From positions 1 through 54,485 of the forward strand of contig JAIELV010000001.1 in assembly GCA_019752595.1 (NCBI GenBank): a stretch of 54,485 bases of DNA, given 5' to 3'. This document shows, piece after piece, positions 1-54,485 of the stretch. The translations under genes were made by a program, and so were the position numbers. Numbering within the stretch: position 1 is the stretch's first letter; each line of letters begins with the position of its first letter. The stretch comes from Patescibacteria group bacterium. GTDB taxonomy: Bacteria; Patescibacteriota; Minisyncoccia; Phycocordibacterales; Phycocordibacteraceae. Under the pieces are notes generated by a model. It had not been told where the DNA came from, made no database searches, and saw only the letters and a program-made list of their open reading frames with translations.

Positions 1-3000
1 GGAGGACTTGCGATTGATGCACTGGGGAATGTCTATAATGCAGCGACTTCGACGTTGGCAACTATTGCAGGGACTCTTAATCTCGCCACACAAGTGACAG
101 GGGATTTGCTGTTCTCGAATCTCACGCAAATCGCCCCAAATTCAATTCTCGGAAACATTTCAGGCAGTACTGGAGATGTGGGAGCGATTGCCACATCTTC
201 ACTCTTTACTGGTTCAAACGGACAAACACTTGCCAGAGTGAACGGTACCTGGATGGGAGTTGCAACTACGACGGCAGGCACTGGGCTGACGTATGACGGA
301 ACAAGCTTCAACGCAAACTGTGTTGCAATTACAGGTTCCGCATCGTTGTGCGACGGAGATGATGCGACAGGAGGGGGCGGAAGCTGGCCGTTTGTAACTT
401 CCGTAACAAACTTTGGAACTTCAACACAATCTACATCAACACCGCTGTGGCTCAGAGGAAACAAGTACTCACTATTCGCTTCCTCGACTTCCGTTTTTGA
501 GTTTGCCTCAACAACGCAATTTACTTCAACAGGTATCACGTACCTCGCAACGGGAGGAGGGATGGTTGGTATCGCAACCAGCACTCCGCTTTCCTCTGCC
601 AAACTCGATCTCTTCGGTAATTTTACCTTCTCTGGTGCAGACAGGTATCTGAATTTCGGTGCAACCTCTACCGATTCGGTCGGTGTGAACGGGTATGGCT
701 TCCGTGATAATGCAGGCACATTGGAGTTCAAGAACTCCGGAGGCACCTGGCAGGGAGTGACGACGGCAACATCCGGGCCGAGTTTTAGCGTGCATCGGAA
801 TAATGTTTCTACCACGAGCGTTGATGGAGCAATAGTTGGTATAGATTGGACCACAGAAAGTTTTGACACGAACAATAATTTTGACCTTTCTTCTGATCGC
901 TTTACTCCTACCGTACCTGGCAAATATGTGGTCAGTGCAAGTGTTAGATGTAACAACTCGGCCGCTGACACCTGTCAGATTTATATTTATAAGAACGGTT
1001 CAGGGGGTGTGCTTATTGCGAGCCAGACAAGTGAAGTCCCCAACGCAACGCAAGGTGCGAGCGTCTCAACGATTGTTGATATGAACGGTACGACTGATTA
1101 TGTAGATGCGTATGTGCGCGTTATTGGTGACACAAATATATCTGGTGCTATCGGCTTTACGATTTTTTCAGGTGCCATGGTCGCTCCGGTAAATTCAAAC
1201 AACGCCGCCGGGTGGACGAATGACGGTTTCGCTTCCTATCTCCTGGATAATGCGGACAACGTGGGCGTCGGCACTTCTTCGCCGTTTGCAAAATTCGCGA
1301 TACAAGGAAATGCGGGTCAAACGAATCCCGTGTTTGAAATTGCTTCGTCTTCAACAGGAACAAAGTTCATATCGGTTGCAGGTAGTTCAGGGATTGTGAC
1401 AATGACGAACGCTTCAACCACCAACATCACATCAGCATACGCATCAACCACTAGTCAGATAATCTCAGGCTCTCTCACACTCGCCAATCTCTCTGGCTTC
1501 CTCAAAGCAACCGCAGGTGTTGTGGCAACCTCACTCATTGATCTCGCAAACGATGTGACCGGCATCCTTGGTGCTACGAACGGCGGCACGGGATGGGCAA
1601 ACTTGCAGGCAAACACTCTTCTCTTAGGAAACGGTACCAACAGAATCAGTACCACCACTGCAGGTACGAACGGGCAGGTACTTGCGTTGGTATCAGGAGT
1701 ACCGACGTGGGTTGCGACAACAACACTCGCTGATATTTCAGGAACTCTTACTGTAAATAAAGGAGGTACTGGCGCAACCACATTTACAAACAACAGACTC
1801 CTCACAGGAAACGGCACATCCGCACTTGTTGATGAAACAAATCTCACCTTTGACGGTTCTCTTCTTGCGGTGACAGGTAATGCGTCAACGACGCAACTCA
1901 CCACAACTGACTCAACATACTTGGCGACATTGGGAGGAAATGTGGGTATCGGAACAACGAGTCCTTACAAAGCACTTTCTGTTCAAGGAGGGGTTTCTAC
2001 GGATTTAGTTGTTCTCTCTACAACAAATACAAGTGGCGCTTCAGTTCGTTTTGATGGTAACGGTACGTATGACGGCAGAGCGTGGAGAATATCTGCAGGA
2101 GGAAGTGCAAACACGATATTCGGAACCAGCCCCGGAACAAAATTTGGCATCATTGACGCAACAGCAAACGCTTCTCGGTTGACGATAGATTCATCAGGTA
2201 GAACGGGTGTTGGTACTACATCTCCGTTCGCTCGTCTTACTGTGTGGGGCGGTGCATCGGAAATTAATCTTTTGGAGGTTGTAAATTCCGCATCCACAAC
2301 AGCGCTCCGCGTATCGGCTTCGGGTTTTGGTACCACCACACTTTCTGGCCTCGCTGTTTCAGGATCTGCAACCTCGACTTCAAATGTAGGTATCGATTTA
2401 TCAAGTGGGTGTTTTGCGATTAACGGTACCTGTGTCGGTGGCAGTTCATTTTCAAACACCATTGCTAACGGAGGAACGGCAACGACGACGTTTTATAACG
2501 GAGGAGTTGTTTTCTACAACTCTACACTCGGCACACTTTCACAAGCGTCAGCTCAGACAGGTCTTTTTTATAACAACACCACATCACGGCTCGGTATCGG
2601 CACCACAACCCCGAACGCGATGCTCGCCATCAGCACGAGCGGGGGCGAGGGACTGTATTTGGATAACCCAAGCGGACAATTTTCGATTATGCGCTATTTG
2701 AATAATGGCGGTATAAAAGCAAGCACGTATTGGGACAATACAGCAAGCAAGCTTGAAAACGCGATTTCAAGCACAGGAAACTTTACCTGGGTTTCAAATG
2801 GAAACGAATGGATGCGTATCGGCACGACAGGCAACGTCGGCATCGGCACAACGACGCCCTTTGCAAAATTCGATGTATATGCGGCGGACGTGAACGGCAT
2901 ACGAAGCATATCAACCGTTACACTTGGCTCTACGTCTGGGGGAGGATTTTTTGCACAAAACAATGCATCTTCTACTGCGGCAGATCAGCGGCTCGGGGGT

Positions 3001-5013
3001 CTCTTTTTCGGAACAAACATTGACGGAACAAGTTATTCATCTGCAGGAATCACTGGTTTCTCGAGCGAAGCGTGGAGTGCGACTGCACGCGGGGCACACT
3101 TGCGTTTTGAGACAGCGGGATTAGGTGTTAGTTCTCGTACGGAACGTATGCGAATAACTGCTGACGGAAATGTCGGTATTGGGACAAGCACTCCCGCATT
3201 CAAATTGCAGATAGCATCCGATTATGTGAACACTGGGGATATCAGCTCAGGTCAGTTTTCGGTAACGGGCGCAACCGACCCGACAAAACGAATCGCTCTC
3301 GGGTATGACACGACAAATAATTATGGATTTTTGAAGGCAGGTCGTGTGGGGATAGGTTGGGATAACATTTCCATTGCTCCGTTTGGGGGCAATGTGGGCG
3401 TCGGCACCACGTCGCCATGGGGACTTCTTTCAATAAATCCAAACGCGCTCGGCGCCAGCGTGCCTTCATTTGTTGTCGGTTCTTCAACTGCAACCAGCCT
3501 TATCGTGACAAACGCGGGTAACGTTGGCATCGGGCAGTTAGCACCAACGCATCGTCTGAACGTTCGTTCTCAGGCTTCAGCAACCAATGTGTTTGTGGTG
3601 AGCGGTGCAACAAGCAACGGTACGTTGGCACGCATCTACGATGATTCAGGCGTGGGCATTCTTTCCGTGTATGCCACCAGTGAAAACGAAACAATCCGTC
3701 TTTATGGCAACGGCAGTAGTTACTTAAACGGCGGCAATGTCGGTATTGGAACGACCTCTCCCGCCTACAAGCTCGATATTGCAGGAAATGTTGGGATGAG
3801 TGCGGGCGCGGGAAGTTCCGCGGCTATTTATCTCCAGGCGCGCAATATCGGGAATATGACACAGTTCGGAACCGAGGCATCTACAGGGAACTCTATTTTG
3901 TCTGGTGGCACCGCGTATGCGTCGATCTTTGGTTCTAACGGCGCATTTCCAGTGCAGTTTGGCACTTCAAATACTGTGCGCTTGACCATCGATTCTGCAG
4001 GTAATGTAGGTATAGGCACTTCAACTCCAGGATTTTTACTCTCTACGTCGGGTGGGAAGGTCGCCTTTAAATCAACCGCGTCTACTACTGCAGCGTTTGC
4101 TGTTGAAAATAACTACGGAAGAAACGTGTTTCAAGTCGATACGCGCGACACTGCGGCTGCTCTCTTTTCTGTATCTACGTCAACAGGGGGTACGTACTTT
4201 ACGATTGCGGCGGCGGGTAACACGGGGGTTGGAACCACAACGCCGTTTAAAGTATTTTCGGTTTCAGGCTCGGGCGCTTGGGACGGTCTCACGGCACTTT
4301 CAGGTACCTCTGGTACGCTGTGTTGGAACACTACAACAAGGGAAATTTTGTCCTCAACAGCTACCTCGTGTAACACCTCTTCGGCGCGTTTTAAAAACAG
4401 TATTGAATCTTTGGGTTCCAGTTCGGGTCTTGCAGAAATTATGAATCTGCGGCCAGTCTCGTTCAAATATAATAACGACGAAAATCCGGATACTACGTAC
4501 ACAGGTTTTATCGCTGAAGAAATCTTTGCTGTTGACCCACGCCTAGTAGTATTTGATCAGGATGGGCTTCCGTACAGCGTCAGATACGAAAACTTAACTG
4601 CTGTATTGGCTCTTGGCATACAGGAGTTGAATCTGAACATCAATACAATCGCGTCTTCCACCGCAAGCACAACTCCCGCTTCACTGAATTTTGCTGAATC
4701 GTTCTTCTCGAATGTGTTTACAAAAATAACGACGTGGCTTGCGGATGCAACAAACGGAATAGGGAAGTTGTTTGCAAACGAAATTCATACGAAACAGATT
4801 TGCGTCGCAAAATCTGACGGTACGGAATTCTGTGCGGATGGCGACACATTGGCGGCGCTTGCTGCATCTGCTGGGGGCCCTCCAACTCCGCCACCGACCC
4901 CTCCGCCAACACCTGAACCCACTCCCGAGCCAGAGCCTGAACCCGAACCAACTCCAGAGCCCGAACCGACGCCAGAATCTGCGCCCGAAGAAACGCCTTC
5001 GCCTACACCCTAA
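1..5013 (+). CDS. Giant tail-fibre-like surface protein, 5'-partial. Contains a C1q/TNF-like module, GNVGIGTTSP-type repeats, a Peptidase_S74 intramolecular-chaperone domain and a Pro/Thr/Glu tail.
   Basis: Frame 1 is open from nt 1; the track M at 55 is a TTG, so the gene very likely continues upstream. The C-terminal region SSARFKNSIESL...LRPVSFKYN...GFIAEEIFAVDP...YENLTAVLALGIQELN matches the endosialidase/tail-fibre chaperone (S74) pattern. Residues around SFSVHRNN...GKYVVSASV...IYKNGS...FSGAMV resemble a C1q/TNF jelly-roll. Confidence 0.85.
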   Translation, partial: GGLAIDALGNVYNAATSTLATIAGTLNLATQVTGDLLFSNLTQIAPNSILGNISGSTGDVGAIATSSLFTGSNGQTLARVNGTWMGVATTTAGTGLTYDGTSFNANCVAITGSASLCDGDDATGGGGSWPFVTSVTNFGTSTQSTSTPLWLRGNKYSLFASSTSVFEFASTTQFTSTGITYLATGGGMVGIATSTPLSSAKLDLFGNFTFSGADRYLNFGATSTDSVGVNGYGFRDNAGTLEFKNSGGTWQGVTTATSGPSFSVHRNNVSTTSVDGAIVGIDWTTESFDTNNNFDLSSDRFTPTVPGKYVVSASVRCNNSAADTCQIYIYKNGSGGVLIASQTSEVPNATQGASVSTIVDMNGTTDYVDAYVRVIGDTNISGAIGFTIFSGAMVAPVNSNNAAGWTNDGFASYLLDNADNVGVGTSSPFAKFAIQGNAGQTNPVFEIASSSTGTKFISVAGSSGIVTMTNASTTNITSAYASTTSQIISGSLTLANLSGFLKATAGVVATSLIDLANDVTGILGATNGGTGWANLQANTLLLGNGTNRISTTTAGTNGQVLALVSGVPTWVATTTLADISGTLTVNKGGTGATTFTNNRLLTGNGTSALVDETNLTFDGSLLAVTGNASTTQLTTTDSTYLATLGGNVGIGTTSPYKALSVQGGVSTDLVVLSTTNTSGASVRFDGNGTYDGRAWRISAGGSANTIFGTSPGTKFGIIDATANASRLTIDSSGRTGVGTTSPFARLTVWGGASEINLLEVVNSASTTALRVSASGFGTTTLSGLAVSGSATSTSNVGIDLSSGCFAINGTCVGGSSFSNTIANGGTATTTFYNGGVVFYNSTLGTLSQASAQTGLFYNNTTSRLGIGTTTPNAMLAISTSGGEGLYLDNPSGQFSIMRYLNNGGIKASTYWDNTASKLENAISSTGNFTWVSNGNEWMRIGTTGNVGIGTTTPFAKFDVYAADVNGIRSISTVTLGSTSGGGFFAQNNASSTAADQRLGGLFFGTNIDGTSYSSAGITGFSSEAWSATARGAHLRFETAGLGVSSRTERMRITADGNVGIGTSTPAFKLQIASDYVNTGDISSGQFSVTGATDPTKRIALGYDTTNNYGFLKAGRVGIGWDNISIAPFGGNVGVGTTSPWGLLSINPNALGASVPSFVVGSSTATSLIVTNAGNVGIGQLAPTHRLNVRSQASATNVFVVSGATSNGTLARIYDDSGVGILSVYATSENETIRLYGNGSSYLNGGNVGIGTTSPAYKLDIAGNVGMSAGAGSSAAIYLQARNIGNMTQFGTEASTGNSILSGGTAYASIFGSNGAFPVQFGTSNTVRLTIDSAGNVGIGTSTPGFLLSTSGGKVAFKSTASTTAAFAVENNYGRNVFQVDTRDTAAALFSVSTSTGGTYFTIAAAGNTGVGTTTPFKVFSVSGSGAWDGLTALSGTSGTLCWNTTTREILSSTATSCNTSSARFKNSIESLGSSSGLAEIMNLRPVSFKYNNDENPDTTYTGFIAEEIFAVDPRLVVFDQDGLPYSVRYENLTAVLALGIQELNLNINTIASSTASTTPASLNFAESFFSNVFTKITTWLADATNGIGKLFANEIHTKQICVAKSDGTEFCADGDTLAALAASAGGPPTPPPTPPPTPEPTPEPEPEPEPTPEPEPTPESAPEETPSPTP
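1255..4250 (+). repeat. Dispersed in-frame repeats encoding G-N-V-G-I/V-G-T-T-S/T-P followed by an amphipathic strand. I read at least 11 copies.
   Basis: Copies seen near nt 1258, 1939, 2200, 2587, 2829, 3166, 3389, 3518, 3733, 4001 and 4216, for example ggcaatgtcggtattggaacgacctctccc. Confidence 0.8.
4876..5010 (+). repeat. Low-complexity Pro/Thr/Glu tail (PPTPPPTPPPTPEPTPEPEPEPEPTPEPEPTPE...)
   Basis: Read directly from the translation and from the cc[a/g]-ac[a/c]-cc / gaa-cc[a/c/g] repeats in the DNA. Confidence 0.9.
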
Positions 5014-5016
5014 TCT

Positions 5017-5841
5017 ATGAAAAAAATCCTAGCGCTCGTTTTACTTTTTTCCTTGTTCCCGCAATCAGTATTCGCCGCCACAGTTGTCTTTCTTACTTCA
5101 GGGACTTCGTATACGATTCCATCCGATTGGACAACCACAAACACTATTGAATGTATTGGTTCAGGGGGAAATGGTCGATCAGGGAGTGTGAGTCAGGCGC
5201 GCGGTGGCGGTGGCGGGGGCGCATATTCTCAGGTTTCTGGTTTAGATTTGTCAGGCTCAATTTCGTACGTAATTGGAGCGGGAGGAAATTTTTCTACGGG
5301 AACATATTTTAACGGCGTCTCAAGTACTTCAGCTTCAATAAGCTGTTCTAGCGGAAGGACCGCTACTCAATTAAATGGTGGAGCAGGTGGCACAACAGCG
5401 AATTCAATTGGAACAATTAAATTTGCAGGTGGGAATGGAGAAGTAGGGATTATCGCGTGTCCTGAAGTGGGCGGTGGCGGTGGCGGAGCAGGCGGGCCTG
5501 GGGGCGCAGGAGAAGCAGGTGTAGGAAGTACAGGAGGCAGAGGCGGTGGCGGTTTTGGGGGTGGTTTTGATGGAGGTAACGGAGCAGAGTGGAATTACGG
5601 CTTTGTAGCAGGTTCTGGGGGTGGGGGTTTCGGGAGTTCTGGTGGCGGTGCCACAGCTGGTGATGGCGGTCTCTATGGCGGTGGCGGTGGCGGAGGAGGG
5701 ACTAATTGCGTGGAGGGCGATCTTTCTGGAGTTGGTACGCAAGGAATTATTGTTATATCGTACTGGCCAACGCTTTCTTCGATGATAAATATTTTAGGAG
5801 GCAGAACCTTGATACAAGGTGGTGCGGTGCGTATTTATTAA
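5017..5841 (+). CDS. Secreted glycine-rich domain protein
   Basis: Signal peptide MKKILALVLLFSLFPQSVFA. The pattern FLTSGTSYTIPSDW..IECIGSGGNG...GGGGGGAYS plus long G-runs resembles glycine-rich domains found beside phage or tail-fibre-like proteins. It starts 3 nt after the stop of the giant gene. Confidence 0.7.
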   Translation: MKKILALVLLFSLFPQSVFAATVVFLTSGTSYTIPSDWTTTNTIECIGSGGNGRSGSVSQARGGGGGGAYSQVSGLDLSGSISYVIGAGGNFSTGTYFNGVSSTSASISCSSGRTATQLNGGAGGTTANSIGTIKFAGGNGEVGIIACPEVGGGGGGAGGPGGAGEAGVGSTGGRGGGGFGGGFDGGNGAEWNYGFVAGSGGGGFGSSGGGATAGDGGLYGGGGGGGGTNCVEGDLSGVGTQGIIVISYWPTLSSMINILGGRTLIQGGAVRIY

Positions 5842-6486
5842 GTGCGTGATATGAGACAAGAAAGTGGCACGAAAGTTTTGATTGCAGGAGCAGTGTCTGC
5901 TGTACTCATCATTGGTTTCATTGCATTTTTTGCTTTTCAAAAAACTCAACCACTTTGGAGTTTGCCTGCGTCACCAGAAGAGTCGGAGAAAGCATACTCC
6001 TATGCTCCGAATCCGAATTCTTCAATAATAAAATTCACCGAAGGGGTGCATAGTTGGTATGTAAACGAAAGGTTGGGTTTTTCTTTCCGACTTCCCGACG
6101 GTTTCAAAGCGCCCGACGGGAAAGTTTCTGGTTCGGATACCCATGTCGTTGAATTATCAAACGGGAAAGGTAACGATCTTCATGTAGTGGTTTTAAAAAT
6201 CAAAGCGGGAGCAGATCAAACGCTGTCCGAAGAGGCTGTCCGAGCGAATACGCCTGAAGAAGCACTTTCAAATTTTAGAAGTGGCGTTTTGCCCGACGGA
6301 ACTTCTGGTTTTGTGTTTGAAACCGACTCAGAAAAGTGGAACGGGGCAGGTGTTGCTTTCTGGTTTAGCAAAGGCGGGTACCTTTTTACACTTTCAACTG
6401 CCAAAAAAGACATGGAACTTTTGGATATGGTCATGGAAACGTGGAATTTTGGTCGCCCCATTCCGCCTCCACCGCCTCAGAATTAG
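5842..6486 (+). CDS. Membrane-anchored hypothetical protein
   Basis: GTG start abuts the previous stop; an alternative ATG lies at 5851. One N-terminal TM helix (LIAGAVSAVLIIGFIAFFAF) and a poly-Pro C-terminus. No family recognised. Confidence 0.6.
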   Translation: MRDMRQESGTKVLIAGAVSAVLIIGFIAFFAFQKTQPLWSLPASPEESEKAYSYAPNPNSSIIKFTEGVHSWYVNERLGFSFRLPDGFKAPDGKVSGSDTHVVELSNGKGNDLHVVVLKIKAGADQTLSEEAVRANTPEEALSNFRSGVLPDGTSGFVFETDSEKWNGAGVAFWFSKGGYLFTLSTAKKDMELLDMVMETWNFGRPIPPPPPQN

Positions 6487-6535
6487 CAGTTTCCACACAT
6501 GGCTTCGTGCGCACCTCGAGTGGTAAACTAGGCGC

Positions 6536-7543
6536 ATGAAAACAATCAACGTCGCAATAAACGGCTTCGGCAGAATCGGCCGAGCCTTTTTTCGGGAGGC
6601 GCACAAAAACCCGAACATCAATATTGTCGCCATTAACGACCTCGGTCCTGTGGACAATCTTGCGTATCTTTTGAAGTACGATTCCGTATACCGTACCGCA
6701 CCTTTTACTGTTGAAGCAAAAGACGGCGCTCTCGTGGTGGACGGCAAAGCGATAAAATTTCTTTCTGAAAAAGAACCAACAGCGCTTCCGTGGAAGGACT
6801 TGGGTGTTGATGTCGTGATTGAATCAACGGGCGTTTTTAACGATTTTGAAAAAGCAAAAGTCCATATCACTGCTGGCGCGAAGCGCGTAGTGATTTCCGC
6901 TCCCGCGAAAGGCGAGGGTGCCACAGTACTGATGGGGCTCAATGAAGACATGCTAAAAACGTGTGAAGTTTCTTCAAACGCATCGTGCACCACGAATTCC
7001 GCCTCTCCCTTGATTACGATTTTAGACGCAACAGTCGGTATTGACTCTGCGCTTTTGAACACCGTACATGCGTACACAGCGTCGCAATTAATTGTTGACG
7101 GTATTTCAAAGAAAGATTGGCGCGGAGGCAGAGCAGGCGCTGCAAACATCATTCCGTCTTCAACAGGTGCTGCGGTAGCAGTGACGAAAGCGTACAAACC
7201 ACTTGAGGGAAAATTTGACGGTATTTCTTTGCGCGTGCCCGTTCCTGTAGGTTCGTGTGCGGATATTACGTTTATCGCGAAGCGCGATACGTCGGCAGAA
7301 GAAGTGAACGACATTTTGAGAAAAGCTGCGAGCGAGGATAAATGGAAAGGACTTTTCAGAGCAAGTGATGAAGAGCTCGTTTCAAGCGACATTATCGGTG
7401 ACACGCACGCGGCGATTGCGGATTTGAAAATGACCCGCGTCGCGAATAAACGACTGGTAAAAGTGCTTTCTTGGTACGACAACGAATACGGCTACACGGG
7501 CTCACTCATTAAACACGTACTGGAGGTTGCGAAGTACTTGTAG
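6536..7543 (+). CDS. gap: Glyceraldehyde-3-phosphate dehydrogenase, type I
   Basis: NGFGRIGR Rossmann start, catalytic SNASCTTN, C-terminal WYDNEYGY. 335 aa is the expected length. Confidence 0.97.
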   Translation: MKTINVAINGFGRIGRAFFREAHKNPNINIVAINDLGPVDNLAYLLKYDSVYRTAPFTVEAKDGALVVDGKAIKFLSEKEPTALPWKDLGVDVVIESTGVFNDFEKAKVHITAGAKRVVISAPAKGEGATVLMGLNEDMLKTCEVSSNASCTTNSASPLITILDATVGIDSALLNTVHAYTASQLIVDGISKKDWRGGRAGAANIIPSSTGAAVAVTKAYKPLEGKFDGISLRVPVPVGSCADITFIAKRDTSAEEVNDILRKAASEDKWKGLFRASDEELVSSDIIGDTHAAIADLKMTRVANKRLVKVLSWYDNEYGYTGSLIKHVLEVAKYL

Positions 7544-7545
7544 GT

Positions 7546-7749
7546 ATGGAAGTTTTTAAAGAAATTTTAAAGAGAAATCCTATTAAGGTTTTGTTTTTTT
7601 TGGGGTTTTTTCTAGTAGCCTCTTATTTTGTGTATGAAAGATATTGGGTTAGAGAATGTACTCAAAAGATAATTAAAATCGAAGGGGGTGCCGAAGAGTA
7701 TTCAACTCTCTTTAAGGTATGTATGGGATTAAGAGGTTTAAAACCCTAA
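7546..7749 (+). CDS. Small membrane protein (67 aa), hypothetical
   Basis: One TM helix (VLFFLGFFLVASYFVY). It fills the gap-rpiB spacer and is visibly more AT-rich than its neighbours. Confidence 0.45.
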   Translation: MEVFKEILKRNPIKVLFFLGFFLVASYFVYERYWVRECTQKIIKIEGGAEEYSTLFKVCMGLRGLKP

Positions 7750-7757
7750 GTTAATTT

Positions 7758-8240
7758 ATGCGAGTAATATTTGCAGCCGACCACGGGGGATTCGCTCTCA
7801 AAGAAGTCTTAAAACCTTTTGTCGCTTCATTAGGATATGAAGTAGAGGATGTGGGCGCGTACACACTCGATATGACGGATGATTACCCGCCTATTATTCA
7901 GGCAGGGGCGAGAAAAGTGGCGGAAGATTTAAAAAATAATCGCGGAATTATTATCGGTGGCTCGGGACAAGGCGAAGCATTTGCGGCAAACCGGATAAAA
8001 GGAATTCGTGCCGTTGTGTACTATGGTGAGCCGAAACGTCCCCAGATAGACGCAGACGGAAGAGCGCTCGATATGATTTCATCAACACGTGAACATAATG
8101 ATTCAAACATACTCTCGCTTGCGGGCAGGTTTCTTTCTGAAGAGGAAGCGAAAGATGCAGTGAAGCGCTGGCTTGAAGCAACATACGAGCCAAGCTCGAG
8201 GCATGAAAAGCGACACAAACTTGTAGACGAAGGCGCATGA
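7758..8240 (+). CDS. rpiB: Ribose-5-phosphate isomerase B (RpiB/LacAB family)
   Basis: MRVIFAADHGGFALKE start and a GGSGQGEAFAANR segment (the Glu-type active-site region seen in actinobacterial RpiB). HNDSNILSLAGR is also present. Confidence 0.85.
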   Translation: MRVIFAADHGGFALKEVLKPFVASLGYEVEDVGAYTLDMTDDYPPIIQAGARKVAEDLKNNRGIIIGGSGQGEAFAANRIKGIRAVVYYGEPKRPQIDADGRALDMISSTREHNDSNILSLAGRFLSEEEAKDAVKRWLEATYEPSSRHEKRHKLVDEGA

Positions 8241-8908
8241 TAGAAGTCATTCCGTCACTCCCTGCGCTTACTTTTGAAGAACTTCGTACGAAAGTTGGGA
8301 TGGTGACAGGTTTGGTGTCTACGTTTCAGATTGATATCTGTGATGGCATGTTTACCCCGCAACGTTCGTGGCCAATGAATCCTGGCGACAAACCTCAATT
8401 TACAGATATTGTGCGCGGAAAAGAAAAACTTCCAAATGCTGGCCAGATTGATTTTGAAGTTCACTTCATGACGCATACGCCAGAAAAACTAATACCTGAT
8501 TGGCTAAAGGCAGGAGCGATGCGTTTTTTGGTGCATGTTGAAGCGCGGCACGATTTCGCGGCATGCCGGAGAGCAGCAGGAGACGGAGAGCTCGGGGTTT
8601 CACTCAATATAGGTACGGATGTTGCGCGCATCGCTGATTACGCCCCCTACATATCGGTCGTTCAACTTATGGGGATTGCAAAAATCGGCGCGCAAGGACA
8701 ACCATTTGACCCGCGCGTTTTAGATATGATTTCAGAAGTAAAGCAGAGGTACCCGAATGTTATAATTGAAGTCGACGGGTCGGTAAATATGGAAACGGCG
8801 CCGTTGCTGGTTAAAGCAGGCGCTACGCGCCTTGCTCCAGGGTCATACGTTTTTCGTTCAGAAAATCCAAAAGCCGCGATTGACGCTTTGAAATCAATTT
8901 CCACATGA
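8237..8908 (+). CDS. rpe: Ribulose-phosphate 3-epimerase family protein (divergent)
   Basis: IDICDGMFTP, EVHFMTHTP and VDGSVN segments match the Rpe TIM-barrel pattern. ATGA overlap with rpiB, and pentose-phosphate genomic context. Confidence 0.7.
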   Translation: MIEVIPSLPALTFEELRTKVGMVTGLVSTFQIDICDGMFTPQRSWPMNPGDKPQFTDIVRGKEKLPNAGQIDFEVHFMTHTPEKLIPDWLKAGAMRFLVHVEARHDFAACRRAAGDGELGVSLNIGTDVARIADYAPYISVVQLMGIAKIGAQGQPFDPRVLDMISEVKQRYPNVIIEVDGSVNMETAPLLVKAGATRLAPGSYVFRSENPKAAIDALKSIST

Positions 8909-9744
8909 GTCACATTACAGAAAAAGAAATTCAGGCACTTGAAGAAAAAGCGCGCGAGGCGCGCATTACTACTATCCGCTCCTTAGTTCAGGCAAAGTCT
9001 GGACACACAGGAGGTTCACTCGGCATGGCGGATATTTTTACTGCGCTCTATTTTCATATTGCAAAGCATGACCCTAAAAATCCTGATTGGGTTGAGCGAG
9101 ATTACATCGTTCTTTCAAACGGACACATCACTCCAATTCGCTATGCCGTCATGGCGCATGCGGGGTATTTTCCTGTTGAGGAGTGTTTGACGCTTCGAAA
9201 GCTTGGTAGTCGTTTGCAGGGGCACCCTGAACGCGACATGCTCCCAGGTGTTGAAACGACATCTGGCCCGTTAGGAAGTGGTACATCGCAAGCGGCGGGT
9301 ATGGCATATGCACTCAGAATGGATAAAAAACCAAACCGCGTGTATTGCTTGACCTCGGACGGTGAACAGCAAGAAGGAAACACGTGGGAGGGGGTGATGT
9401 TTGCAGGTAAACACAAACTTTCCAATCTCGTTGTATTTATGGATAGAAACTACATCCAGATTGAAGGTTCGACTGAGGATGTGATGCCATTGGAGCCATT
9501 GGCAGATAAATATCGAGCATTCAACTGGCACGTGATTGAAATAGACGGGCACAACATGGAGGCAATCGTCGACGCATGCGAACAAGCGAAAGCAATTAAA
9601 TCAAAACCGACTTTGATACTTGCCAATACGATTATGGGGAAGGGTGTGAAAGAAATAGAAGGAAACTACAAGTGGCACGGTACGGCACCAAAACCCGAAC
9701 AGGAAGAATCGTTTATAAAGCAAATCCGCGAAGCGGCAAAATAG
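8905..9744 (+). CDS. Transketolase, N-terminal (TPP pyrophosphate-binding) subunit
   Basis: SGHTGGSLGMADIFTALYF, GHP....GVETTSGPLGSG and DGEQQEGNTWE. The 279-aa size fits a split tkt. Confidence 0.92.
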   Translation: MSHITEKEIQALEEKAREARITTIRSLVQAKSGHTGGSLGMADIFTALYFHIAKHDPKNPDWVERDYIVLSNGHITPIRYAVMAHAGYFPVEECLTLRKLGSRLQGHPERDMLPGVETTSGPLGSGTSQAAGMAYALRMDKKPNRVYCLTSDGEQQEGNTWEGVMFAGKHKLSNLVVFMDRNYIQIEGSTEDVMPLEPLADKYRAFNWHVIEIDGHNMEAIVDACEQAKAIKSKPTLILANTIMGKGVKEIEGNYKWHGTAPKPEQEESFIKQIREAAK

Positions 9745-9745
9745 T

Positions 9746-10300
9746 ATGATTTTCGGAATTGCTCTTATCGCTTTTGCCGCCTTTCTTGCTTACAAAGAGA
9801 AATTCGAGATAATCCCCGGGACCGTTATTTCAGGTGCCTCACTTAAAGTGTTCGCCCTCGCTGAAGCTGTGGCGGGTTTTTATTTTATCTATCCGGGCTT
9901 TTTCCCTTTACCACAAACTGCAGAAGTTGGTTTGGCGGTACTCGTTTTTGTGAATCTTTGCGCCGCTGCCGCGATGTATTTTTCCAATACAGACGTACGA
10001 GAAAACCCACCACAGAATTACACCCCGTTTTTTTTAAGGAAATCTTTCCATATCAGTCTTCTTGAAAACGGAGCAATTACCGCAAGCGTAATGTGCGCAC
10101 TCGTAGGTTCGTTCTTTGTAATGGTAGTTCAAGGTCCGACAACTGAATGGAAGTATCTCATGCTCGGTCTTGCGGTTCTTTACGTTGTTGGAATTTTCGT
10201 AGTGGCGAAAAAAATAGCAAAAAGACAATCGTATATCCAATCTGCAGTCGTACTGGTTTTTGCTCTATTACCAGCCTGTCTATTTTTCGCTTTCACTTAA
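9746..10300 (+). CDS. Polytopic membrane protein, hypothetical
   Basis: About 5-6 hydrophobic helices and no recognised family. It lies between the two transketolase halves with 1-nt and 6-nt spacers. Confidence 0.6.
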   Translation: MIFGIALIAFAAFLAYKEKFEIIPGTVISGASLKVFALAEAVAGFYFIYPGFFPLPQTAEVGLAVLVFVNLCAAAAMYFSNTDVRENPPQNYTPFFLRKSFHISLLENGAITASVMCALVGSFFVMVVQGPTTEWKYLMLGLAVLYVVGIFVVAKKIAKRQSYIQSAVVLVFALLPACLFFAFT

Positions 10301-10306
10301 AAAACT

Positions 10307-11293
10307 ATGTTGAATCCTGACGCAAAATTGGTCCCTGGAATTTTAGAGGGGAAATTTGAAAAAAAGCCGACACGTGACGGGCTGGGTAACGGAACGGTGG
10401 AGGCAGGGAAGCTGGATCCGAACGTTGTCGTCCTTTCAGCGGACCTTGGTGACTCCACTCGTGCGGCGTGGTTTCAGAAAGCGTTCCCTGATCGGTTTAT
10501 TGAAGTTGGCGTTGCTGAGCAAAACCTTGCAACGGTAGCCTCTGGCATGGCGGCAGTCGGCAAAGTGCCATTTATTGCTTCATACGCTGCATTTTCTCCA
10601 GGGCGTAATTGGGAGCAGATTCGTACCACTATCGCCTTGAATGACCAGAAAGTAATCGTCTGCGGTATGCATGCAGGAATTCAGACAGGCCCTGACGGGG
10701 CAACGCACCAGATGCTTGAAGACATTGCGATGATGCGCGCGTTGCCGAACATGAACGTGATTGTGCCGATGGACTCTGAAGAAGGCCGCAAAGCAATTTT
10801 GGCCGCAGCGAAAGCAAAGGGTCCGTCGTATGTGCGTTTTGGCCGCGCAAATGAACCAGTACTCACGACGCCCGAAACGCCGTTTGAGATTGGGAAATCT
10901 TTGAAAATTTGGGAATCAAAAGAACCAAAAGTTACCATTCTTGTCACAGGATCTTTGCTGTATCAGGCAATTGTTGCGGCACAGTCACTTGAAGCAAAAG
11001 GAGTCGGTTCCATAATTCTCGATGTACACACGGTAAAGCCGTTAGATAAGGAGGGAATACTTGATGCAGTCAAAAAGACAAAGCGTGTGGTGACCGTTGA
11101 AGAGCACCAGATAAACGGAGGTTTCGGTGGCGCCATAGCCGAACTTTTGGGAGAAGAATTTCCTGTTCCCATGGTGAGAGTGGGGATGTTGGATATTTTC
11201 GGCCAGTCTGGCGAGCCTGATGAATTGGTAAAATTCTTCCATTTAGATGCACCGGGTATACAAGAAGCTGTAGAGAAAGTTTTGAAAAAATAA
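10307..11293 (+). CDS. Transketolase, C-terminal (pyrimidine-binding plus C-terminal domain) subunit
   Basis: FIEVGVAEQNLATVASGMA, GPDGATHQMLEDIAMMRALPNM and a PSYVRFGR-type segment. Confidence 0.92.
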   Translation: MLNPDAKLVPGILEGKFEKKPTRDGLGNGTVEAGKLDPNVVVLSADLGDSTRAAWFQKAFPDRFIEVGVAEQNLATVASGMAAVGKVPFIASYAAFSPGRNWEQIRTTIALNDQKVIVCGMHAGIQTGPDGATHQMLEDIAMMRALPNMNVIVPMDSEEGRKAILAAAKAKGPSYVRFGRANEPVLTTPETPFEIGKSLKIWESKEPKVTILVTGSLLYQAIVAAQSLEAKGVGSIILDVHTVKPLDKEGILDAVKKTKRVVTVEEHQINGGFGGAIAELLGEEFPVPMVRVGMLDIFGQSGEPDELVKFFHLDAPGIQEAVEKVLKK

Positions 11294-11298
11294 TCCCA

Positions 11299-11952
11299 AT
11301 GAGGATTTACATCATTCGTCACGGAGAGACCGAAAATAATGCAGGTGGTATTCGTCAGTCGCGTGAAGGATATTTGTCGGAGGAGGGAATTCAGCAAGCG
11401 CGCGCGTTAGGCGCAAACCTTTCAGATATTGTTATTGATTCTATTTTTACGTCCACCTATCCGCGCGCAAAACAAACAGCAGATATTATTTCTTCTCTTG
11501 GCAAAAAACTACTGGTGCAGGAATCGGAGTATCTAACCGAAATCAAACTCCCTTCGGAGATTGTAGGGAAGCCCACGAATGACAGGAAATCACTTCAGAT
11601 TTTGAAATGGATTCAAGGTCGTATGGGAGGGGGCGATCGCTATTCCGATGAAGAAACATATAACGAGTATGTATCACGGGCGTACAAGGTGCTCGACCAC
11701 ATTACAAAAACTGGATTCCAAAATGTTGTGTTGGTGACACACCATCGGTTCATTCATATTTTAGTCAGTGTTATTTTGTTGCGCGAGGAACTCACGCCGC
11801 GTCTGTTCGCCTCGCTTCGAGATAAAATGTACATAAGTAATACAGGAATCACAGTACTCGAGAGTACTACTGATCACCCCGAATGGCGTCTGTTGACCTT
11901 AAACGAACACTCACATTTGAAAGCGCTATCCGCAGCTTCACCCGCGAAGTAA
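11299..11952 (+). CDS. Histidine phosphatase (phosphoglycerate-mutase family) protein
   Basis: MRIYIIRHGETENN (RHG catalytic motif) and a later VTHH histidine. Confidence 0.8.
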   Translation: MRIYIIRHGETENNAGGIRQSREGYLSEEGIQQARALGANLSDIVIDSIFTSTYPRAKQTADIISSLGKKLLVQESEYLTEIKLPSEIVGKPTNDRKSLQILKWIQGRMGGGDRYSDEETYNEYVSRAYKVLDHITKTGFQNVVLVTHHRFIHILVSVILLREELTPRLFASLRDKMYISNTGITVLESTTDHPEWRLLTLNEHSHLKALSAASPAK

Positions 11953-11977
11953 TGTGGAGGCTATATACTGAAGGTAT

Positions 11978-12214
11978 ATGGGAGATGTGAAGTTTGAGGA
12001 GCAGGTGTCGTACAAACCGAAAGTGCAGGCGGGGGAGACGGGGCTCGTAGGGCTTTTGATTAAAGTAGGTATTGTAAAAGACGGCACGTCTGCGCGCGCC
12101 ATACTCTTGGTAGTTACTGTTATTTGTATTGGAGCCGCGCTGTTTCTTTTTAAATCTTTTCGTGAAGCGAATACATTTCAGCCTGCTCCACCGCCTGCGG
12201 GCTTCACCGAATAA
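11978..12214 (+). CDS. Small membrane protein (78 aa), hypothetical
   Basis: One TM helix (ILLVVTVICIGAALFLF). TATACT lies 8 nt upstream of the ATG, and the gene sits immediately upstream of the pilin gene. Confidence 0.5.
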   Translation: MGDVKFEEQVSYKPKVQAGETGLVGLLIKVGIVKDGTSARAILLVVTVICIGAALFLFKSFREANTFQPAPPPAGFTE

Positions 12215-12216
12215 TC

Positions 12217-12657
12217 ATGCATACAAGAATTGAGAGAGGTTTCACTTTAATTGAACTGATGGTCGTGATTTCTATCATTGGCCTTTTATCCGCAGGCATA
12301 CTCTCCAGCCTTTCGACGGCAAGCCAGCGGAGCAGGGACGCAAACAGAATTGCAGACATAAAACAAATTCAGAATGCACTTGAGCTCTACGCGGCAGACA
12401 ATGGTGGGCGGTACCCCGTTGTTGCTAGTAGTTTTGTATCCCAACTCAACTCCGCTCTGGTACCAAAATACATACCCACCTTGTCTGAAGACCCAATACC
12501 TGCACGAGCTCGCTATCGATACTGGACGACAACCGCAACGTCGTACTCAATACTCATAGACCTCGAATCAGACAACGCATCGGGAGTTGCGTGGTGCCTG
12601 ATAAAACTCGGAACAGGATACACAGCTTGGGATCAGTATCCTGCGTGCGATCTTTAG
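12217..12657 (+). CDS. Type IV pilin / pseudopilin with a prepilin N-terminal cleavage-methylation motif
   Basis: RG|FTLIELMVVISIIGLLS is the class III signal peptide. Confidence 0.85.
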   Translation: MHTRIERGFTLIELMVVISIIGLLSAGILSSLSTASQRSRDANRIADIKQIQNALELYAADNGGRYPVVASSFVSQLNSALVPKYIPTLSEDPIPARARYRYWTTTATSYSILIDLESDNASGVAWCLIKLGTGYTAWDQYPACDL

Positions 12658-13619
12658 GCTTTCGCCAGCTTTTCTATCTTCTCTTTTGTAAGCAATCCCG
12701 CCTGCGCGCCGATGCCCTGCACTACGTAGGCTGAATTTATTGTTCCTCGTTTCATCGCGTCCTGTAGCGAATATCCCATTGTCAAAAATGCGCTTGTCGT
12801 TGAAGCAAATGCATCGCCCGCGCCCGTTCTTTGAAGCGGGGGTTTCGGATCGGGATACATAGGGATGTGTGTCATCACTCCATTTTCAAATGCATGAGCG
12901 CCATGCACGTCTTCGGTAATCACCACGATTTTTGGTCCAAGTTCGCGAATGGAGCGTGCCATCATTTCTACATTTGCGGTTGCGTCTTTCAATCCTAAAA
13001 TGCGCGCCGCTTCGTCGCGGTTCACGACAAAGAGGTTGGTACGCGCGTAAATTCTCTTCAGGCGATCGGTGCCCATTTTCATCTGGAATGTGCCTGGCTG
13101 AAAAGTGAGGAAGATATTTGGATGTGCTTCAAGATAATCCGCGAGGTCGTCGTGGTATTTCTCCGTTCCTTCGCCGATTGAAGAGAGATACATGGTTTTC
13201 GGCTCGGGCAGATCTTTCGGGAATACGTACTGGTAAGGGTGGTGTTTGACCAAAATTGTACGATCAACACCGAACCACAGTACATAGTGGTAGTTTGTTG
13301 GTATGCCTTGGTGCTTGGTGATAAATGAGGTATCAACATTCTCTTCTTGTAGATGTGCAAGGATTTTGTCGCCGTTTTGGTCTGCACCAACGTTTGAGAT
13401 GAAGGCGGTTTTGAGGCCAAGGCGAGCCGCGGCGACCGCTGCATTTGCCGAATTGCCGACGCCGTAGACCACGGTGCTTGATTCGAAGGGGATTTTATCT
13501 CCAAAACGCATGGAAATAGTGCATGCAGTGTTATCAATGTTGCAGTTTACGGTTGCGTCTTTCAGTCGAATAAAATCGTCAACAACGGTGTCGCCAATAG
13601 CTATAAAATCGTAGTTCAT
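12654..13619 (-). CDS. PfkB-family carbohydrate/nucleoside kinase
   Basis: N-terminal IAIGDTVVD, a GVGNSANAAVAAARLG-type GG region and C-terminal TGAGDAFAS. Confidence 0.85.
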   Translation of the reverse strand: MNYDFIAIGDTVVDDFIRLKDATVNCNIDNTACTISMRFGDKIPFESSTVVYGVGNSANAAVAAARLGLKTAFISNVGADQNGDKILAHLQEENVDTSFITKHQGIPTNYHYVLWFGVDRTILVKHHPYQYVFPKDLPEPKTMYLSSIGEGTEKYHDDLADYLEAHPNIFLTFQPGTFQMKMGTDRLKRIYARTNLFVVNRDEAARILGLKDATANVEMMARSIRELGPKIVVITEDVHGAHAFENGVMTHIPMYPDPKPPLQRTGAGDAFASTTSAFLTMGYSLQDAMKRGTINSAYVVQGIGAQAGLLTKEKIEKLAKA

Positions 13620-13633
13620 CTATCCATTATATA

Positions 13634-15286
13634 ATGGAACAAATGTCTGTTGCTGATGATTTAAAAAATATTGTACAGGGGAGCGTCGACACCTCTGAAA
13701 TCGCACTTGAGAAAGCAAGTCATGACGCTAGCTTGTTTGCAGTTCGACCACAAGCAGTCGTGAAAGTCGTAGATGAGAAAGATGTTTCCGCGTTAGTGAC
13801 GTATGTGTCAGAGCAAAAAAAAGCAGGCGTCGATATATCAGTCACTGCGCGCGCAGCAGGGACGGACATGTCGGGTGGGCCTTTGAATTCAGGCATTATC
13901 GCAGACATGGGTCTGCTGGACCGCGTGATTGAGGTAGGAGATTCTTACGCTGTGGTGGAGCCAGGGGCGTATTTTCGTGATTTTGATAAAAAAACAAAAG
14001 AAAAAAATCTGGAATTGCCGAGTTACACCGCCAGCCGTGAGTGGTGCACGGTTGGTGGGATGGTCGCAAATGACTCGGGAGGGGAGAAAAATCTAAAATA
14101 TGGAAAAACGTCTCGGTACGTAGAAGAGTTGGATGTCGTTCTCGCTGACGGTATGGTGCATACCTTGAAAAAACTTGAAGGGGAAGCGCTCACGCAAAAA
14201 CTGGCAGAAAAAAACTTTGAAGGCGGCATGTATCGAGAAGTTTCCGCGTTACTTAAAAAAAATTCTGATGTCATTGCACACGCGAAGCCAATAGTTAGCA
14301 AAAATTCAGCAGGGTATGCCTTGTGGGATATCGGTGACGGAGTAACCTCACTTGATATGCCTCGACTTTTTTCAGGCTCACAAGGAACATTAGGCATTAT
14401 CACCAAAATAAAATTTTCTTTGGTACGACCCAAACCGTTCTCATCAATGGTGGTGATGTTTCTTTCCAATATTAATGAACTTTCAACTATCGTTCCTGAT
14501 GTGTTGGCTGATAAGCCAGACAGTTTTGAATCCTACGACGACAACACATTCAAACTTGCAGTGAAATATTTCCCCGAGTTTGCGTTGCAGATGAAAGGAA
14601 ACTTGTTCACGCTCGGCTGGTCGTTTTTACCAGAAGTATTTATGGCGGCAACGGGCGGCGTGCCGAAACTTATTTTGCTTGCGGAATTTCGAGGTGAGAC
14701 ACAAGAGGAGGCTCTCCAGAAGACAGAAGCCCTGTACACACGACTGAAGAAAGACAATCCGCACCTGAATGCCCGTATCGCAAAGAATGAACAGGAGTCA
14801 CGAAAGTACTGGGTCGTGCGACGCGAAAGCTTTAACCTACTCAGAAAAAAAGTACGCGGCATGAGAACTGCACCGTTCATAGACGATTTTGTTGTGCCTC
14901 CTCTTACCCTGCCTGAATTCTTCCCGAAATTAACCGAAATTCTTTCTCACTACGATTTGCTGTACACAGTTACTGGCCACGTGGGCGACGGCAATTTCCA
15001 TATCATTCCTCTTATAGACCCCAAGCGGAAAGATATGCCAAGAATAATTGATGAGCTTTCACATAAGGTGTACGACCTTGTGCTCTCTTATAATGGTTCA
15101 ATCAGCGGGGAACATAATGACGGTCTGGTGCGCACGCCCTATGTAGAGAAGATGTTCGGAGGCGAGATGTATGCTCTTTTTGGTGAGATAAAACGCATAT
15201 TTGACCCCTTGAATATCTTCAATCCAGGCAAAAAGACGGGAACCGATTTCGCGCAATCTGCAAGCCATTTAGATATAGGCACATGA
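13634..15286 (+). CDS. FAD-linked oxidase (GlcD / D-lactate dehydrogenase-like)
   Basis: FAD_binding_4-type ARAAGTDMSGGPL, and C-terminal GHVGDGNFH plus SGEHNDG motifs. Confidence 0.8.
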   Translation: MEQMSVADDLKNIVQGSVDTSEIALEKASHDASLFAVRPQAVVKVVDEKDVSALVTYVSEQKKAGVDISVTARAAGTDMSGGPLNSGIIADMGLLDRVIEVGDSYAVVEPGAYFRDFDKKTKEKNLELPSYTASREWCTVGGMVANDSGGEKNLKYGKTSRYVEELDVVLADGMVHTLKKLEGEALTQKLAEKNFEGGMYREVSALLKKNSDVIAHAKPIVSKNSAGYALWDIGDGVTSLDMPRLFSGSQGTLGIITKIKFSLVRPKPFSSMVVMFLSNINELSTIVPDVLADKPDSFESYDDNTFKLAVKYFPEFALQMKGNLFTLGWSFLPEVFMAATGGVPKLILLAEFRGETQEEALQKTEALYTRLKKDNPHLNARIAKNEQESRKYWVVRRESFNLLRKKVRGMRTAPFIDDFVVPPLTLPEFFPKLTEILSHYDLLYTVTGHVGDGNFHIIPLIDPKRKDMPRIIDELSHKVYDLVLSYNGSISGEHNDGLVRTPYVEKMFGGEMYALFGEIKRIFDPLNIFNPGKKTGTDFAQSASHLDIGT

Positions 15287-16236
15287 ATTGGGTTCGTTTT
15301 TTTTCGGATATTACAAAGAGTGACACTGGAAGTGCAGGCGGAAAGGGTGCGTCTTTGGGTGAAATGACTCGGGTTGGAATTTCCGTTCCTCCTGGCTTCG
15401 TCGTACTCTCGGCTGCTTTTGAAAATTTTCTTGAGATGACCGATCTCAATGTTGAGATTGATGCAATTTTGAAAACAGTCAACACAAAAACGATGCATAC
15501 GGTAGAGGATGCTTCAGGAAAAATTCAGAGTCTGATTCTTTCAAAAGAAGTTCCAGAAGACACCAAAAGCGAGATTCTCTCGGCCTTTAAAGAGTTGGGA
15601 GCCGATTTTGTCGCCGTGCGCTCAAGCGCGACTGCGGAGGACAGCGCAAGTGCTGCATGGGCAGGGCAGTTGGATACCTTTTTGAATACAACTGAAAGCA
15701 CGCTTCTGGCAAACCTGCGCAAATGCTGGGCGTCATTGTTTACACCGCGAGCTATTTTCTATCGTTTTGAGAAAGGATTGCATTTGGAAAAAGTTTCCGT
15801 TGCTGTAGTCGTCCAGAAAATGATCCAAAGCGAAGTCGCAGGCATAGCGTTTTCGGTGCATCCTGTAACTGAGGATAGAGACCAGATAATTATTGAGGCG
15901 GGTTGGGGCTTAGGGGAAGCTGTTGTGTCGGGCGAAATTACGCCAGACTCGTATGTGGTTACAAAAAAAGCGCGGAAAATTATAGACGTGAATATTTCGG
16001 AACAGGAGCGGGGGATTTTTAAAAAGTCGGATGGCGGGAGTGGATGGATGGATATTTCGTCTGAGAAAATAAAAAAACAAAAGTTATCTGAAGAACAAAT
16101 CCTTGCGCTTACGGAAGAGGTGGTGCGTATTGAAAAGCATTATGACTTTCCAGTCGATGTTGAGTGGGCGCTTGAGGGTGGAAAGTTCTACATAACTCAA
16201 AGCCGCCCCATAACGACCCTTTCTTCACTCGGTTAA
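15283..16236 (+). CDS. PPDK_N-type ATP-grasp (nucleotide-binding) domain protein, stand-alone
   Basis: GGKGASLGEM, VAVRSSATAEDS and EWALEGGKFYITQSRPIT match the N-terminal domain of PEP synthase / rifampicin phosphotransferase. ATGA overlap with the upstream gene. Confidence 0.85.
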   Translation: MNWVRFFSDITKSDTGSAGGKGASLGEMTRVGISVPPGFVVLSAAFENFLEMTDLNVEIDAILKTVNTKTMHTVEDASGKIQSLILSKEVPEDTKSEILSAFKELGADFVAVRSSATAEDSASAAWAGQLDTFLNTTESTLLANLRKCWASLFTPRAIFYRFEKGLHLEKVSVAVVVQKMIQSEVAGIAFSVHPVTEDRDQIIIEAGWGLGEAVVSGEITPDSYVVTKKARKIIDVNISEQERGIFKKSDGGSGWMDISSEKIKKQKLSEEQILALTEEVVRIEKHYDFPVDVEWALEGGKFYITQSRPITTLSSLG

Positions 16237-16262
16237 GAGTAAGGTTACTTTTTAGGGGAAAT

Positions 16263-17729
16263 ATGACGAGTCGTCTGAAACATATTAAAGAGAAAATGAA
16301 GAATAAGAAGTGGCAATTTACATACGACCGGCAAATGTCATACCAGCGTATTCGTCTTTTTTCTTACGGTTATCGAAGTCAAATATCCAAATTTTTTGAT
16401 GTGCGTATTGATTCCGAAATATATAGAATTAACCGAGGTGTTGTTGGGGTATATTACGAGGAGAACGATCACAAAGCAGCTTTCACAAAAGTCAGGGCGC
16501 TTTTTTCTGGAACGGAAAGCGAGCACTGGTTTGAAAAACTAAAAAAAGTAATTGAAGAAGGGTATGTGGCGTTTATTTCTTTCACAAATACTTTGCCGAG
16601 TTCGTATGAAGATTTTGATGACTCACAGTTAGGAAACATAGTATCTGCTTGTTTCCGCGCTAACGAATCGGTCTCGCTTCCTACGTGGCTTTTGTATTTA
16701 TACGTTGAAGAGATAATCGCCGACGAGTTACGCGCAAGAATTTATTCGGAGATTTCTCAAAAAACCACGCCTGAAGAGCTTTTTAAATTGTTGTCGCATT
16801 CGACAAAGGCACTCCCCCTTGATGTGTATAATCGGGAGCTGTATTCAATCGCGCTTCTGCCCGAATCGGAAAAGGAAGTGGCACTTGCGGCTTTTGCGGA
16901 TAGATATAAGAGCTGGGGAGTGTACGATATTCTCTATCTGCCCCCCGACGTCGCATTTCACGCAAAAAAAATAAAAGATGTCGGCGCCGATTCCGCACGT
17001 GAAGAGATAAGAAAAATTGATGAGAAATACGAGCTCCAGAGGAGTGCAATTGAGAAATATGCCCATCATTGGGAACGCAATGAACGACTTAATAAACTTG
17101 TGTCGCTGTATCGGCTCTATGCTGATTTTAAAGATTGGAAAAATTATTATCGTGAATCCCATTCACTCAAAATGCGCTTTCTCTACGAAGATGTAGCAAA
17201 ACGCCTTAGTCTTTCTTTAGAAGATTCCGCGTTCTTGACCGAGGCGGAAATCATTGATGCCCTTGCTGGTGGCAAGATTCCTGAGGTGTTTGTAATTGAG
17301 AAAAGGCGAGAAAACAGTGTAGTTCTGGTTTTAGACGACCAAGAATACATTATTACGGACCTTGAAGAGTTAGCTGTTGTAGATAATGTAGTTGATATAA
17401 AAACCTCTCTGGGCGAAGTGTATGGAACTTCTGCATTTCGCGGTGTAGTGACTGGGAGGGTGGTTATTGTTGCGAGCGCAGCGGACGCACACAAGCTGAA
17501 GGAGGGGGATATACTTATTGCAAGCACGACTCGACCCGACTATGCTCCGTTTATGCGCGCATGCGCAGGATTTGTCACAAATGAGGGCGGATCTCTTTCT
17601 CATGCGGCTATTATGGCTCGGGAACTAAAGAAGCCTTGTGTTATTGGTACGAAAAACGCTACCAAAGTATTTGCGAATGGTGACATGGTGGAGGTTGATG
17701 CAGAGAGGGGTATAGTAAGGAAAATATGA
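16263..17729 (+). CDS. Unknown helical domain fused to a C-terminal PEP-utiliser phosphohistidine swivel domain (paralog 1)
   Basis: C-terminus GVVTGRVVIV...GDILIASTTRPDYAPFMRACAGFVTNEGGSLSHAAIMARELKKPCVIGT carries the catalytic His. AGGGGA lies 4 nt before the ATG. Confidence 0.8.
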   Translation: MTSRLKHIKEKMKNKKWQFTYDRQMSYQRIRLFSYGYRSQISKFFDVRIDSEIYRINRGVVGVYYEENDHKAAFTKVRALFSGTESEHWFEKLKKVIEEGYVAFISFTNTLPSSYEDFDDSQLGNIVSACFRANESVSLPTWLLYLYVEEIIADELRARIYSEISQKTTPEELFKLLSHSTKALPLDVYNRELYSIALLPESEKEVALAAFADRYKSWGVYDILYLPPDVAFHAKKIKDVGADSAREEIRKIDEKYELQRSAIEKYAHHWERNERLNKLVSLYRLYADFKDWKNYYRESHSLKMRFLYEDVAKRLSLSLEDSAFLTEAEIIDALAGGKIPEVFVIEKRRENSVVLVLDDQEYIITDLEELAVVDNVVDIKTSLGEVYGTSAFRGVVTGRVVIVASAADAHKLKEGDILIASTTRPDYAPFMRACAGFVTNEGGSLSHAAIMARELKKPCVIGTKNATKVFANGDMVEVDAERGIVRKI

Positions 17730-18325
17730 GCCATAACCCAGTCTATTCGCACTTCAAGGGGAAAATAAGCAGGGCAGAAGAAGTTGAGCGGAAGGTGGTT
17801 TCTATAATCCTTAAGAGTCAGATTCCTGATCACAAACGCGCGTGGAGTAAAACGTTTGAATTGAAGCACAGCTCCTCAGTCGCTCAAATAGGAAGAATAC
17901 TCGCCCAAAAGCGAGGTCTTGATTCAGACCTCGCCGCAATTATTTGCGTACTCCACGACATCGAAGTAAATGCCACTGGCGACGCAAAGCAGCACGCACA
18001 TAAAGGCGCGCTTCGGGCCCGAAAGATGCTCGAAGCTATGCGCGCCTTTTCAGCAAAAGAGATAGAGCTCATCGTTGGTGCTATTAAACATCACAGCGAT
18101 AAACACATAGTGAGTAGGAATCCGTATGTGGAGCTGGTAAAAGATGCAGACGTTTTTGACTGTGGTCTCTATGCAGGGGTGCACGATGCGTACGTGTTTG
18201 AAAAACCATTGGTGCAGCTTAAAGAATACTTTGCGCGTGTGAAGCGGGTGCGTAAAGAGCTCGGCCTTCCCAAAGATCCTCAGTGGGATGTGTTTGGGTA
18301 TTTGAAGAAACATGGGAAACGATAA
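17726..18325 (+). CDS. HD-domain metal-dependent phosphohydrolase
   Basis: LKHSSSVA...VLHDIE (H...HD) and a later KHHSD. ATGA overlap with the upstream gene. Confidence 0.7.
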   Translation: MSHNPVYSHFKGKISRAEEVERKVVSIILKSQIPDHKRAWSKTFELKHSSSVAQIGRILAQKRGLDSDLAAIICVLHDIEVNATGDAKQHAHKGALRARKMLEAMRAFSAKEIELIVGAIKHHSDKHIVSRNPYVELVKDADVFDCGLYAGVHDAYVFEKPLVQLKEYFARVKRVRKELGLPKDPQWDVFGYLKKHGKR

Positions 18326-19592
18326 TCTAATAGCAAAATTTAAAGAGATGCGCTGGGAGGTATGGCTTCATCGTCGGTTTCCTCCATTTGTGACGTATCT
18401 CATGATGAAGCACGCAACTCCAAGTGCTTTTAAAGCACAAGGTCTTACGGGGCAATTTCCGTTCGCACTCTATGATACCGATGATTGGTACGGTACGCCC
18501 GAAATGTTTTCAGCTGCAGGCGCAGAGGCGGAGCAATTTCTTAAACAAAAAAGCATATTCGTACTTACGAAACAGTGTGAGGATGTATTGGAACGGGGGC
18601 GTCGCGAATTGCCGCAGTTATGTGAAAGCAAAGAATCTGCACGCGTTTTGTTTGAGAAGGTGCTTTCGATCATAGAGCCAGCAAATTTGTATATATGGAT
18701 TGCACACGCAGGTGAAGCATACTATTTGCCCGTTATACGTGAGGCATTGCGACCGCATGTAGGTGCTGATGAGTTGGAAAAATTCATCGGAGACATAAGT
18801 TTGCCCACCAAGAAGAACGCGCTTGCGCAGATGGAAGACGATATTCGTGCTGGCATGGAAACCGACGAGTTACATAAAAAATACGCGTGGCTGAAGTCGA
18901 GAGGAGGTTTCCAACCTGGGTACACACTAGAAGAGATTACTGATATTCAAGGAAAGACTTTAGAAAAAGCCCCTGTGCACCACTTGCGTCCCGAAATCCC
19001 TAACGGATTGGAAAACTTAATACACGAGGCTCGTGAATTGGTGTACTTACGCACACTACGAACTGATGCTTTGTATGAGATGTATTACTTGGCTCAACCA
19101 GTTTTTAGTCGGTACGCTGCAGAGATTGGAGTTCAGAACTTGAAAGACTATATTTCCGACGAATTGCTGGCAGGAGTAGTTTCTGAAGTTCCACACGAGT
19201 ATGCAATCCTAAAAGACGAGGACGATGTGGTTGTAGTTCGCGAATCAATTGTCGCGAATGAAAATCTCACAGTTACCGAAGTGAAGGGGGTTGTTGCGTA
19301 TAAGGGAGTTGTGCGCGGCAAAGTAAAGATTGTGCATGTCCCTGCTGAAAGCTCAAAAGTAGAAATGGGTGACATTTTAGTAACGAATATGACGACACCA
19401 GCTTTTGTTTCGGCGATGCATCGCGCCGCCGCTTTTGTAACTAACGAAGGAGGGATTACTTGTCATGCAGCAATTCTTGCTCGGGAGCTTAAAAAGCCGT
19501 GTATTACTGGCACAAAAAATGCCACAAAGATTCTGAAAGACGGTGACATGGTTGAGGTAGACGCGGAAGCGGGGGTCGTAAAGAGGCTTTGA
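18312..19592 (+). CDS. Unknown helical domain fused to a C-terminal PEP-utiliser phosphohistidine swivel domain (paralog 2)
   Basis: C-terminus GVVRGKVKIV...GDILVTNMTTPAFVSAMHRAAAFVTNEGGITCHAAILARELKKPCITGT. It overlaps the HD gene by 14 nt. Confidence 0.8.
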   Translation: MGNDNLIAKFKEMRWEVWLHRRFPPFVTYLMMKHATPSAFKAQGLTGQFPFALYDTDDWYGTPEMFSAAGAEAEQFLKQKSIFVLTKQCEDVLERGRRELPQLCESKESARVLFEKVLSIIEPANLYIWIAHAGEAYYLPVIREALRPHVGADELEKFIGDISLPTKKNALAQMEDDIRAGMETDELHKKYAWLKSRGGFQPGYTLEEITDIQGKTLEKAPVHHLRPEIPNGLENLIHEARELVYLRTLRTDALYEMYYLAQPVFSRYAAEIGVQNLKDYISDELLAGVVSEVPHEYAILKDEDDVVVVRESIVANENLTVTEVKGVVAYKGVVRGKVKIVHVPAESSKVEMGDILVTNMTTPAFVSAMHRAAAFVTNEGGITCHAAILARELKKPCITGTKNATKILKDGDMVEVDAEAGVVKRL

Positions 19593-19758
19593 TCCCGCAC
19601 TGAAATGTAGCGTTATAGCTACCGTTGCTTTCATCGAATTTCGCAGGAAATCCATTGCCTTCGGGGTTATTCCGTAGAGTCGCTATAAAACTCGAAAACG
19701 CCACATTGTAGTGACGGGACTTGGTTTTTTTCGGGCTTTCGGCTATACTCTTCAAACT

Positions 19759-20403
19759 ATGGTAATGGAAATAAAGGCGGCAAAACGAGGCGTTTCTGGC
19801 AAGGGCGCTCAGGCTTTAAGAAAAGAAGGTTTGATGCCAGCGGTTATTTATGGTCCGAAACAGGAGGCACTCCCAGTGGAAATGAACCAGCGCGAATTTG
19901 CAAAGGTACTTGAGAAGGCAGGTGAATCTACTGTTATCAGTCTTTCCGTTGACGGTGAGGCGCATAACGTTCTTATTCACGAAGTTGACTACGATCCTGT
20001 CACAAGCGTTGCACGTCACGCAGACTTTTACGCAATTGTGAAAGGTCAGAAGGTGAAAGTTGATATTGAACTTGAATTCGTCGGTGAGTCTTTGGCAGTG
20101 AAGCAGGGTGGAAACTTGGTAAAGGCGCTTCACGAACTTGAAGTTGAGGCAGACCCAATGAACCTTCCACATGATTTGAAGGTAGACATTTCAGTACTCG
20201 CTGAGCTTAACTCACACATTCTTGCAAAAGACATCCCACTTCCCGCAGGCGTCACGTTGGTCACTGGTGCAGACGAAGTAGTTGCAACAGTTGTTGAAGC
20301 AAAAGAAGAGGAGGTAGTGCCAGTCGCTGCACCTGATATGACCGCAATCGAGACATCTGTTGAGCGCGGCAAGAAAGAAGACGAAGCTGCCGCCGCCGAA
20401 TAA
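19759..20403 (+). CDS. rplY: Ribosomal protein L25 / Ctc form
   Basis: RKEGLMPAVIYG...VLIHEVDYDPV plus a C-terminal acidic extension. I moved the start to ATG 19759, 9 nt after a TATACT box; the track start at 19711 is a GTG upstream of that promoter. Confidence 0.88.
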   Translation: MVMEIKAAKRGVSGKGAQALRKEGLMPAVIYGPKQEALPVEMNQREFAKVLEKAGESTVISLSVDGEAHNVLIHEVDYDPVTSVARHADFYAIVKGQKVKVDIELEFVGESLAVKQGGNLVKALHELEVEADPMNLPHDLKVDISVLAELNSHILAKDIPLPAGVTLVTGADEVVATVVEAKEEEVVPVAAPDMTAIETSVERGKKEDEAAAAE

Positions 20404-20407
20404 AAAT

Positions 20408-20689
20408 ATGTTCGAAGCGGATGAACGATATTTAACTTCGCTTGCCCGTACGAACCCGAACCGAGCAAGTTTTTTAAGGACGTCATTAGAGAACTCCGAA
20501 GTCCCCCTGAGACAAACATCTGCCTTAGAGGAAGAACTATCTTCTCTTATTGCTGAACGTAAACATCAAGGCGAGGAGGCTCTGGCGCACCTTTGGAGAG
20601 GTATTCACGACGCTATCCCGAACGCGATTCATCCTGCAGTACGAGAAGGTATTTTCTTCGCGAACCTTACAAGAAAGAAAGAAAATTAA
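20408..20689 (+). CDS. Possible 93-aa hypothetical protein (doubtful)
   Basis: Open frame from ATG 20408 with no family recognised. A hairpin plus T6 (about 20437-20476) inside it could instead be the rplY terminator. Confidence 0.25.
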   Translation: MFEADERYLTSLARTNPNRASFLRTSLENSEVPLRQTSALEEELSSLIAERKHQGEEALAHLWRGIHDAIPNAIHPAVREGIFFANLTRKKEN

Positions 20690-20717
20690 ACTCCGCGCGT
20701 CTTGGTATACTGAACCA

Positions 20718-22094
20718 ATGACGCGTTTTTTTGTTGCCATGCTTGTGCTCTTTGCAGTTGCAGTTCCTGCTGTACTCTTTGCGGCTGCAACATCAGATGA
20801 TGTTCTGCGTCACCGAGCTGGACTTGAAGCACAACTTGCTCAGCTTGAACGGGAAATTGCCGAACAGGCTGGAGTACTTCAGGGTAAGCAAAAAGAGCGC
20901 CAGTCTTTAGAGCGCGACGTTGCCATACTGGATGCAGAAATACAGAAAGCAAAACTTTCCATCAAAGCCCGCGACCTGACCATTCAATCCCTGACTGACA
21001 ACATCGGCGAGAAAGCCGATACTATTGTTGCTTTGGATGAAAAATTAACTCGAGAGAAACAATCACTCGCTTCAATTTTCAGAAAGACGAATGAGATAGA
21101 TGATTACTCGTTGGTCGAATTCCTACTGTCGGCACGAAACGTATCTGATTTCTACGAAGACCTCGATTCGTTTGCGGCAATAAAAACAAACCTTCAGAAA
21201 TCGTTTGTGGTTATTGAGGGTACGAAAGTTGAAACCGCAGAAGAGAAAGCGACTCTCGAAGAGCGCAGAATTGAAGAAGAAGAACTCCGCGGACTGCAGG
21301 TACTCGAGCAACAGAAGATTGTGAAGCAACAGAAAGAACGTCAGAGCATTTTGAACGTGACGAAAGGGCAGGAGGCGGTGTACCAAAATATCCTCAAAGC
21401 AAAACAGAAAAGTGCTGCGCAGATTCGTTCAGAGCTTTTCGCGTTTCGCGATTCCGCCGCAATTCCGTTCGGCACCGCCCTTGATTATGCAAACCTTGCT
21501 TCGCAAAAAACAGGCGTAAGGCCCGCGCTCATTCTTGGTGTTTTGAAACAAGAAACTGATTTAGGTGCAAACTTAGGCTCTGGCACCTACTTACGCGACA
21601 TGCACCCGACGCGTGACGTGCCTGTGTATCTGAAAATCACTGAAGTTTTGGGCTACAACCCTTCCTCGATGCCCGTTTCAAAACAACCGAGTTACGGATG
21701 GGGGGGTGCGATGGGGCCTGGACAATTTATTCCTTCAACATGGGCGTGCTACGGAGGTTTTGTAAACGTCACGACGGGGAGGTGTGGAAAAGGGAAGGAT
21801 GGCACGTATAAAGGTCCGTGGGAGTATCAGGAATCAAAAGATGTGGTGAGAAGAAATCTTGGAAAGTCTACGGCATCCGATCCGTGGGCGCCGCAGGATG
21901 CGATTATGGCAACGGCGCTTTTGATGAAAGAGAACGGCGCCGCCGCGGGCACCGCGGCGGCGGAACGTCTTGCGGCACTACGTTACTTTGCAGGGTGGGG
22001 CAATGCAAATAAAAGCGCATACGCGTTTTACGGAGAAGGAGTTATGGACAATGCGGAATATTTCCAAAACCAAATAAACATTTTAGGTAATTAA
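20718..22094 (+). CDS. Secreted coiled-coil protein with a C-terminal lytic transglycosylase (SLT/MltB-like) domain
   Basis: Start set at ATG 20718, 6 nt after TGgTATACT, which gives the signal peptide MTRFFVAMLVLFAVAVPAVLFA. A long heptad-rich region follows. LKQETDLG (catalytic Glu) and GAMGPGQFIPSTW are present. Confidence 0.8.
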   Translation: MTRFFVAMLVLFAVAVPAVLFAAATSDDVLRHRAGLEAQLAQLEREIAEQAGVLQGKQKERQSLERDVAILDAEIQKAKLSIKARDLTIQSLTDNIGEKADTIVALDEKLTREKQSLASIFRKTNEIDDYSLVEFLLSARNVSDFYEDLDSFAAIKTNLQKSFVVIEGTKVETAEEKATLEERRIEEEELRGLQVLEQQKIVKQQKERQSILNVTKGQEAVYQNILKAKQKSAAQIRSELFAFRDSAAIPFGTALDYANLASQKTGVRPALILGVLKQETDLGANLGSGTYLRDMHPTRDVPVYLKITEVLGYNPSSMPVSKQPSYGWGGAMGPGQFIPSTWACYGGFVNVTTGRCGKGKDGTYKGPWEYQESKDVVRRNLGKSTASDPWAPQDAIMATALLMKENGAAAGTAAAERLAALRYFAGWGNANKSAYAFYGEGVMDNAEYFQNQINILGN

Positions 22095-22147
22095 CACCCT
22101 ACCTTCAAAAAACCGCGCCACTGTTTTTTGAGGAGTATACTAAACGT

Positions 22148-23176
22148 ATGTCGGAAGCTCCCGCCTCTTTGTTTCGCATGGCATGGGTGAAAATACTTCT
22201 TGCGCTCGTCGTCGCTGTTATCCTTGGTGTCATCGCGTACTACGGATATCAATACTCTCTCAGGAGCAATTTGTCAGAAAAATTACCTGAAACAGGCTCC
22301 ACGGTGATGTTTAGCGACCAAGGTATTGCTGAAAGGTTTGCGATGACACAATTCTCTTTCACGCAAATTCCGCCAGAGCGTGTGGGGGACACGGTCATTC
22401 TTGAATCAAAACCTTCTCCAACAGTCACTGGTGAAGAGATTGTTCTTATGCAAAAGGATGGAGTGCCTGGGATTATGCTCGGTACAAAAAATAAAAGCGA
22501 GATTAGCGTTCTTCTTGATGACGGCACAAATAAATCAGATCTTTTAGTTACCCCTGAAGGCATCGCAGTATTTGCAGTTTCGGCACGACCTGCACTTTTA
22601 CCTGAAGATCCAAAACCAGAAGATACTTCGCTCCCCGTTGATACGAGCGAATCAGAAGTAGAGGAAGTGGGTTCTGCTGATGGTCCTGTAGTACTTTCAG
22701 CATTTGTCGCCCCTCCTGTTACTTCAGCGGGCGGCCTCTTTGCGTTTAATCTGCAAAGTAAAAAAACAGTTCCGCTCGGAGCGGGAAAAAGTCCGCGGCT
22801 TTCTGAACTTGGTGGCGTGCTCGCCGTGAGCCCCGAAGGCGTTGTAGAGGTAAATCCATTTACTGGGGAGCGTGTCATTGTTGTTCAGTATCGCGGAGGA
22901 GATGCTGCAGGGAGTGCTCTTTCTAACGATGGCTCGATTGCTGCACTGAGACGCGATAACAGTTCTACCGTTGAATTTTTCAGAATATCTGGCATGCGCG
23001 GTGTCTATCTCGGTCAGATTTTCTCTTCTTCGCCCATGTATGGAACAGCGATTCTTGGTGAAGAGCACATATTTGTGAGAACTGGCAAAGACACTGTTGC
23101 GTTATATGCACTTTCAGATGATCCAAGTGCGGTCCAACCGAATTTCGCTCAGTTAGGACTTCTCTTGCCAAACTAA
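22148..23176 (+). CDS. Membrane-anchored hypothetical protein
   Basis: N-terminal TM helix (ILLALVVAVILGVIAYYG). No motif recognised. TATACT lies 6 nt before the ATG. Confidence 0.6.
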   Translation: MSEAPASLFRMAWVKILLALVVAVILGVIAYYGYQYSLRSNLSEKLPETGSTVMFSDQGIAERFAMTQFSFTQIPPERVGDTVILESKPSPTVTGEEIVLMQKDGVPGIMLGTKNKSEISVLLDDGTNKSDLLVTPEGIAVFAVSARPALLPEDPKPEDTSLPVDTSESEVEEVGSADGPVVLSAFVAPPVTSAGGLFAFNLQSKKTVPLGAGKSPRLSELGGVLAVSPEGVVEVNPFTGERVIVVQYRGGDAAGSALSNDGSIAALRRDNSSTVEFFRISGMRGVYLGQIFSSSPMYGTAILGEEHIFVRTGKDTVALYALSDDPSAVQPNFAQLGLLLPN

Positions 23177-23178
23177 CC

Positions 23179-25299
23179 ATGACGAAATCAATTTCAATTT
23201 CAGTACGTACCTTCGTTCTCGCTCTTGGAGGATTGATGCTTTTGTGTGCGCTGATTCCACAATCACTATTTGCTGCAGTGACAGTGTATGAAACACAAAG
23301 CAAGCGCGACTACTATGTCAAAGTCCAACCAGATATGCGTGCAAACGGCGGTATTGATGAAACTGCCGCGCATGGTTATCCGCAATACCAAGTGAATCAA
23401 GTTTCACCATCAGGACAACGCATTTGTTACCTCTATGACCCAACGGCATACCCGACCACGTGGTCCCTGGGCGGTTTTAATTCTCCAGGGAACAACAGAA
23501 TGGCGGCGTGGGACCCCGCGCAAAATAAGTGGATTGCTCGATCAGCGGGTACCTTTGGTAACAAACGCTACAACTACATCACCTGTAAAACTGACGCAAA
23601 GGCTGATACGTCGCTTACCGCAAACGGCGCTTCAGAAGTAACCATTAATCAGGGTGAATCAGTAAATCTTTCATGGTATTCGCAGTATGGCGCAATTCGT
23701 AAAGCCGCATGCACGGCGACCAATTTCTCGACATCAGTTACGGTGCCTGCGTCAACACAGACAGTTGTTTCGAACAATGATTGCGGAGGCATAAACGGAA
23801 TATTTGGTTTCAACGTGGTGCAATTTTTTGAAGATTCGGGCTCGCAGTGTGGCAATACTACTTTTGGACAAGTTTCAGTTCCTGCATCAACCAGTCAGCA
23901 ACCATTTTCGGGAAGCCGAGCAGTTACACCTACTCAGACAACCACGTACACGTATTCATGCACGAACGCGAACGGAACCAACACATCAAGCGTTACTGTG
24001 AATGTGGTACAGCCCGACGTTGAGCCCATTGCGGTTTCCTGTAGCCCAAGCCCGTCTTCGGGTGTCACTAACGAACCAATTACTTGGAGCTCACAAATTT
24101 TGAACCATGACGGCCCGTTTACCTACGAATGGCAGGGAAGTGATGGACTTACGGGAAATACTGCGTCCGTTCGAAAAACCTATACAAATCCAGGTACGAA
24201 AACTGCACGGTTGAAAGTGACGTTTACCCCCGAAGCAGGGGAAACACCACCGACACCTGTAATACCTACATCGACATGCCTCCCCGCGAATTCAGAAGTT
24301 CCCGCAGGCTACCTCTGTAGCGCAGGAGGGTACGAAACATTGCCGTGGGGTCAATGTTGCAGTGGAGTCGCCGCTCTTCGTTGCCCAGCACCAAATGAAC
24401 CCGCTGAGGCGTGGTGCACGGGACGCGCGGATACAGGTGGCGGTACGAATACAACGAGCGTGAGTGGAGCAGGGCAGTGGACACTTGTCGGTTCTGATAT
24501 TTCAGATCTTGCATGCGGTTCTGGTGGCCGACGATCCCCTGCGAATCAGACAAATGTACGTGCGAACATGCCTGACTGTTCAAGTGAAGATCCATCTGGC
24601 GAGGCATGTACTACTGTCGGCTCGAGATGCAAGTGGAATTCTTGGTCAGGCGCTACGTGTAACGTGGTCAGTGCGATTTTCCGATGCGCTGCTACACAGA
24701 GCACCACACCAACTCCTGTGACGCCGACACCAACAGCAGCAGGATTTTCGATAACCACGGACTGCGATGGCACAGTCTGCACCAATAGAACCTGTACTGC
24801 CGACCCAGGTGGCTCATCAGGAACTACCCCAAGTAACCCCAACGCAACTCCAAACGATCCTTCAGCGCCGACATGGGGAGTGACGATAAACCTCCCAGGA
24901 CAGTGCCTTAATACTTCTATGTGTGTTGGTGCTGATGTTTACAATCAAGGACTCGATTGCTCAAGAGAATTTGTACGCACCTGTCCGTTTGGATGTATGT
25001 CAGGACAGTGTGTCGCGCCTCGACCTGAAATTGACCTCAGTATTTCTCCTGCAGGTGTTCGAAGCGGTGAGTCATGTACCATTTCTGTTGCCGCTCGCCA
25101 CGTAGCACGATGCACCATCAGCGGACAAGGTATTTCACAGGTGCTGACGCCGAATGCTTCTGGCGTCGTTCCAAGCCAATCTTTCAGCACCCCTGGTATG
25201 ACCAACACCTCTGACTACACTGTTTCGTGTGAAAGTCCGCGCGGTAGCGTTACAGAGTCTGTACGATGCACACTCCTCCCAGTCTTTAGGGAGACTTAG
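23179..25299 (+). CDS. Secreted Cys-rich protein with Ig-like/PKD-like modules
   Basis: Signal peptide ...CALIPQSLFA. PKD-like segment FTYEWQGSDG...YTNPGTKTARLKV. Ig-like module ends TTTYTYSCTNANG...VTVNV and DYTVSCESPRG...VRC. The C-terminal half contains many Cys. Confidence 0.7.
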   Translation: MTKSISISVRTFVLALGGLMLLCALIPQSLFAAVTVYETQSKRDYYVKVQPDMRANGGIDETAAHGYPQYQVNQVSPSGQRICYLYDPTAYPTTWSLGGFNSPGNNRMAAWDPAQNKWIARSAGTFGNKRYNYITCKTDAKADTSLTANGASEVTINQGESVNLSWYSQYGAIRKAACTATNFSTSVTVPASTQTVVSNNDCGGINGIFGFNVVQFFEDSGSQCGNTTFGQVSVPASTSQQPFSGSRAVTPTQTTTYTYSCTNANGTNTSSVTVNVVQPDVEPIAVSCSPSPSSGVTNEPITWSSQILNHDGPFTYEWQGSDGLTGNTASVRKTYTNPGTKTARLKVTFTPEAGETPPTPVIPTSTCLPANSEVPAGYLCSAGGYETLPWGQCCSGVAALRCPAPNEPAEAWCTGRADTGGGTNTTSVSGAGQWTLVGSDISDLACGSGGRRSPANQTNVRANMPDCSSEDPSGEACTTVGSRCKWNSWSGATCNVVSAIFRCAATQSTTPTPVTPTPTAAGFSITTDCDGTVCTNRTCTADPGGSSGTTPSNPNATPNDPSAPTWGVTINLPGQCLNTSMCVGADVYNQGLDCSREFVRTCPFGCMSGQCVAPRPEIDLSISPAGVRSGESCTISVAARHVARCTISGQGISQVLTPNASGVVPSQSFSTPGMTNTSDYTVSCESPRGSVTESVRCTLLPVFRET

Positions 25300-25358
25300 C
25301 CAAGCCTTCTCAACGTGGGGTTGCCCCTAAGCCGTTTTTCAGGTATAGTCGCTGAGTT

Positions 25359-25616
25359 ATGAAAGCTGATATTCATCCCAAAAACTACCGCCAGGTTGTC
25401 TTCCAGGACGCCTCTTCAGGTACGCAATTTATTATGGGTTCGACTGTGGATACCGATGAGACGGTCACTGTAAACGGAACTACCTATCCTTTGTACATTG
25501 TTGAAATTTCAAGCGCTTCGCACCCGTTCTATACAGGCAAGCAAACAACCATGGACCGCGCAGGTCGCGTGGATCGCTTCAAGAAGCGTACCGCAGCTCG
25601 AGTTAAGAAAAGTTAG
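25359..25616 (+). CDS. rpmE: Ribosomal protein L31, type B (no CxxC zinc motif)
   Basis: [10 protein letters not shown]...[12 protein letters not shown]...GRVDRFKKR. Confidence 0.93.
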
Positions 25617-25627
25617 CTGTTTTTCCC

Positions 25628-25657
25628 GATACACCCGAAATTCGGGTGTATCTTTTT
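25628..25657 (+). terminator. Rho-independent terminator after rpmE
   Basis: gatacacccg-aaatt-cgggtgtatc forms a perfect 10-bp stem and is followed by ttttt. Confidence 0.85.
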
Positions 25658-25661
25658 ATAT

Positions 25662-26615
25662 ATGGAGGACATATCAGCATATAAAGAAAATCCAAAAACT
25701 GCATACCTTGCGCTTGAGTATGAACGCCTAGGCAAGGAGTTAGCGCGCGTGGCGGAGATGGAAAAAGAAGATGCGTCTTTGGCAGAATTAGCACACGAAG
25801 AACGTGTGTCACTCGAGGCGCAACAGAAAGCGCTTTTTGAGCAGATGGAAGCAATACTCGCACCTGACGAAGGCGTGGGGGACGAGCCTGTTGCGGTCGT
25901 TATGGAATTTCGTGCAGGTGCAGGCGGGGACGAGGCAGCCTTATTTGCAACAGAGCTCGCGCGTATGTATCTTCGCTACGCTGAGCGGAAAGGATACGAA
26001 ACAAAGCACCTTGATGAGGGATTGGCCTCAATCGAAATTAAAGGAAAAGATGCCTACAATTTTTTGAGATACGAAACGGGCGTGCATCGTGTGCAACGCA
26101 TTCCTGCAACGGAAAAATCAGGGCGTATTCACACTTCAACCGCCTCTGTCGCTATTTTGCCTATTCGCACGCACCCGAAGTTTGAGCTTAATCCCAACGA
26201 CATCGTAATGGAATTTTCACGCGCGGGCGGCGCGGGCGGGCAGAACGTCAACAAAGTGGAATCCGCAGTGCGATTGGTGCACACTCCCACAGGGCTTGAA
26301 GTGAGAAGTCAGTCAGAGCGAAGTCAGAAAGCGAACCGTGATAAAGCCATGCAGATTCTGGCTGCAAAAGTTGAGAACTACGAAGAAGAGAAGGCAGCAA
26401 AAGAACACGCAGAAGCGAGAAAGGCGCAGATTGGAACGGGTGACCGTTCGGAGAAAATACGCACCTACAACTTCACGCAAGATAGAGTCACCGACCATCG
26501 CATAAAAGAATCTTGGCACAATATCCCGAAAATTTTGGAAGGGGATTTGGACGACATGCTTGATACCGTGAAAGCAAGGGCTGAAAGCGTCGCCGAAGGA
26601 GGAGTGAACGAGTAA
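25662..26615 (+). CDS. prfA: Peptide chain release factor 1 (short N-terminus)
   Basis: PAT tripeptide ([15 protein letters not shown]) and GGQ ([18 protein letters not shown]). At 317 aa it is about 40 aa shorter than typical RF1. Confidence 0.9.
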
Positions 26616-26617
26616 GC

Positions 26618-26644
26618 AAAGTGCTATACTTAGTATAGCACTTT
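26618..26644. terminator. Perfect 12-bp hairpin after prfA; possible weak or bidirectional terminator
   Basis: aaagtgctatac-tta-gtatagcacttt. Only the 3 T that form part of the stem follow it, so terminator function is uncertain. Confidence 0.35.
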
Positions 26645-26697
26645 CGGGGCGGGGCGTACGGTTGTGCGGTTGAGCCCTCTATGGTAGAGTTGCCCCC

Positions 26698-27405
26698 ATG
26701 TCTAACAATACGAACCCTCTGGTAGAAGCCCTTTTCAAGGTCGGGGCGCACTTCGGCTATTCACGTTCACGCCGTCACGCAACCATGAAAGACCTCGTTT
26801 ACGGATCGAAAAACAAAACCGACATCCTCGATTTAACCAAAACTGCACCCCTTCTTGAGGACACACTCACCTTTGTTCGTGGGTTAGGTGCACACGGTAA
26901 AACACTTTTGATTGTTGGCGGTAAGCCTGAAATGCAGGGGTTGGTAAAGGATGCTGCGCAGGCAATTTCAATGCCGTACGTTGCAGGGCGTTGGCTCGGC
27001 GGTACGTTGACGAACTTTGAAGAAATTAGAAAGCGCATCAAGCGCATGCAGGAGCTTTTAGCGGATCGTGAAGCAGGCACGCTTGCAAAAAAGTACACGA
27101 AAAAAGAACGCGTGCTTCTTGACCGCGAGATTACTGAACTTGAGAATAACTTTGGAGGTATTACAACATTGGAGAAAATTCCAAGTGCACTTCTTATTGT
27201 CGACACGCGTCGAGAAGTAATTCCTGTGAAAGAGGCAAACATTGTAGGTGTTCCCGTTATCGGCATAATGAACACTGACTGCGATCTTTCTGAAGTGCAG
27301 TATCCGATTGTGGGCAATGATGCGTCTCGTGACAGCGTAAAATTCTTCCTCGATCAGGTTGTTGAGGCATACCGCGAAGGAACAAAAGGAAAAGTTTCCG
27401 CATAA
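26698..27405 (+). CDS. rpsB: Ribosomal protein S2
   Basis: VGAHFGYSRSRRHATMK, RWLGGTLTNF and VDTRRE..PVKEANIVGVPVIGIMNTDCD. Confidence 0.95.
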   Translation: MSNNTNPLVEALFKVGAHFGYSRSRRHATMKDLVYGSKNKTDILDLTKTAPLLEDTLTFVRGLGAHGKTLLIVGGKPEMQGLVKDAAQAISMPYVAGRWLGGTLTNFEEIRKRIKRMQELLADREAGTLAKKYTKKERVLLDREITELENNFGGITTLEKIPSALLIVDTRREVIPVKEANIVGVPVIGIMNTDCDLSEVQYPIVGNDASRDSVKFFLDQVVEAYREGTKGKVSA

Positions 27406-27466
27406 TGTATACTGCCCGTGAGGGCACAGCATGCTTGATGCGATTTTGTAATTAATTTTTTTCACT

Positions 27467-28051
27467 ATGGCAATCACTTCAGAACAAGTAAAAGAGTTAC
27501 GAGATATGACTGGTATTTCAGTCATGCAATGCAAAGCTGCTTTGGAAGAAGCGGGGGGCGATGTGCAGAAAGCACTTTTGATTCTCTCTAAGAAGAGCGG
27601 ACAGATTGCGGCGAAGAAAGGCGATCGCGTATTAAGCGCAGGAGCAGTTTCTTCGTACATTCATGCAACAAAAGAAGTGGGTTCTATGGTGGTGCTTCGC
27701 TCTGAAACCGATTTCGTTTCAAAAAATCAGGAGTTTGTTGATCTTGCGCGCGAGATTGCCCTTCAAGTTGCAGCTTCAAATCCTCAATACGTGAAGCGTG
27801 AAGATATCCCTGAGGAAAAACTTGCTGAATTCAAAGCGCTTTTCGTGAAGGAGGTTGAAGGAAAGCCTGAGAACATGAAAGAAACAATTCTCGCAGGCAA
27901 GCTTGATGCGTATCTGAAAGGCGTCGTGCTTTTGGAACAGCCGTTCATTAAAGAGCCTGAAAAGACGATTCGCCAGCTTTTGGAGAATGCAGTGCAGAAA
28001 TTCGGCGAGCGCGTGGAGGTAGAAAAATTTGTCCGTTACTCAGTCAAATAA
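27467..28051 (+). CDS. tsf: Elongation factor Ts (short form)
   Basis: N-terminal UBA-like VKELRDMTGISVMQCKAALEEAGGDVQKA. 194 aa. Confidence 0.9.
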   Translation: MAITSEQVKELRDMTGISVMQCKAALEEAGGDVQKALLILSKKSGQIAAKKGDRVLSAGAVSSYIHATKEVGSMVVLRSETDFVSKNQEFVDLAREIALQVAASNPQYVKREDIPEEKLAEFKALFVKEVEGKPENMKETILAGKLDAYLKGVVLLEQPFIKEPEKTIRQLLENAVQKFGERVEVEKFVRYSVK

Positions 28052-28057
28052 CTCTGT

Positions 28058-28450
28058 ATGTGGGCAGCAATACCCCTCGTTTCCTCAATCGTTCTTCTTG
28101 CGGGGTTTGTTGCATTCCGTGTGTGGGAAGAGAAACGGGGTAGAAAGTTTTTTGCATCAGAACGTGCCGAGGCAGATGCTATTGTCTCTGACCTCTACCG
28201 AGCTCTCGTGATGGGGAATATCCCGCAGAAGTATAGAGAAATGTTTCTAGCCTTTGTTCACAACGCAACACACATGATTGTTGTTCTTGCGGTCTCAACA
28301 CTCCGCGCTATTGAGCGTCCGCTTTCTCGGTTTTCATACAGACTGCGTCAGAGGGCACCAGGAGTGATCGGGAAAGAGCCTTCTGCATTTTTGAAGACTC
28401 TGACGCCCGAAAAGAAAGAAATTTCGAATAGCACAGAGACCACGAATTAG
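28058..28450 (+). CDS. Membrane protein, hypothetical
   Basis: N-terminal TM helix (AIPLVSSIVLLAGFVAF) and a second hydrophobic segment. No family recognised. Confidence 0.5.
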   Translation: MWAAIPLVSSIVLLAGFVAFRVWEEKRGRKFFASERAEADAIVSDLYRALVMGNIPQKYREMFLAFVHNATHMIVVLAVSTLRAIERPLSRFSYRLRQRAPGVIGKEPSAFLKTLTPEKKEISNSTETTN

Positions 28451-28466
28451 ATATAGTACATATACT

Positions 28467-28539
28467 GCCGCCTTAGCTCAGTTGGTAGAGCAACACTTTT
28501 GTAAAGTGAAGGTCCCCAGTTCAAGCCTGGGAGGCGGCT
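28467..28539 (+). tRNA. tRNA-Thr (anticodon TGT)
   Basis: Hand-folded cloverleaf. Acceptor stem GCCGCCT/AGGCGGC is a perfect 7 bp. D arm GCTC-AGTTGGTA-GAGC. Anticodon loop TT-TGT-AA. Variable loop AGGTC. T arm CCCAG-TTCAAGC-CTGGG. Discriminator T. No encoded CCA. Confidence 0.9.
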
Positions 28540-28540
28540 C

Positions 28541-28978
28541 ATGGAGAAAAAGGGTTTGTATTGGAAGATTCGCGGTTGGGTTATAGAAACTCTCGCATTT
28601 GCTTCGCCAGTCATAGCGATTACTCTTCAAACACATCGCGCAACACGGGAAGACGGCTACCACGATAGCCCGCTCACCCTAAAAGACCCAGGTCACATGC
28701 GCATTCGTATGTACGATCGCTTGGTGCTTTTCGCAAGTTATGTTGTCGGCATATTTATTTTTTTCTTTAACAGCACTCTTTTTAATTTTGACCCCGCTGA
28801 GTGGGTAGGTGCTCCAAATATTGAATTCAAAATTATCTCTACTGTGCTGTTCCCACAAATTACAGGCGGGTGGTTTACACTGGTTTTATGGAGCGGTTTT
28901 TTTGTGTTCCTTCGTTTTTACGATCGCACGCGAAGTCGTATTATTCGTGAGACAAACGAACGACTGAAAGTTTGGTAG
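28541..28978 (+). CDS. Membrane protein, hypothetical (start uncertain)
   Basis: Two or three TM helices in the C-terminal two thirds. The track ATG lies 2 nt after the tRNA; internal Met codons near 28690-28710 are alternative starts. Confidence 0.45.
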   Translation: MEKKGLYWKIRGWVIETLAFASPVIAITLQTHRATREDGYHDSPLTLKDPGHMRIRMYDRLVLFASYVVGIFIFFFNSTLFNFDPAEWVGAPNIEFKIISTVLFPQITGGWFTLVLWSGFFVFLRFYDRTRSRIIRETNERLKVW

Positions 28979-28989
28979 AATCACTATTT

Positions 28990-29949
28990 ATGGACGAACC
29001 ATTCAAACTTGGAAAAGGCTCAAAGTTACGCTACGGCGAAAACCCTCATCAGGAGGGGTGGTTTTATGAGACGGAGGATGGGGCAAACGACCCCTTGGCG
29101 ATAGGGAAATTTCAGTATCTTCAGGGCAAAGAACTCTCGTATAACAACTATCTTGATATGGATGGTGCTTTATACGCACTTTCACATTTGGGTGGCGAGA
29201 AGCCTGCGTGCGTGATTGTGAAGCACACCAATCCCTGTGGCGCCTCCCGCCGAGACACTATCTCTGATGCGTATCAGGGAGCATGGTACGACGGTGACCC
29301 ACTGGCAGCATTCGGCGGCGTGATGGCAGTCAACAGGGAAGTTGATGCGCCTCTGGCTGAAAAAATGATTCAGAATTTTTTTGAAATACTCATGACTCCA
29401 TCAATTACCCCTGAAGCTCTTCAGATATTTACCAAGAAGCCCAATATTCGCGTCATGGTAAATCCTGCGCTCGAGAATCCAACTCCTGCGGATGCAAAAC
29501 AGATTCATAAAATTCGCGGTGGCGTTTTGATGCAGGATGCGGACACGAAAACCGTGACGAAAGACATGTTAAAGATCGTGACGAAGCGTGTACCCTCAGA
29601 CGCGGAAATACATGACATGCTCTTTGCGTGGGCGGTGTGCCGAGCAACGAAATCAAATACTGTCGTTGCTGTAAAGAATGAAACACTTATTGCCTCAGGC
29701 GCAGGACAGCAAGACAGAAAGCGATGCGCGGAACTCTGTGTTTCAAAAGGCGGAGAGAAAATGAAAGGCGCAGTCGCAGCCTCCGATGCATTTTTCCCGT
29801 TTCCCGATGCGCTTCAGGTACTTATTAATTCAGGAGTTACTGCTGTTATTCAACCAGGCGGCTCGGTCAAAGACGCGGATGTCATAAAAGCAGCAGATGA
29901 CGCGGGGATAGCAATGGTGTTTTCAGGAGTTCGCGCGTTTCGACACTAA
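28990..29949 (+). CDS. purH: AICAR transformylase domain protein (C-terminal half of PurH only; no IMP cyclohydrolase/MGS domain)
   Basis: LRYGENPHQ, VKHTNPCG, SDAFFPFPD, QPGGSVKD and GVRAFRH. Start set at ATG 28990, 8 nt after TGgTAGAAT. Confidence 0.88.
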   Translation: MDEPFKLGKGSKLRYGENPHQEGWFYETEDGANDPLAIGKFQYLQGKELSYNNYLDMDGALYALSHLGGEKPACVIVKHTNPCGASRRDTISDAYQGAWYDGDPLAAFGGVMAVNREVDAPLAEKMIQNFFEILMTPSITPEALQIFTKKPNIRVMVNPALENPTPADAKQIHKIRGGVLMQDADTKTVTKDMLKIVTKRVPSDAEIHDMLFAWAVCRATKSNTVVAVKNETLIASGAGQQDRKRCAELCVSKGGEKMKGAVAASDAFFPFPDALQVLINSGVTAVIQPGGSVKDADVIKAADDAGIAMVFSGVRAFRH

Positions 29950-29954
29950 ACTTC

Positions 29955-31517
29955 ATGCATCCCGCATTGCAGAAAAATCCGTATCTTCATACGGGAAGGG
30001 CGACGGACCTTACAGGAACGGATCGCCTTATCTACCGACTTTTTGAAATCCTCCCAGGATTTTTGTCATTCGGCACACTCTTCGGACTTGCAGCGCTTTC
30101 TTTTTTTGCGCCTGTGTGGGCAGCGTATTTCACCATTCTTTTTTCGGGGTACTGGGTTTACAAAACTATTTTCCTCTCGGTTCACTTGGGGCATAACTTC
30201 AGAAGGTTGCGCTACAACATGAGTGCTGATTGGCTTCAGAAGCTTGAAAATTTGAAATACCAAGATATTTTACATGTGGTAATTTTCCCGTTTGCGCACG
30301 AACCGTATCAGGTATTACATGAAAGTATTTCCGCACTCGCAAATTCTCGTTTTCCGAAAAGTCAGATTGCCGTTGTGTTGGCTTCCGAAGAGCGCATGGG
30401 TACAAGTGCACAGGAGACCGCGAAAAAACTTGAAAACGAATTCAAAGGGGTGTTTAAAGATTTTATAGTAACCGTGCACCCTTCGGGGGTTCCTGGAGAA
30501 CTTCCTGGAAAGGGTTCAAATATTTCTTATGCAGCGGGAGAGGCACGCACGCGGATCGTGGACGCCTACGGCGTTAGTTATGACCGTACGTTGGTGTCTG
30601 CCTTTGATGCTGACACTGTCATTTACCCTGATTACTTCGCGTGTCTTACGTGGTACTTCCTAACCGAAGACAACCCTCTGCGTGCATCGTTTCAGCCCGT
30701 GCCTTTGTATAACAACAACATCTGGGGCGCACCTATTCTTTCCCGCGTTTTGGCGTATTCTTCAACGTTCTGGCAGATGATTCAGCAGGAAATGCCTGAA
30801 CGGCTGACCACGTTTTCTTCGCACGCGGTTTCTATGCGCGCTCTGGTTGAAGCGGATTACTGGCAAAGAAATATTGTGTCCGAAGATTCACGCATTTTCT
30901 TTAATTTGTTTATGCACTATGACGGTGAGTATCGCGTCGTGCCGATTTCGTACCCCGTTTCTATGGACGCAAATGTTTCAAAAAATTGGCTTGCAACCGT
31001 GCATGCTCTCTACAAACAGCATAGACGATGGTCATACGGCGCGGAGAACGTTGCGTACTTACTGTTCAATTTCATGAAAAATCCACGGATACCGTTTAAG
31101 AAAAAATGGCAACAGGCGTTTATTCAAATAGAAGGCTTTTGGTCTCTCGCAACGCACCCGTTAATCCTCTTCGTGGTTGGATGGCTCCCTTTGTTCATCG
31201 GCGGGTATGCGTTTAATGCATCGGTGCTCTCATACAATCTTCCAATCGTTGCGACCTGGTTTCTCACGATTGCAATGTTTGGGTTGGTGGTGTCGTCGGT
31301 GTTCTTTATGCGTCTCGTACCTGACCGTCCGCAAGTGTATTCGTGGGGAAGAAGTGTGATTATGGCGTTTCAGTGGATTTTGGTTCCTTTGACTATGGTT
31401 ATCTTCAGCGCGATTCCTGGGCTTGATGCGCAAATTCGTCTTATGACAGGAAATTATCTTGGTTTCTGGGTGACTCCAAAAACCCGTCACCAGGAAATAA
31501 AATCAAAGACTGCCTAA
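29955..31517 (+). CDS. Membrane-embedded family-2 glycosyltransferase (processive synthase type)
   Basis: FDADT (DxD), SEDSR (ED) and QHRRWSYG (QxxRW). TM helices lie at both ends. Confidence 0.8.
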   Translation: MHPALQKNPYLHTGRATDLTGTDRLIYRLFEILPGFLSFGTLFGLAALSFFAPVWAAYFTILFSGYWVYKTIFLSVHLGHNFRRLRYNMSADWLQKLENLKYQDILHVVIFPFAHEPYQVLHESISALANSRFPKSQIAVVLASEERMGTSAQETAKKLENEFKGVFKDFIVTVHPSGVPGELPGKGSNISYAAGEARTRIVDAYGVSYDRTLVSAFDADTVIYPDYFACLTWYFLTEDNPLRASFQPVPLYNNNIWGAPILSRVLAYSSTFWQMIQQEMPERLTTFSSHAVSMRALVEADYWQRNIVSEDSRIFFNLFMHYDGEYRVVPISYPVSMDANVSKNWLATVHALYKQHRRWSYGAENVAYLLFNFMKNPRIPFKKKWQQAFIQIEGFWSLATHPLILFVVGWLPLFIGGYAFNASVLSYNLPIVATWFLTIAMFGLVVSSVFFMRLVPDRPQVYSWGRSVIMAFQWILVPLTMVIFSAIPGLDAQIRLMTGNYLGFWVTPKTRHQEIKSKTA

Positions 31518-31539
31518 GCTGAGCGCTATACTGTTTTTT

Positions 31540-32397
31540 ATGCAACCTGTTTCAATGCGTCGTCGTCTGGTGTACCTCGTACTCTCTGTTATTGCTTTTA
31601 TGATTACCGTGCCTGCAGCGGTTTTTTATGCATCAGGCTATCGTCTGGAAGATTTTTCTCTCGTAGAAACTGGCGGTGTGTATGTGAGTGTTTCTACTTC
31701 GGATGCTGTTGTTTCTATTAACGGAAAAGAAGAGGGAACGACGAGCTTATTTGTGCGCTCGTTTTACGTCGATCGACTGAACGAAGATTCTTACAGTGTG
31801 CAAGTTTCGCGCGAAGGGTACTATCCGTGGACGAAGAAGTTACATGTTGAACCGAGCATTGTTACTGATGTATTTGCGTTTCTCATACCACAAACCTTAT
31901 CTTTACGAGAAATATACATTGATACAGACGAAGAGGGGGTTGCCTCTACCACGCGGGTCGTCTCACAAAGTGAATATAACTCGCTTCTAAAAGCATTTGC
32001 CGCAACCTCGACACTGCCTTCAGCAAAGCCTTCAGCGACATCAACTCCCGTCGCCACTCGTGCTGGTGTTGAGTTGTATGTCGAAAAAGGGAATCTTATT
32101 GTGCGCTGGTCGAGAGATACGAAAGCGGTACCGAGCTCGTTCTGTGTAGAGCCTTCTTCGTGTGTGTATGAATTTTTCCTCGAGAAAGGCAAAGATACGG
32201 TAAAAAACGCGCAGTTTTTCTTGGGTGGCATTGTGTATGCAACCAAGGAATCGGGTGTCTTTCTCGCGGAAAATGACGTTCGCCCCGTACCTCTGACGGT
32301 ACCTGTGTATAGCCGTCCAGGCTCCGATTTTCGCATTATTAACGGTGAGTTGATTATCAAGGACGGTAGTACTTTCTACGAAGTTTCGGGTTTCTAG
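31540..32397 (+). CDS. Membrane-anchored PEGA-domain protein
   Basis: N-terminal TM helix. VVSINGKEEGTTS......YSVQVSREGYYPWTKKLHV resembles a PEGA module. TATACT lies 7 nt before the ATG. Confidence 0.55.
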   Translation: MQPVSMRRRLVYLVLSVIAFMITVPAAVFYASGYRLEDFSLVETGGVYVSVSTSDAVVSINGKEEGTTSLFVRSFYVDRLNEDSYSVQVSREGYYPWTKKLHVEPSIVTDVFAFLIPQTLSLREIYIDTDEEGVASTTRVVSQSEYNSLLKAFAATSTLPSAKPSATSTPVATRAGVELYVEKGNLIVRWSRDTKAVPSSFCVEPSSCVYEFFLEKGKDTVKNAQFFLGGIVYATKESGVFLAENDVRPVPLTVPVYSRPGSDFRIINGELIIKDGSTFYEVSGF

Positions 32398-32427
32398 AAC
32401 CGCGCTCAGTTCGGTATACTTGGACAC

Positions 32428-33156
32428 ATGGCTACAGGGCATATCCATCCGCTTTCTCGCGTTATTTCTGAAGCGACGCATATATTTTCCGAGATGGGAT
32501 TTACGGTAGAGGAGGGGCCGTATATAGAAACAATCGCGAACAATTTTGACACCTTAAACTTTCCGAAAGACCACCCCGCGCGCGACATGCAAGATTCCTT
32601 CTTTATGGAGGGGGAGTTGGAAAATATGCTTCGTACGCACACGACCGATGTGCACGCGCGTTACATAGAACAGGCACTCAAGAATCAAAACGACCCTCCG
32701 TACCGCCTTGTGGCGCTCGGAAAGGTGTTTAGAAACGAAGCAACCGACGTAACGCACGAAGCCGAATTTTTCCAGGTTGACGGCTTTGTGCTTGAGAAAG
32801 GCATTACGCTTGCACACTTGAAAGGTACGCTTCAGCATTTCTACAGTCGTTTAATGGGTGGGAATGCAGAAATTCGCTTCCGTCCGTCCTTTTTTCCTTT
32901 CACTGAACCAAGTGTAGAAATTGATATGCGAGTGATGGGCGATTCCGTGCCTGAGAAACTTCGCGGTAAGTGGATAGAAGTTATGGGAGCGGGAATGACG
33001 CATCCGAACGTCATTAGAAATTACGGTCTCGATCCTTCCGTGTGGCGCGGATTTGCGTTCGGCGGTGGTTTGGACCGCGTTGCGCTTCTGAGGTGGGGCA
33101 TAGATGACATACGACACATGCACTCGGGCGATTTGCGGTTCATTAATCAGTTTTAG
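32428..33156 (+). CDS. pheS: Phenylalanine--tRNA ligase alpha subunit, catalytic core only
   Basis: HPLSRVISEATHIFSEMGFTV, FPKDHPARDMQDSFF, class II motifs FRNEATDVTHEAEFFQVDG and GAGMTHPNV...GFAFGGGLDR. At 242 aa it lacks the usual ~90-100 aa N-terminal helical arm. Confidence 0.93.
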   Translation: MATGHIHPLSRVISEATHIFSEMGFTVEEGPYIETIANNFDTLNFPKDHPARDMQDSFFMEGELENMLRTHTTDVHARYIEQALKNQNDPPYRLVALGKVFRNEATDVTHEAEFFQVDGFVLEKGITLAHLKGTLQHFYSRLMGGNAEIRFRPSFFPFTEPSVEIDMRVMGDSVPEKLRGKWIEVMGAGMTHPNVIRNYGLDPSVWRGFAFGGGLDRVALLRWGIDDIRHMHSGDLRFINQF

Positions 33157-33191
33157 AAGTTGTTATGAGCAAAGCGAATTACAAATTCTTA

Positions 33192-33238
33192 ACCCCGCCC
33201 TCTATGCTTCCCGCATCAAGATGCTTAGAGGGCGGGGT
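33192..33238. other. GC-rich 12-bp perfect hairpin in the pheS-pheT spacer
   Basis: accccgccctct-(23 nt)-agagggcggggt. The loop contains a small atgc/gcat stem. No T-tract follows on either strand. Confidence 0.6.
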
Positions 33239-33282
33239 GCAAGAGATTCTAAGCTCACATTCGTTCGCTAATAATCTCTAGC

Positions 33283-35160
33283 ATGAAAGTATCTCGAACT
33301 TGGCTACAACGATTTTTTGATACGGAGTTACCGTCAACGGAAGAACTTCGAGATCTGTTCACATTTCATGCGTTTGAAGTTGAGGAAGTAGTGGGCGATA
33401 TGCTTGATTTGAAAGTACTTCCCGACAGAGCAGGGTATGCGATGTCTCACCGGGGTATCGCAAAAGAGCTGTCTGCAATTTTGCAGACTCCGCTCGCTCG
33501 TGACCCTCTCGCAGAGCCTTTGCCCGAATTTCCTTCGACAGACACGCTTCGCGTGAATGCCGATCCTGAATACGTGAATAGACATACTGCAGCTCTGGTG
33601 ACAGGCGTCACTGTCGGTCCTTCGCCCGAATGGTTGAAAAATCTTTTGGAGTCTGTCGGTCAGCGCTCGATAAACAACATCGTCGATATTTCAAACTTCG
33701 TCATGCTCAACATGGGGCAGCCGAACCACGCGTTTGATGCGGACACTATTTCTCGTGTGCATGGGGTCACTTCCGTTGATATCCGAAAAGCAGTGCTGAA
33801 TGAAAAAGTAACAACACTTTCAAATGAGGAGTATTCTTTGTGGGAAAGTATCTATGTATTCGGGGATCCTGAGACAGGAAAAGCGCTTGATGTTGCAGGT
33901 ATCAAGGGTGGCCTTGATTCTGGCGTGACGGAGAAAACAACTACGCTTTTTATCTCCGCAGGAAATTACAACGCAAGCTTACTACGAAGGGCATCGCAGG
34001 GACTCCGCCTCGTGACTGATGCTTCGCAGAGATTCCAAAACGCGCCGTCGCCTGAATTAACTATGTATGGCATGCGCGACGTACTCTCACTCATTACGGA
34101 AATAGCAGGGGGGAAGGTGGTTGGCGTTTTGGATATATACTCGAATAGAGCGGAAGAAAAAAAGCCCGTTTCTTTGAGTCTTGAGGTTATACAGGAAATT
34201 CTCGGGCCTGAATTTACCGATACAGAAGTATTAGAGGCATTTAAACGGCTCGGCTTTGACTACGTGCGGACGTTGAATGTGTTTACGGTTACCCCGCCGT
34301 TTGAGCGCTCTGACATCGTGATTCCTGAAGACCTTGCAGAAGAAGTAGGACGCATTATTGGGTATGACAAAATTAAACCTCGAGAGTTGCCAAAGCTTTC
34401 AGGGAAGCCTGCTGTAGATAAAAATTTCTACTACGCGGAAAAAGTCCGCATCTATCTTGCACATGCAGGTTTTTCAGAAATTTACACCTCAGTGTTCACA
34501 AACGAAAAAGGCGACAGGCAGGTTTCAAATAAGGTAGACAGCGATAAACCGTTTTTACGCGCATCTCTTACTCCTGGTGTCTCCGCGAGCCTCAAGGCAA
34601 ATACGCTCAACCGTCCGTTATTGGGACTGACTGAAGTGAAGATTTTTGAAATCGGAAAAGTATTTTCAAAAAAAGGGGAGACGTGGCACTTAGCACTCGG
34701 CACCTCATCAAAAAAAGAAGCAAAAGCAACCCTCGAGAAAATGTTCGCCGATTTCGCGGGGGTAGTGCCTGCGAAAGAAATAGAAGGCGTACTGGAGATT
34801 GATTTCAGCGAATGGGTAAAAAAACTTCCTGCGCCATCCGCGTATGAGCCACTCTCGAAAGTTCCTCATGTTCGGTATGAGCCATTCTCGCGCTACCCGT
34901 TTGTTGCACGCGATATTGCGGTATGGACACCCGAGGGTACGGCTTCAGAGGAAGCGGAGAATCGTATTCGCGAGAAAGCAGGGAATTTGCTCAAACGTAT
35001 CGACCAATTCGATACCTTCACCAAGGATGGAAAAACCTCATACGCGTTTCGCCTCGTGTTTCTTTCGAACGAAAGAACGCTCACTGACGAAGAAGTGAAC
35101 AAGTATATGCAGGAAGTGACTGATGCACTGAATGCGAAAGTGGGTTGGCAGGTGAGGTAA
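33283..35160 (+). CDS. pheT: Phenylalanine--tRNA ligase beta subunit lacking the B2 OB-fold tRNA-binding domain
   Basis: MKVSRTWLQRFF...EVEEV runs straight into LKVLPDRAGYAMSHRGIAKEL. B3/4, B5 and the C-terminal FDX-ACB region (RYPFVARDIAVW...YAFRLVF) are present. 625 aa, against about 790-800 for typical bacterial PheT. Confidence 0.92.
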   Translation: MKVSRTWLQRFFDTELPSTEELRDLFTFHAFEVEEVVGDMLDLKVLPDRAGYAMSHRGIAKELSAILQTPLARDPLAEPLPEFPSTDTLRVNADPEYVNRHTAALVTGVTVGPSPEWLKNLLESVGQRSINNIVDISNFVMLNMGQPNHAFDADTISRVHGVTSVDIRKAVLNEKVTTLSNEEYSLWESIYVFGDPETGKALDVAGIKGGLDSGVTEKTTTLFISAGNYNASLLRRASQGLRLVTDASQRFQNAPSPELTMYGMRDVLSLITEIAGGKVVGVLDIYSNRAEEKKPVSLSLEVIQEILGPEFTDTEVLEAFKRLGFDYVRTLNVFTVTPPFERSDIVIPEDLAEEVGRIIGYDKIKPRELPKLSGKPAVDKNFYYAEKVRIYLAHAGFSEIYTSVFTNEKGDRQVSNKVDSDKPFLRASLTPGVSASLKANTLNRPLLGLTEVKIFEIGKVFSKKGETWHLALGTSSKKEAKATLEKMFADFAGVVPAKEIEGVLEIDFSEWVKKLPAPSAYEPLSKVPHVRYEPFSRYPFVARDIAVWTPEGTASEEAENRIREKAGNLLKRIDQFDTFTKDGKTSYAFRLVFLSNERTLTDEEVNKYMQEVTDALNAKVGWQVR

Positions 35161-35264
35161 AACAAGCCGTCTGTCTCATCCCGCCCCAGCGGGGACGGGG
35201 GTACCCCCGAGCGGCTACCGAGGTTTTTTCTAGGTACAATATCGGCCTCCGCGGATGCTGATTC

Positions 35265-35303
35265 ACTCCAATACTCTGCGGCAGAGCCGCAGAGTATTGG
35301 AGT
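35265..35303. other. 18-bp perfect inverted repeat / hairpin upstream of csoR
   Basis: actccaatactctgcggc-aga-gccgcagagtattggagt. A TACAAT box lies at 35235-35240. No T-tract follows. Confidence 0.6.
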
Positions 35304-35340
35304 CTAGTAATTTCAGTAGCAGCTTACCCACAGAGTGCTT

Positions 35341-35367
35341 GTATATACCCCCCTAGGGGTATATACT
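35341..35367 (+). promoter_or_regulatory. Candidate CsoR operator overlapping the csoR-copA -10 box
   Basis: GTATATACCCC-ccta-GGGGTATATAC is an 11-4-11 inverted repeat with a central C/G tract. TATACT at 35362-35367 sits inside the right arm, 8 nt before the ATG at 35376. Confidence 0.65.
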
Positions 35368-35375
35368 TAAAGTCT

Positions 35376-35651
35376 ATGAAGTACATGGACGAAAAAAGTA
35401 AGGCGAAAATAATTCGTCATTTGAAGGTCATGGAAGGACAGTTACGCGGCCTACAAAAGATGGTCGAATGTGACACGTATTGCATTGATGTGATTACACA
35501 GACATCCGCTGTAAAGCAAGGGCTTTCAAATGTAGAGGACGTATTGCTCGAAAACCATCTCGAACACTGTGTGTCGCATCAGATGACTTCTGGGCAGACT
35601 GCAAAAGCAAAAAGCGAAGTCTTGAAGGTCTACAAACTCAAGCGAAAATAG
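35376..35651 (+). CDS. csoR: CsoR-family copper-sensing transcriptional repressor
   Basis: [31 protein letters not shown]...HLEHCV carries the x-C-H-C Cu(I) ligand pattern. Confidence 0.88.
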
Positions 35652-35652
35652 T

Positions 35653-37944
35653 ATGCATACCAAAACATATCGAGTAAAAGGAATGCATTGCGCGTCATGT
35701 GCGGTGAATATTGAAAAGGAATTCAAAAAAACAGAGGGTGTGTCCACCGCGGAAGTTAATTACGGAACTGAAACTGCGAAGGTTACATTCGACGAATCAA
35801 AAACAAACCCTCACCATTTGTCAGAAAAAATAAAACCACTTGGCTATTCTCTCGATACTTCAACAGCCGACGAAATGGGAATGTCAGAGGACGAACATGC
35901 TGCGCATCTTGGGCTGAAACAGTCAAAAAAAGAGAAACTGGCAGAAATAGCTGATATGAGGGGTAAAGTGTACTCGGCAATCCCGCTAGCTGTTTTTAGT
36001 ATTTTTGTTATGGGGTGGGACATTCTTGCGGAGTTCGGAGTCGTTTCGGGGATGTCTGTAGTTGTGTATGAGTTCGTGCATCACCTTTTGCCGATTTTGG
36101 CGACATATGTGCTTTTTGTAGTCGGCACACCTTATCTTCTGGGTTTCTATCGCTTTTTGCGTTATGGCAAGGCGAACATGGATACGCTCATAGGCATAGG
36201 CACGTCGGTTGCGTTTCTATACAGCTTTATCGTTATGGCATTTGAAGGGCCGCTCCGACAATTCATTAATGTTGACCAGACCTACTACGACGTCACGATT
36301 GTAGTCATTACGTTTATTGCACTTGGCAAGTATCTAGAGGCAAGAGCAAAAATAAAGACGGGAGATGCAATAGAAAAGTTACTCAACCTTCAAGCAAAAA
36401 CCGCGCTCGTCATTCGTGAAGGAAGAGAGCAAGAAATTCCAATTGAGCAGGTTGTACATAATGATCTGATCATTGTTAAGCCAGGAGGGCGTATTCCCGT
36501 AGACGGAGTTATTACCGAAGGTACTTCGTATGTAGACGAGTCAATGATTACGGGCGAGCCGATGCCAGTTGAAAAAAATATTGATGATTCGGTAGTTGCC
36601 GGTACTTTGAACACCTCAGGTTCATTCACATTCAAAGCGACAAGGGTCGGGTCTGAAACGCTGCTCGCTCATGTGGTCGCCATGGTTCAGGAGGCACAAG
36701 GAAGTCGCGCCCCAATACAAGCTCTTGCAGATAAAGTTTCTTCAGTATTTGTACCCGTTGTGCTTGTTATTGCATTCGTAGCGCTGGGCGGGTGGTTGTT
36801 CTTCGGAACATCCGCGTTAGGCTTTTCGCAGGCACTGTCTTTCGGACTTGTGTCGTTTGTGGGCGTGTTAGTCATTGCATGCCCGTGTGCGCTTGGCCTT
36901 GCAACTCCCACAGCGATAATCGTCGGCGTCGGCAAAGGAGCGAAGGAAGGCATTCTTATAAAAGATGCGGCAACACTCGAAAAACTCCATAAGGTGAATA
37001 CCGTTGTTGTGGACAAGACGGGTACGATAACCCGCGGCAAGCCCGAACTCGTAGGTATTAAAGATTTTTCAAAACTTGGGGAAGAAAAGATTGTCAGTAT
37101 TCTCGCATCGCTTGAAAGCAAGTCGGAGCACCCGATCGCTCGTGCAATTATGCAGCATGTGCACGCGAAGAATATTGCTTTTAGCACGGTTTCAAACTTT
37201 GAGAGTATCAAGGGCAAAGGGGTAAAAGGAATGATAGATGGCAAAGAGTATTTTGCAGGAAATACGAAACTGATTGCTGACCTCAAACTTTCTTTTGATT
37301 CGATAGGTATTGAAAAGGAAACAAAACAGGGCAAGACACCGATTATTCTTACCACGAAGGACGCAGTACTTGGAGTGGTTATGGTAGCTGACGCAATAAA
37401 GCCAGAAGCAGTGAAAGCGATTTCAGATCTTCATGCGCTCGGCATTACCACAGTCATGCTCACGGGTGATGATACGAACACTGCTCAAGCTGTCGCCAAA
37501 GAAGTAGGTATAGATGAGGTGGTTGCAGAAGTATTACCCGAAGAGAAACTTAAAAAAATAAAGGAACTTCAGAGTGCAGGTCGGATTGTTGCCATGGCTG
37601 GGGACGGAGTGAATGACGCTCCCGCTCTTGCACAAGCGGATGTAGGTATTGCTATGGCAACAGGAACAGATGTTGCAATAGAAACAGCCGGAATAACACT
37701 TCTCAATGGCGATATTTCAAAACTAGTTAAAGCTATCCGACTATCTAAAATGACAATGACTGGCATCAAGCAGAATCTATTTTTTGCCTTCATCTATAAC
37801 ATCATCGGGATTCCCTTGGCGGCGGGAATCTTTTTTCCGTTCTTTGGGTGGCTTCTTTCACCAGTGTTTGCAGGACTCGCCATGGCGCTATCGAGCGTCT
37901 CGGTTGTGGGCAACTCTTTACGGCTTAAGGCTAAAAGTTTATAG
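35653..37944 (+). CDS. copA: Copper-translocating P1B-type ATPase
   Basis: N-terminal [16 protein letters not shown] ([11 protein letters not shown]), DKTGTIT, TGD and GDGVNDAP. Confidence 0.96.
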
Positions 37945-37946
37945 AT

Positions 37947-38348
37947 ATGATTTCAAACAAACTTAAATATATTTTCGGACTCTCAATACCGCTTTTCATA
38001 GCGCACGGAATTGAAGAAATTTTGACCGGTTTCTATAATCTAGACCAGTGGGATGAGTGGATATTTGGTTTACTACCTTTCTCGTCAAATCCTGAGGCCG
38101 CGTTTATCACGTCCCAGGTGATGCTATGGTTGACGTTCATTATCTTATATTTCTCACTGGCAAGTGAACGCACCCGCTTATACCTGCTCGCGCTTGTCGG
38201 TGTTATTTATATATTTGAATTACATCATCCGATCAAGGCAGTCCTGGTCGGGGGATACTATCCAGGGCTTATTACATCGCTGCTCTTTCCCGTTGTAGCC
38301 TTCTATTTCTGGAGAGAATGGCTGCGTAATTACAAAGAAGTGAAATAG
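37947..38348 (+). CDS. HXXEE-domain membrane protein
   Basis: IAHGIEEILTG (H-x-x-E-E) and about 4 TM helices. Confidence 0.6.
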   Translation: MISNKLKYIFGLSIPLFIAHGIEEILTGFYNLDQWDEWIFGLLPFSSNPEAAFITSQVMLWLTFIILYFSLASERTRLYLLALVGVIYIFELHHPIKAVLVGGYYPGLITSLLFPVVAFYFWREWLRNYKEVK

Positions 38349-38352
38349 ATCT

Positions 38353-39372
38353 ATGCAAACCTACACTTTTCATGTTCACGGAATGCATTGCAACGCGTGT
38401 GTTGTATTGACTGAGAATGAACTCAAGGACCACGAGTTGGTCGAACATGCTGTTGCTGACCTCAAAACTTGTTGTGTTGAGGTTCATGGAAATTTCGGTG
38501 ATAAAACACGAGAAGAAGTAGCAATAGAACTTTCAAAAGTTATGGAACCGCATGGCTACAAGATTTCTCTTGAAAAAGAACAAAAAGGCGTGAAGTGGTC
38601 GGATTTCAAAATCGCTTTGCCAGTTGCGGTCGGGTTCATGGCGTTCTTTGTGATACTGCAAAAATTAGGACTAGTAAATCTCATAACGACAGGAGAGGTA
38701 AACTTCGGCACGGCATTTTTCATCGGGCTCATTGCTTCTGTATCTACCTGCATGGCAGTTGTAGGAAGCTTGGTGCTGTCAGTATCGGCAAATTACGCTA
38801 AAGAGGGTGATAAGGTACGCCCACAAGTACTGTTTTATATTGGACGCCTCGTTGCGTTTTTTATTCTGGGGGGGGCTATCGGCGCACTAGGGTCAGTGTT
38901 TCAGCTTGGCCCGACAGGAACATTCTTGATGAGCTTTATCGTAGCGATAGTGATGCTTATTCTCGGCATAAATTTGCTTGATGTTTTCCCATGGGCGAAG
39001 AAATTGCAGCCAACACTTCCTAAGTTTCTCTCGAACCACCTCTTGGAATTGAAAAAATTGAATCATACACTTACCCCCGTACTTCTCGGTGTCGTTACGT
39101 TCTTTCTTCCATGCGGCTTTACGCAGTCAATGCAGATTTATGCCCTTTCCACAGGAAGTTTCTTCACAGGAGCAATGGTCATGTTCGTATTTGCACTCGG
39201 TACTCTACCTGTCTTGGCGCTCCTCAGTTTTAGTTCTCTGGGAATCAAGGACAAGTTGCAGTCGGGCGTATTCTTCAAAACAGCAGGGCTTGTCGTTATC
39301 TTCTTCGCGCTGTTCAACCTTATCAATAGCTTCGTCATAATCGGGCTCATACCGCCTGTATTTAATTTTTAG
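38353..39372 (+). CDS. HMA metal-binding domain fused to a DsbD_2/TauE-like transmembrane domain
   Basis: GMHCNACV HMA motif. TM segments carry IASVSTCMAVVG and FFLPCGFTQSM conserved Cys. Confidence 0.7.
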   Translation: MQTYTFHVHGMHCNACVVLTENELKDHELVEHAVADLKTCCVEVHGNFGDKTREEVAIELSKVMEPHGYKISLEKEQKGVKWSDFKIALPVAVGFMAFFVILQKLGLVNLITTGEVNFGTAFFIGLIASVSTCMAVVGSLVLSVSANYAKEGDKVRPQVLFYIGRLVAFFILGGAIGALGSVFQLGPTGTFLMSFIVAIVMLILGINLLDVFPWAKKLQPTLPKFLSNHLLELKKLNHTLTPVLLGVVTFFLPCGFTQSMQIYALSTGSFFTGAMVMFVFALGTLPVLALLSFSSLGIKDKLQSGVFFKTAGLVVIFFALFNLINSFVIIGLIPPVFNF

Positions 39373-39385
39373 TACACTGAACACT

Positions 39386-39775
39386 ATGAAAGCTACTGTT
39401 ATTGCGATTATTTTTGCTGGGTTTTTGATAGGTGGTGCGGTTTTGCTTTCAAGTAAACCCGACTCAAACACTTCCGCAGAACCAGGGAAAAATGTGAGTA
39501 TCGTTGATGGAAAACAAGTCATTACTATCGATGCGAAAGGAGGATACTTGCCAAAAATCACAGAAGCAAAAGCTGGCGTCCCTACCATTCTTCGCGTTGC
39601 TACAGCGGGGACTTTTGACTGCTCCTCAGCTCTCACGATTCCTGCGATTGGTTATATGGGCAACTTACCTCCGTCAGGAATGACTGACATTGAAGTCCTG
39701 GAACAAAAACCGGGAACGATCATGCAAGGACTTTGTGCCATGGGAATGTACAATTTCAAAATTGTCTTCAATTAA
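39386..39775 (+). CDS. Membrane-anchored cupredoxin-like (Cupredoxin_1-type) protein
   Basis: N-terminal TM helix. PKITEAKAGVPTILRV...DCSSALTIPA...GLCAMGMY is the Cys/Met-containing beta-sandwich pattern usually partnered with the preceding gene type. Confidence 0.6.
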   Translation: MKATVIAIIFAGFLIGGAVLLSSKPDSNTSAEPGKNVSIVDGKQVITIDAKGGYLPKITEAKAGVPTILRVATAGTFDCSSALTIPAIGYMGNLPPSGMTDIEVLEQKPGTIMQGLCAMGMYNFKIVFN

Positions 39776-39841
39776 TTTAATAATAGCGACCTTACAGAGT
39801 TACGTTACGATTAAAAAAGATAGTCAGTAAACATATTCACT

Positions 39842-40225
39842 ATGAACAACACAACACTACTCACAGTTCTTGCTGCGCTTATTATCGGAGCAGGAATCGG
39901 ATACGCACTTGCAGTAAACCCTGCACCTGAAGGCATGCATCAAATGGCCGATGGAACCATGATGCCAAATGTGGCAACAAATGGTGCGTCTATGGAGCAT
40001 TCCATGGACGCGATGATGTCTGGCCTTGAAGGAAAAACAGGAGACGCGTTTGACCGCGCGTTTCTCGAAGAAATGATTGTGCATCACGAGGGTGCGGTCG
40101 ACATGGCAGAGGCGCTTCTGAAAAACACAAAGCGTCCTGAGCTTAAAAAGTTAGGCTCCGACATCATCACTGCTCAAACAGGGGAAATACAGATGATGAA
40201 AAACTGGCTTCAGGAGTGGTTCTAA
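39842..40225 (+). CDS. DUF305-family protein (four-helix, His/Met-rich; copper-resistance associated)
   Basis: FDRAFLEEMIVHHEGAVDMAE...ITAQTGEIQMMKNWL, with a Met/His-rich N-terminal segment. Confidence 0.7.
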   Translation: MNNTTLLTVLAALIIGAGIGYALAVNPAPEGMHQMADGTMMPNVATNGASMEHSMDAMMSGLEGKTGDAFDRAFLEEMIVHHEGAVDMAEALLKNTKRPELKKLGSDIITAQTGEIQMMKNWLQEWF

Positions 40226-40240
40226 TATCACTTTCAAAAA

Positions 40241-40267
40241 CCCCGCCACGGCGGGGTTTTTCTTTTG
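40241..40267 (+). terminator. Rho-independent terminator ending the copper operon
   Basis: aaaaa-ccccgc-cacg-gcgggg-tttttctttt. The A-tract upstream makes it potentially bidirectional. Confidence 0.85.
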
Positions 40268-40283
40268 TTACAATACCTCTCCC

Positions 40284-40967
40284 ATGGAAGAGAGAAAAGA
40301 AGAAAAGCCAAAATATCCAGAACAGACACTTGTGTTCGTAGAGCGACGTCATGAGTATGACGACGTGTACACGTATGTGTTCAAGACTGAAGAGAAAGTG
40401 AAGTACACTGCGGGGCAGTACGGGCATGTCCGTGTATCGGGAATGCCCGAAGGGGTGCGTAGCGTGCGTGAATTTTCTTTTGCTTCGGCTCCGCATGATG
40501 CGCTCGTTGAGTTCGGTGTTGATTGCCGGTCGGGGAGTGAATATCAGAAACGTTTGCAATCTCTGATCATAGGGGACACCGTGCAACTATTTAAGATAAA
40601 AAATCACATGACGTGGCCGCCTGTGGCAAGAGAAGCAGTCATGATTGCTGGCGGTGTCGGGATTACGCCGTTTCGCTCAATGCTTCGCGATAAAGCTCAG
40701 AAAAAAATGTCACTTCATACATCTGTTATTCACGTCAGCGGAAGTGGGTATTTGTATGGGGAAGAAGTTGCGATGAGTGCTGATGAGTATATACAGACGA
40801 AGAGGGAGCGTTTACCTGAGAGTATTAGTTTGGTTTCTGACACGCATCCAACCGCCCATTACTATGTCGCTGGTTCTCCTTTGTTTGTTGAGGGCACCCT
40901 GGAACTTCTTTCTGAAAAAGGAATTTCAGCTGAAAGCGATTCATTCAAAGGTTTGGAGGAAATTTGA
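40284..40967 (+). CDS. Ferredoxin-reductase-type FAD/NAD(P)-binding oxidoreductase
   Basis: REFSFAS (RxFS flavin motif) and GGVGITPFRSM (NAD(P) GGxGxxP). TGtTACAAT lies 9 nt before the ATG. Confidence 0.7.
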   Translation: MEERKEEKPKYPEQTLVFVERRHEYDDVYTYVFKTEEKVKYTAGQYGHVRVSGMPEGVRSVREFSFASAPHDALVEFGVDCRSGSEYQKRLQSLIIGDTVQLFKIKNHMTWPPVAREAVMIAGGVGITPFRSMLRDKAQKKMSLHTSVIHVSGSGYLYGEEVAMSADEYIQTKRERLPESISLVSDTHPTAHYYVAGSPLFVEGTLELLSEKGISAESDSFKGLEEI

Positions 40968-41491
40968 TACAATTCGCTTCCGTGAGGTACACCAAGATAG
41001 CGATTGTCGGAATTACTGGCGCAGGAAAAAGCACGCTCTCGCGCCGTATAGCGCAGAAAACAGGACTCCCTGTATTCCACATGGACGCGCTCTTTTGGCG
41101 CGGAGAATGGCAGGAAGTGCCTGAGAAAGAGTACGTCGAAGCGCACCAAGAGATTCTCAAAAAAAACGGCCGATGGATTATCGAAGGGTGGGTGTCTGAA
41201 GCGATGTCAGACAGACTTCGGCAGGCTGACCTTATTATTTACTTAGATTACCCAGGGTGGCTTGCGGCCGTTCATTATGTTGAACGTTGGCAGAAACACA
41301 GAATAGTGGCACGACCTGAATTACCCCGAGAGTCTCGCGACCGATTTAAATTCAGGAGGTTCTTCTTGAGTTTCTTTCGCTCTGAGCGTCCGCAAATCGA
41401 AAAGGCGCTCGCCTCTGCCTCCGACCCGAAAAAAGTCGTCAGGATTACTTCAATGGAACAAATGGAGGATTATCTCGAGTCCACGTTCTAA
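40964..41491 (+). CDS. P-loop NTPase, adenylate-kinase/topology-modulation (FlaR)-like
   Basis: IAIVGITGAGKSTLSRRIA is a Walker A motif. Small size and a 4-nt overlap with the upstream gene. Confidence 0.65.
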   Translation: MIQFASVRYTKIAIVGITGAGKSTLSRRIAQKTGLPVFHMDALFWRGEWQEVPEKEYVEAHQEILKKNGRWIIEGWVSEAMSDRLRQADLIIYLDYPGWLAAVHYVERWQKHRIVARPELPRESRDRFKFRRFFLSFFRSERPQIEKALASASDPKKVVRITSMEQMEDYLESTF

Positions 41492-41495
41492 TACT

Positions 41496-42158
41496 CTATT
41501 TCCCTCCAGTCACTAGTTGCGCAATCGCCGCTGCCACGCGGTCGCTGACAGTGGGAATGGTGACGAGGAAAAAGAGAACCGCGAACATAAAGAGGCTCAC
41601 CGTGGGCGAGAAGAAGCCTACGACGGTCACTGCAATTGCGCCTGAAACAGGCACCACGATACGGTAGTGCATTATGGAAATCATTTCTTTATCTACATTT
41701 TCTTTCAAAAACTTATGTTTGACTGCATGTGACCACAACCAGTAGGCTGCGGCTCCACAGATAATCATGTTGAACCCGTACGCTACAACAGCAATCTGTT
41801 CTGAGTAGTATTGGCGCAACACAGCAGTCGTGAGCGGTATCAAGACAATGAAGCTTGCAAAGATAATGTTAATCCACACTGCTTTGCGGTCGGTGTGCTT
41901 AATCAGAGAAAACAGGTTGTGGTGCCCAACCCAAAATGTACCGAGGACCGCAAAACTCATAAAGTAGGTGAGGAATTGGGGCCAGAGGTTCACAAACAAC
42001 TGCTGCAGGTTTTCGGAGGGTAAATCGGAAGGAACAACGAAGTTCAAAATAAGGAGCGTCATCGCAAACGCAAACACGTTGTCGGTGAGGGACAGTATGC
42101 GACTTGAGGTCCACCCTTCGGCAAGCCGAGCCTCTAATTCAAGGGATTTCTCCTTCAT
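41496..42158 (-). CDS. TMEM175/DUF1211-family potassium channel
   Basis: RILSLTDNVFAFAMTLLIL signature in TM1 and six predicted helices. I prefer the ATG at 42158 over the track's TTG at 42167. Confidence 0.72.
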   Translation of the reverse strand: MKEKSLELEARLAEGWTSSRILSLTDNVFAFAMTLLILNFVVPSDLPSENLQQLFVNLWPQFLTYFMSFAVLGTFWVGHHNLFSLIKHTDRKAVWINIIFASFIVLIPLTTAVLRQYYSEQIAVVAYGFNMIICGAAAYWLWSHAVKHKFLKENVDKEMISIMHYRIVVPVSGAIAVTVVGFFSPTVSLFMFAVLFFLVTIPTVSDRVAAAIAQLVTGGK

Positions 42159-42167
42159 GACTCTCAA

Positions 42168-42175
42168 AGTATAAT
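42168..42175. promoter_or_regulatory. Overlapping back-to-back -10 boxes for the divergent TMEM175 and purD genes
   Basis: Plus-strand TATAAT (42170-42175) lies 6 nt before the purD GTG. Minus-strand TATACT (complement of 42168-42173) lies 9 nt before the ATG at 42158. Confidence 0.5.
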
Positions 42176-42181
42176 ACGATT

Positions 42182-43447
42182 GTGAATATTCTCATTATTG
42201 GTGGCGGGGGCAGGGAACACGCTTTGGCATGGAAGATACAGCAATCGCCACAGTGCGAAGCGCTCTATATAGCGCCAGGTAATGCTGGCATACAGACCCT
42301 CGGAGAGAACGTCGTTCTGGATATCAAGGATAATCAGGCAGTTGTTGATTTTGCTGTAGCGAAAAACATAGGACTTGCAGTTGTGGCGCCCGATGACTAT
42401 TTAGCACAGGGGATGGTGGATGCGCTTACGAGCGCTGGTATTAAAGCTTTTGGTCCCACAAAAGCAGCAGCACAACTTGAATGGTCAAAGGCGTTTGCAA
42501 AAGAGTTCATGAAAAAACATGGTATTCCAACCGCACAATCGGAAACATTCTCTTCATTTGATACAGCACTAGAGTACGCTCGCACACAGACGTTACCCGT
42601 TGTGATAAAAGCTGACGGCCTTGCACTTGGGAAAGGCGTGGTTATTGCACAGACGTACGATGAAGCAGAAGCAACGCTTCGCTCGTTTATGGCTGAGGCA
42701 AAATTTGGAGCTTCAGGAAAGACAGTGGTCATTGAAGAATTTTTAGAAGGGAGTGAGATTTCGATTCACGCGTTTTGTGACGGAAAGGATGCAGTACTTT
42801 TTCCTGTTTCGCGTGATCATAAACGAGTTGGTGACGGGAACACAGGTCCGAATACTGGAGGCATGGGAACGATAGCGCCCGTCCTAGTTCCTGATTGGTT
42901 TCTAAACGTTGTAAAACAAAGCGTGGTGATGCCCGTTTTGAAAGGAATGAACGACACAGGTACTCCTTTTAAAGGAATTTTGTATCCTGGAATTATGGTC
43001 ACGAATCAAGGAATTAAAGTGATTGAGTTTAACACCCGCTTCGGTGATCCTGAGTGTGAGTCATACATGCGTATTTTGGAAAGTGATTTAGTTGAAATCC
43101 TGTTGGCGTGTGTCGACGGAACTTTGGAGAACGTGAACGTGAAGTGGTCTGACGATTCGGTCACTACAGTAATGCTTGCATCAAAGGGATATCCCGAGGC
43201 TTACGAGAAAGGATTTGAAGTACAAGGAATCAATGATGCGGAAGCCGATTCATCCGTTGTTGTTTTTCATGCAGGCACCGCAACGAAAGAAGGCAACACA
43301 GTAACTTCTGGAGGGAGAGTTTTGGGTGTGAGCGCAACTGGCAAAACACCAGAAGAAGCAAAAAAGAAAGCATACGAAGCGGCAGATAAGATTCACTTTG
43401 AAGGCAAGCAAAATAGGGCTGATATAGGGGCTTTTTGGGCTCTCTAA
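42182..43447 (+). CDS. purD: Phosphoribosylamine--glycine ligase
   Basis: ILIIGGGGREHALAWK, ATP-grasp core VVIKADGLALGKGV and FNTRFGDPE. GTG start. Confidence 0.95.
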   Translation: MNILIIGGGGREHALAWKIQQSPQCEALYIAPGNAGIQTLGENVVLDIKDNQAVVDFAVAKNIGLAVVAPDDYLAQGMVDALTSAGIKAFGPTKAAAQLEWSKAFAKEFMKKHGIPTAQSETFSSFDTALEYARTQTLPVVIKADGLALGKGVVIAQTYDEAEATLRSFMAEAKFGASGKTVVIEEFLEGSEISIHAFCDGKDAVLFPVSRDHKRVGDGNTGPNTGGMGTIAPVLVPDWFLNVVKQSVVMPVLKGMNDTGTPFKGILYPGIMVTNQGIKVIEFNTRFGDPECESYMRILESDLVEILLACVDGTLENVNVKWSDDSVTTVMLASKGYPEAYEKGFEVQGINDAEADSSVVVFHAGTATKEGNTVTSGGRVLGVSATGKTPEEAKKKAYEAADKIHFEGKQNRADIGAFWAL

Positions 43448-43497
43448 AGTACTAAAAATGGCCCAGCAGGGGCAGGCTGTTTGTGCTAAAATAAGAG

Positions 43498-43517
43498 AAG
43501 CCGAACGGCTTTTTTTC
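43498..43517 (+). terminator. Short hairpin plus T7; probable purD terminator
   Basis: aagcc-gaac-ggctt followed by ttttttc. Confidence 0.55.
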
Positions 43518-43529
43518 TTGATATTCACA

Positions 43530-45614
43530 ATGGCCAAAGCATCGAAAAAATCACCAAAACAGGATTCTTCAAAAGGAACCTACAACGCTGAATCGATTAC
43601 GGTTCTCGAGGGACTTGAGCCAGTTAGAAAGCGTCCAGGAATGTACATTGGTACAACTGGTCCCGATGGTTTGCACCATTTGATTTGGGAAGTGTTTGAT
43701 AACTCACGCGACGAAGCGATGGGTGGCCACGCGGACGACATCGAAGTTACACTGCTACCGAATAATCGCGTGCGTGTTGCCGACAACGGTCGCGGTATTC
43801 CCGTCGGTATCCATAAGCAAACAAAAGTTTCCGCTCTTGAAACTATTATGACGACCCTGCATGCGGGAGGTAAATTCGGCGGAGACGGATACAAAGTGTC
43901 AGGAGGTTTACACGGCGTCGGCGTTTCTGTGGTGAACGCTCTTTCAACGTACACAAAAGCGGAAGTGCATGTTGACGGTGGCTACCACATTCAGGAATAC
44001 GACCGCGGCAAGGCGCGCGCAAAGGTGAAAAAGGTGAGTTCTTCAGACTGGCAAGGCACTATCATCACGTTCGATGCTGACCCGCAGATTTTTCCCGAAA
44101 TAAAATACGAATGGAATAGGATTGTGTCCCACTTGCGCCAGCAGGCGTACCTCATCAAGGGCGTGCGCATTACCATCAACGATGCTCGCGAATATCCTGG
44201 AAAGATTGACCTTGCAGACGTTCGGTATTTCCGCGACTTGGAGCTTTTGGTTCCGTCGATGGGCTTTTACTTCGAAGGAGGACTGAAGTCGCTCGTGACC
44301 TACAACAATCGATTCCAGACGCCCGTTCACGACACTGTTTTTTATGTAGAAAAAGAAGTAGACAATGTACAGGTTGAAGTTGCGCTTCAATATGTCGACG
44401 ACATTTCTTCACGCATTACGGCGTTTGCCAACAACACGTACAACTCGGAGGGAGGTACGCACATCACTGGTTTTAAAACCGCGCTCACGAGAACTCTCAA
44501 CAACTATTCAAAAAAGAATACGAGCGGCAAAGAGGATGACAATTTCACTGGTGATGACGTTTTGGAGGGCCTCACCGCTATCGTTTCTGTAAAACTTCGC
44601 GAGATTCAGTTTGAGGGCCAGACGAAAGGGAAGCTGGGCTCGGTTGAAGCACGCGGTGCGGTTGAGACGGTGTTTTCTGAAGCTTTCTCAGATTTCCTTG
44701 GTGAGCATCCTGATGAAGCACGTGCGATTTTAGGCAAGGCAACTTTGGCAATGAAGGCTCGCAAAGCAGCAAAAGCTGCAAAGGATTCGGTCCTTAGAAA
44801 GGGCGCACTGGACGGCATGACACTTCCTGGCAAGCTTGCCGATTGCCAAAGCAAAGACGCTTCAGAATCTGAAGTATTTATCGTAGAGGGAGATTCAGCA
44901 GGTGGTTCAAGTAAGCAGGGAAGAGATAGACGCACACAGGCGGTGTTGCCTCTTCGAGGAAAAATTTTGAACGTGGAGCGTGCGCGTTTGGACAAAATGC
45001 TTGCGTCAAACGAAATCAGAAACTTGGTGATTGCTATGGGTACGGCAATCGGCGATTTGTTTGATATTTCAAAGCTTCGCTATCACAAAATCATTATCGC
45101 AACCGACGCCGACGTTGACGGCGCACACATCCGTACGCTTCTTCTCACACTTTTCTATCGATACTTTAAAGGGGTGATTGAGGGTGGGTTCTTGTACATC
45201 GCACAACCACCACTGTATAAAATCTCTGTTGGTAAGGAGGTGCATTATGCGTACACAGACGCAGAGCGTGACGCCGTCTATAAAAAACTTGGCGTTGCTC
45301 CTTCATTTGCGGAAATAACGGAGGAGTCAGAAGGAGGCGAGGAAGAAGAGGAAGAAGATGATGAGAAAGAGAAAAACTCAAAACAGCCAAAGGCGAAGAA
45401 ATTGCGCACCCAGCGATACAAAGGATTGGGAGAAATGAACCCTGAGGAATTGTGGGAAACCACCATGGACCCTGAACGCCGTGTGCTGAAACAAGTAAAG
45501 ATTGAAGATGCACAGGATGCAGACCGCGTGTTCGATATTTTGATGGGGACCGACGTGCCTGCACGAAAGAGTTTCATCCAGTCAAACGCGAAAACGGCAA
45601 AACTGGATATTTAA
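43530..45614 (+). CDS. gyrB: DNA gyrase subunit B
   Basis: LEGLEPVRKRPGMYIG, LHGVG, EGDSAGG, PLRGKILNVE, DADVDGAHI and QRYKGLGEMNPEELWETTMDP. Start moved to ATG 43530; the track start at 43458 lies upstream of the purD terminator. Confidence 0.96.
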   Translation: MAKASKKSPKQDSSKGTYNAESITVLEGLEPVRKRPGMYIGTTGPDGLHHLIWEVFDNSRDEAMGGHADDIEVTLLPNNRVRVADNGRGIPVGIHKQTKVSALETIMTTLHAGGKFGGDGYKVSGGLHGVGVSVVNALSTYTKAEVHVDGGYHIQEYDRGKARAKVKKVSSSDWQGTIITFDADPQIFPEIKYEWNRIVSHLRQQAYLIKGVRITINDAREYPGKIDLADVRYFRDLELLVPSMGFYFEGGLKSLVTYNNRFQTPVHDTVFYVEKEVDNVQVEVALQYVDDISSRITAFANNTYNSEGGTHITGFKTALTRTLNNYSKKNTSGKEDDNFTGDDVLEGLTAIVSVKLREIQFEGQTKGKLGSVEARGAVETVFSEAFSDFLGEHPDEARAILGKATLAMKARKAAKAAKDSVLRKGALDGMTLPGKLADCQSKDASESEVFIVEGDSAGGSSKQGRDRRTQAVLPLRGKILNVERARLDKMLASNEIRNLVIAMGTAIGDLFDISKLRYHKIIIATDADVDGAHIRTLLLTLFYRYFKGVIEGGFLYIAQPPLYKISVGKEVHYAYTDAERDAVYKKLGVAPSFAEITEESEGGEEEEEEDDEKEKNSKQPKAKKLRTQRYKGLGEMNPEELWETTMDPERRVLKQVKIEDAQDADRVFDILMGTDVPARKSFIQSNAKTAKLDI

Positions 45615-45919
45615 TCAGCTTCGTCCCGAGGGTTCTCTGTCGTTATAATGCCAGCTTTTTTGTTGGCAGTATCAACAAGTTTCATGAACTCATCAAAACG
45701 GCGGTTCCTTCGAAGTCCTTCCATTTCTGCTATTAGTTGTACAAAGTATGCTTCACGCTCAAGACCAGAGCATTTTTGCCATTTCTTCCTTATTTGAAAT
45801 GCACGCTTTGGGCATGCATCCATAGAGTCGTTTCCCGTGTGAGTGGTGAGGTGAGTGAACAGTTCTGCAAAGGCACCTAAGGAGTCGTGCCCGTTTGTTT
45901 TTCTCTCTTTTTGAGGCAT
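45611..45919 (-). CDS. Hypothetical protein (102 aa)
   Basis: ORF only, with no family recognised. Its 3' end overlaps the gyrB stop by 4 nt. Confidence 0.4.
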   Translation of the reverse strand: MPQKERKTNGHDSLGAFAELFTHLTTHTGNDSMDACPKRAFQIRKKWQKCSGLEREAYFVQLIAEMEGLRRNRRFDEFMKLVDTANKKAGIITTENPRDEAD

Positions 45920-45927
45920 AGCAAAAA

Positions 45928-46233
45928 TTAATTTTCTCGTTCAGTGGTGCCAAGCGGGACATCGCTTTCACTTCCAATACTTTCTCCTCTTACTGTGCGG
46001 GCAAGTAGGGCAGCGTCATGAACTTTTGCACCTCCTCCGCGCTGTTCTCTCAGGGCAAGTAGTTTTCCAGAAATGGCCGAACCTTTAAAAGGAATTTCTC
46101 CAACAATCTGTGCGTTTGCCTCACTGATCACACCATCTTCAAAAGCAGCTTTTTCTTCGACTCCTTTCTTTCGAATAATTCCCGTATTGGTGCCGAGCCA
46201 CAAAAGAGCAGCACCTACAAATTCTTTTTTCAT
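45928..46233 (-). CDS. Hypothetical protein (101 aa)
   Basis: ORF only; it lies in tandem with the 102-aa ORF, 8 nt apart. Confidence 0.4.
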   Translation of the reverse strand: MKKEFVGAALLWLGTNTGIIRKKGVEEKAAFEDGVISEANAQIVGEIPFKGSAISGKLLALREQRGGGAKVHDAALLARTVRGESIGSESDVPLGTTEREN

Positions 46234-46295
46234 AGTGTGACTTCTATCCGAGAGCGATTACTTGCTTGGAGCTCGCACCCGTCGGATTTTAAAAC

Positions 46296-47390
46296 TTATG
46301 GAAGTGAAACAATCGTGTACTTGATGATGTTGTTCTCATCATTCTTTTCCTGAATGCTTCCTGTAGGATCGACATTCACGGTGAACTGAGCATTTGAGTT
46401 GATGTCAAAGCTGTCGAAGCCGATAGTGAATTCAATACGGTCTTTTGGACGCAATTCCTGCTGCATCGGAGACGAGTAGATGTACGAGGGAAGAGTAGGA
46501 AGAACCGCGTTAAAGGCGAACTGATTTGAGGTCTTGGTACCCTGGTTTTCGACAGAGAAACGAACTGCAATTCTCTGTGTGCGTGATGGTGTTGAGGATG
46601 CAGTGAATGCGCCTGTTGATTTATCAACGACACCGACTTCGATAATTTTCGGCACGAGGTCGACATAGCCGTTCGGGTTTGAGACAGGTGCACCTGAGCC
46701 AGGAATAGTGATTGTGGTGTTTGTCGGAGCTCCTGGTGTCGTAGGAGTTGTTGGCGTAGAAGGTGTGGTCGGTGTCGTAGGAGTGGTTGGGGTCGTCGGC
46801 GTCGTTGGCGTAGAAGGAGTGGTTGGTGTGCCAACGGTTGGACTTGAGCCAAGAGCAGGATTCGTCAACGTCAACGTTGCCTTTCCAGTCACTGTTGGCT
46901 GGTTCGCGCCGTTCGGAGTGAAGTCTATGTACACCGTGACGTCTGCAAAGCGGTTCGTGTCAGAAAATCCTGTGAGCGTGATTGAGTTGTTGCTGTGTAC
47001 AAAGTTAAACGGCACGTTGCAGAAAATAGTATCCTGCGCATTTGCCGAATTGAGGGCTGTCATGCGTACACCGTCTGCACAATCAAAGCGGAAGCGGTAC
47101 GAACCTTCAACTGTTTTCTTATCGTGCGCCCATGAGAGAACAAATGCTTTGTTGTGTTCGATATTCAAAGAGGGAACAGACAGTGCGATCGCTTCATCTG
47201 CAGGAACGAAAATAGAGGTAAGCGAAACGATTGCTGATGCAAGGTTAGAGAGTGCTCCTGGTACCGCGCGGGCTACCTGAACTGAACCCCACATACCAAT
47301 CCCGAGGATTGCGATAAAACCGATAATAGCGGCAACGCGCTGAACGCCTCCCGACATGAGGCCGCGCTTAGAATTCGGTGTGTTTTCCAT
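46296..47390 (-). CDS. Membrane-anchored surface protein with a Pro-Thr linker and a C-terminal CARDB-like domain
   Basis: TM helix VAAIIGFIAILGIGMW. PT repeat. The CARDB pattern runs DLVPKI...FSVENQGTKTS...VNVDPTGSIQEKNDENN. I prefer Met13 of the track ORF (about 47390): it follows a minus-strand TTGACA-N17-TACTGT by 7 nt. The track's TTG at 47426 lies within that -35 box. Confidence 0.7.
   Translation of the reverse strand: MENTPNSKRGLMSGGVQRVAAIIGFIAILGIGMWGSVQVARAVPGALSNLASAIVSLTSIFVPADEAIALSVPSLNIEHNKAFVLSWAHDKKTVEGSYRFRFDCADGVRMTALNSANAQDTIFCNVPFNFVHSNNSITLTGFSDTNRFADVTVYIDFTPNGANQPTVTGKATLTLTNPALGSSPTVGTPTTPSTPTTPTTPTTPTTPTTPSTPTTPTTPGAPTNTTITIPGSGAPVSNPNGYVDLVPKIIEVGVVDKSTGAFTASSTPSRTQRIAVRFSVENQGTKTSNQFAFNAVLPTLPSYIYSSPMQQELRPKDRIEFTIGFDSFDINSNAQFTVNVDPTGSIQEKNDENNIIKYTIVSLP
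46729..46833 (-). repeat. Tandem Pro-Thr coding repeat (PTTPSTPTTPTTPTTPTTPTTPSTPTTPTTP)
   Basis: Reiterated ggtgtcgtaggagtKgttgg-type units on the plus strand. Confidence 0.85.
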
Positions 47391-47572
47391 GTGTCGGACA
47401 GTATCATGGATATAAGGACTTGTCAAGCATGCGCTTTACTCCTGCCTTTTTCAGGGTGTAATCCAAATCCTTGACAAAGTGTCTTCTATGATGTAAGCTA
47501 TTTAATAGAAACTGTCTGGAATAAATCCACCTGTGGAGCTACTCCTCAGTTTCGGACAGTTAGTTCATCACT

Positions 47573-48253
47573 ATGAAAGGTGGAAATCACATACCAGAAG
47601 ATATACAGCACATAGCTCAAAAGCCGTGGGAGTTTCTCGCGGTTTTTCTCGCGACGTTCTTTGTTTTCTCAACAGTTCTCTTTGCTCTGGATTTTTATCC
47701 TGAAGCTCCGAAGACTGTTGCAGAAGCTGCAAAGACTGAGTCTGTTGTAGAACAAACTGTTTCGGAACCGAAAGTCGCAGGAGCAAGTGTTTCTACAGGA
47801 GCAGTTCTTCCTGTCGGGAGCCCTGTCCGCATTCGCATTCCTTCTGTCGGCATAGATACGCCGATACAGAATCCGAGTTCGACGGACATCACGGTACTCG
47901 ATAACGCGCTTTTAAAAGGAGCGGTCCGTTATCCAGGAAGTGCACTCCCAGGACAAGACTCACGCATGTTTATCTTCGGTCACCAAAGTGGTTTGCCGGT
48001 TGTAAAAAATCAGGCCTTCAAGGCCTTCAACAATCTGCAGAATGTGAAAGTTGGCACTGAAATTGAAGTCTACTCGGATACGGCTGTGTATCGGTACCGA
48101 GTTATTTCAATCGAACATGCATCGGTTAATGACGGTTGGGTAGATTTGAGCGGTAACGACAGAATGCTCATTCTCTCAACGTGTGATAGTTTCGGCAAAA
48201 AGACAGACCGAAACATCGTCAGAGCAGAATTTGTATCACAGGAATTACTTTAA
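47573..48253 (+). CDS. Sortase-family transpeptidase
   Basis: N-terminal TM anchor, FIFGHQSG (His), MLILSTCDS (TLxTC-type Cys) and NIVRAEF (Arg). Confidence 0.85.
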   Translation: MKGGNHIPEDIQHIAQKPWEFLAVFLATFFVFSTVLFALDFYPEAPKTVAEAAKTESVVEQTVSEPKVAGASVSTGAVLPVGSPVRIRIPSVGIDTPIQNPSSTDITVLDNALLKGAVRYPGSALPGQDSRMFIFGHQSGLPVVKNQAFKAFNNLQNVKVGTEIEVYSDTAVYRYRVISIEHASVNDGWVDLSGNDRMLILSTCDSFGKKTDRNIVRAEFVSQELL

Positions 48254-48285
48254 AAAATTAGAAAATTAGAAAATTAAAAAACAGT

Positions 48286-49791
48286 ATGGCTGACCGCTCA
48301 AAAGACAGACTTTTCAGAGCAAGACATTTGGGACGAGCATTCGTCGCTGTTTTGGGTGCAACTGCTCCCGCGGCGCTTACGGCCCCTGCGTTTGCGCAAG
48401 ACGCAGCTCCAGTGCGTCCGCTGAGGACTATTGGGGAGCATCCGTTTGCAAACTCAATGACAGAAGCATTGAGCGACGCTCACCTGAGACGTGTTTTTGC
48501 TACTGCTGTTGCAGAGGGCACACTGACAGAAGCTGATCGTGCGGCATTTTTGGCTATGGCTATTGCTCAGCGCACGACCATCGGAGACGTGCAACTTGTT
48601 CAGCCAGGTGCAGAATTTGAATGGATGATGGATCAAAATGATCCAGCAGCGGGTGCTGGTCCCGAGCGTTTGAGATGGGCAGGCACTCAGCCTTTCCGCG
48701 CTCGCGTCATGACGATGACTCGCTCAGACAGAGCAACCGTGAGGTTCGGTGTTGTCATGGACACGATTGACGGGCGCCCATGCTATAACTTTTTTCCTGA
48801 GTCAGTTACGCCTGCTGTCGGAACACCACCTCCGCCACCTCCTCCTCCGAATCCTATAACAGCACCCAGATCTCCTGCGCAATGGTATTTGCAAGAAGGA
48901 GTTGTAGCTGCCGATTGTTGCCAAACACGTGTCGTGAACGGTCTTTTGATTGCAGAATACCGCGGTACTGTTGAAGAGGCACAGAGATATTTTGCTGCAA
49001 ATCTTCGTCGTCCTGGTAACGGAGTGCAAACACTTCGCCCAGGAGACTATCAGGAAGGATTAAATCAACCGTTTGCATACCTTGTAGTTAGAGATCCGAG
49101 CACAGGGCAGGAAACATTCTGGTGCATGGAGCTCAACAATTCTGGAAGATTTTCTCGTCCTGTTGTAGTAACAGGTGGAGGTAGAGGGGAGCCTTCGAGG
49201 AGAACTGAAGTAAGAACGAGAGCGCAGTTTGACGCTTTGGTTACGGGAACTTTGGAATTCAATGAAAATTTTTCTTTGACTGGATCAGGACGTGGTGCTG
49301 ATATCAGCGTTGTAAGTATTACTGAGCCAACTCCGCTGACGGTTGTTGACGCAGATAGAAACGGAGTAGGAGAAGGATTTGCGGTAAATACAAGAACACG
49401 CAGAGCTGCGCTTGAAAGCCAGATGTCGCTTATCGCACGCACGGTCTTTCCAGTGAGTACAGAGCCTGCAGTGAATGAACGCGCGGATAGATTGTGGGCA
49501 CAGATTGCAGCTACATCAATTCCTGAAGCATTTATCACGGGACGCACAGAAGGAGCGCGCATTTCCGCTCTCCGTACGGCGTTCCCTGAACTTACTGCGG
49601 TTGAAGCACGTCAGTTGGCTTCATTCCTTCACTACTACGGTGGCGTTGATCGAGGAGCTGAACGAGGTGACCAGTTTGTTGCCGAATACAGAACTGGTGG
49701 CGTTCCTCGAACAGTAGGAGGATTCTTTAATGCAGGCGTGGGAGCAGAAGTAACTGCAGGCGTCTACCCAGGAGTGCGTTCAGGTCAGTAA
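48286..49791 (+). CDS. Secreted Arg-rich hypothetical protein with essentially no lysine
   Basis: Signal peptide ...AVLGATAPAALTAPAFA|QD. A P8 tract. About 50 Arg against a single Lys, at residue 6. No family recognised. Confidence 0.7.
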   Translation: MADRSKDRLFRARHLGRAFVAVLGATAPAALTAPAFAQDAAPVRPLRTIGEHPFANSMTEALSDAHLRRVFATAVAEGTLTEADRAAFLAMAIAQRTTIGDVQLVQPGAEFEWMMDQNDPAAGAGPERLRWAGTQPFRARVMTMTRSDRATVRFGVVMDTIDGRPCYNFFPESVTPAVGTPPPPPPPPNPITAPRSPAQWYLQEGVVAADCCQTRVVNGLLIAEYRGTVEEAQRYFAANLRRPGNGVQTLRPGDYQEGLNQPFAYLVVRDPSTGQETFWCMELNNSGRFSRPVVVTGGGRGEPSRRTEVRTRAQFDALVTGTLEFNENFSLTGSGRGADISVVSITEPTPLTVVDADRNGVGEGFAVNTRTRRAALESQMSLIARTVFPVSTEPAVNERADRLWAQIAATSIPEAFITGRTEGARISALRTAFPELTAVEARQLASFLHYYGGVDRGAERGDQFVAEYRTGGVPRTVGGFFNAGVGAEVTAGVYPGVRSGQ

Positions 49792-49792
49792 A

Positions 49793-49820
49793 TTGACAAA
49801 ACATTAAATTAATGTATACT
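49793..49820 (+). promoter_or_regulatory. Near-consensus sigma70-type promoter for the giant adhesin gene
   Basis: TTGACA (49793-49798), a 16-nt spacer, then TG-TATACT (49813-49820). The track ATG at 49812 lies inside the -10 region. Confidence 0.7.
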
Positions 49821-49835
49821 GAAAATAAGAAAAAT

Positions 49836-52800
49836 ATGTCACTCCTACTCGGCAAAAAACACACGATTTTGAGAAACTTCTTTGTATTCGCGGTGCTTTT
49901 TGTCGTGCTGTTTATCGGTGCATGGCTCGCACTCGACGAAGCGAGTATCGCTTTTTCTCCAGAGGCAATAATTGCAGAAGCATCTGCAGGTTGTGGTGGT
50001 TGTTTTAATGATTTTCCTCTCCGCAACACTCACATTGATGGAGGTGGCGGAGGTGGCGGAGGTGGCGGAGGTGGCTATACACCGACGCCGTACTGCACCA
50101 TTACCGCAAGCCCGAACCCTTCAACTGGTCCTGGTGAACCAGTGTATCTAACGTGGACGACATATCTTGCAACATCTGCAACAATTAGTTCTGGTGTGGG
50201 TTCCGTCAATCCCGTCCTAGGTGGCACTGTCACTGTATATCCCTCAGTCAATACCACGTATACGATGACGACCCAGCACGGAACGTATGGTTCCGCTACT
50301 TGTCAGGTTGTTGTACAGATTCCCCCTCCACAGTTGGGCTGTATTGAGGTTTTGAAGGAAACCTATGACACGAACGGCAATATTTTGAACCCAGTGGCTC
50401 AGTTCACCTTCAAGCTCGACGGAGTAACAACTGCAGTGAATGATGCCAATGGGTATGCAATTTTCAATAACGTTTCTCCAGGCCTTCATACAGTCTCAGA
50501 AATTCTTCCACCAACGTGGCAGCTTCTTTCAATCACTCCAGTCAATGGTTTGGTGTACGTAAGTCCAGGTCCTATTTGTGCGGCAGTCGTATTCAAAAAC
50601 AAACAGGTTATTGAAACGCCTCCGCCAACCTGTACGCTTGCAATAACACCTTCGGTGATTGATGCTGGCGACGCTGTTTCAATAGCGTGGGCAACGACGA
50701 ACGCTACTCAGATTTCCATAGACGAAGATGTGGATGGCCCTATGGTTCCGATTTCGGGAGGTACGGTAACGGCACATCCGACACAAACCATAACGTATCA
50801 CTTCCATGCAATAAACGAGGTTGGGCAGGCGAACTGTCAGCAAACGGTTACGGTGCGACCACCGACGAATAACTCATGCCCAGTTCCTTCTTCTTTGAGT
50901 GACAATACTACCAACGCGATTAATTCCGCGCCTGGTACTGAAAAAGATCTTCAGGAAATTCTTGACGACAACACGCCCTACAATCTACAAGTATTCACCA
51001 ACCAGAAGCAGTACCAGAACTGGACTGTCACTTCGGGCTCACACATCAAGATAACGGCTACGCATGTGAATCACTACACAGCCCTGAGACAAGTCTTCGG
51101 GTTCTACAGAAATGGTGATATTTCGACATTTACTCCAATCTACAAAACGGCAGCTATCCCAGGTCAGGAGTCAGTTCCGCTCTCATCCACTGGTCCTTTT
51201 GTCATTACTCCGAATGTCGGTGGCACTATTGCCTTCGCTATCAAGAGCTATCAGGCAAACGGAAGTCTGTACGGCGTGAAGGCGAGCGAAAACGCACTGA
51301 ATCAGAACGGACGTGACCAAATGGTCGCTTACAATCCGTCTGCGAATAAATACGTACTCGCGTTTGAAGACGTTATTGAGGGCGACGACGATTTTAACGA
51401 TCTCGTTGTTGACCTCACGCTCGACTGTGTAGACCCTGTTGTTAAAGGTTGTATTGAAATCAAGAAAGAAACCTACAACACGAACAACGTACAGATTTTC
51501 CCTGTCGCACAGTTTACGTTCAACTTGGACGGTAATGCGCAGACGACACAGAACGATGCTTCAGGTAACGCGGTCTTTAACGATGTATCCGTTGGTCTTC
51601 ACACGGTTTCTGAAATTGTGCCTCCAACATGGACTCAACTTTCAGTAACTCCAGTCAACGGGTTGGTGTATGTTGCTCCAGGCCCTATCTGTGCAGCAGT
51701 TGTTTTCAAGAACAAACAGACTATTACCACACCTCCTCCAGTGACGGTTTCCGTAACGAAAATCGTTTGCGATTCTGAAGCGGATCTTCCAAATCGTTCA
51801 GGTGGAGCAAACATCACCGCAACAACCGCAGCTGACTTCTTGGCAACTCATCCGAACTGCCGTTTACAGCCGAACTGGGTCTTTGAGTGGGCGAATGCAA
51901 GCGTAGGAAATCCTGGCGACAATACAGGTGCGGGTGGCGCAGGATGGAATACACTCGCTCCGACAAATGCAAACGGCACCACGACGATTGCTATTCCTGT
52001 TTCAGCAATTACAGGCAGCCAGATTTGGGTGCGTGAACAGATGCAGAGCGGTTTCGTTCCGTTCACAGGAGTTTCAGGCGGAAATGTATCTGCAGAAATG
52101 TACTGTTCAACAGATGTGTTGAATTATGACAACTTGGATGCAATCGCGAGCCCAACGTCAGGGTCTACCTATCACTGTGTTGCATGGAATGCACATACTC
52201 CTCCAAACCAGCCAACGTGCGTTGTGAATGCATCACTCACTTCAGGAAATAATTATTCGCTCACGTGGTCAACTACAAACGCAACCTCTTTCACTATTAA
52301 CCAGGGAATTGGCTCAGTGACTCCAGTTGCGGGTGGTTCAGTGTCCGTGACTGCAACGACGACCACAACATACATTGGTACTGCAACAGGCCCTGGGGGC
52401 ACGTTTAACTGCCCAACAACTGTCACGATTACGCCGAACGTTATCACTCCTGTATGCTCGCTCTCTTTAAGCGTGTCCTCAGGTCAGATTCGAACAGGTG
52501 AGAGTATCAAACTTTCTTGGACATCATCAAATGTGACGAGCGGTTTCATCACGAATTACGGCACTACGACTCCCGTTTCAGGAGGTACATCTGAAGATTT
52601 GTTCCCGTCGACTGACACTACCTACTCAGGTACGTTCGTTGGTCCGCACGGCACGACAACTTGCTCCACGAATGTTCGCGTCACTACGGGTGGTTGCCAA
52701 GGTAACTGTGGTGGAGGTATGAATCCTCCAAACGTGGTGATGTATTCAAAACCAGGTGACACGCCATTGGTCGCATCCGTCTTTCTTTCACAAATTCCGT

Positions 52801-53792
52801 ACACTGGCTTTGAAGCAGGCCCAGCATTGACCGCAATCTTCTGGCTTGCTGTGGTGCTTCTTGCAGGATTGGTTGCGTACTTCGCTCTCGGTAGACGTGG
52901 AATTATGAATATGTTCTCGGGTCACATTGCCGCAGTTGCAGGAGTGCCTACTGAATCTGATATACGTCACACACTAGAGGAGCGCGGAGAAATTGTTCCT
53001 GAGGTACACAACGCGCCTGTGGTTGCGTCAGTTGCAACACCAGTGCCAGTGTTTACTCCCGTGGCACTTCCAATTACATCTCAGGCAATTGTTACTGCAC
53101 CTATAGTTGCCCCTGCAGTTTCAGCTGAAGCAGGAATTCCTGATCTTGCCGATGTGATTGAATCACGAGCACATGCTGCAGGCGTTCTGATGTCGCCTGA
53201 AGCAGTACAAGGTGCAGTTGCACTCGCTTCAGATCGTGCTGATGTCCTCAAAGTATTCGGCACTATCTTGAATGACGCAGTCCGCACGCTTCCTCGCGAA
53301 GATGGATGGATTATGCTGACGTCGGATCGTTTGGAAACTTTGGCAGGAAACATCGCTCCGAAAGTCGCTGAAAAAACAATTGTTTCGACTGTTGTTCCGA
53401 CATATACGATTGCATCAGCAAAAACAGCAGCGCCTGTTGAGACGGTTTCCGTCCAGGGAGTTGATGAAGCTGTGGCGGTTCAATTCGTGACGTCGATTGT
53501 TTCTGGGAATCGTGAACTCGCGTTCTCAATCATCCGCTCAATGGAACATGACCGTGTAAACCCGACGACATTGATGACTTCAGCCGCAACTGTCCTTGAC
53601 CGCCTCTACCGCGTACGTCAGGGAGGCAAAAACGGTATTGATAGCGCACTCGTCGATGCATCACAGCATATGACTGACGAGAATGTGCATAAGCTTGTTG
53701 AAGTCTTCACACATTCACTCGATACCGTATACGCAAATCCGTTCACGGGCGTAAAGCTCGCGCTCGCTCAGGCGTTTGAGATTATCGGCTAA
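49836..53792 (+). CDS. Giant surface adhesin. Order of parts: N-terminal TM, Gly12, Ig-like modules, two SpaA/prealbumin-like modules, DUF4114, an internal IPYTG-TM-GRR signal, then a ~296-aa C-terminal domain.
   Basis: Start set at Met9 of the track ORF. AFEDVIEGDDDFNDLVVDL matches the DUF4114 signature. CIEVLKETYD...VVFKNKQ is duplicated. LSQIPYTGFEAGPALTAIFWLAVVLLAGLVAYFALGRRG lies at residues about 992-1030 of the track ORF. Confidence 0.85.
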   Translation: MSLLLGKKHTILRNFFVFAVLFVVLFIGAWLALDEASIAFSPEAIIAEASAGCGGCFNDFPLRNTHIDGGGGGGGGGGGGYTPTPYCTITASPNPSTGPGEPVYLTWTTYLATSATISSGVGSVNPVLGGTVTVYPSVNTTYTMTTQHGTYGSATCQVVVQIPPPQLGCIEVLKETYDTNGNILNPVAQFTFKLDGVTTAVNDANGYAIFNNVSPGLHTVSEILPPTWQLLSITPVNGLVYVSPGPICAAVVFKNKQVIETPPPTCTLAITPSVIDAGDAVSIAWATTNATQISIDEDVDGPMVPISGGTVTAHPTQTITYHFHAINEVGQANCQQTVTVRPPTNNSCPVPSSLSDNTTNAINSAPGTEKDLQEILDDNTPYNLQVFTNQKQYQNWTVTSGSHIKITATHVNHYTALRQVFGFYRNGDISTFTPIYKTAAIPGQESVPLSSTGPFVITPNVGGTIAFAIKSYQANGSLYGVKASENALNQNGRDQMVAYNPSANKYVLAFEDVIEGDDDFNDLVVDLTLDCVDPVVKGCIEIKKETYNTNNVQIFPVAQFTFNLDGNAQTTQNDASGNAVFNDVSVGLHTVSEIVPPTWTQLSVTPVNGLVYVAPGPICAAVVFKNKQTITTPPPVTVSVTKIVCDSEADLPNRSGGANITATTAADFLATHPNCRLQPNWVFEWANASVGNPGDNTGAGGAGWNTLAPTNANGTTTIAIPVSAITGSQIWVREQMQSGFVPFTGVSGGNVSAEMYCSTDVLNYDNLDAIASPTSGSTYHCVAWNAHTPPNQPTCVVNASLTSGNNYSLTWSTTNATSFTINQGIGSVTPVAGGSVSVTATTTTTYIGTATGPGGTFNCPTTVTITPNVITPVCSLSLSVSSGQIRTGESIKLSWTSSNVTSGFITNYGTTTPVSGGTSEDLFPSTDTTYSGTFVGPHGTTTCSTNVRVTTGGCQGNCGGGMNPPNVVMYSKPGDTPLVASVFLSQIPYTGFEAGPALTAIFWLAVVLLAGLVAYFALGRRGIMNMFSGHIAAVAGVPTESDIRHTLEERGEIVPEVHNAPVVASVATPVPVFTPVALPITSQAIVTAPIVAPAVSAEAGIPDLADVIESRAHAAGVLMSPEAVQGAVALASDRADVLKVFGTILNDAVRTLPREDGWIMLTSDRLETLAGNIAPKVAEKTIVSTVVPTYTIASAKTAAPVETVSVQGVDEAVAVQFVTSIVSGNRELAFSIIRSMEHDRVNPTTLMTSAATVLDRLYRVRQGGKNGIDSALVDASQHMTDENVHKLVEVFTHSLDTVYANPFTGVKLALAQAFEIIG
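50040..50075 (+). repeat. Perfect 4x GGAGGTGGC tandem repeat encoding Gly12
   Basis: gga ggt ggc appears four times in frame, read directly. Confidence 0.95.
50334..50628 (+). repeat. Internal duplication, copy 1 (prealbumin/SpaA-like module)
   Basis: GCIEVLKETYDTNGNILNPVAQFTFKLDG...LHTVSEILPPTW..TPVNGLVYVSPGPICAAVVFKNKQ. Confidence 0.8.
51441..51740 (+). repeat. Internal duplication, copy 2
   Basis: GCIEIKKETYNTNNVQIFPVAQFTFNLDG...LHTVSEIVPPTW..TPVNGLVYVAPGPICAAVVFKNKQ. By eye, most positions are identical to copy 1. Confidence 0.8.
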
Positions 53793-53801
53793 TCGCCGTC
53801 T

Positions 53802-54077
53802 ATGTACGAATCTCTGCCGCATCTTTCAGATATGGCGGAGTGGGTTCGGCAGCATCCTCGGGAATCTATGTTTCTCGGTGTTGCAGCGGTCGTTGCCGCG
53901 CTTGGCGCGCAGCGCTTCATGAAATGGCGCGCTCGGCAAAAGTTTTTGGAAACAGGGAGTGATTTACCGCTCTTAGTTGAACCTCGTCGACGATCGTATA
54001 CACGTCGCGATCTTGCTATCACACCTCGCGCTCATACAAACAGACATCGGGTGAGCAGGCGCAGGCAGGGAAAATAA
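53802..54077 (+). CDS. Small membrane protein with a highly basic tail (91 aa)
   Basis: One TM helix (MFLGVAAVVAALGA) and an Arg-rich C-terminus. It lies 9 nt after the adhesin stop. Confidence 0.45.
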   Translation: MYESLPHLSDMAEWVRQHPRESMFLGVAAVVAALGAQRFMKWRARQKFLETGSDLPLLVEPRRRSYTRRDLAITPRAHTNRHRVSRRRQGK

Positions 54078-54081
54078 AAAA

Positions 54082-54104
54082 CTGAAGCTTAGCTTCGGTT
54101 TTTT
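54082..54104. terminator. Bidirectional terminator between the small ORF and thrS
   Basis: aaaaaa-ctgaagc-tta-gcttcgg-tttttt. The stem is 7 bp with one G-T pair, and A/T tracts flank both sides. Confidence 0.75.
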
Positions 54105-54485
54105 ATTTCTTCTTTCAATCGTGTAATTACGTCAACAAGAGATTTCGCCCCCTCGCTTTCTTTTCTGTTTTCAAGAGTGACAGTGTTTGATTCCACTTCT
54201 TTATCTCCAACCACTAGTAGGTAGGGGGCTTTTTCTGTTTTTGCGTTTCTGATTTTTTTACCCAAAGATTCATTTGCATCATCAAGCTCAGCACGGATAC
54301 CGTTTTCTTTGAGTTGTTTGAAAACCCCGTCAGCGTACTCTGCGTGCTTTTCCGATACGGGAAGTACTTTTACCTGAACAGGTGAAAGCCAGAGAGGGAA
54401 CGCGCCTGCGTAGTGCTCAATTAAAACGCCCATAAAGCGGTCAGGGGAGCCTATAAGGGCTCGGTGAATCATCACAGGAGTCTTC
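54089..54485 (-). CDS. thrS: Threonine--tRNA ligase, C-terminal part (5' end lies beyond the window)
   Basis: [37 protein letters not shown] followed by an anticodon-binding domain. The frame is open to the window edge. Confidence 0.9.

Follow-up and report, generated by a model that had tools for sequence, protein, structure and literature searches.

The window analyzed here, a stretch of 54,485 nucleotides at the start of contig C1 of a Patescibacteria genome (Parcubacteria-type, 0.9 Mb and otherwise near-complete), opens with the 3' part of a giant gene resembling those of phage tail fibres, which raises the question of whether this gene is phage cargo or encodes a structure of the cell itself. 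The reading frame runs off the 5' end of the contig and codes for 1,670 aa (Table 1). With a probability of roughly 0.7, they form the distal part of a surface fibre that exceeds 2,000 residues, resembles a phage tail fibre, is encoded by an ordinary chromosomal gene, and serves adhesion as a membrane-anchored trimer that matures when its S74 domain cleaves itself (we infer the trimer, the cleavage, the anchoring and the adhesion). Two further giant paralogues are present in the genome.

Table 1. Coordinates of the giant fibre gene, its predicted parts and its downstream neighbour in the window.
Feature	Start	End	Strand	Description
Giant fibre gene, 3' part	1	5013	+	1,670 codons + stop; 5' end lost at contig end
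77-nt identical stretch	1	77	+	identical to C1:830626-830702, within the giant paralogue located at the far end of C1
Fibre shaft	565	4260	+	12 full + 1 degenerate GxVGIGTxxPxxxL motifs
In-line C1q/TNF-like jelly-roll knob	781	1188	+	aa 261-396; AF2 + Foldseek fold match
Conserved Cys loop C1441...C1457	4321	4371	+	ends three residues before the predicted cleavage site
S74 intramolecular chaperone/autoprotease domain	4378	4653	+	aa 1460-1551; Ser1460/Lys1465, GFIAEE motif, first long helix
Lineage-specific post-S74 module	4675	4872	+	aa 1559-1624: amphipathic helix, NGI motif, Cys-closed beta-hairpin, short helix
Acidic Pro/Thr/Glu low-complexity tail	4873	5010	+	46 aa (aa 1625-1670), 50% Pro
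Secreted Gly-rich protein (PF21722)	5017	5841	+	Pfam 25.6 bits; starts 3 nt after the fibre stop

An S74 domain had been proposed in a preliminary description of this DNA, and the profile search bears it out: Pfam PF13884 matches aa 1460-1516 (nt 4378-4548) with 37.8 bits against a cut-off of 22 (E 2.3e-9), and with 44.4 bits in a scan of the whole genome, of which it is the sole S74 domain. The SxxxxK pair is present as S1460-S-A-R-F-K1465, the SSARFK motif starting at nt 4378 as originally placed; the S74 consensus is SDxxxK (PMC10769870). Residues S1460, K1465, G1502 and A1505 are invariant in an alignment of 36 sequences (A1), and the domain looks catalytically competent. The AF2 model of this part (block pLDDT 87-97) retrieved with Foldseek the ICA domain of MyRF as top match (7dc3; E 3.3e-4, probability 1.00, TMt 0.52-0.57), chains of the endoNF chaperone 3gw6 ranking next. 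A single-sequence PDB search with the C-terminus returned Pro-rich low-complexity matches only, and a profile search was needed to match the S74 region to the phage fibres 8jov and 6f45, as well as to 7dc3 and GA-1 3gud; in addition, 227 viral S74 models were matched at E<=1e-3. An NCBIfam search of the protein gave low-complexity noise only. Just ahead of the predicted cleavage site lies a Cys loop of which C1457 is at least 90% conserved in A1, and with which the mature fibre would end once that cleavage has taken place.

The domain is not at the extreme C-terminus, the protein running on for about 120 residues beyond the point where 8jov and 6f45 end. This had been taken as a peculiarity of the gene; the extra residues do follow, but the layout is shared by 72 of 93 proteins (the window protein and its 92 homologues), in which the helix/Cys-hairpin module always has a tail behind it, of 15 aa or more (median 89 aa). 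The extreme C-terminal position is thus a habit of the phage members and not a defining feature of S74, a pattern that MyRF breaks too. From Ser1460 to the end there are 211 aa, in keeping with the fragment of about 210 aa expected to be released. Within the post-S74 module, the AF2 model (block pLDDT 75-92) places the elements H159-181, E199-203, E209-213 and H214-223; C1601 and C1611 (CVAKSDGTEFC, nt 4801-4833), a pair already recognized by eye, close the hairpin and are both invariant in A1, and N1585 is at least 90% conserved. The Pro/Thr/Glu tail counts one residue more than the 45 first given and its coding region includes an 18-nt tandem repeat (4924-4976). Tails of at least 15% Pro occur in 48 of the 72 family members, and others carry an Ig-like DUF5011 domain (PF16403) in place of the Pro-rich tail. 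Alignments of phage records to the C-terminal query stop by query residue 148, so that none covers the module. The module also occurs without S74, in the paralogue at the C3 end and in P0075, P0084 and P0085, and is therefore a separate, lineage-specific unit.

Such features could also mean that S74 is an internal processing or hinge module, the C-terminal fragment being the true distal tip or a second product, like the two halves of MyRF. Conservation of the module equals that of the catalytic pair, its presence in most of the family always comes with a tail, the Ig-like domain that follows it in relatives is of adhesion type, it cannot be cleaved off where it ends the C3-end paralogue without S74, and MyRF itself is the top structural match. 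However, in every studied phage and Bdellovibrio case it is the S74 fragment that is released, with no further part (PMC10769870), and the short members P0049, P0051 and P0067 stop some 35 aa past the first helix, indicating that the extension is dispensable for folding. We consider this reading unlikely, and retain that of a fibre whose S74 domain serves its maturation.

Upstream of the S74 domain, full shaft motifs are found at aa 189, 421, 648, 735, 864, 946, 1058, 1132, 1175, 1247, 1336 and 1408, with a degenerate copy at aa 1116. Eleven of the full copies lie after the C1q-like domain, in agreement with the "at least 11" counted there before. These 12 full copies repeat the V-G-x-x-x-x-P-x-x-x-L capping-loop motif of the MAT (mosaic adhesive trimeric) fibres of Bdellovibrio bacteriovorus, and a profile of the last repeat plus S74 aligns the repeat, weakly, with the MAT fibres 8ojn (E 0.008), 8ol4 (0.01) and 8ond (0.18). 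The ten Cys of the 1,670 aa form five local pairs (107/117, 317/325, 804/811, 1441/1457 and 1601/1611), an arrangement that fits an extracytoplasmic protein. Direct DNA repeats within the gene are only 61-83% alike, and no template/variable repeats in the style of diversity-generating retroelements were found in the window.

The C1q/TNF-like module interrupting the shaft falls below the Pfam cut-off (PF00386: 16.6 bits versus 23.7, E 0.0096, aa 262-391), despite an alignment that covers profile positions 2-124 of 127. Its AF2 model, built from a 37-sequence alignment (pLDDT 84.8, pTM 0.78), matched 289 PDB chains at E<=1e-3, with C1QL1, the C1q head, TNF ligands and phage knobs all at probability 1.00 and TM up to 0.86. 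C1QL1 (4qq2) superimposes with a TMt of 0.85 and an rmsd of 2.3, the C1q head (1pk6) with a TMt of 0.78, and the knob of the phage phi812 spike (9eul) is among the top matches. The C1q/TNF assignment is therefore right by fold and not by HMM. The earlier view of this domain as a head does not hold, since it occupies aa 261-396 of at least 1,670 and is followed by more than 1,270 residues, over 1,000 of them shaft, making it an internal, in-line knob. A search with the domain recovered 6,807 cluster representatives at E<=1e-3 and, upon re-scoring, up to 8 copies per protein were counted in relatives. The knob is a probable ligand- or glycan-binding site.

What precedes the window start has to be read from the remaining contigs. 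All six contig ends of the genome (C1, C2 and C3) fall within the three giant genes, which for genome curation means that giant fibre genes are what breaks the assembly of an otherwise near-complete genome. As the only secA, together with murB, is located on C2, and gatB and obg on C3, the three contigs belong to one chromosome, and because the giant genes are all on one strand, the start of C1 must follow C2 or C3. Both of these terminate in N-terminal pieces encoding an HTH_17 domain and a transmembrane segment (C2 start, C3 start), and the same N-terminal HTH is present in 20 of the 92 homologues. Contig topology and synteny across this unassembled junction make it probable that the missing N-terminus consists of HTH_17 plus one membrane helix. 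Synteny with genome L007 favours C2 as the predecessor, the region upstream of both comprising genes for a cupin, Wzy, MurB, SecA and a PF04020 protein, and the Gly-rich gene following at 3 nt on the downstream side. The positional orthologue in L007 (P0003) is a rearranged mosaic that is not colinear with the window gene, being 38% identical in the N-terminal piece and 86% identical over one 108-aa block. The operator motif TATC(C/G)GATA is not enriched in 12 kb of C2 (2 one-mismatch matches versus 1.75 expected).

The first 77 nt of the window recur in the paralogue at the other end of C1, and this stretch is a k=77 repeat node of the assembly graph. Its second copy sits 731 nt inside the contig end and not at the tip, and simple circularisation of C1 through this identity was rejected as the main reading; self-joining of C1 was rejected also because it would strand C2 and C3 with the genes named above. 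If contigs are missing, the window gene may, on the basis of the 77-nt identity, have the signal-peptide-type N-terminus of the C1-end paralogue, which starts with a signal-peptide-like segment. The gene product would then be secreted through that N-terminus and have its C-terminus proximal to the cell, with the acidic Pro-rich tail spanning or binding the wall. Pro-rich wall-spanning regions are known from Gram-positive adhesins, and P0005, P0009 and P0011 do combine a signal-peptide-type N-terminus with S74, Cys-hairpin and Pro-rich tail. Yet the C-terminus shows neither LPXTG nor a membrane helix nor any known wall-binding domain, a fibre anchored there would be cut loose by S74, and the self-join would leave secA, murB, gatB and obg outside the chromosome. 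We regard this orientation as hardly tenable, and keep to an N-terminal anchor.

The gene neighborhood bears on the phage question directly. The gene for the Gly-rich protein, single copy in the genome, is a conserved partner, being 66% identical to the gene located 3 nt after P0003 in L007; beyond it lie gap (from 6536, 1.5 kb downstream of the fibre gene), rpiB, rpe and tkt. The candidate upstream regions hold glycosyltransferases (C1 end), SecA/MurB/Wzy (C2 start) or GatB/Obg (C3). No phage capsid, portal, terminase, tail-tube, integrase or lysis genes were found at the window start or in these upstream regions, and homologues adjoin SecA, DnaG and sigma-70 on long chromosomal contigs. The preliminary description had seen gap and no phage genes nearby, and had reasoned that morphogenesis genes upstream would make this prophage cargo; the candidate upstream regions turn out to hold housekeeping or envelope genes. 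Together these observations support a cellular, chromosomal gene and not prophage cargo. The phage-to-cell direction implied by "domesticated", and the function implied by "adhesin", are what we infer beyond this.

If the gene were instead an ordinary phage tail fibre, integrated as a prophage or misbinned, the S74 fragment would be a disposable chaperone. Phage-like similarity is considerable: PHROG tail-fibre families match the protein at 1e-19 to 3e-12, the S74 part is 35-41% identical to cyanophage, roseophage and vibriophage fibres and matches many viral models, and the C2 N-terminal piece is directly preceded by a small gene of the PF04020 family ("Phage_holin_4_2"). That gene, however, adjoins secA in both this genome and L007. 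Besides the lack of virion, integrase and lysis genes in the regions listed, GC is uniform over the first 12 kb (0.44-0.51), three paralogues share a 0.9 Mb genome, N-termini of the HTH plus transmembrane or signal-peptide kind are not phage-fibre features, and the post-S74 module is covered by no phage record. That the gene is phage cargo is thus highly improbable.

The fibre is a member of a large family of giant surface proteins, phage-fibre-like and fast-changing, that has been little studied. Nearly all source-named homologues are labelled Patescibacteria or its candidate phyla, and several are on contigs of 200-640 kb. Even inside the genus the S74 module is unevenly distributed, being present in 7 of 24 further genomes; overall it occurs in 11 of 41 genomes, the window's own included. 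The paralogues of this genome differ in their ends, that at C3 being Ig-like and that at C2 of another kind. With gap as a marker, the genome can be placed no more than loosely, the best match being a Candidatus Liptonbacteria MAG at 58%. As a single query, the C-terminal protein found no relative in the genome-contig collection, and the open-access literature yielded nothing relevant on S74 or tail-fibre proteins in Patescibacteria/CPR. Apart from type IV pili, few means are known by which these bacteria find and hold on to their hosts, and the family may be the means by which such symbionts attach to other cells.

A working model for the fibre can be outlined. The protein would be anchored by its HTH_17 domain and single membrane helix, oriented N-in, followed by a Pro/Val/Thr-rich wall-spanning linker, as suggested by contig topology and synteny. 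The exported chain would assemble into a trimeric shaft, in which the GxVGIGTxxP motifs would form the loops known from MyRF and from the MAT fibres of Bdellovibrio, with the knob, probably binding a ligand or glycan, in line. The S74 domain would nucleate trimerisation and then cut itself at Ser1460 by means of the Ser-Lys pair, exposing the disulphide-looped tip and freeing the 211-aa fragment. As this fragment carries the conserved helix/Cys-hairpin module and the acidic Pro-rich tail (Ig-like in relatives), it would be more than a chaperone, and probably stays with the fibre or acts alone. The fibre likely serves to attach the bacterium to a host or partner cell, or to recognize one. In a bolder version, which we think quite unlikely, self-cleavage in this family would go beyond disposing of a folding aid and act as a maturation switch, turning the giant precursor into a membrane-anchored fibre with a cytoplasmic HTH foot and a conserved, disulphide-stapled trimeric fragment with an acidic tail or Ig-like tip, held at the end of the fibre or shed toward the host. 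Were this two-product switch with its HTH foot true, a single polypeptide would couple contact with a host to processes within an ultra-small cell.

Among known systems, phage fibres and spikes (endoNF/K1F 3gw6, GA-1 gp12 3gud, S16 gp37 6f45 and 8jov) share the S74 fold with its Ser-Lys pair, the placement of S74 after a fibre shaft and the strong PHROG tail-fibre matches. In contrast to the window protein, they stop soon after the first helix of the chaperone (in 8jov the alignment reaches residue 435 of 439); the window protein lacks a virion gene context, is presumably membrane-anchored and is several-fold longer. The knob shares with C1q/TNF heads (4qq2, 1pk6) and phage knobs (phi812 central spike 9eul, cyanophage A-1(L) short fibre 8ke9) a ten-strand jelly roll (TM 0.75-0.86) and conserved F/G/Y core positions. 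It departs from C1q/TNF heads in its low identity (15-22%) and sub-threshold Pfam score, in its internal position, in having no collagen stalk before it and in its multiplication to as many as 8 copies in relatives. MyRF, the best structural match of the S74 domain, has an internal, cleaving S74/ICA, and its cleavage separates two parts that each persist. MyRF is, however, a eukaryotic protein in which DNA-binding domain, ICA and membrane helix follow one another in this order on the cytoplasmic side, so that cleavage frees a DNA-binding trimer, whereas the window protein would have the order HTH, membrane helix, ectodomain of about 2,000 aa and then S74. With the membrane helix between HTH and S74 in this predicted order, cleavage could not free the HTH.

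The closest described system is that of the Bdellovibrio bacteriovorus MAT fibres, specifically the S74 subgroup (e.g. Bd3182). Caulton et al. 2024 (PMC10769870) showed these fibres to be trimers exposed on the cell surface and tipped with S74 or TNF-like domains, of which S74 cleaves itself; Patescibacteria are absent from the lists of MAT relatives given in that study. Both groups are chromosomal, phage-fibre-like proteins with several paralogues per genome (surface display being predicted for the window protein), a Gly/Pro loop motif in the shaft, an SxxxxK S74 chaperone/protease toward the end and TNF/C1q-like domains in the family repertoire, and both belong to bacteria that live on other cells. 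The window protein differs in being two to three times longer (more than 2,000 versus about 1,000 aa), in bearing its TNF/C1q-like domain in line and not at the tip, and in continuing past S74 into the helix/Cys-hairpin module and acidic Pro-rich tail. Also, MAT fibres begin with a signal peptide and a conserved beta-rich N-domain of about 130 aa, where the window protein probably has HTH_17 and a membrane helix. The parallel with Bdellovibrio prey-recognition fibres makes this family a concrete candidate for host recognition, to which the knob, the post-S74 module and the probable HTH and membrane-helix foot are lineage-specific, experimentally tractable additions.

The fibre gene is a single open frame of 1,670 codons running in from the contig end, and its product contains all the elements named in the preliminary description. 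Peptidase_S74 matches residues 1460-1516 significantly (nt 4378-4548; E 2.3e-9, 37.8 bits against a cut-off of 22), beginning at the very position where the S74 chaperone had been placed (nt about 4378-4650), and is the sole such domain found in a scan of the whole genome. Across 36 aligned C-terminal regions, Ser1460, Lys1465, Gly1502, Ala1505 (GFIAEE), Cys1601 and Cys1611 do not vary. The AlphaFold2 (AF2) model of the C-terminal region has a pLDDT of 80, with block means of 87-97 in the S74 core. Foldseek ranked the intramolecular chaperone (ICA) domain of MyRF (7dc3, E 3.3e-4) and the endosialidase chaperone (3gw6) at the top, and an alignment profile matched the phage tail fibre 8jov (E 2.9e-14), S16 gp37 (6f45), MyRF and GA-1 gp12 (3gud).

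The count of about 120 residues beyond S74 is a fair one, since 8jov stops four residues past the first S74 helix and no phage match past query residue 148 of 270 was recovered from 50,697 phage genomes. Such an extension is the norm in the Patescibacteria fibre family. A search with aa 1400-1670 retrieved 92 proteins, their lengths ranging from about 930 to 2,700 aa and several of them named "tail fiber domain-containing protein" by NCBI; nearly all those with a named source are from Patescibacteria (Zambryskibacteria, Taylorbacteria, Paceibacterota, Minisyncoccia and "Patescibacteria group" among the names). The S74 family occurs in 7 of 24 other genomes of the same genus, and in 11 of the 41 genomes surveyed overall, the window's own among them. 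Of the 93 proteins formed by the window protein and its 92 homologues, 72 have the Cys hairpin and always carry a tail of 15 aa or more behind it (median 89 aa); 48 of these 72 tails contain at least 15% Pro. Other members have an Ig-like PF16403 domain instead of the Pro-rich tail, and a few end about 35 aa past the first S74 helix. The helix/Cys-hairpin also occurs without S74, in three homologues (P0075, P0084, P0085) and at the end of a paralogue in the same genome (C3 end in the table), and is therefore independent of it. Being both common in the family and found without S74, it is a separable, lineage-specific module and no part of the chaperone.

The C1q/TNF-like head of the preliminary description stood as to fold, but is an in-line knob rather than a head. 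Pfam C1q scores 16.6 bits, below its cut-off of 23.7, although the match is nearly full length. The AF2 model (37-sequence alignment) is a jelly roll with a pLDDT of 84.8 and a pTM of 0.78 that superimposes on C1QL1 (TMt 0.85, rmsd 2.3 Å), and also on the C1q head, TNF-family ligands and phage knob domains, so that "C1q/TNF-like" is correct by fold. An exhaustive search with aa 234-411 recovered 6,807 cluster representatives at E<=1e-3; among the best 150 of these, re-scored, proteins carry up to 8 knob copies and only 24 of 304 knob domains are C-terminal. The family (window 700-1233, P0094-P0243) is very large and apparently unnamed, with the motif FDTNNNF…RFTPTVxGKY…KNG…DMNGTTDY…FSG and invariant F, P, G, Y, K, N and D positions. 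Twelve GxVGIGTxxP motifs and one degenerate copy were counted in the fibre, 11 full copies lying C-terminal of the knob, in agreement with the at least 11 repeats initially reported there. Their DNA copies are merely 61-83% alike and thus represent old protein repeats. The ten Cys residues form five local pairs, a pattern expected of an exported protein. Elsewhere in the window, the region of ORF 46296-47426 contains a 9-nt periodic repeat of six overlapping 53-nt copies (46723-46829), which may code for repeated Gly-x-x tripeptides.

The 903-kb genome, rated 100% complete, consists of three contigs (C1, whose first 54 kb make up the window, C2 and C3), and all six contig ends fall inside three paralogous giant fibre genes. 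Its size, the split transketolase, the best relative of gap and the source names of the fibre homologues point to a Parcubacteria-type member of the Patescibacteria (CPR). The first 77 nt of C2 and C3 are identical and the last 77 nt of C3 recur at C2:45125-45201, indicating a k=77 graph and an assembly broken only at fibre-gene repeats. All three contigs are chromosomal, given that C2 carries murB and the sole copy of secA, and C3 carries gatB and obg. The first 77 nt of the window recur in frame at C1:830626-830702; joining the window to the C1 end on this identity was rejected as the main reading, since it shows a shared repeat only and the site lies 731 nt inside that end. With the giant genes on one strand of a single circle, the C1 start would follow C2 or C3, and the fibre N-terminus would have HTH_17 and a membrane helix either way. 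Synteny favours C2. On metagenome contig L007, cupin, Wzy, MurB, SecA and PF04020 genes 58-80% identical to those at the C2 start lie ahead of the homologue P0003 (2,439 aa; HTH_17, S74, Ig-like), and a gene 66% identical to the Gly-rich gene of the window begins 3 nt past the P0003 stop. The contigs probably form the circle C1 -> C3(rc) -> C2(rc) -> C1. Being single-copy and identically placed after P0003, the Gly-rich gene is a conserved partner of this fibre slot. P0003 is a rearranged mosaic relative to the local pieces, so the fibre genes change fast although their slot is conserved. The same N-terminal HTH occurs in 20 of the 92 homologues. It is unusual for a surface fibre to have a cytoplasmic HTH at its foot; RodZ is a precedent for such a domain in a non-DNA role. 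The operator motif TATC(C/G)GATA is not enriched upstream of the C2 gene.

Features of the fibre protein, its paralogous pieces and neighbouring genes
Feature	Location	Strand	Description
Window start	nt 1-5013	+	C-terminal piece, 1,670 aa
S74 core, terminal long helix	aa 1529-1551		AF2 model
Second helix	aa 1559-1581		AF2 model
Beta-hairpin closed by Cys pair	aa 1599-1613		AF2 model
Short helix	aa 1614-1623		AF2 model
Secreted Gly-rich protein	nt 5017-5841		PF21722, 25.6 bits; begins 3 nt past fibre stop; single-copy in genome
C1 end	C1:829387-831433		N-terminal piece, 699 aa, signal-peptide-like start
C2 start	C2:3-983	-	N-terminal piece: HTH_17 (28.4 bits), hydrophobic helix, Pro/Val/Thr-rich linker
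PF04020 ("Phage_holin_4_2") small gene	C2:1242-1577	-	between secA and giant gene; 69% identity at same place in L007
C2 end	C2:38974-45435	-	C-terminal piece, 2,154 aa
C3 start	C3:3-938	-	N-terminal piece: HTH_17 (24.6 bits), hydrophobic helix, Pro/Val/Thr-rich linker
C3 end	C3:22603-26586 (L006:6017-10000)	-	C-terminal piece, 1,328 aa; without S74; helix/Cys-hairpin module (…FAQEVHTDTLCVSDASGETCITKSQLDAL…), then Ig-like PF16403

That the fibre is prophage cargo is made very unlikely by the housekeeping and envelope genes on both sides, the context of its homologues and the GC content, which is even across the first 12 kb of the window. Downstream lie the secreted Gly-rich protein, a membrane protein, gap (best relative in a Candidatus Liptonbacteria MAG, 58% identity), rpiB, rpe and tkt, the transketolase being split. 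Among the candidate upstream regions, the C1 end has genes for glycosyltransferases, UDP-glucose dehydrogenase and asparagine synthase, C2 has SecA/MurB/Wzy and C3 has GatB/Obg; fibre homologues adjoin SecA, DnaG and sigma-70 genes. The only neighbour with a phage-sounding name, the PF04020 gene, is kept beside secA both here and in L007 and is probably an ordinary membrane protein; the lack of adjacent phage genes noted at first is borne out. At another locus (L008:7563-7943), a bAvd-like gene (PF22296/PF05635) lies 3.6 kb downstream of the homologue P0005. bAvd is an accessory of diversity-generating retroelements; no bAvd-like element or template/variable repeat was seen within the window.

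The fibre would be anchored N-in in the membrane, with trimerisation nucleated by S74; by cutting itself ahead of Ser1460 it would expose the C1441-C1457 loop, which then forms the mature tip, and it would presumably act in adhesion. We argue that the 211-aa fragment starting at Ser1460 is probably not merely discarded, because it is conserved, occurs without S74 and is followed by Ig-like domains in relatives. MyRF is a precedent in that its ICA cleavage can give two lasting products. The main interest of the protein is that it is a candidate for attaching CPR bacteria to their hosts, and that its post-S74 module is conserved.

The open-access literature yielded nothing relevant on fibre proteins of the S74/tail-fibre kind in CPR bacteria. 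The closest known system is that of the mosaic adhesive trimeric (MAT) fibres of Bdellovibrio, of which Caulton et al. 2024 described 21 in B. bacteriovorus. These are surface-displayed trimers, about 1,000 aa long, that have a conserved N-domain, a capping-loop motif also present in MyRF, and tips formed either by self-cleaving S74 (SDxxxK) or by different domains, some of them TNF/C1q-like; the fibres take part in prey handling (PMC10769870). Supplementary lists of MAT relatives in that work comprise predators and symbionts, without Patescibacteria (PMC10769870). The alignment profile aligns the repeat motif weakly (E 0.008-0.18) to Bdellovibrio 8ojn, 8ol4 and 8ond (bd2133). The window gene belongs with the known bacterial phage-fibre-like S74 adhesins, in altered form: its product may resemble a MAT fibre in its working, but differs in its length, in-line C1q-like knob, post-S74 module, acidic Pro-rich tail and probable HTH/membrane-helix foot.

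Follow-up and report, generated by a model that had tools for sequence, protein, structure and literature searches.

A candidate multi-component small-molecule dikinase, with one ATP-grasp protein and two His-swivel carriers, in a Patescibacteria group bacterium

INTRODUCTION

The two-component dikinases PpsAB (phenylphosphate synthase), CreHI and HpeHI/AcvAB convert ATP and an acceptor into AMP, Pi and the acceptor-phosphate, and the characterized homologues require their ATP-grasp subunit (PMC12167813). In HpeHI, kinase activity is lost when the swivel His is substituted, and the swivel subunit on its own catalyzes phosphotransfer between acceptors; in the Hpe pathway, carboxylation is followed by dephosphorylation (PMC12167813). 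These systems place the grasp on its own chain and an RPH-type acceptor domain with a C-terminal His swivel on another. Their catalytic His belongs to a T/SxxGGxxxH motif, each grasp works with a single swivel subunit, and the enzymes, encoded in aromatic-catabolism clusters, use phenolics as substrates; PpsA, CreH and HpeH share about 45% pairwise identity.

Three single-chain relatives are also described. Rifampicin phosphotransferase (RPH) is one 865-aa chain with the order ATP-grasp, acceptor domain, swivel; its ATP-site residues K22, R117, T136 and E297 are essential, and R666-E667 are essential for the second phosphotransfer. The prodiginine ligases PigC, RedH and HapC follow the same three-domain logic and condense two pyrrole substrates in biosynthetic clusters. 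PEP synthase and PPDK carry a PF02896 TIM barrel and a central swivel.

Here, we analyze a gene cluster within a 54,485-nt stretch of DNA (the window; contig JAIELV010000001.1), where one ATP-grasp protein is accompanied by two swivel carriers. Because PpsAB, CreHI and HpeHI are already known, the split alone is not new; no description was found in the literature of the one-to-many layout, which is seemingly undescribed.

RESULTS

The cluster consists of five ORFs, all on the + strand, with the following features.

13634..15286, + strand: FAD-linked oxidase gene, 550 aa; PF01565 and PF02913
15283..16236, + strand: stand-alone ATP-grasp (PPDK_N) gene, 317 aa; PF01326; proposed general kinase component
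16263..17729, + strand: carrier A gene, 488 aa; C-terminal PF00391; N-domain family 11
17130..17141, + strand: carrier A K290-D291-W292-K293 codons; proposed phosphate-binding motif of the acceptor site
17601..17603, + strand: carrier A His447 codon CAT; predicted phospho-carrying histidine, motif TNEGGSLSHAAI
17726..18325, + strand: HD hydrolase gene, 199 aa; PF01966
18312..19592, + strand: carrier B gene, 426 aa; C-terminal PF00391; N-domain family 3
19050..19061, + strand: carrier B R247-T248-L249-R250 codons; basic pair equivalent to carrier A K290/K293
19464..19466, + strand: carrier B His385 codon CAT; PEP-synthase-type motif TNEGGITCHAAI

The original prediction had described three coupled junctions, an HD hydrolase between two carriers and an FAD oxidase at the head of the operon. 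Inspection of the DNA locates all three junctions: a 4-nt ATGA overlap between the oxidase and ATP-grasp genes (15283-15286), an ATGA overlap between the carrier A and HD genes (17726-17729), and a 14-nt overlap, ATGGGAAACGATAA, between the HD and carrier B genes (18312-18325). A 26-nt gap, holding an AGGGGA Shine-Dalgarno-like site, lies 5′ of the carrier A gene, and the source gene call starts this protein at M12, yielding 477 aa. The HD hydrolase sits between the carriers as described. The oxidase, which is of the GlcD / D-2-hydroxyacid dehydrogenase-like type, is indeed co-oriented with and overlaps the next gene, but a custom HMM gave no match in any of the other 88 loci, and the oxidase does not belong to the conserved parts of the dikinase system. 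Among the five proteins, Pfam gave no match to the PF02896 PEP/pyruvate barrel at E ≤ 0.1 and no HPr, EII or barrel domain; PADLOC defense-system models gave no match except a weak dGTPase-like HD (8.7e-05 over 34 residues).

PF01326 (PPDK_N) is the sole domain of the 317-aa protein, spanning residues 17-314 (2e-98), and the protein stops at the usual ...QSRPITTL domain boundary, in keeping with the separate ATP-grasp that had been proposed. The nearest solved structures are PEP synthase 8a8e (1.9e-68) and the RPH ATP-grasp 5hv6/5fbs (about 5e-57), and the NCBIfam models PigC (1.5e-73) and RedH (3.2e-71) also match. The four essential ATP-site residues of RPH correspond to K21, R113, T132 and E294, all of which are conserved.

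Both carriers end in a PF00391 swivel domain, at residues 413-483 of carrier A (1.3e-25) and 351-421 of carrier B (2.5e-26). The two proteins align with each other only over their C-terminal ~133 aa (47% identity, 1e-36), and their N-terminal regions have no significant profile-profile similarity (hhalign E = 0.088), which agrees with the paralogous swivels and divergent N-termini of the original prediction. The swivels are nearest to PEP synthase 8a8e (6.8e-26 and 3.7e-23); the first of these values compares to 6.7e-13 for RPH. His447 (TNEGGSLSH447) and His385 (TNEGGITCH385) are each invariant across their carrier's family and fit the motif T/SxxGGxxxH; moreover, the GGITCHAAI of carrier B is the PEP-synthase signature GGxT[SC]HAAI.

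The N-domains are helical in AF2 models, covering approximately residues 1-380 of carrier A (pLDDT 87.6) and 1-318 of carrier B (pLDDT 89.7). Foldseek's best matches are RPH structures in both cases: 5fbu/5hv1/5fbt for carrier A (E about 1e-13, TMq 0.52-0.55) and 5fbu/5fbt/5hv1 for carrier B (E 4e-14 to 8e-13, TMq 0.47-0.53), with 13-16% sequence identity between the whole carrier models and RPH in structure-based alignments. The match spans the rifampin-binding and swivel domains of RPH. The rifampicin-phosphotransferase-like domain order that had been proposed, free of a PEP/pyruvate barrel, is supported by the models and by Pfam.

For carrier A, the family profile extends this likeness to the residue level. 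Residues 269-485 align to RPH 647-866; F289, K290, D291, W292, K293 and N294 are invariant across the family, and K290-D291 align with RPH R666-E667, with K293 about one helical turn further and the substitutions conservative. The RedH NCBIfam model aligns to residues 270-486, and the PRK06241 RPH-like models match residues 242-486, reaching the N-domain of carrier A and not that of carrier B. Profile and model together predict that the carrier A N-domain is an RPH-type acceptor-binding domain. For carrier B, the sequence profile matches RPH in the swivel domain and not in the acceptor domain, and the prediction of an RPH-type acceptor domain comes only from the structural match and the alignment of modules. 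In particular, R247 and R250, which are invariant in the family together with T248 and D252, share columns with carrier A K290 and K293 in an alignment of 332 modules. The carrier B N-domain family is small, with 63 clusters (50% identity) in a set of 1.84 billion representatives. The PRK08296 NCBIfam models, which we take to be of the PpsA/HpeH type, cover only the swivel parts (~380-486 of carrier A and ~316-425 of carrier B), and kinship of the acceptor domains with PpsA/CreH/HpeH was not found.

Related loci in CPR bacteria and DPANN archaea, which have tiny genomes, contain the same parts in larger numbers. There are 356 swivel modules in 85 loci, whose N-domains fall into about 20 recurrent families; these loci were picked by their similarity to carrier B, and the statistics are therefore not an unbiased census. 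The catalytic His on which the original prediction relied is kept in 331 of 332 modules, and the two basic columns of the acceptor site hold R or K in 234/332 (70%) and 288/332 (87%). Between any two modules, the swivels are about 54% identical and the N-domains about 16%, a pattern in line with modules that dock to a common partner but have diversified in their acceptor sites. Genome-specific co-adaptation of the swivels is almost absent (0.545 vs 0.535 identity) and lends no independent support to a shared local partner. Both carrier families also occur elsewhere as free-standing, constant-length proteins with PF00391 only (10 and 20 clusters).

Each locus has 2-13 carriers and never more than one grasp-bearing gene. 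Exactly one stand-alone grasp gene, of 312-342 aa, is found in 14 of the 85 loci; the grasp is fused to modules in 16 and present in both forms in none. For example, some archaea have single ORFs of 1,994-4,201 aa that unite one grasp with 4-8 carrier modules. These counts support the original reading of one kinase module serving alternative carriers. The figure of one grasp per array applies locally, to the ±10 kb around each locus; within that distance, 48 of the 85 have no ATP-grasp, and the rest of the genomes may hold more grasp genes. The window's cluster, with one grasp and two carriers, is a minimal form of these CPR/DPANN arrays, which reach 13 carriers. Recurrent array neighbors are phosphohydrolases, regulators and housekeeping genes.

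The HD protein matches PF01966 (8e-11), with H48, H77, D78, H90, H123 and D140 invariant across its family, and its homologues in CPR and DPANN, 55-73% identical, make up more than 380 clusters. In 6/6 independent contexts, in bacteria and archaea, a swivel carrier gene either follows the HD gene directly or is overlapped by it. Because these carriers belong to three families (2, 3 and 4), the HD protein, a predicted metal-dependent phosphohydrolase, is a conserved generic accessory that is independent of carrier family.

DISCUSSION

The cluster is probably a multi-component small-molecule dikinase of the RPH type, in which one ATP-grasp protein charges two carriers that have different acceptors. 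As the general component, the 317-aa protein would bind ATP and pass the beta-phosphate to the swivel His of a partner, releasing AMP and Pi, with carriers A (His447) and B (His385) competing for it. Each carrier would bear its own helical acceptor-binding domain, with the rifampin-binding fold of RPH, onto which the charged swivel would swing back. There, the basic pair (K290/K293 in A, R247/R250 in B) would orient the phosphate so that it can pass to the bound acceptor, a different one in A and B. The HD hydrolase, suggested in the original prediction as a phosphatase that may reset the carriers, may act on the phospho-His, on a pyrophosphoryl intermediate or on the phosphorylated products.

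This arrangement shares with PpsAB, CreHI and HpeHI the division into two kinds of chain and the catalytic His motif. However, it combines one grasp with two carriers, its N-domains are shorter (about 320-380 aa), and the cluster has no carboxylase or aromatic pathway genes; its CPR/DPANN hosts and its HD and His_Phos-like accessory genes set it further apart. Compared to RPH and the PEP synthase-like family PRK06241, the order of domains is the same, the ATP-site residues are conserved and putative equivalents of R666/E667/K670 are present, but the chain is split and its acceptor-plus-swivel part is duplicated and diversified. The grasp and both swivels are nearer in sequence to true PEP synthases (8a8e) than to RPH, whereas the swivel is C-terminal, the acceptor domain is helical and RPH-like, and the barrel is missing. 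An identity as PEP synthase was ruled out on these grounds, with no PF02896 in the five proteins and helical N-domain models.

The energetics count against a dikinase. Two high-energy bonds would be spent per phosphorylation, an odd kind of reaction to expand in energy-poor fermenters.

The carriers could instead form a signaling or regulatory phospho-relay, where the state of the swivel His reports the ATP/PEP status or ligand occupancy and controls partners or transcription. Several features of the arrays suit such a role: members with N-terminal DNA-binding domains (an XRE-type HTH in L089/L011 c582 and an ArsR/MarR-type wHTH on a 626-aa protein in L020), TrmB regulators adjoining DPANN arrays, and a phosphatase accessory that could reset the relay. 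SixA, a phosphohistidine phosphatase, belongs to the His_Phos_1 superfamily. However, Pfam finds no DNA-binding or other output domain on carriers A and B, and the roughly 20 conserved N-domain families more closely resemble a substrate repertoire. Further, the RPH-type basic pair is conserved in most modules, which points to phosphotransfer onto a ligand bound by the N-domain. A relay is therefore unlikely, though it is the best placed of the alternatives to a dikinase.

Somewhat less probable again is chemistry of the PigC/RedH kind, where the phosphoryl group transiently activates an acceptor's carbonyl or hydroxyl for condensation or substitution, so that the products are unphosphorylated and the system is biosynthetic or remodeling. 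Domain order is identical, the PigC and RedH models match grasp and carriers significantly, and the phosphate is later removed in known pathways of the family, for example Hpe (PMC12167813). The prodiginine ligases, however, are single chains encoded in biosynthetic clusters, and no such cluster occurs here; neither condensation partners nor genes for biosynthesis recur in the arrays. The minimal biosynthesis for which CPR and DPANN genomes are known also argues against this chemistry.

It is quite improbable that PEP is the phosphate source for the carriers, delivered by a PEP synthase or an Enzyme I-like protein encoded elsewhere, with another role for the 317-aa ATP-grasp. Such charging would agree with the PEP-synthase-type motif of carrier B and with the greater similarity of the swivels to PEP synthase than to RPH. 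Moreover, four carriers in L001/L002 come directly after a complete PpsA, which has grasp, swivel and PF02896 barrel, with no free grasp gene, so that PEP-driven charging is conceivable for some arrays; the L001 PpsA is the sole match of a custom barrel HMM among the loci. In contrast, the window has no PF02896 barrel, its grasp gene belongs to one tightly packed gene string with the carriers, a stand-alone or fused grasp accompanies 30 surveyed arrays, and characterized two-component homologues depend on the grasp subunit (PMC12167813).

That the genes are decayed or mis-assembled pieces of one PEP-synthase or RPH-like gene with no joint function, as their superficial resemblance to parts of one chain and the domain-boundary end of the grasp might suggest, is effectively refuted: their reading frames differ, they have starts and SD-like sites of their own, their catalytic residues are intact, and many genomes contain both carrier families and the free grasp at constant lengths, so the split is not an assembly or frameshift artifact.

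The proposed dikinase resembles the PTS in design only: in each, a single general component would couple energy, via phospho-His, to many phosphocarriers that are substrate-specific. The donor in the PTS is PEP, used via a TIM barrel, whereas here it would be ATP, used via an ATP-grasp, and HPr, EIIA/B/C and a membrane transporter are missing. Membership in the PTS was rejected, as the swivel domain, which is homologous to the N-terminal domain of EI, is the only part common to both. The carriers fused to HTH domains in some arrays recall PTS-controlled regulators.

Organization of the gene cluster

Open reading frame calls and Pfam searches returned five plus-strand genes, whose positions and domain contents are exactly those of the original prediction, followed by the gene of a ribosomal protein. 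Below, carrier A and carrier B are the two proteins with a C-terminal phosphohistidine (swivel) domain, and L001 to L094 denote related contig loci from CPR bacteria and DPANN archaea.

13634-15286, plus strand: FAD oxidase, 550 aa (FAD_binding_4 and FAD-oxidase_C, Pfam)
15283-16236, plus strand: ATP-grasp protein, 317 aa (PPDK_N PF01326, 2e-98, residues 17-314)
16263-17729, plus strand: carrier A, 488 aa (PF00391 confined to the last ~75 residues)
17726-18325, plus strand: HD protein, 199 aa (HD PF01966)
18312-19592, plus strand: carrier B, 426 aa (PF00391 confined to the last ~75 residues)
19711-20403: ribosomal protein L25, the next gene downstream of carrier B

The overlapping junctions, checked on the DNA, are likewise as predicted: an ATGA overlap occurs at both 15283 and 17726, and 14 nt are shared at 18312. 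Ahead of carrier A is a 26-nt gap, which contains a Shine-Dalgarno-like AGGGGA. A promoter and terminator scan was uninformative, yielding fewer promoter-like sites than in shuffled sequences, and PADLOC returned no meaningful match to anti-phage defense systems. The FAD oxidase was rejected as a component of the system, having 0 homologues in the other 88 loci, and is regarded as a neighboring gene that happens to be co-transcribed. The best-supported reading is that the cluster would function as a multi-component dikinase of the rifampin phosphotransferase (RPH) type.

ATP-grasp, swivel and acceptor-binding domains

The 317-aa ATP-grasp protein ranks closest in the PDB to PEP synthase (8a8e, 1.9e-68), after which come RPH's ATP-grasp domain (5hv6/5fbs, ~5e-57) and 9goj (2.1e-54), a stand-alone chain of 387 aa. 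Mutagenesis of RPH showed that Lys22, Arg117, Thr136 and Glu297 matter in its ATP site (PMC4844700), and all four are kept in the 317-aa protein, as K21, R113, T132 and E294. The swivels of both carriers are nearest to PEP synthase 8a8e (6.8e-26 and 3.7e-23), with RPH at ~1e-13; carrier B has the PEP-synthase type signature GGITCHAAI and carrier A has GGSLSHAAI. Neither family varies at the predicted phospho-carrying histidine (H447 in carrier A, H385 in carrier B), which has not been lost in homologues, being kept in 331 of 332 aligned related modules, each comprising a swivel and the domain N-terminal to it (N-domain).

The expectation that the carriers have paralogous swivels and divergent N-terminal parts was borne out. 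In particular, the alignment of the two proteins is limited to the C-terminal ~133 residues of each (47% identity, 1e-36), and direct homology of the N-domains was rejected when these were compared alone (hhalign, E = 0.088). The two are linked transitively: single linkage joined 238 of the 332 N-domains, and A-type and B-type domains are therefore connected via intermediates, with a shortest path of 5 steps; they also have a fold in common. Any two modules share ~54% identity in the swivel, even across two domains of life, and ~16% in the N-domain. Genome-specific co-adaptation of the swivels was rejected, as the difference is negligible (0.545 versus 0.535) and unusable as evidence.

Both N-domain families are rare, with 10 clusters for carrier A and 20 for carrier B in a collection of 5.8 billion protein clusters, and when 1.84 billion representatives were searched exhaustively with HMMER, the carrier B N-domain occurred in only 63 clusters. 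PF00391 is the sole domain in every member of the two families, whose lengths are near-constant at ~485 aa (A) or ~430 aa (B), except in two clusters, which are shorter (371 and 286 aa). Community detection resolved the N-domains into ~20 recurrent families, mostly with one copy per locus; family 11, present in 7 loci, includes carrier A, and family 3, present in 32 loci, includes carrier B. Pfam searches of nine further families and of one 626-aa carrier detected PF00391 only, save for an HTH domain on the 626-aa carrier.

AlphaFold2 models of the carriers, built on the carrier A and B family alignments (pLDDT 87.6 and 89.7), have helical N-domains. These models, and Pfam searches that detected no PF02896 barrel in the five cluster proteins at E ≤ 0.1, agree with the predicted absence of a PEP/pyruvate barrel; because it has no barrel, the cluster does not encode a PEP synthase. 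In a Foldseek comparison with the PDB, RPH structures (5fbu/5fbt/5hv1) were the top match for both carriers (E from 4e-14 to 1e-13, TMq from 0.47 to 0.55), as the proposed kinship of the variable domains with RPH would have it, and the matches ranked below them cover the swivel alone. Moreover, the carrier A profile aligns by sequence with residues 647-866 of RPH, which are the end of the rifampin-binding domain and the swivel. Because of the Foldseek ranking and this alignment, the N-domains, as modeled, are RPH-type acceptor-binding domains and not TIM barrels.

RPH cannot carry out the second phosphotransfer without Arg666 and Glu667 of its acceptor domain, and Lys670 is part of the same network (PMC4844700). 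The invariant K290-D291 of the carrier A FKDWKN motif falls on R666-E667 in the profile alignment. Across the related modules, R or K occupies the column of carrier A K290 and carrier B R247 in 234 of 332 cases, and the column of K293 and R250 in 288 of 332. This conservation supports a putative RPH-like phosphotransfer site in each N-domain.

Proposed mechanism

In a mechanism modeled on RPH (PMC4844700) and HpeHI (PMC12167813), the ATP-grasp protein would use ATP to charge the swivel histidine of carrier A or B, as homologous enzymes suggest. The charged swivel would then swing back onto its own N-domain, where the phosphate would pass to a bound acceptor, different for A and B; AMP and Pi would be released. 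HpeHI needs both of its subunits, and substitution of the histidine abolishes its kinase activity, while the swivel subunit alone transfers phosphate between acceptors (PMC12167813).

Arrays and fusions in related genomes

With the carrier B alignment as query, at least 594 relatives were identified among GTDB representative genomes. The best 78 loci are spread over many lineages, namely CPR Kaiser-, Magasanik-, Falkow-, Kerfeld-, Moran-, Taylor-, Nealson-, Woese-, Staskawicz-, Komeili- and Gracilibacteria, and DPANN Woese-, Pace-, Nano- and Micrarchaeota.

A survey with custom HMMs counted 356 swivel modules in 85 non-redundant loci (median 3 per locus, maximum 13). Exactly one stand-alone ATP-grasp gene (312-342 aa) is present in 14 of these loci, and the ATP-grasp is fused to at least one module in 16; free and fused forms occur together in 0 of the 85. 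For example, one ATP-grasp gene is followed by 11 carriers in Taylorbacteria (L078), and a stand-alone 314-aa ATP-grasp by five swivel-only genes in L003, while L004, which is syntenic with the window, encodes a 1,313-aa ATP-grasp-plus-swivel protein, four carriers and then L25. Further, on DPANN contigs, giant uninterrupted open reading frames join an ATP-grasp to 4-8 tandem modules, so that entire carrier arrays are naturally fused:

L060, 4868-17473: 4,201 aa
L052, 473-11758: 3,761 aa
L043, 4154-12289: 2,711 aa
L048, 2208-9332: 2,374 aa
L076, 8537-15190: 2,217 aa

From these gene counts and fusions we infer, locally, a relation of one ATP-grasp to many carriers, which supports the original prediction that one kinase module serves alternative carriers; the ratio is a local count, because 48 loci have no ATP-grasp within ±10 kb.

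Across the surveyed loci, the custom HMM detected a PEP/pyruvate barrel only in the PpsA of L001 (3427-10532; also L002). There, four swivel-only carriers come immediately after a complete 806-aa PEP synthase (with ATP-grasp, swivel and PF02896 barrel) and are followed by a D-2-hydroxyacid dehydrogenase; the locus lacks a separate ATP-grasp gene. One possibility is that this PpsA charges the carriers in trans, or from PEP.

GTDB records labeled 'TPA_asm uncultured Gammaproteobacteria', 'Methanosarcinales' and 'Saccharibacteria' have the same array family order as Falkowbacteria chromosomes (L032 versus L022 and L020), and their organism labels are probably unreliable. In L008 (5514-12040), in-frame stop codons under translation table 11 run throughout the ATP-grasp and swivel genes, which indicates a non-standard genetic code like that of Gracilibacteria or Absconditabacteria.

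HD hydrolase and other accessory genes

The HD family comprises more than 380 clusters with 55-73% identity across CPR and DPANN. Residues H48, H77, D78, H90, H123 and D140 are invariant, and we read the site as a putative two-metal type; the nearest solved structures are uncharacterized proteins only (YedJ 3gw7, 5e-4, and 2pq7). The HD gene is directly upstream of, or overlaps, a swivel carrier gene in 6 of 6 independent contexts examined: the window; L091; L011/L089; L067; L092, a Micrarchaeota archaeon with an 11-nt overlap; and L093, a Magasanikbacterium with the order HD-carrier-ATP-grasp. Because the adjoining downstream carriers span families 2, 3 and 4, the HD protein is not tied to carrier B and is a generic accessory, not bound to one acceptor. 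It could reset the phosphohistidine, as first proposed, aid release of the gamma-phosphate, or hydrolyze products. L093 also contains a second HD gene (15578-16210, 210 aa), placed 5 kb downstream of the HD-carrier-ATP-grasp trio and not adjoining any carrier.

Divergent His_Phos_1-like proteins of ~170-310 aa with RHG/RHA motifs recur within arrays, and were found in 15 of the 47 arrays with at least three modules. These phosphatase-like genes are enriched in arrays over flanks (23 versus 3, p = 7e-4), which is suggestive only, because the search seeds came mostly from arrays. One such gene, of ~281-303 aa, is mostly missed by Pfam:

L003, 7148-7993
L004, 7087-7998
L010, 8693-9604
L091, 2085-2993
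L094, 171-1046

In L003, L010 and L094 it immediately adjoins a carrier gene of A type (family 11). A stand-alone PEP/pyruvate barrel was considered for this gene and rejected on its RHG/RHA motifs and His_Phos_1 match. The window HD gene is not its non-orthologous replacement either, as L091 carries both side by side, and the two are therefore not interchangeable. The window also encodes a canonical His_Phos_1 protein (11299-11952, 217 aa, 7.8e-30) 3.3 kb upstream of the cluster, adjoined by a transketolase C-terminal-half reading frame (10307-11293).

Some array carriers are fused to DNA-binding domains: a 582-aa carrier to an XRE-type HTH_3 (L089, 5394-7142; the same gene as L011, 5374-7122) and the 626-aa carrier to an ArsR/MarR-type winged helix (L020, 17033-18913). 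Such HTH-fused carriers are candidate transcription factors, under possible control of phosphorylation or of ligand binding. TrmB-family (sugar-specific) regulators, encoded on the minus strand (L092, 9183-9944; L047, 11277-12857), adjoin DPANN carrier genes, the former divergently transcribed from the HD-carrier pair. As clues to the acceptors, the neighboring PfkB, PGI, transketolase, TrmB, SAM-cycle and flavin genes are weak hints.

Comparison with known systems

Split dikinases of the same design are established, namely phenylphosphate synthase PpsAB, CreHI and HpeHI/AcvAB (PMC12167813). The split between ATP-grasp and carrier alone is therefore not new. The window system differs from this aromatic-catabolism clade in that PRK08296 models, which we take to be of PpsA type, match only the swivel part of its carriers, and in that its ratio of ATP-grasp to carriers is not 1:1; it differs from RPH in not being a single chain. 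Searches of open-access papers and bioRxiv, whose coverage was incomplete, yielded no account of swivel-carrier arrays or of fusions of several modules in CPR or DPANN, so that an earlier description is possible. Our verdict is that the new part is the dikinase with one ATP-grasp, many carriers and a conserved HD accessory, characteristic of CPR and DPANN.

A large part of microbial diversity belongs to CPR bacteria and DPANN archaea, whose genomes, under ~1 Mb, are without many standard biosynthetic pathways and kinases. Up to ~20 kb of such a genome is given to arrays in which RPH-type dikinase modules have one ATP-grasp in common, a size that points to an important, so far unrecognized phosphorylation toolkit, and the window locus is the minimal form that exposes this wider pattern. 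It is conceivable, though we lean against it, that CPR and DPANN run an ATP-driven system resembling the PTS in logic only, in which one general ATP-grasp charges ~20 families of substrate-specific phosphohistidine carriers, in gene arrays or giant fusions, that phosphorylate and so capture or activate host-scavenged metabolites, with HTH-fused carriers as substrate-sensing regulators and a dedicated HD protein servicing the phospho-carriers. If true, the system would amount to a metabolic strategy that defines these lineages of ultra-small symbionts and that now goes mislabeled in annotation pipelines as PEP synthase or phenylphosphate synthase.

The annotation of such genes is corrected here: the labels given to them, PEP synthase or phenylphosphate synthase, have been used to deduce gluconeogenesis or phenol degradation; a DPANN study that used the latter label inferred phenol use and noted the absent carboxylase (PMC8091004). 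The proteins are soluble, HpeHI and RPH have made the chemistry known, and the substrates of the individual N-domain families could be assigned by acceptor screens. The one-to-many layout and the natural fusions of 4-8 modules are also relevant to the engineering of modular kinases.

Other genes in the window

A PfkB kinase is encoded on the opposite strand (12654-13619). Three other genes encode a type IV pilin-like protein (12217-12657) with the N-terminal motif GFTLIELMVV, a coiled-coil protein (20550-22094), whose place after L25 corresponds to that of the SLT_2 gene in L004, and a secreted, Cys-rich and Thr/Ser-rich protein of 706 aa (23179-25299). The pilin-like, coiled-coil and Cys-rich secreted genes are typical CPR surface or cell-wall genes.

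Follow-up and report, generated by a model that had tools for sequence, protein, structure and literature searches.

The 501-aa protein encoded beside a sortase gene in the window (the whole stretch of 54,485 nt that was analysed) has lost Lys from its exported part. Comparison with its homologues shows that, in most lineages, selection acts against Lys itself, on whatever domain is exported. Translation of positions 48286–49791 gives 51 Arg and one Lys, which is residue 6 in the n-region of the predicted signal peptide. The predicted mature chain of 464 aa contains 46 Arg and no Lys, and its net charge is –4. These values bear out the initial annotation, which had counted about 50 Arg and a single Lys at residue 6 and described the exported chain as Lys-free. 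It had also placed the gene immediately downstream of the sortase, and only 32 nt separate the sortase stop from the start of the 501-aa gene. The genes of the locus are as follows.

46296–47426, minus strand: CARDB-domain surface protein with a Pro/Thr repeat, divergently transcribed (Pfam PF07705); left border of the cassette
47573–48253, plus strand: sortase, 226 aa, N-terminal TM anchor, 4.9% Lys (Pfam PF04203, E = 8e–21)
48286–49791, plus strand: gene of the Lys-purged exported protein, 501 aa, a short 'S-type' form of an orphan family (from the ORF, its composition and homologues)
49812–53792, plus strand: large adhesin, 1326 aa (1318 from the second ATG), with SpaA/prealbumin-like and DUF4114 domains (Pfam)

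Lys accounts for 1.1–11.6% of the other ORFs in the window. When seven further window proteins that are exported or surface-located are pooled, they contain 98 Lys and 137 Arg, and the probability of finding 0 Lys among 46 basic residues is then ∼2e–11. We ranked the protein within a set of 940 non-overlapping ORFs, each ≥200 aa long, drawn from the window and ∼1.4 Mb of related Paceibacteria loci. Only one of them is poorer in Lys, apparently a spurious ORF in an alternative frame; the 501-aa protein is the most Lys-poor credible gene of the set. Many secreted proteins with an R-over-K skew of similar size would have pointed to a general property of the secretome. This was rejected within the window, where K/(K+R) of the other secreted proteins is ∼0.25–0.54, somewhat under that of cytoplasmic proteins and far from 0. 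In the neighbouring sortase, adhesin and CARDB proteins Lys and Arg are about equally frequent; hence, the pressure is specific to the family protein. The earlier statement that the flanking genes use Lys normally needs a minor correction for the adhesin, which is itself Lys-poor (2.3% K). With K/R of 30/26, the adhesin has a low charge overall and is not Arg-skewed.

We found 13 family members in total, all in one conserved Paceibacteria cassette. An exhaustive representative search returned 11 family clusters among 1.84 billion representatives, and JGI metagenomes yielded three further members, again of the same Paceibacteria cassette, and none beyond. No homologue outside this cassette was detected among the 1.84 billion representatives, GTDB genomes or JGI metagenomes, and a scan of family patterns across GTDB gave no member. 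A GyrB-anchored scan recovered 80 related loci, 34 of them with a clear sortase match, mostly downstream of gyrB; the family gene is absent from all 34. Word-indexed searches with the full-family and N-domain alignments added nothing new, probably owing to poly-Pro words and fragments. Two possible relatives of the N-domain, distant and Lys-normal, lie at the equivalent position (L028 13678–14610; L026 13895–14830), but their hhalign probabilities were only 37% and 3%, respectively, and we left them out. Overall, this is a very rare orphan family of Paceibacteria (CPR). A homologue at 39–43% identity keeps the W/C/F/Y motifs, and dN/dS is 0.13–0.18 in the P0003 clade. Conservation and dN/dS together rule out a spurious ORF: the 501-aa ORF is a genuine gene under purifying selection.

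Lys is depleted in 10 of the 13 members. K/(K+R) of their exported parts is 0.00, 0.08, 0.03, 0.03, 0.04, 0.03, 0.21, 0.19, 0.17 and 0.23, i.e. at most 0.08 in six. Ordinary exported Lys is found in the other three: P0004 (26 K/23 R), P0010 (35/22) and P0008 (18/22). The initial annotation had treated orthologues with ordinary Lys content as a refutation of its reading, and these three are such cases. Since positional orthologues with ordinary Lys exist, Lys avoidance is lineage-variable and not a fixed property of the family. The sister proteins P0003 and P0004, which are 53% identical, have 9 and 26 exported Lys, respectively.

The depletion follows the predicted topology of the proteins. 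The short forms are the most extreme in Lys loss (5/5). The long forms carry N-terminal TM helices predicted to anchor them in the producer's own membrane, and contain 19–26 Lys codons upstream within the same ORF. In P0006 the cytoplasmic part has 19 K and 23 R versus 1 K and 32 R outside (Fisher test, P-value = 4e–5), and P0003 displays a contrast of the same kind between cytoplasmic and exported Lys (Fisher test, P-value = 0.004). Such inside/outside contrasts within a single protein exclude tRNA- or codon-level causes. Moreover, P0005, P0007 and P0011 have C-terminal domains that are not homologous and just as free of Lys. Basic residues as such are retained, at ∼10% in the family versus ∼4–5% K+R in other exported proteins of the window, and their positions turn over: P0001 and P0002 share only 16 Arg, and each of them has ∼30 more at positions where the other has none. 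At the positions that are Arg in only one of the two, Lys is found nowhere in P0001 and four times in all in P0002.

As previously remarked, the gene is not strikingly GC-rich (0.516 versus ∼0.47 for the window). Its GC1/GC2/GC3 values are 0.63/0.55/0.37; with GC3 only 0.37, under the host level, the gene is not GC-rich at silent sites. Its Arg codons are 19 AGA, 3 AGG, 12 CGT, 13 CGC, 4 CGA and no CGG, and the excess of AGA/AGG that had been noticed is real (43% of Arg codons versus 21% in 36 other window genes, binomial test, P-value = 3e–4). Across family loci, GC ranges from 43 to 58% with no relation to Lys depletion, and the locus richest in AT (43% GC) encodes a member with 1 K and 35 R. 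One could suppose that a high-GC donor or ancestor left a compositional legacy, ameliorated at silent sites only, in which a GARP-rich, Lys-poor protein was kept. In agreement with this, A, R, G and P make up 40% of the protein versus ∼26% in the host, I, N and K are scarce, and two relatives lie in loci of 55–58% GC. However, F, Y, M, I and N pooled are at ∼0.76 of the host level but Lys at ∼0.04, the 43% GC locus is just as depleted, and no homologue occurs outside the Paceibacteria cassette. Divergence to 25–40% identity and the turnover of basic positions should also have erased a legacy, and Lys is at a normal level in the cytoplasmic parts that the family ORFs encode. We regard this explanation as very improbable, and import from a high-GC donor as largely refuted by GC-independent depletion, Arg turnover and the Lys-normal cytoplasmic parts. 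The original preference for gene-specific selection over such import is upheld by the absence of an outside homologue, the 43% GC case, the low GC3 and Arg turnover without Lys. A general A-to-G mutational bias is ruled out by the normal levels of E, D, Q and N. The run of 1.39 kb without Lys codons might alternatively reflect a constraint on the mRNA or its translation, with AAA/AAG avoided so that synthesis continues when lysyl-tRNA is scarce or attacked. We give this almost no credence: a Lys codon stands at codon 6 of the 501-aa ORF, 19–26 stand upstream in the long forms, and the limits of depletion coincide with membrane topology rather than with the transcript. A Lys-codon or tRNA effect is refuted by the within-ORF contrast. 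Thus, the Lys purge is not due to base composition, HGT or codon-level effects.

The protein itself is divided into the following segments.

48286–48396, plus strand: putative signal peptide, residues 1–37, predicted to be cleaved between AFA and Q; it holds the only Lys (K6), and the mature N-terminus would be Gln
48412–48810, plus strand: domain 1, aa 43–175, alpha/beta (AF2, pLDDT 80–89; alignments)
48826–48849, plus strand: poly-proline linker PPPPPPPP, aa 181–188 (pLDDT <50); homologues have Pro-rich linkers at the equivalent place
48880–49245, plus strand: domain 2, aa 199–320, beta-beta-alpha-beta4, with conserved DCC (210–212), DYQEG (254–258) and FWCME (278–282)
49348–49365, plus strand: DxDxNG loop DADRNG, aa 355–360, putatively Ca-binding as judged by its motif
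49399–49755, plus strand: domain 3, aa 372–490, predicted helical bundle (AF2, pLDDT 83–95 in the core)

A signal peptide of the Sec type is suggested by a basic n-region, an Ala-rich and weakly hydrophobic h-region (Kyte-Doolittle 1.6) and the AFA-Q site. A predicted AxA-Q cleavage site is kept in all five short-form homologues, whose putative signal peptide aligns in position with the last TM helix of the long forms. Domain 1 is common to every family member and contains the conserved motif G-x-x-PFA-x-S-x-x-EA (aa 50–57) and an invariant C166. P0002–P0004 have two putative Ca-binding loops, of which one is a perfect 12-residue EF-hand/dockerin-like pattern (e.g. DLDNDGAIEANE); this is deleted in the window protein, which has the one DADRNG loop. 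No match to a dockerin or EF-hand model of Pfam was obtained at E ≤ 0.1. AF2 modelling was poor from 2 sequences (pLDDT 43) and usable from 11 (pLDDT 72). Foldseek comparison of the model with PDB and BFVD gave no match with E < 0.08, and weak resemblances to the hot-dog and Atg7-NTD folds (probability ≤0.15) were disregarded. Searches of the family protein against Pfam, NCBIfam and PDB sequences (phmmer and profiles) also found no match, in line with the initial failure to recognize a family, and the fold as modelled appears to be novel. We detected no toxin or enzyme domain and no delivery or translocation moiety (Pfam, NCBIfam, PDB sequences, Foldseek), which for a novel fold is absence of evidence. 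The protein has no [LIVA]PxT[GAN] motif and no C-terminal hydrophobic segment, and by these criteria is not a sortase substrate. Nor does it resemble a pilin by its pilin-motif Lys, as the mature chain has no Lys and the leftover Lys of homologues are at non-conserved positions. No TED, CnaB or SpaA profile of Pfam matches it; SpaA (PF17802) is found only in the adjoining adhesin.

The gene order purD-gyrB-CARDB(–)-[family/sortase in either order]-adhesin-thrS is conserved for 13/13 members. The sortase adjoins the family gene in 12 of the 13 loci, and in the last one (L098) the contig ends first. Among NCBIfam models, sortase_fam is matched at its cut-off and the class-specific sortase models score below theirs. 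In 10 loci the adhesin accompanies the family gene as a conserved partner, and the CARDB-domain protein is present in 41 related loci. Two elements within the adhesin recur in the partner loci.

50040–50075, plus strand: poly-Gly run of 12 G, aa 77–88, after a CxxC motif near the N-terminus
52794–52808, plus strand: IPYTG sortase-type sorting motif, aa 995–999, followed by a TM helix, GRRG and a tail of ∼290 aa

The pattern SQIPYTGF[EDA]AGP...TM...basic is identical in 10/10 loci and suggests cleavage by the sortase. An N-proximal poly-Gly run (6–13 G) is at the same place in 10/10 loci as well. From the gene context we infer that the family protein is an accessory or partner component of a sortase-adhesin surface module.

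Our leading, if tentative, guess at the cause of the purge is that this exported partner of the sortase-adhesin module is amine-free and so escapes capture by acyl-enzymes. Loss of Lys, together with possible cyclisation to pyroglutamate of the Gln that begins the mature chain, would leave a chain without primary amines. Such a chain would offer no nucleophile to acyl-enzymes of the envelope, above all to the thioacyl intermediate of sortase and adhesin. The protein might thus reside where assembly takes place and neither be cross-linked covalently nor put an end to adhesin attachment. The hazard has an experimental counterpart: a variant of a class A sortase can acylate its own Lys residues as well as those of bystander proteins at the surface (PMC10818881). 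Against the proposal, P0004, P0010 and P0008 have ordinary exported Lys beside the same kind of sortase and adhesin, and therefore sortase proximity alone cannot force the purge. Lys is present in the sortase ectodomain and in the adhesin, which also counts against an amine-free bystander. On a wider reading, the adhesin would be cut at the internal IPYTG and joined through an amine, possibly that of an oligo-Gly N-terminus exposed by cleavage at the poly-Gly run, to give head-to-tail fibres. The pyroGlu-capped, Lys-free protein would then be a dedicated amine-free assembly factor or cap, and the Lys purge could be an evolutionary footprint of life beside a promiscuous acyl-enzyme. That we are dealing with a new sortase-driven assembly of CPR with an amine-free factor, or with the first CPR host-contact protein shaped by Lys-directed host defence, is a long shot.

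The main rival to the amine-free partner is evasion of Lys-directed attack from outside, by Pup, ubiquitin-like tags or Lys-specific proteases, in certain hosts or habitats only; the exported chain would be what comes into contact with, or passes into, a host or competitor of the symbiont. We consider it rather unlikely. The Lys state differs among lineages with the same sortase and adhesin, as between P0003 and P0004, and an external, lineage-specific driver fits such variability better than a cassette-internal one. Evasion also agrees with the extreme depletion of all five short forms, which are presumably freely secreted, and has precedents in lysine deserts (PMC10665810) and in Lys-poor, ER-translocating toxin A chains (PMC4030972, PMC6471375). 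However, nothing points to translocation into a host, the long forms are predicted to be anchored in the producer membrane, and no toxin or enzyme domain was detected (Pfam, NCBIfam, Foldseek). For these reasons nothing supports the delivered host effector that the initial annotation had entertained, and its interpretation as a whole is partly supported. Other surface proteins of the same cell are unpurged, which argues against a general extracellular Lys-specific protease, and a chain with 10% Arg stays open to trypsin-like cleavage. It is also conceivable, though improbable, that Arg is favoured for structure or binding (guanidinium H-bonds, salt bridges, phosphate or sulfate recognition) and that Lys loss is a by-product. 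The high content of basic residues relative to other exported window proteins would fit, but Arg positions are poorly conserved (16 of 46 shared with a 43%-identical homologue), unrelated fused domains are purged too, and the members with normal Lys indicate that the fold tolerates this residue. The net charge of –4 means that the chain is not a polycation, which rules out polycation binding.

CPR/Patescibacteria live attached to other microbes, and to our knowledge almost nothing is known of proteins at the CPR-host interface outside type IV pili. The data define a conserved sortase-adhesin cassette in Paceibacteria and, within it, an unusually clean signature of selection: the loss of Lys is limited to the extracellular chain, has occurred repeatedly and at differing GC contents, and varies between relatives. 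Such a pattern suggests that covalent chemistry directed at Lys takes place on the cell surface or at the host interface, its source being the cell's own sortase or a host defence. It offers experimental handles in R-to-K variants, in sortase assays with an IPYTG peptide (...LSQIPYTGFEAG...) and in comparison of Lys state with host.

Sortase and pilus operons of Gram-positive bacteria encode accessory proteins that are not sortase substrates, e.g. signal-peptidase-like chaperones. The family protein is like them in being exported, in having no sorting signal and in being encoded between the sortase and the adhesin or pilin substrate, but shares no sequence or fold similarity with them (Pfam, NCBIfam, Foldseek). 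We know of no Lys-free accessory protein in the Gram-positive operons, and, unlike in those systems, the IPYTG of the present adhesin is internal, with a long cytoplasmic tail after it. The acylation of Lys by sortase A (PMC10818881), in which epsilon-amines of Lys resolve the acyl-enzyme, is the hazard proposed here; that enzyme is an engineered streptococcal sortase studied in vitro and on cells. A chains of ER-translocating AB toxins (ricin A, cholera toxin A1, Shiga toxin A1) have an Arg-over-Lys bias and are likewise exported, with a strong substitution of Arg for Lys that is thought to be adaptive (PMC4030972, PMC6471375). What sets them apart is their catalytic domain, their B moiety and their entry into the eukaryotic cytosol by a documented route; none of these is detectable for the window protein, and the long-form relatives of the latter are predicted to be membrane-anchored in the producer. 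Lysine deserts, defined as Lys-less regions that span ≥150 aa or ≥50% of a protein, are known from Actinobacteria with pupylation, from the phages of these bacteria and from UPS components of eukaryotes (PMC10665810). Residues 7–501 of the window protein are without Lys and exceed this length. Its exported part, which makes up 464 aa or 93% of the protein, is Lys-free but retains Arg and in this resembles such deserts, which are likewise read as avoidance of Lys-directed covalent modification. The published deserts are cytosolic, belong to organisms with Pup or ubiquitin and are confounded by high GC in Actinobacteria, whereas the present one is extracellular, implicates no tagging system and belongs to a CPR bacterium of ∼47% GC whose relatives have Lys-normal cytoplasmic parts. 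The lysine desert idea is hereby extended from cytosolic proteins exposed to Pup or ubiquitin to an extracytoplasmic bacterial protein for which the GC confounder can be excluded.

Translated, the ORF at 48286-49791 (+) gives 501 aa, among them 51 Arg but only one Lys (residue 6). Since this Lys lies in an N-terminus laid out like a Sec signal peptide (MADRSKDRLFRARHLGR-AFVAVLGATAPAALTAPAFA|QD), the mature window protein is free of Lys: with the predicted cleavage, its 464 aa hold 0 Lys and 46 Arg at a net charge of about -4. These counts bear out the initial annotation, which had put Arg at about 50, the one Lys at residue 6 and the exported chain as Lys-free. It had also remarked on many AGA/AGG codons and on a gene not strikingly GC-rich. 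Arg is encoded by AGA 19, AGG 3, CGT 12, CGC 13 and CGA 4 times, and AGR codons are indeed overrepresented (43% versus 21% in 36 other window genes, P-value = 3e-4). Because CGA is not elevated, the AGA excess is more than a general shift to A/T-ending codons. GC of the gene is 0.516 (GC1/2/3 = 0.63/0.55/0.37), with silent-site GC under the 0.40-0.50 typical of the window.

Among the remaining 47 window ORFs (100 aa or longer), Lys content ranges from 1.1 to 11.6%. Seven other exported or surface proteins of the window pool to 98 Lys and 137 Arg, which gives 0 Lys among 46 basic residues a probability of ~2e-11. Ranked by Lys fraction, the window protein comes second from the bottom among 940 non-overlapping ORFs (200 aa or longer; window and 97 related loci). 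The sole lower ORF looks like an alternative-frame artefact, and three homologues are likewise among the lowest 30.

In GTDB, GyrB of Paceibacterota, Kaiserbacteria and further Parcubacteria-type MAGs shares 68-75% identity with that of the window, which places the source within this group of CPR/Patescibacteria and agrees with a putative episymbiont. A word-indexed search found a single homologue of the window protein (P0002, 39% identity, full length). An exhaustive HMMER search with the two-sequence profile against 1.84 billion cluster representatives gave 11 proteins in all, and a scan of JGI metagenomes brought in another three loci, all from the P0003 clade, two with complete genes (L094, L096); all family comparisons rest on 13 sequences. 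The family gene is absent from 80 GTDB loci fetched via GyrB, 34 of which have a clear sortase match, mostly downstream of gyrB. As in the initial annotation, no known family was recognised: Pfam, NCBIfam and PDB-sequence searches gave no match for any member, and Foldseek with the whole-chain model against PDB and BFVD returned nothing significant. The AlphaFold2 model of the window protein, built from 11 sequences (pLDDT 72, moderate confidence), has the following parts.

aa 43-175, alpha/beta domain
between aa 43-175 and 199-320, poly-Pro linker
aa 199-320, beta-beta-alpha-beta4 domain
aa 372-490, helical domain

Within the P0003 clade dN/dS is 0.13-0.18, which marks the genes as coding for real proteins under purifying selection. 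Loops of the DxDxDG type occur in homologues, one of them a perfect EF-hand pattern (DLDNDGAIEANE); together with conserved Cys they would be typical of extracellular proteins. Elsewhere among Kaiserbacteria-like genomes, the sortase is followed by a gene (L028, 13678-14610; L026, 13895-14830) for a signal-peptide protein with normal Lys (5-7%) that begins with a similar xFGxxPYAxSxxEA motif; at hhalign probabilities of only 37% and 3%, these may be very distant relatives of the N-domain.

Every family member with a readable contig lies in the same cassette: purD, gyrB, a CARDB protein on the opposite strand, the family gene and a sortase in either order, a large adhesin, a small ORF, thrS and dnaE. 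The shortest contig, L098 (P0008), ends short of sortase and adhesin. The window cassette contains:

46296-47426 (-), surface protein with a CARDB domain and a (PTT/PST)n repeat, transcribed divergently from the cassette; same position in 41 related loci
47573-48253 (+), sortase (PF04203, E=8e-21), ending 32 nt upstream of the family gene
48253-48285, 32-nt spacer, nearly all A/T, with TTAGAAAA x2 in tandem but lacking an obvious Shine-Dalgarno
48286-49791 (+), family gene
49793-49820, near-consensus sigma-70-like promoter, TTGACA-16-TATACT (11/12 matches), overlapping the first ATG of the adhesin ORF
49812-53792 (+), adhesin (1326 aa), beginning 20 nt past the family gene; translation may in fact begin at the ATG at 49836, which would yield the 1318 aa of the initial annotation
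50040-50075, poly-Gly run of the adhesin (aa 77-88)
52794-52808, IPYTG of the adhesin; the signal (SQIPYTGF[EDA]AGP, TM helix, G[RK]xG) continues to ~52920

Two architectures occur. Short forms have a predicted signal peptide and follow the sortase; long forms precede it and are extended N-terminally by ~300 residues, which include two or three hydrophobic segments as well as loops rich in Lys/Arg (predicted topology). The swap in gene order between the two architectures emerged from comparing the window with L005, L087, L090, L092, L097 and others. In the short-form subclade of P0005, P0007 and P0011, domains 2-3 are replaced by an unrelated Cys-rich C-terminal domain. GC3 of the family gene is below that of its neighbours (0.35-0.46 versus 0.41-0.70), despite high GC1 and GC2, in the window (48286-49791), L001 (819-2405), L003 (8001-9143) and L004, where A/T-ending codons (GGA, GCT, CCT) are generally favoured; in L002 and the long-form loci it is similar to the neighbours'. 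Six long forms keep an A-x-A|A-E-[LAM] motif, some 60-90 residues past the last TM helix:

L087, gene 1435-3942, aa 340
L005, gene 8001-10049, aa 273
L097, aa 287
L090, aa 316
L094, aa 299
L096, aa 300

The motif could be a processing site; FG[VSI]K stands upstream of it in four of the six. The Lys residues of P0006 cease there (K262 and K271 before, K419 alone after).

Lys and Arg in the exported part (mature chain or extracellular region, predicted topology) of the 13 family members

Window protein, short: 0 Lys/46 Arg, extreme depletion
P0002, short: 4/45, extreme depletion
P0005, short: 1/31, extreme depletion
P0007, short: 1/30, extreme depletion
P0011, short: 1/25, extreme depletion
P0006, long: 1/32, extreme depletion
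P0009, long: 6/23, moderate depletion
P0003, long: 9/39, moderate depletion
L094, long: 8/39, moderate depletion
L096, long: 11/37, moderate depletion
P0004, long: 26/23, ordinary
P0010, long: 35/22, ordinary
P0008, long: 18/22, ordinary

Depletion is thus shared by 10 of 13 members, six of them extremely, but is not family-wide, P0004, P0010 and P0008 having ordinary Lys. Between the sisters P0003 and P0004 (53% identical) we counted 10 K-to-R versus 2 R-to-K differences, about half of the K/R differences being single-step AAR/AGR pairs.

Several explanations of the depletion fail. Locus GC (43-58%) is unrelated to Lys state: the exported part has 1 Lys and 35 Arg in L005, the most AT-rich locus, and 26 Lys and 23 Arg in L090 (46.5% GC). 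Import from a high-GC donor is contradicted by low GC3 and by the lack of homologues outside the cassette among the 1.84 billion representatives, GTDB loci and JGI metagenomes. An unameliorated legacy is rejected, as the window protein and P0002 have merely 16 Arg positions in common; at ~30 positions on each side Arg occurs in one sequence only, with Lys there 0 times in the window protein and four times in all in P0002. Normal E, D, Q and N levels dismiss a general A-to-G bias. A codon- or tRNA-level cause is incompatible with the Lys codon in the predicted signal peptide and the 19-26 in the predicted cytoplasmic N-parts of long forms, within the same ORF (P0006, 19 K/23 R inside versus 1 K/32 R outside, Fisher test, P-value = 4e-5; the same contrast in P0003, P-value = 0.004). 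The fold does not demand it: P0005, P0007 and P0011 are just as free of Lys in their non-homologous C-terminal domains, and shared domains tolerate Lys in K-normal members. At the same loci Lys and Arg are similarly frequent in the sortase, the adhesin and the CARDB protein, which speaks against a general extracellular hazard, as the negative net charge does against polycation binding. The explanation left is a lasting selection against Lys itself in the exported chain of this one protein, acting in most lineages though not in all. The suggestion of gene-specific selection without high-GC import is thereby supported.

Lys differs from Arg chiefly in its reactive primary amine. The predicted mature N-terminus of all five short forms is Gln (AxA|Q), which could cyclise to pyroglutamate and leave a chain without any primary amine. 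The sortase, the only invariant neighbour, would form a thioacyl intermediate with the IPYTG adhesin that an amine resolves, and a sortase can also transfer its acyl group to Lys on bystander surface proteins (PMC10818881). On these grounds we tentatively prefer to see the family protein as a possible amine-free accessory factor of the sortase-adhesin module, escaping capture by the acyl-enzyme. What chiefly weakens this reading is that three members are K-normal although their neighbours are of the same kind. Such variability agrees better with a Lys-directed pressure from outside that differs between lineages and acts on a host-contacting protein: either tagging after host entry, for which lysine deserts (PMC10665810) and toxin A chains (PMC4030972, PMC6471375) are precedents, or a Lys-specific protease. 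We rate this main rival somewhat less likely: nothing points to delivery into a host, the long forms have their predicted anchor in the membrane of the producer, and no Lys purge is seen in other surface proteins.

An oligo-Gly N-terminus is the classical sortase nucleophile. The adhesins of all 10 loci (window, L001, L002, L003, L005, L087, L090, L094, L096 and L097) have a stretch of 6-13 Gly behind a CxxC motif near the N-terminus, with D or R invariably in front of the stretch. A cut there would bare such an N-terminus, and head-to-tail sortase-linked adhesin fibres are a possibility suggested by this arrangement. In the same adhesins SQIPYTGF[EDA]AGP leads into a TM helix and basic residues, together a sortase-type sorting signal. 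A conserved tail of ~290-330 aa, presumably cytoplasmic, lies behind it. No sorting signal was found in the family protein.

Classical cell-wall sorting signals are C-terminal, whereas that of the adhesin is internal. The family protein lacks the features of sortase substrates, pilins, TED adhesins and recognisable toxins that we looked for, and its reading as an effector or as an answer to host tagging is unproven. By sequence, the window protein qualifies as a lysine desert; in contrast to known lysine deserts, it is extracytoplasmic and comes from a mid-GC CPR bacterium. We rate the Lys purge as a variant of an already known kind of compositional adaptation. The orphan family is new, its fold is unmatched and the conserved sortase cassette had not been described before.

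Follow-up and report, generated by a model that had tools for sequence, protein, structure and literature searches.

Several systems are known in which a sortase is paired with its own substrate. Pilin gene clusters of Gram positives contain a dedicated adjacent sortase, and the pentapeptides of their substrates can have I or V at position 1 (RrgB IPQTG, RrgC VPDTG). The canonical cell-wall sorting signal has been defined before (PMC12445088). One-to-one sorting systems include the class B sortases with their NPQTN targets and the C-terminal tags of exosortase, archaeosortase and rhombosortase (PMC3237569). In S. gordonii, the SGO_1180 two-component system senses the remnant left by sortase, the 'C-peptide' (PMC11326707). 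We found no description in the literature of an internal sorting signal with a clamp-loader-like cytoplasmic tail of about 300 residues. We have analyzed a gene with this architecture, which encodes a large surface protein of a very small bacterium of the candidate phyla (Parcubacteria) and is located in a stretch of 54,485 nt (the window, Table 1).

Table 1. Features of the sortase locus in the window.
Feature	Coordinates	Strand	Remarks
CARDB protein	46296..47426	-	Pfam CARDB 3.4e-07; membrane-anchored, Thr/Pro-rich linker
Sortase, 226 aa	47573..48253	+	Pfam PF04203, 7.9e-21, 74.5 bits (cut-off 26.6)
Variable accessory ORF, 501 aa	48286..49791	+	between sortase and substrate genes; looks secreted; 1 Lys only
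Whole gene	49812..53792	+	1326 aa: signal/anchor, variable ectodomain of ~950 aa, PYTG signal, transmembrane helix, tail (predicted cytoplasmic)
N-terminal hydrophobic segment, aa 22-44	49875..49943	+	Kyte-Doolittle up to 2.87
Oligo-glycine tract D-G12, aa 77-88	50040..50075	+	CxxC before the tract
Ectodomain core	50337..51719	+	two SpaA/prealbumin-like domains and a DUF4114 domain, Ig-like repeats flanking
Constant membrane-proximal ectodomain part	52455..52784	+	last Ig-like domain, C-x-x-x-C-GGG segment, strand PLVASVFL running into the motif
Extended sorting signature LSQ-IPYTG-FEAGP	52785..52823	+	logo, 125 representatives
Pentapeptide IPYTG, aa 995-999	52794-52808	+	
Transmembrane helix, aa 1004-1026	52821..52889	+	Kyte-Doolittle up to 2.5
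Basic stop-transfer residues GRRG, aa 1027-1030	52890..52901	+	
Linker 1, aa 1031-1111	52902..53144	+	Pro/Ala/Val-rich, length variable, poorly conserved
AAA+ lid-like domain, aa 1112-1181	53145..53354	+	AlphaFold and Foldseek
Linker 2, aa 1182-1216	53355..53459	+	predicted disordered; pLDDT <50, model residues 80-111
Clamp-loader collar (domain III)-like helical bundle, aa 1217-1326	53460..53789	+	C-terminal end FTGVKLALAQAFE

The internal sorting signal and the gene around it

The earlier note had recognized the three parts of a sortase signal at an internal position, and our analysis bears this out: IPYTG, the helix and GRRG are followed by exactly 296 residues, which comprise everything up to the stop codon. 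This arrangement is conserved across the family, 125 representatives having the same gene architecture as ORF 49812..53792. One site in the window satisfies a strict pattern of [LIV]P.TG, helix and basic residue, and it is also the only one inside a real ORF; shuffled windows had a mean of 0.02 such sites (present in 4 of 200 shuffles). With a tail profile, 551 protein clusters were gathered at E <= 1e-3 (348 at E <= 1e-10), the tail forming the C-terminal part of proteins 600-1900 aa long. The signature L-x-Q-[IV]-P-Y-T-G-F-x-A-G-P and a sequence-conserved helix directly before the tail appeared in 125 of the 126 listed representatives that covered the upstream region. For these reasons, the internal signal is not a chance occurrence.

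The motif logo was built from these 125 representatives at <=50% identity. The counts were L 124 (position -4), Q 108, [VI] 123, P 125, Y 122, T 125, G 125, F 123, A 115, G 110 and P 98, so that P, T and G are invariant at the exact sortase positions, 5-6 residues upstream of the helix. Inside the helix, T, FW, S/A and AY are conserved, and K or R prevail at +32 and +33. The conservation of F-x-A-G-P and of the helix exceeds the needs of classical LPXTG recognition and may be due to some function apart from cleavage.

While motif and helix are near-invariant in the 125 representatives, the ectodomains vary across the family in length and domain content. Here, the SpaA/prealbumin-like domains are found at aa 176-265 and 546-636 (Pfam SpaA, 26.4 bits with a cut-off of 23.1) and the DUF4114 domain at aa 485-536 (Pfam, 29 bits with a cut-off of 27). 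The SpaA/prealbumin domain is of a type usual for sortase substrates, and we counted it for the sortase reading. The membrane-proximal part is kept in the alignment and in the family sequences. The N-terminal hydrophobic segment, which could act as signal peptide or as signal anchor, was seen in 89 full-length members, whereas the oligo-Gly tract is present in 24 of them, all from the close subfamily, and missing in 65. Because there is a single helix with basic residues after it, and because the ectodomain contains 22 Cys and the tail (pI 5.2) none, the motif would be exposed on the outside and the tail would lie in the cytoplasm, as previously proposed; no topology prediction placed the tail outside.

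Fold of the tail

That the tail belongs to no recognized family is correct at curated thresholds, but not below them or by fold, where it resembles clamp-loader domains II-III. The helical domain of unknown type described in the earlier note gives way to a module in which an AAA+ lid is combined with a clamp-loader-collar-like part, indicated by AlphaFold, Foldseek and sub-threshold holA and dnaX matches. In the AlphaFold model (pLDDT 83.8 overall and 90.4 in the lid domain), the tail resembles an AAA+ lid domain and then a collar-like domain, without the ATPase domain. When the whole tail was compared to the PDB with Foldseek, the top 26 matches were all bacterial clamp-loader subunits (E 6.6e-05 to 1e-03). 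The top matches of the lid domain were AAA+ lids, namely RuvB (TMq 0.62-0.65, rmsd 2-3 A), RFC and delta (1jqj_D, TMq 0.65); searched alone, this domain gave no Foldseek match at E <= 1e-3. Its conserved motifs are E.RAH..GvLLSPEA and PREDGWilLs.eR.

The tie to clamp loaders at the sequence level is weak. Among 27 diverse tails, sub-threshold NCBIfam matches were found to holA (13/27) and dnaX (8/27), and Pfam DNA_pol3_gamma3, delta_C and Rep_fac_C match the collar domain, all of them sub-threshold. One tail fragment carries the JGI annotation Pol III delta subunit. A PDB sequence search with the tail gave no match, and hhalign probabilities against E. coli HolA and DnaX were 9.6% and 1%. Some family members have the lid without the collar or the collar without the lid.

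Sortase and conservation of the locus

A sortase gene had been noted about 1.5 kb upstream, and the PF04203 match confirms it, the gene ending 1.56 kb before the start of ORF 49812. The enzyme is anchored in the membrane at its N-terminus, and its catalytic residues His137, Cys204 and Arg213 are kept in 34 locus sortases. None of the classes A to F could be assigned to it, the NCBIfam class models all staying well under their cut-offs (class C, 29.5 with a cut-off of 160), and neither the class C lid motif (DP[WFY] sought) nor a C-terminal anchor was found. Among solved structures, 4d70 and 8t28 are closest (E ~7e-07).

In all 40 related loci with upstream DNA present, the sortase is located upstream on the same strand, mostly abutting (L001, L002, 31 of L003-L039, L040-L042 and L045-L046), including members with tails merely 23-29% identical. 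Within 10 kb, no locus contains a sortase-signal-like ORF other than that of the PYTG protein. The linkage to the sortase, for which the earlier note had suggested a test, was found in every informative locus, and a tail widespread without PxTG or sortase was not seen: every member inspected had the tail with motif and sortase, or with a degenerate motif remnant. All these loci belong to one deeply conserved Parcubacteria block, in the order PheST, GyrB, CARDB protein, sortase, PYTG gene, ThrRS and DnaE. Since the sortase adjacency is inside a larger vertically inherited block, these are 40 orthologous loci and not 40 independent observations. Sortase and putative substrate form a pair of core genes passed on vertically in Parcubacteria.

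In one lineage (L047 and L048) sortase, ectodomain and P.TG motif are all absent, and an intact ORF with helix, lid and collar is found at the same syntenic position. This lineage lost sortase, ectodomain and motif together and retained helix and tail, indicating that the tail can work without cleavage.

Regarding the neighbors, the CARDB gene, a conserved third member of the block, is divergent from the sortase, with homologues in the same place and orientation in ~37 loci, distant ones included; the CARDB domain is called in this place in related loci too, and the product could be a partner or acceptor. The 501-aa ORF has no Pfam or NCBIfam match and is not a constant member of the system; its homologues in L008-L013 and L029 are upstream of the sortase instead.

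Proposed sortase cleavage, its alternatives and known systems

We consider it probable that a dedicated sortase acts on a single cognate substrate, and that a cut after Thr parts the displayed adhesin from a membrane-tethered lid/collar protein with its own function. For the cleavage, the acceptor and the binding partner of the tail we infer the following course. The precursor would leave via Sec, with the variable Cys-rich SpaA/Ig-type ectodomain outside, and helix aa 1004-1026 would retain it in the membrane with the ~300-aa tail in the cytoplasm. Encoded upstream and anchored in the membrane, the sortase would read the L-x-Q-[IV]-P-Y-T-G-F-x-A-G-P signature on the outer side of the membrane, with the predicted cut between Thr997 and Gly998. 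The ectodomain would then be moved to an amine acceptor, most likely a cell-wall precursor and possibly another protein. The remnant, made of GFEAGP, helix, flexible linker, AAA+ lid and collar-like domain, would be a separate membrane-tethered cytoplasmic protein; the gene would therefore encode two products joined through the sortase site. The lid/collar module, acidic and free of Cys, would most likely serve for protein-protein docking or oligomerization, like clamp-loader collar domains. If this is true, the amount or place of adhesin display would be tied to a conserved cytoplasmic partner.

A rather unlikely alternative is a type I membrane adhesin that is never cut, anchored or clustered from inside by the lid/collar module, while the neighboring sortase serves other substrates. 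Conservation of the PYTGF/helix signature would then stem, for instance, from packing next to the membrane, from oligomerization through helix-helix contacts, or from docking without catalysis to either the CARDB protein or the sortase. This would account for a conserved signature longer than a sortase pentapeptide and extending to helix residues, and for a strongly conserved tail that works without sortase in L047 and L048; besides, the sortase adjacency could be inherited synteny, and the literature searched contained no sorting signal with a ~300-aa tail. However, it gives no reason why P, T and G, 5-6 residues ahead of the helix, are invariant exactly at the positions of a sortase motif, nor why the catalytic triad is kept across the family; no locus has a second candidate substrate within 10 kb of the sortase, and in L047 and L048 motif and ectodomain are gone together with the sortase.

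We regard as improbable a covalent pilus-like or head-to-tail polymer of ectodomains, in which Thr997 of one subunit would be linked to the following one through a Lys or through oligo-Gly exposed at its N-terminus, and the cytoplasmic collar-like domains would gather precursors for efficient polymerization. The I/V at position 1 and the dedicated adjacent sortase are as in pilin clusters, the ectodomain has a SpaA-type domain, and collar domains are oligomerization modules in clamp loaders. The oligo-Gly tract close to the N-terminus of the close subfamily also fits, but it is internal unless processed further and is missing in 65/89 full-length members. No YPK-type pilin motif was found here or in the long family members (0/102), each locus has a single substrate gene, and the sortase has neither the lid motif, the C-terminal anchor nor the score of class C (29.5 with a cut-off of 160).

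Very doubtful is a signaling device with two cuts, where the sortase acts as site-1 protease and an intramembrane site-2 protease cuts the helix, the freed lid/collar domain acting on a cytoplasmic partner such as the clamp loader. Site-2 proteases (RseP/RasP) classically require a short extracytoplasmic stub, and sortase cleavage would leave one of 6-7 residues that makes the helix a substrate; small or helix-destabilizing residues (G, P, S/A) are conserved in the helix. The sensing of a sortase-cleaved remnant in S. gordonii (PMC11326707) is a further point in favor. Against this, the lineage without sortase retains the helix on the tail, suggesting that the tethered form is functional, and lid-only and collar-only variants exist. 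Finally, mis-assembly, a missed stop or a frameshift fusing an ordinary C-terminally anchored substrate to an unrelated downstream gene, suggested by nothing beyond the oddity of the architecture, is refuted: the related loci and 125 representative clusters, which come from many independent assemblies, show the same unbroken architecture.

Returning to the probable reading of a cut sortase substrate, the canonical LPXTG proteins of Gram positives have in common with this one an N-terminal export signal, [LIV]P.TG on the outer side of the membrane with an immediate hydrophobic helix and basic residues, a His/Cys/Arg sortase encoded next door and SpaA/Ig-type adhesin domains. The signal here is not C-terminal, with 296 conserved residues after it instead of a handful of basic ones; its flanks (L-x-Q before and F-x-A-G-P after) and helix are sequence-conserved, X is nearly always Tyr, and the system is found in a Parcubacteria housekeeping block with one substrate per sortase. 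Pilin clusters with class C sortases share the dedicated sortase beside a SpaA-domain substrate and the I or V at position 1, but here there is no pilin-motif lysine, class C lid or C-terminal sortase anchor, and a single substrate gene. One-to-one systems similarly pair a single processing enzyme with a distinctive extended tripartite signal, although their signals are all terminal and short, none with a folded cytoplasmic domain.

As for the tail, domains II-III of the clamp-loader delta, gamma/tau and delta' subunits (HolA, DnaX, HolB) have the same order of lid and helical collar and supply all its top structural matches, and the holA and dnaX models match its domain III sub-threshold and in register. 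Unlike them, the tail lacks domain I (the ATPase or clamp-binding fold), is held at the membrane by a helix with a long disordered linker, has its two domains separated by 35-100 disordered residues, scores far under the family cut-offs and has lid-only or collar-only relatives. In S. gordonii, again, the membrane piece left by sortase has its own function and reports adhesin processing; there it is a short helix with few residues sensed by a separate kinase, whereas here, if cleaved, it would itself include a folded cytoplasmic module of ~300 aa.

An internal sorting signal in a conserved C-terminal module

The PYTG gene encodes a protein of 1326 residues that contains the three parts of a sortase sorting signal, a pentapeptide, a hydrophobic membrane-spanning segment and a basic stretch on its cytoplasmic side (see table). 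ORF translation and hydropathy agree with the earlier note, that had described IPYTG, helix, GRRG and a tail of about 296 aa at these same positions. The LPXTG-type signal is defined by an extreme C-terminal location followed only by a short charged tail (PMC12445088). Here, exactly 296 further residues lie between GRRG and the stop codon, and the tails of the family are 280-390 aa long. In its sequence, the element has every feature of an LPXTG-type signal except the defining one, the terminal position. A strict search of the window for [LIV]P.TG followed by a helix and a basic residue gave one site (shuffled windows average 0.02), and a relaxed six-frame scan of the window found no second such site within any substantial ORF. 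The candidate sortase-site peptide is VFLSQIPYTGFEAGP. At the other end of the protein there is a hydrophobic segment, the putative export signal, that was found in 89 full-length family members.

Coordinates of the features discussed (window nucleotides unless a related locus is named; residues of the PYTG protein)
Feature	Nucleotides	Residues	Strand	Remarks
1652-aa ORF	55-5013		+	Peptidase_S74 domain (endosialidase intramolecular chaperone) near C-terminus
Copper-type P-type ATPase with HMA domain and DsbD-like membrane protein	35653-39372		+	between PheT and GyrB
CARDB protein	46296-47426		-	membrane-anchored; Thr/Pro-rich linker and CARDB domain; just upstream of sortase
Sortase	47573-48253		+	PF04203, 74.5 bits vs gathering threshold 26.6
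501-aa ORF	48286-49791		+	between sortase and PYTG gene; signal-peptide-like N-terminus
PYTG gene	49812-53792		+	
N-terminal hydrophobic segment		22-44	+	putative export signal
12-glycine run	50040-50075	77-88		
IPYTG pentapeptide	52794-52808	995-999	+	fits [LIV]-P-x-T-G
Membrane-spanning segment		1004-1026	+	Kyte-Doolittle up to 2.5
GRRG		1027-1030	+	basic, cytoplasmic side of helix
Lid domain		1112-1181		predicted
Collar-like domain		1217-1326		predicted
91-aa ORF	53802-54077		+	between PYTG gene and ThrRS; 18% arginine
P0147	L047 2040-3059; L048 1645-2664			339-aa helix, lid and collar protein, between CARDB gene and ThrRS
Lid-only variant	L045 8616-10556			tail ends after lid
Collar-only variants	L042 8001-10025; L046 10122-12239			lid not detected

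A first homology query with the C-terminal 342 residues of the PYTG protein returned 14 relatives, and motif, helix and tail are kept in all of those reaching far enough upstream. The second query was a profile of the tail only, blind to the motif, against 1.84 billion representative proteins. It matched 551 clusters at E <= 1e-3 (348 at E <= 1e-10), in which the tail sits a few residues from the C-terminus of proteins of 600-1900 aa. Inspection covered 150 listed representatives, the 14 relatives of the first query and the window protein. The motif is found immediately before the helix, internal and not terminal, in every inspected protein covering the pre-tail region, with the sole exception of P0147. 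Among 125 listed representatives anchored on the motif, the signature reads L (124), x, Q (108), [VI] (123), P (125), Y (122), T (125), G (125), and continues with F (123), x, A (115), G (110) and P (98). P, T and G are invariant in this set and the membrane helix is present in all its members. Conserved positions are also found within the helix (T, FW, S/A, AY), and basic residues come after it, K or R being the commonest residues at +32 and +33. The ectodomains diverge widely in length and domain content, so that the constant portion of the protein runs from the last Ig-like domain through signal and helix to the tail. This conservation indicates that motif, helix and tail form a single module and are not together by coincidence. 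The same architecture recurs across independent assemblies, excluding a fusion or mis-assembly artefact. Shorter versions of the tail are also found: it ends after the lid in the protein of locus L045 and in P0068, P0070, P0101 and P0109, and the collar-only variants (L042, L046 and the P0141 type) carry the motif PYTGL[DE]LG.

The sortase and its linkage to the PYTG gene

The sortase gene that the earlier note had placed upstream is there, 1.56 kb before the start of the PYTG ORF. Its catalytic residues His137, Cys204 (in a TLxTC-like context) and Arg213 align to those of 4d70 and are conserved in 34 sortases. The NCBIfam models of sortase classes A-F gave at best 26-35 bits, against cut-offs of 140-166, and the generic sortase_fam model was passed (44.9 vs 39.35). 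By these scores and residues, the enzyme is a true sortase that falls outside all curated classes. An identical protein, P0163, corresponds to positions 47573-48250. Prior work reports that sortases are common in CPR, and no more than that (PMC6744442).

A scan with one genome per species detected 37 related loci, all of them from Patescibacteria/Parcubacteria (Paceibacterota, Kaiserbacteria). Several related TPA-assembly records are labelled 'Saccharibacteria' though their gene order matches Parcubacteria. A sortase ORF on the same strand, mostly abutting, precedes the PYTG gene in 33 of 33 loci with upstream DNA (L001, L002 and 31 of the 37 scan loci, the remaining six being cut by contig ends), also where tail identity to the window protein is as low as 23-29%. 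Five more contexts, reached through distant tail proteins or sortase homologues, show the same arrangement. The co-occurrence of tail and sortase raised in the earlier note extends to every informative related locus, 40 besides the window. No other ORF with a sortase-like signal was found within 10 kb of the sortase of each locus, and ordinary short-tailed substrates were absent both from the surroundings of the sortase in the window and from the 10 kb around it in all related loci. The conserved order is PheS/PheT, GyrB, the divergent CARDB protein, sortase, 0-2 variable ORFs, PYTG protein, ThrRS, DnaE and RNase HII. Since the loci are orthologous and the whole block is syntenic, the adjacency of the sortase is one inherited fact and not 40 independent ones, and we have downgraded it as independent evidence.

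Within this block, the CARDB protein is conserved in nearly every related locus, the distant ones included. The 501-aa ORF contains a single lysine in its 501 residues and 10% arginine, and had no Pfam or NCBIfam match; its position is variable, since its homologues are found upstream of the sortase in L008-L013 and L029. No family match was found for the 91-aa ORF, and no BLAST homologue in the related loci. Elsewhere in the window, the Peptidase_S74 domain of the 1652-aa ORF recalls tail fibres, here in a chromosomal setting.

More telling than the adjacency is the case of L047 and L048 (three contigs). Their order is GyrB, a shortened CARDB protein, a helix, lid and collar protein (P0147), ThrRS and DnaE, and both a sortase ORF and any tblastn trace of one are absent. 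P0147 starts just upstream of the helix, has no ectodomain, and its motif is degenerate, with SRSLYVGV replacing SQVPYTGF. Sortase, ectodomain and P.TG motif were therefore lost together, leaving helix and tail intact at the same position. The joint loss ties the sortase to the motif and the ectodomain, and the retention of helix and tail indicates that the tail is functional in its own right. Being a single lineage, the case is telling and not statistical. The earlier note had counted a tail widespread without P.TG motif or linkage to sortase against its proposal; among the inspected proteins covering the pre-tail region, all but P0147 carry the motif.

These data can be weighed against the view that the PYTG protein is never cut and works as a type I adhesin, its cytoplasmic module serving as an anchor, a view that we consider unlikely. 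A conserved signature longer than a sortase requires, and a tail that works without sortase, would both agree with an uncleaved adhesin. However, the invariant P, T and G and the joint loss fit it poorly, and the sortase would be left with no alternative local substrate.

Topology, ectodomain and fold of the tail

A single helix separates ectodomain and tail, and it is followed by basic residues. The ectodomain contains 22 cysteines and SpaA/prealbumin (PF17802, 26.4 bits vs 23.1), DUF4114 and Ig-like modules, as against a tail with no cysteine that is acidic (pI 5.2). From these features the tail is predicted to be cytoplasmic, as had been proposed before, and the motif would be at the outer face, where sortase works. 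A second membrane span at the hydrophobic residues 1070-1088 was rejected, this stretch being Pro-rich and inside a poorly conserved linker. The DsbD-like membrane protein encoded in the window fits with a Cys-rich ectodomain needing disulfide handling; PheT and GyrB, which flank it and the P-type ATPase, are closer together in related genomes. A conserved Asp and a CxxC precede the 12-glycine run, which lies about 30 residues past the signal segment. It could be a flexible stalk or, if the N-terminus is processed, a sortase nucleophile.

We have also considered whether the sortase builds a pilus-like polymer of ectodomains. The SpaA/CnaB-type domain (PF17802) of the substrate would suit such a polymer, and the N-terminal oligo-Gly tract (D-G(5-12), in 24 of the 89 full-length members) is intriguing, but the tract is internal and restricted to one close subfamily. 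Besides, [YFW]PK is absent from the window protein and [YFW]PK[NDST] from all of the long family members (0 of 102), the sortase has no DP[WFY] lid motif and ends 13 aa after Arg213, leaving no C-terminal anchor, and the class C model gives 29.5 vs 160. All this makes a polymer decidedly improbable.

Scans of the tail with Pfam and NCBIfam at curated thresholds gave no match, and a PDB sequence search with the tail profile was empty even at E <= 10. The previous description of a helical tail of no recognised family holds at those thresholds, but not for the predicted structure. AlphaFold on the tail alignment (mean pLDDT 83.8) gave two domains, a small alpha/beta one (model residues 8-77) and a helical bundle (113-221), with a disordered linker between them. 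When this model was compared with the PDB by Foldseek, 26 of 26 hits at E <= 1e-3 were bacterial clamp-loader subunits, gamma/tau, delta (including B. subtilis YqeN) and delta', aligned over both domains; eukaryotic RFC subunits appeared lower down the list. The collar domain III fold following the lid was recovered against 3glh_E (118 columns, rmsd 3.0 A). Modelled alone, the first domain (pLDDT 90.4) had AAA+ lids as top matches, namely those of RuvB (TMq 0.62-0.65, rmsd 2-3 A), RFC and delta, and also matched a lid-like domain at the N-terminus of Pol epsilon subunit B; no match reached E <= 1e-3. Domain I of clamp loaders (AAA+/RecA-like) is absent from the tail, which has only the domains of 70 and 110 aa with disordered linkers. 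At the fold level, the models firmly indicate a clamp-loader collar-like domain and, in front of it, a probable AAA+ lid, with no ATPase domain.

At the sequence level, the NCBIfam holA model (TIGR01128) matches 13 of 27 diverse tails (best E 1.4e-05) and dnaX_nterm 8 of 27 (best E 7.5e-06), both in register with domain III. Weak Pfam hits to DNA_pol3_gamma3, DNA_pol3_delta_C and Rep_fac_C were also found among the tails, and one source annotates a tail fragment as Pol III delta subunit. The window tail itself reaches 20 bits for holA (cut-off 80) and 13 for dnaX_nterm (cut-off 250). With hhalign, the profile of diverse tails found the correct domain III region of single E. coli HolA and DnaX sequences with probabilities of only 9.6% and 1%, so that sequence homology to clamp loaders is not established; common ancestry is plausible.

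Proposed maturation and comparison with known systems

The reading that we favor, and regard as probable, is a dedicated pair of sortase and substrate in which two products are joined at the sortase site. Once the precursor is exported, the sortase would cut between Thr and Gly of the motif (given as Thr997/Gly998) and pass the ectodomain to an amine acceptor, most likely a wall precursor. GFEAGP, helix, linker, lid and collar would remain as a membrane-tethered cytoplasmic protein. Clamp-loader subunits are held together by their collar domains and, since the module is in addition acidic and Cys-free, the tail would be expected to act by protein docking or oligomerisation. Through such docking, a conserved cytoplasmic partner would be linked to where, or in what amount, the adhesin is displayed. 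In a bolder version, which we find very doubtful, the adhesin of this two-product polyprotein goes to the wall and the remnant uses its collar to dock onto an AAA+ assembly, either the DnaX clamp-loader complex or a different one. Surface display or host attachment would in this way be coupled, physically or by regulation, to DNA replication in bacteria that are ultra-small and depend on a host, and the conserved position by gyrB, dnaE and rnhB would reflect more than synteny by descent. Release of the tail in a second step by an intramembrane protease is very improbable.

We regard the PYTG protein as a putative sortase substrate whose conserved cytoplasmic module is without precedent. Literature searches (PYTG; sortase in CPR or Patescibacteria; internal signals; cytoplasmic domain with site-2 protease) returned no description of the architecture, no account of this Parcubacteria family or of a folded cytoplasmic domain behind an internal sortase signal, and no lid/collar clamp-loader fold in a membrane-tethered, envelope-linked setting. 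A 2026 preprint on a CPR pilus proved unrelated, dealing with a chaperone-usher-like system. In a family of at least 551 clusters at 50% identity, core to many Parcubacteria, a putative sortase site joins an exported adhesin to a folded cytoplasmic module. If cleavage is confirmed, the sortase would be the maturation enzyme of a two-compartment polyprotein, and surface display would be inherently coupled, one to one, to an intracellular protein. The lid/collar tail provides a testable hypothesis in organisms with barely understood envelope biology and host dependence. Besides, the recognition sequence L-x-Q-[IV]-PYTG-F-x-AGP and its compact sortase could serve for protein ligation.

By definition, sortase signals are C-terminal, and what stays in the membrane usually counts as waste. 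Compared with a clamp-loader subunit, the tail has, of the three domains, the collar and probably the lid, and falls below the sequence cut-offs of these proteins. S. gordonii offers a precedent for a functional sortase remnant: a two-component kinase there senses the C-peptide that is left over (PMC11326707).
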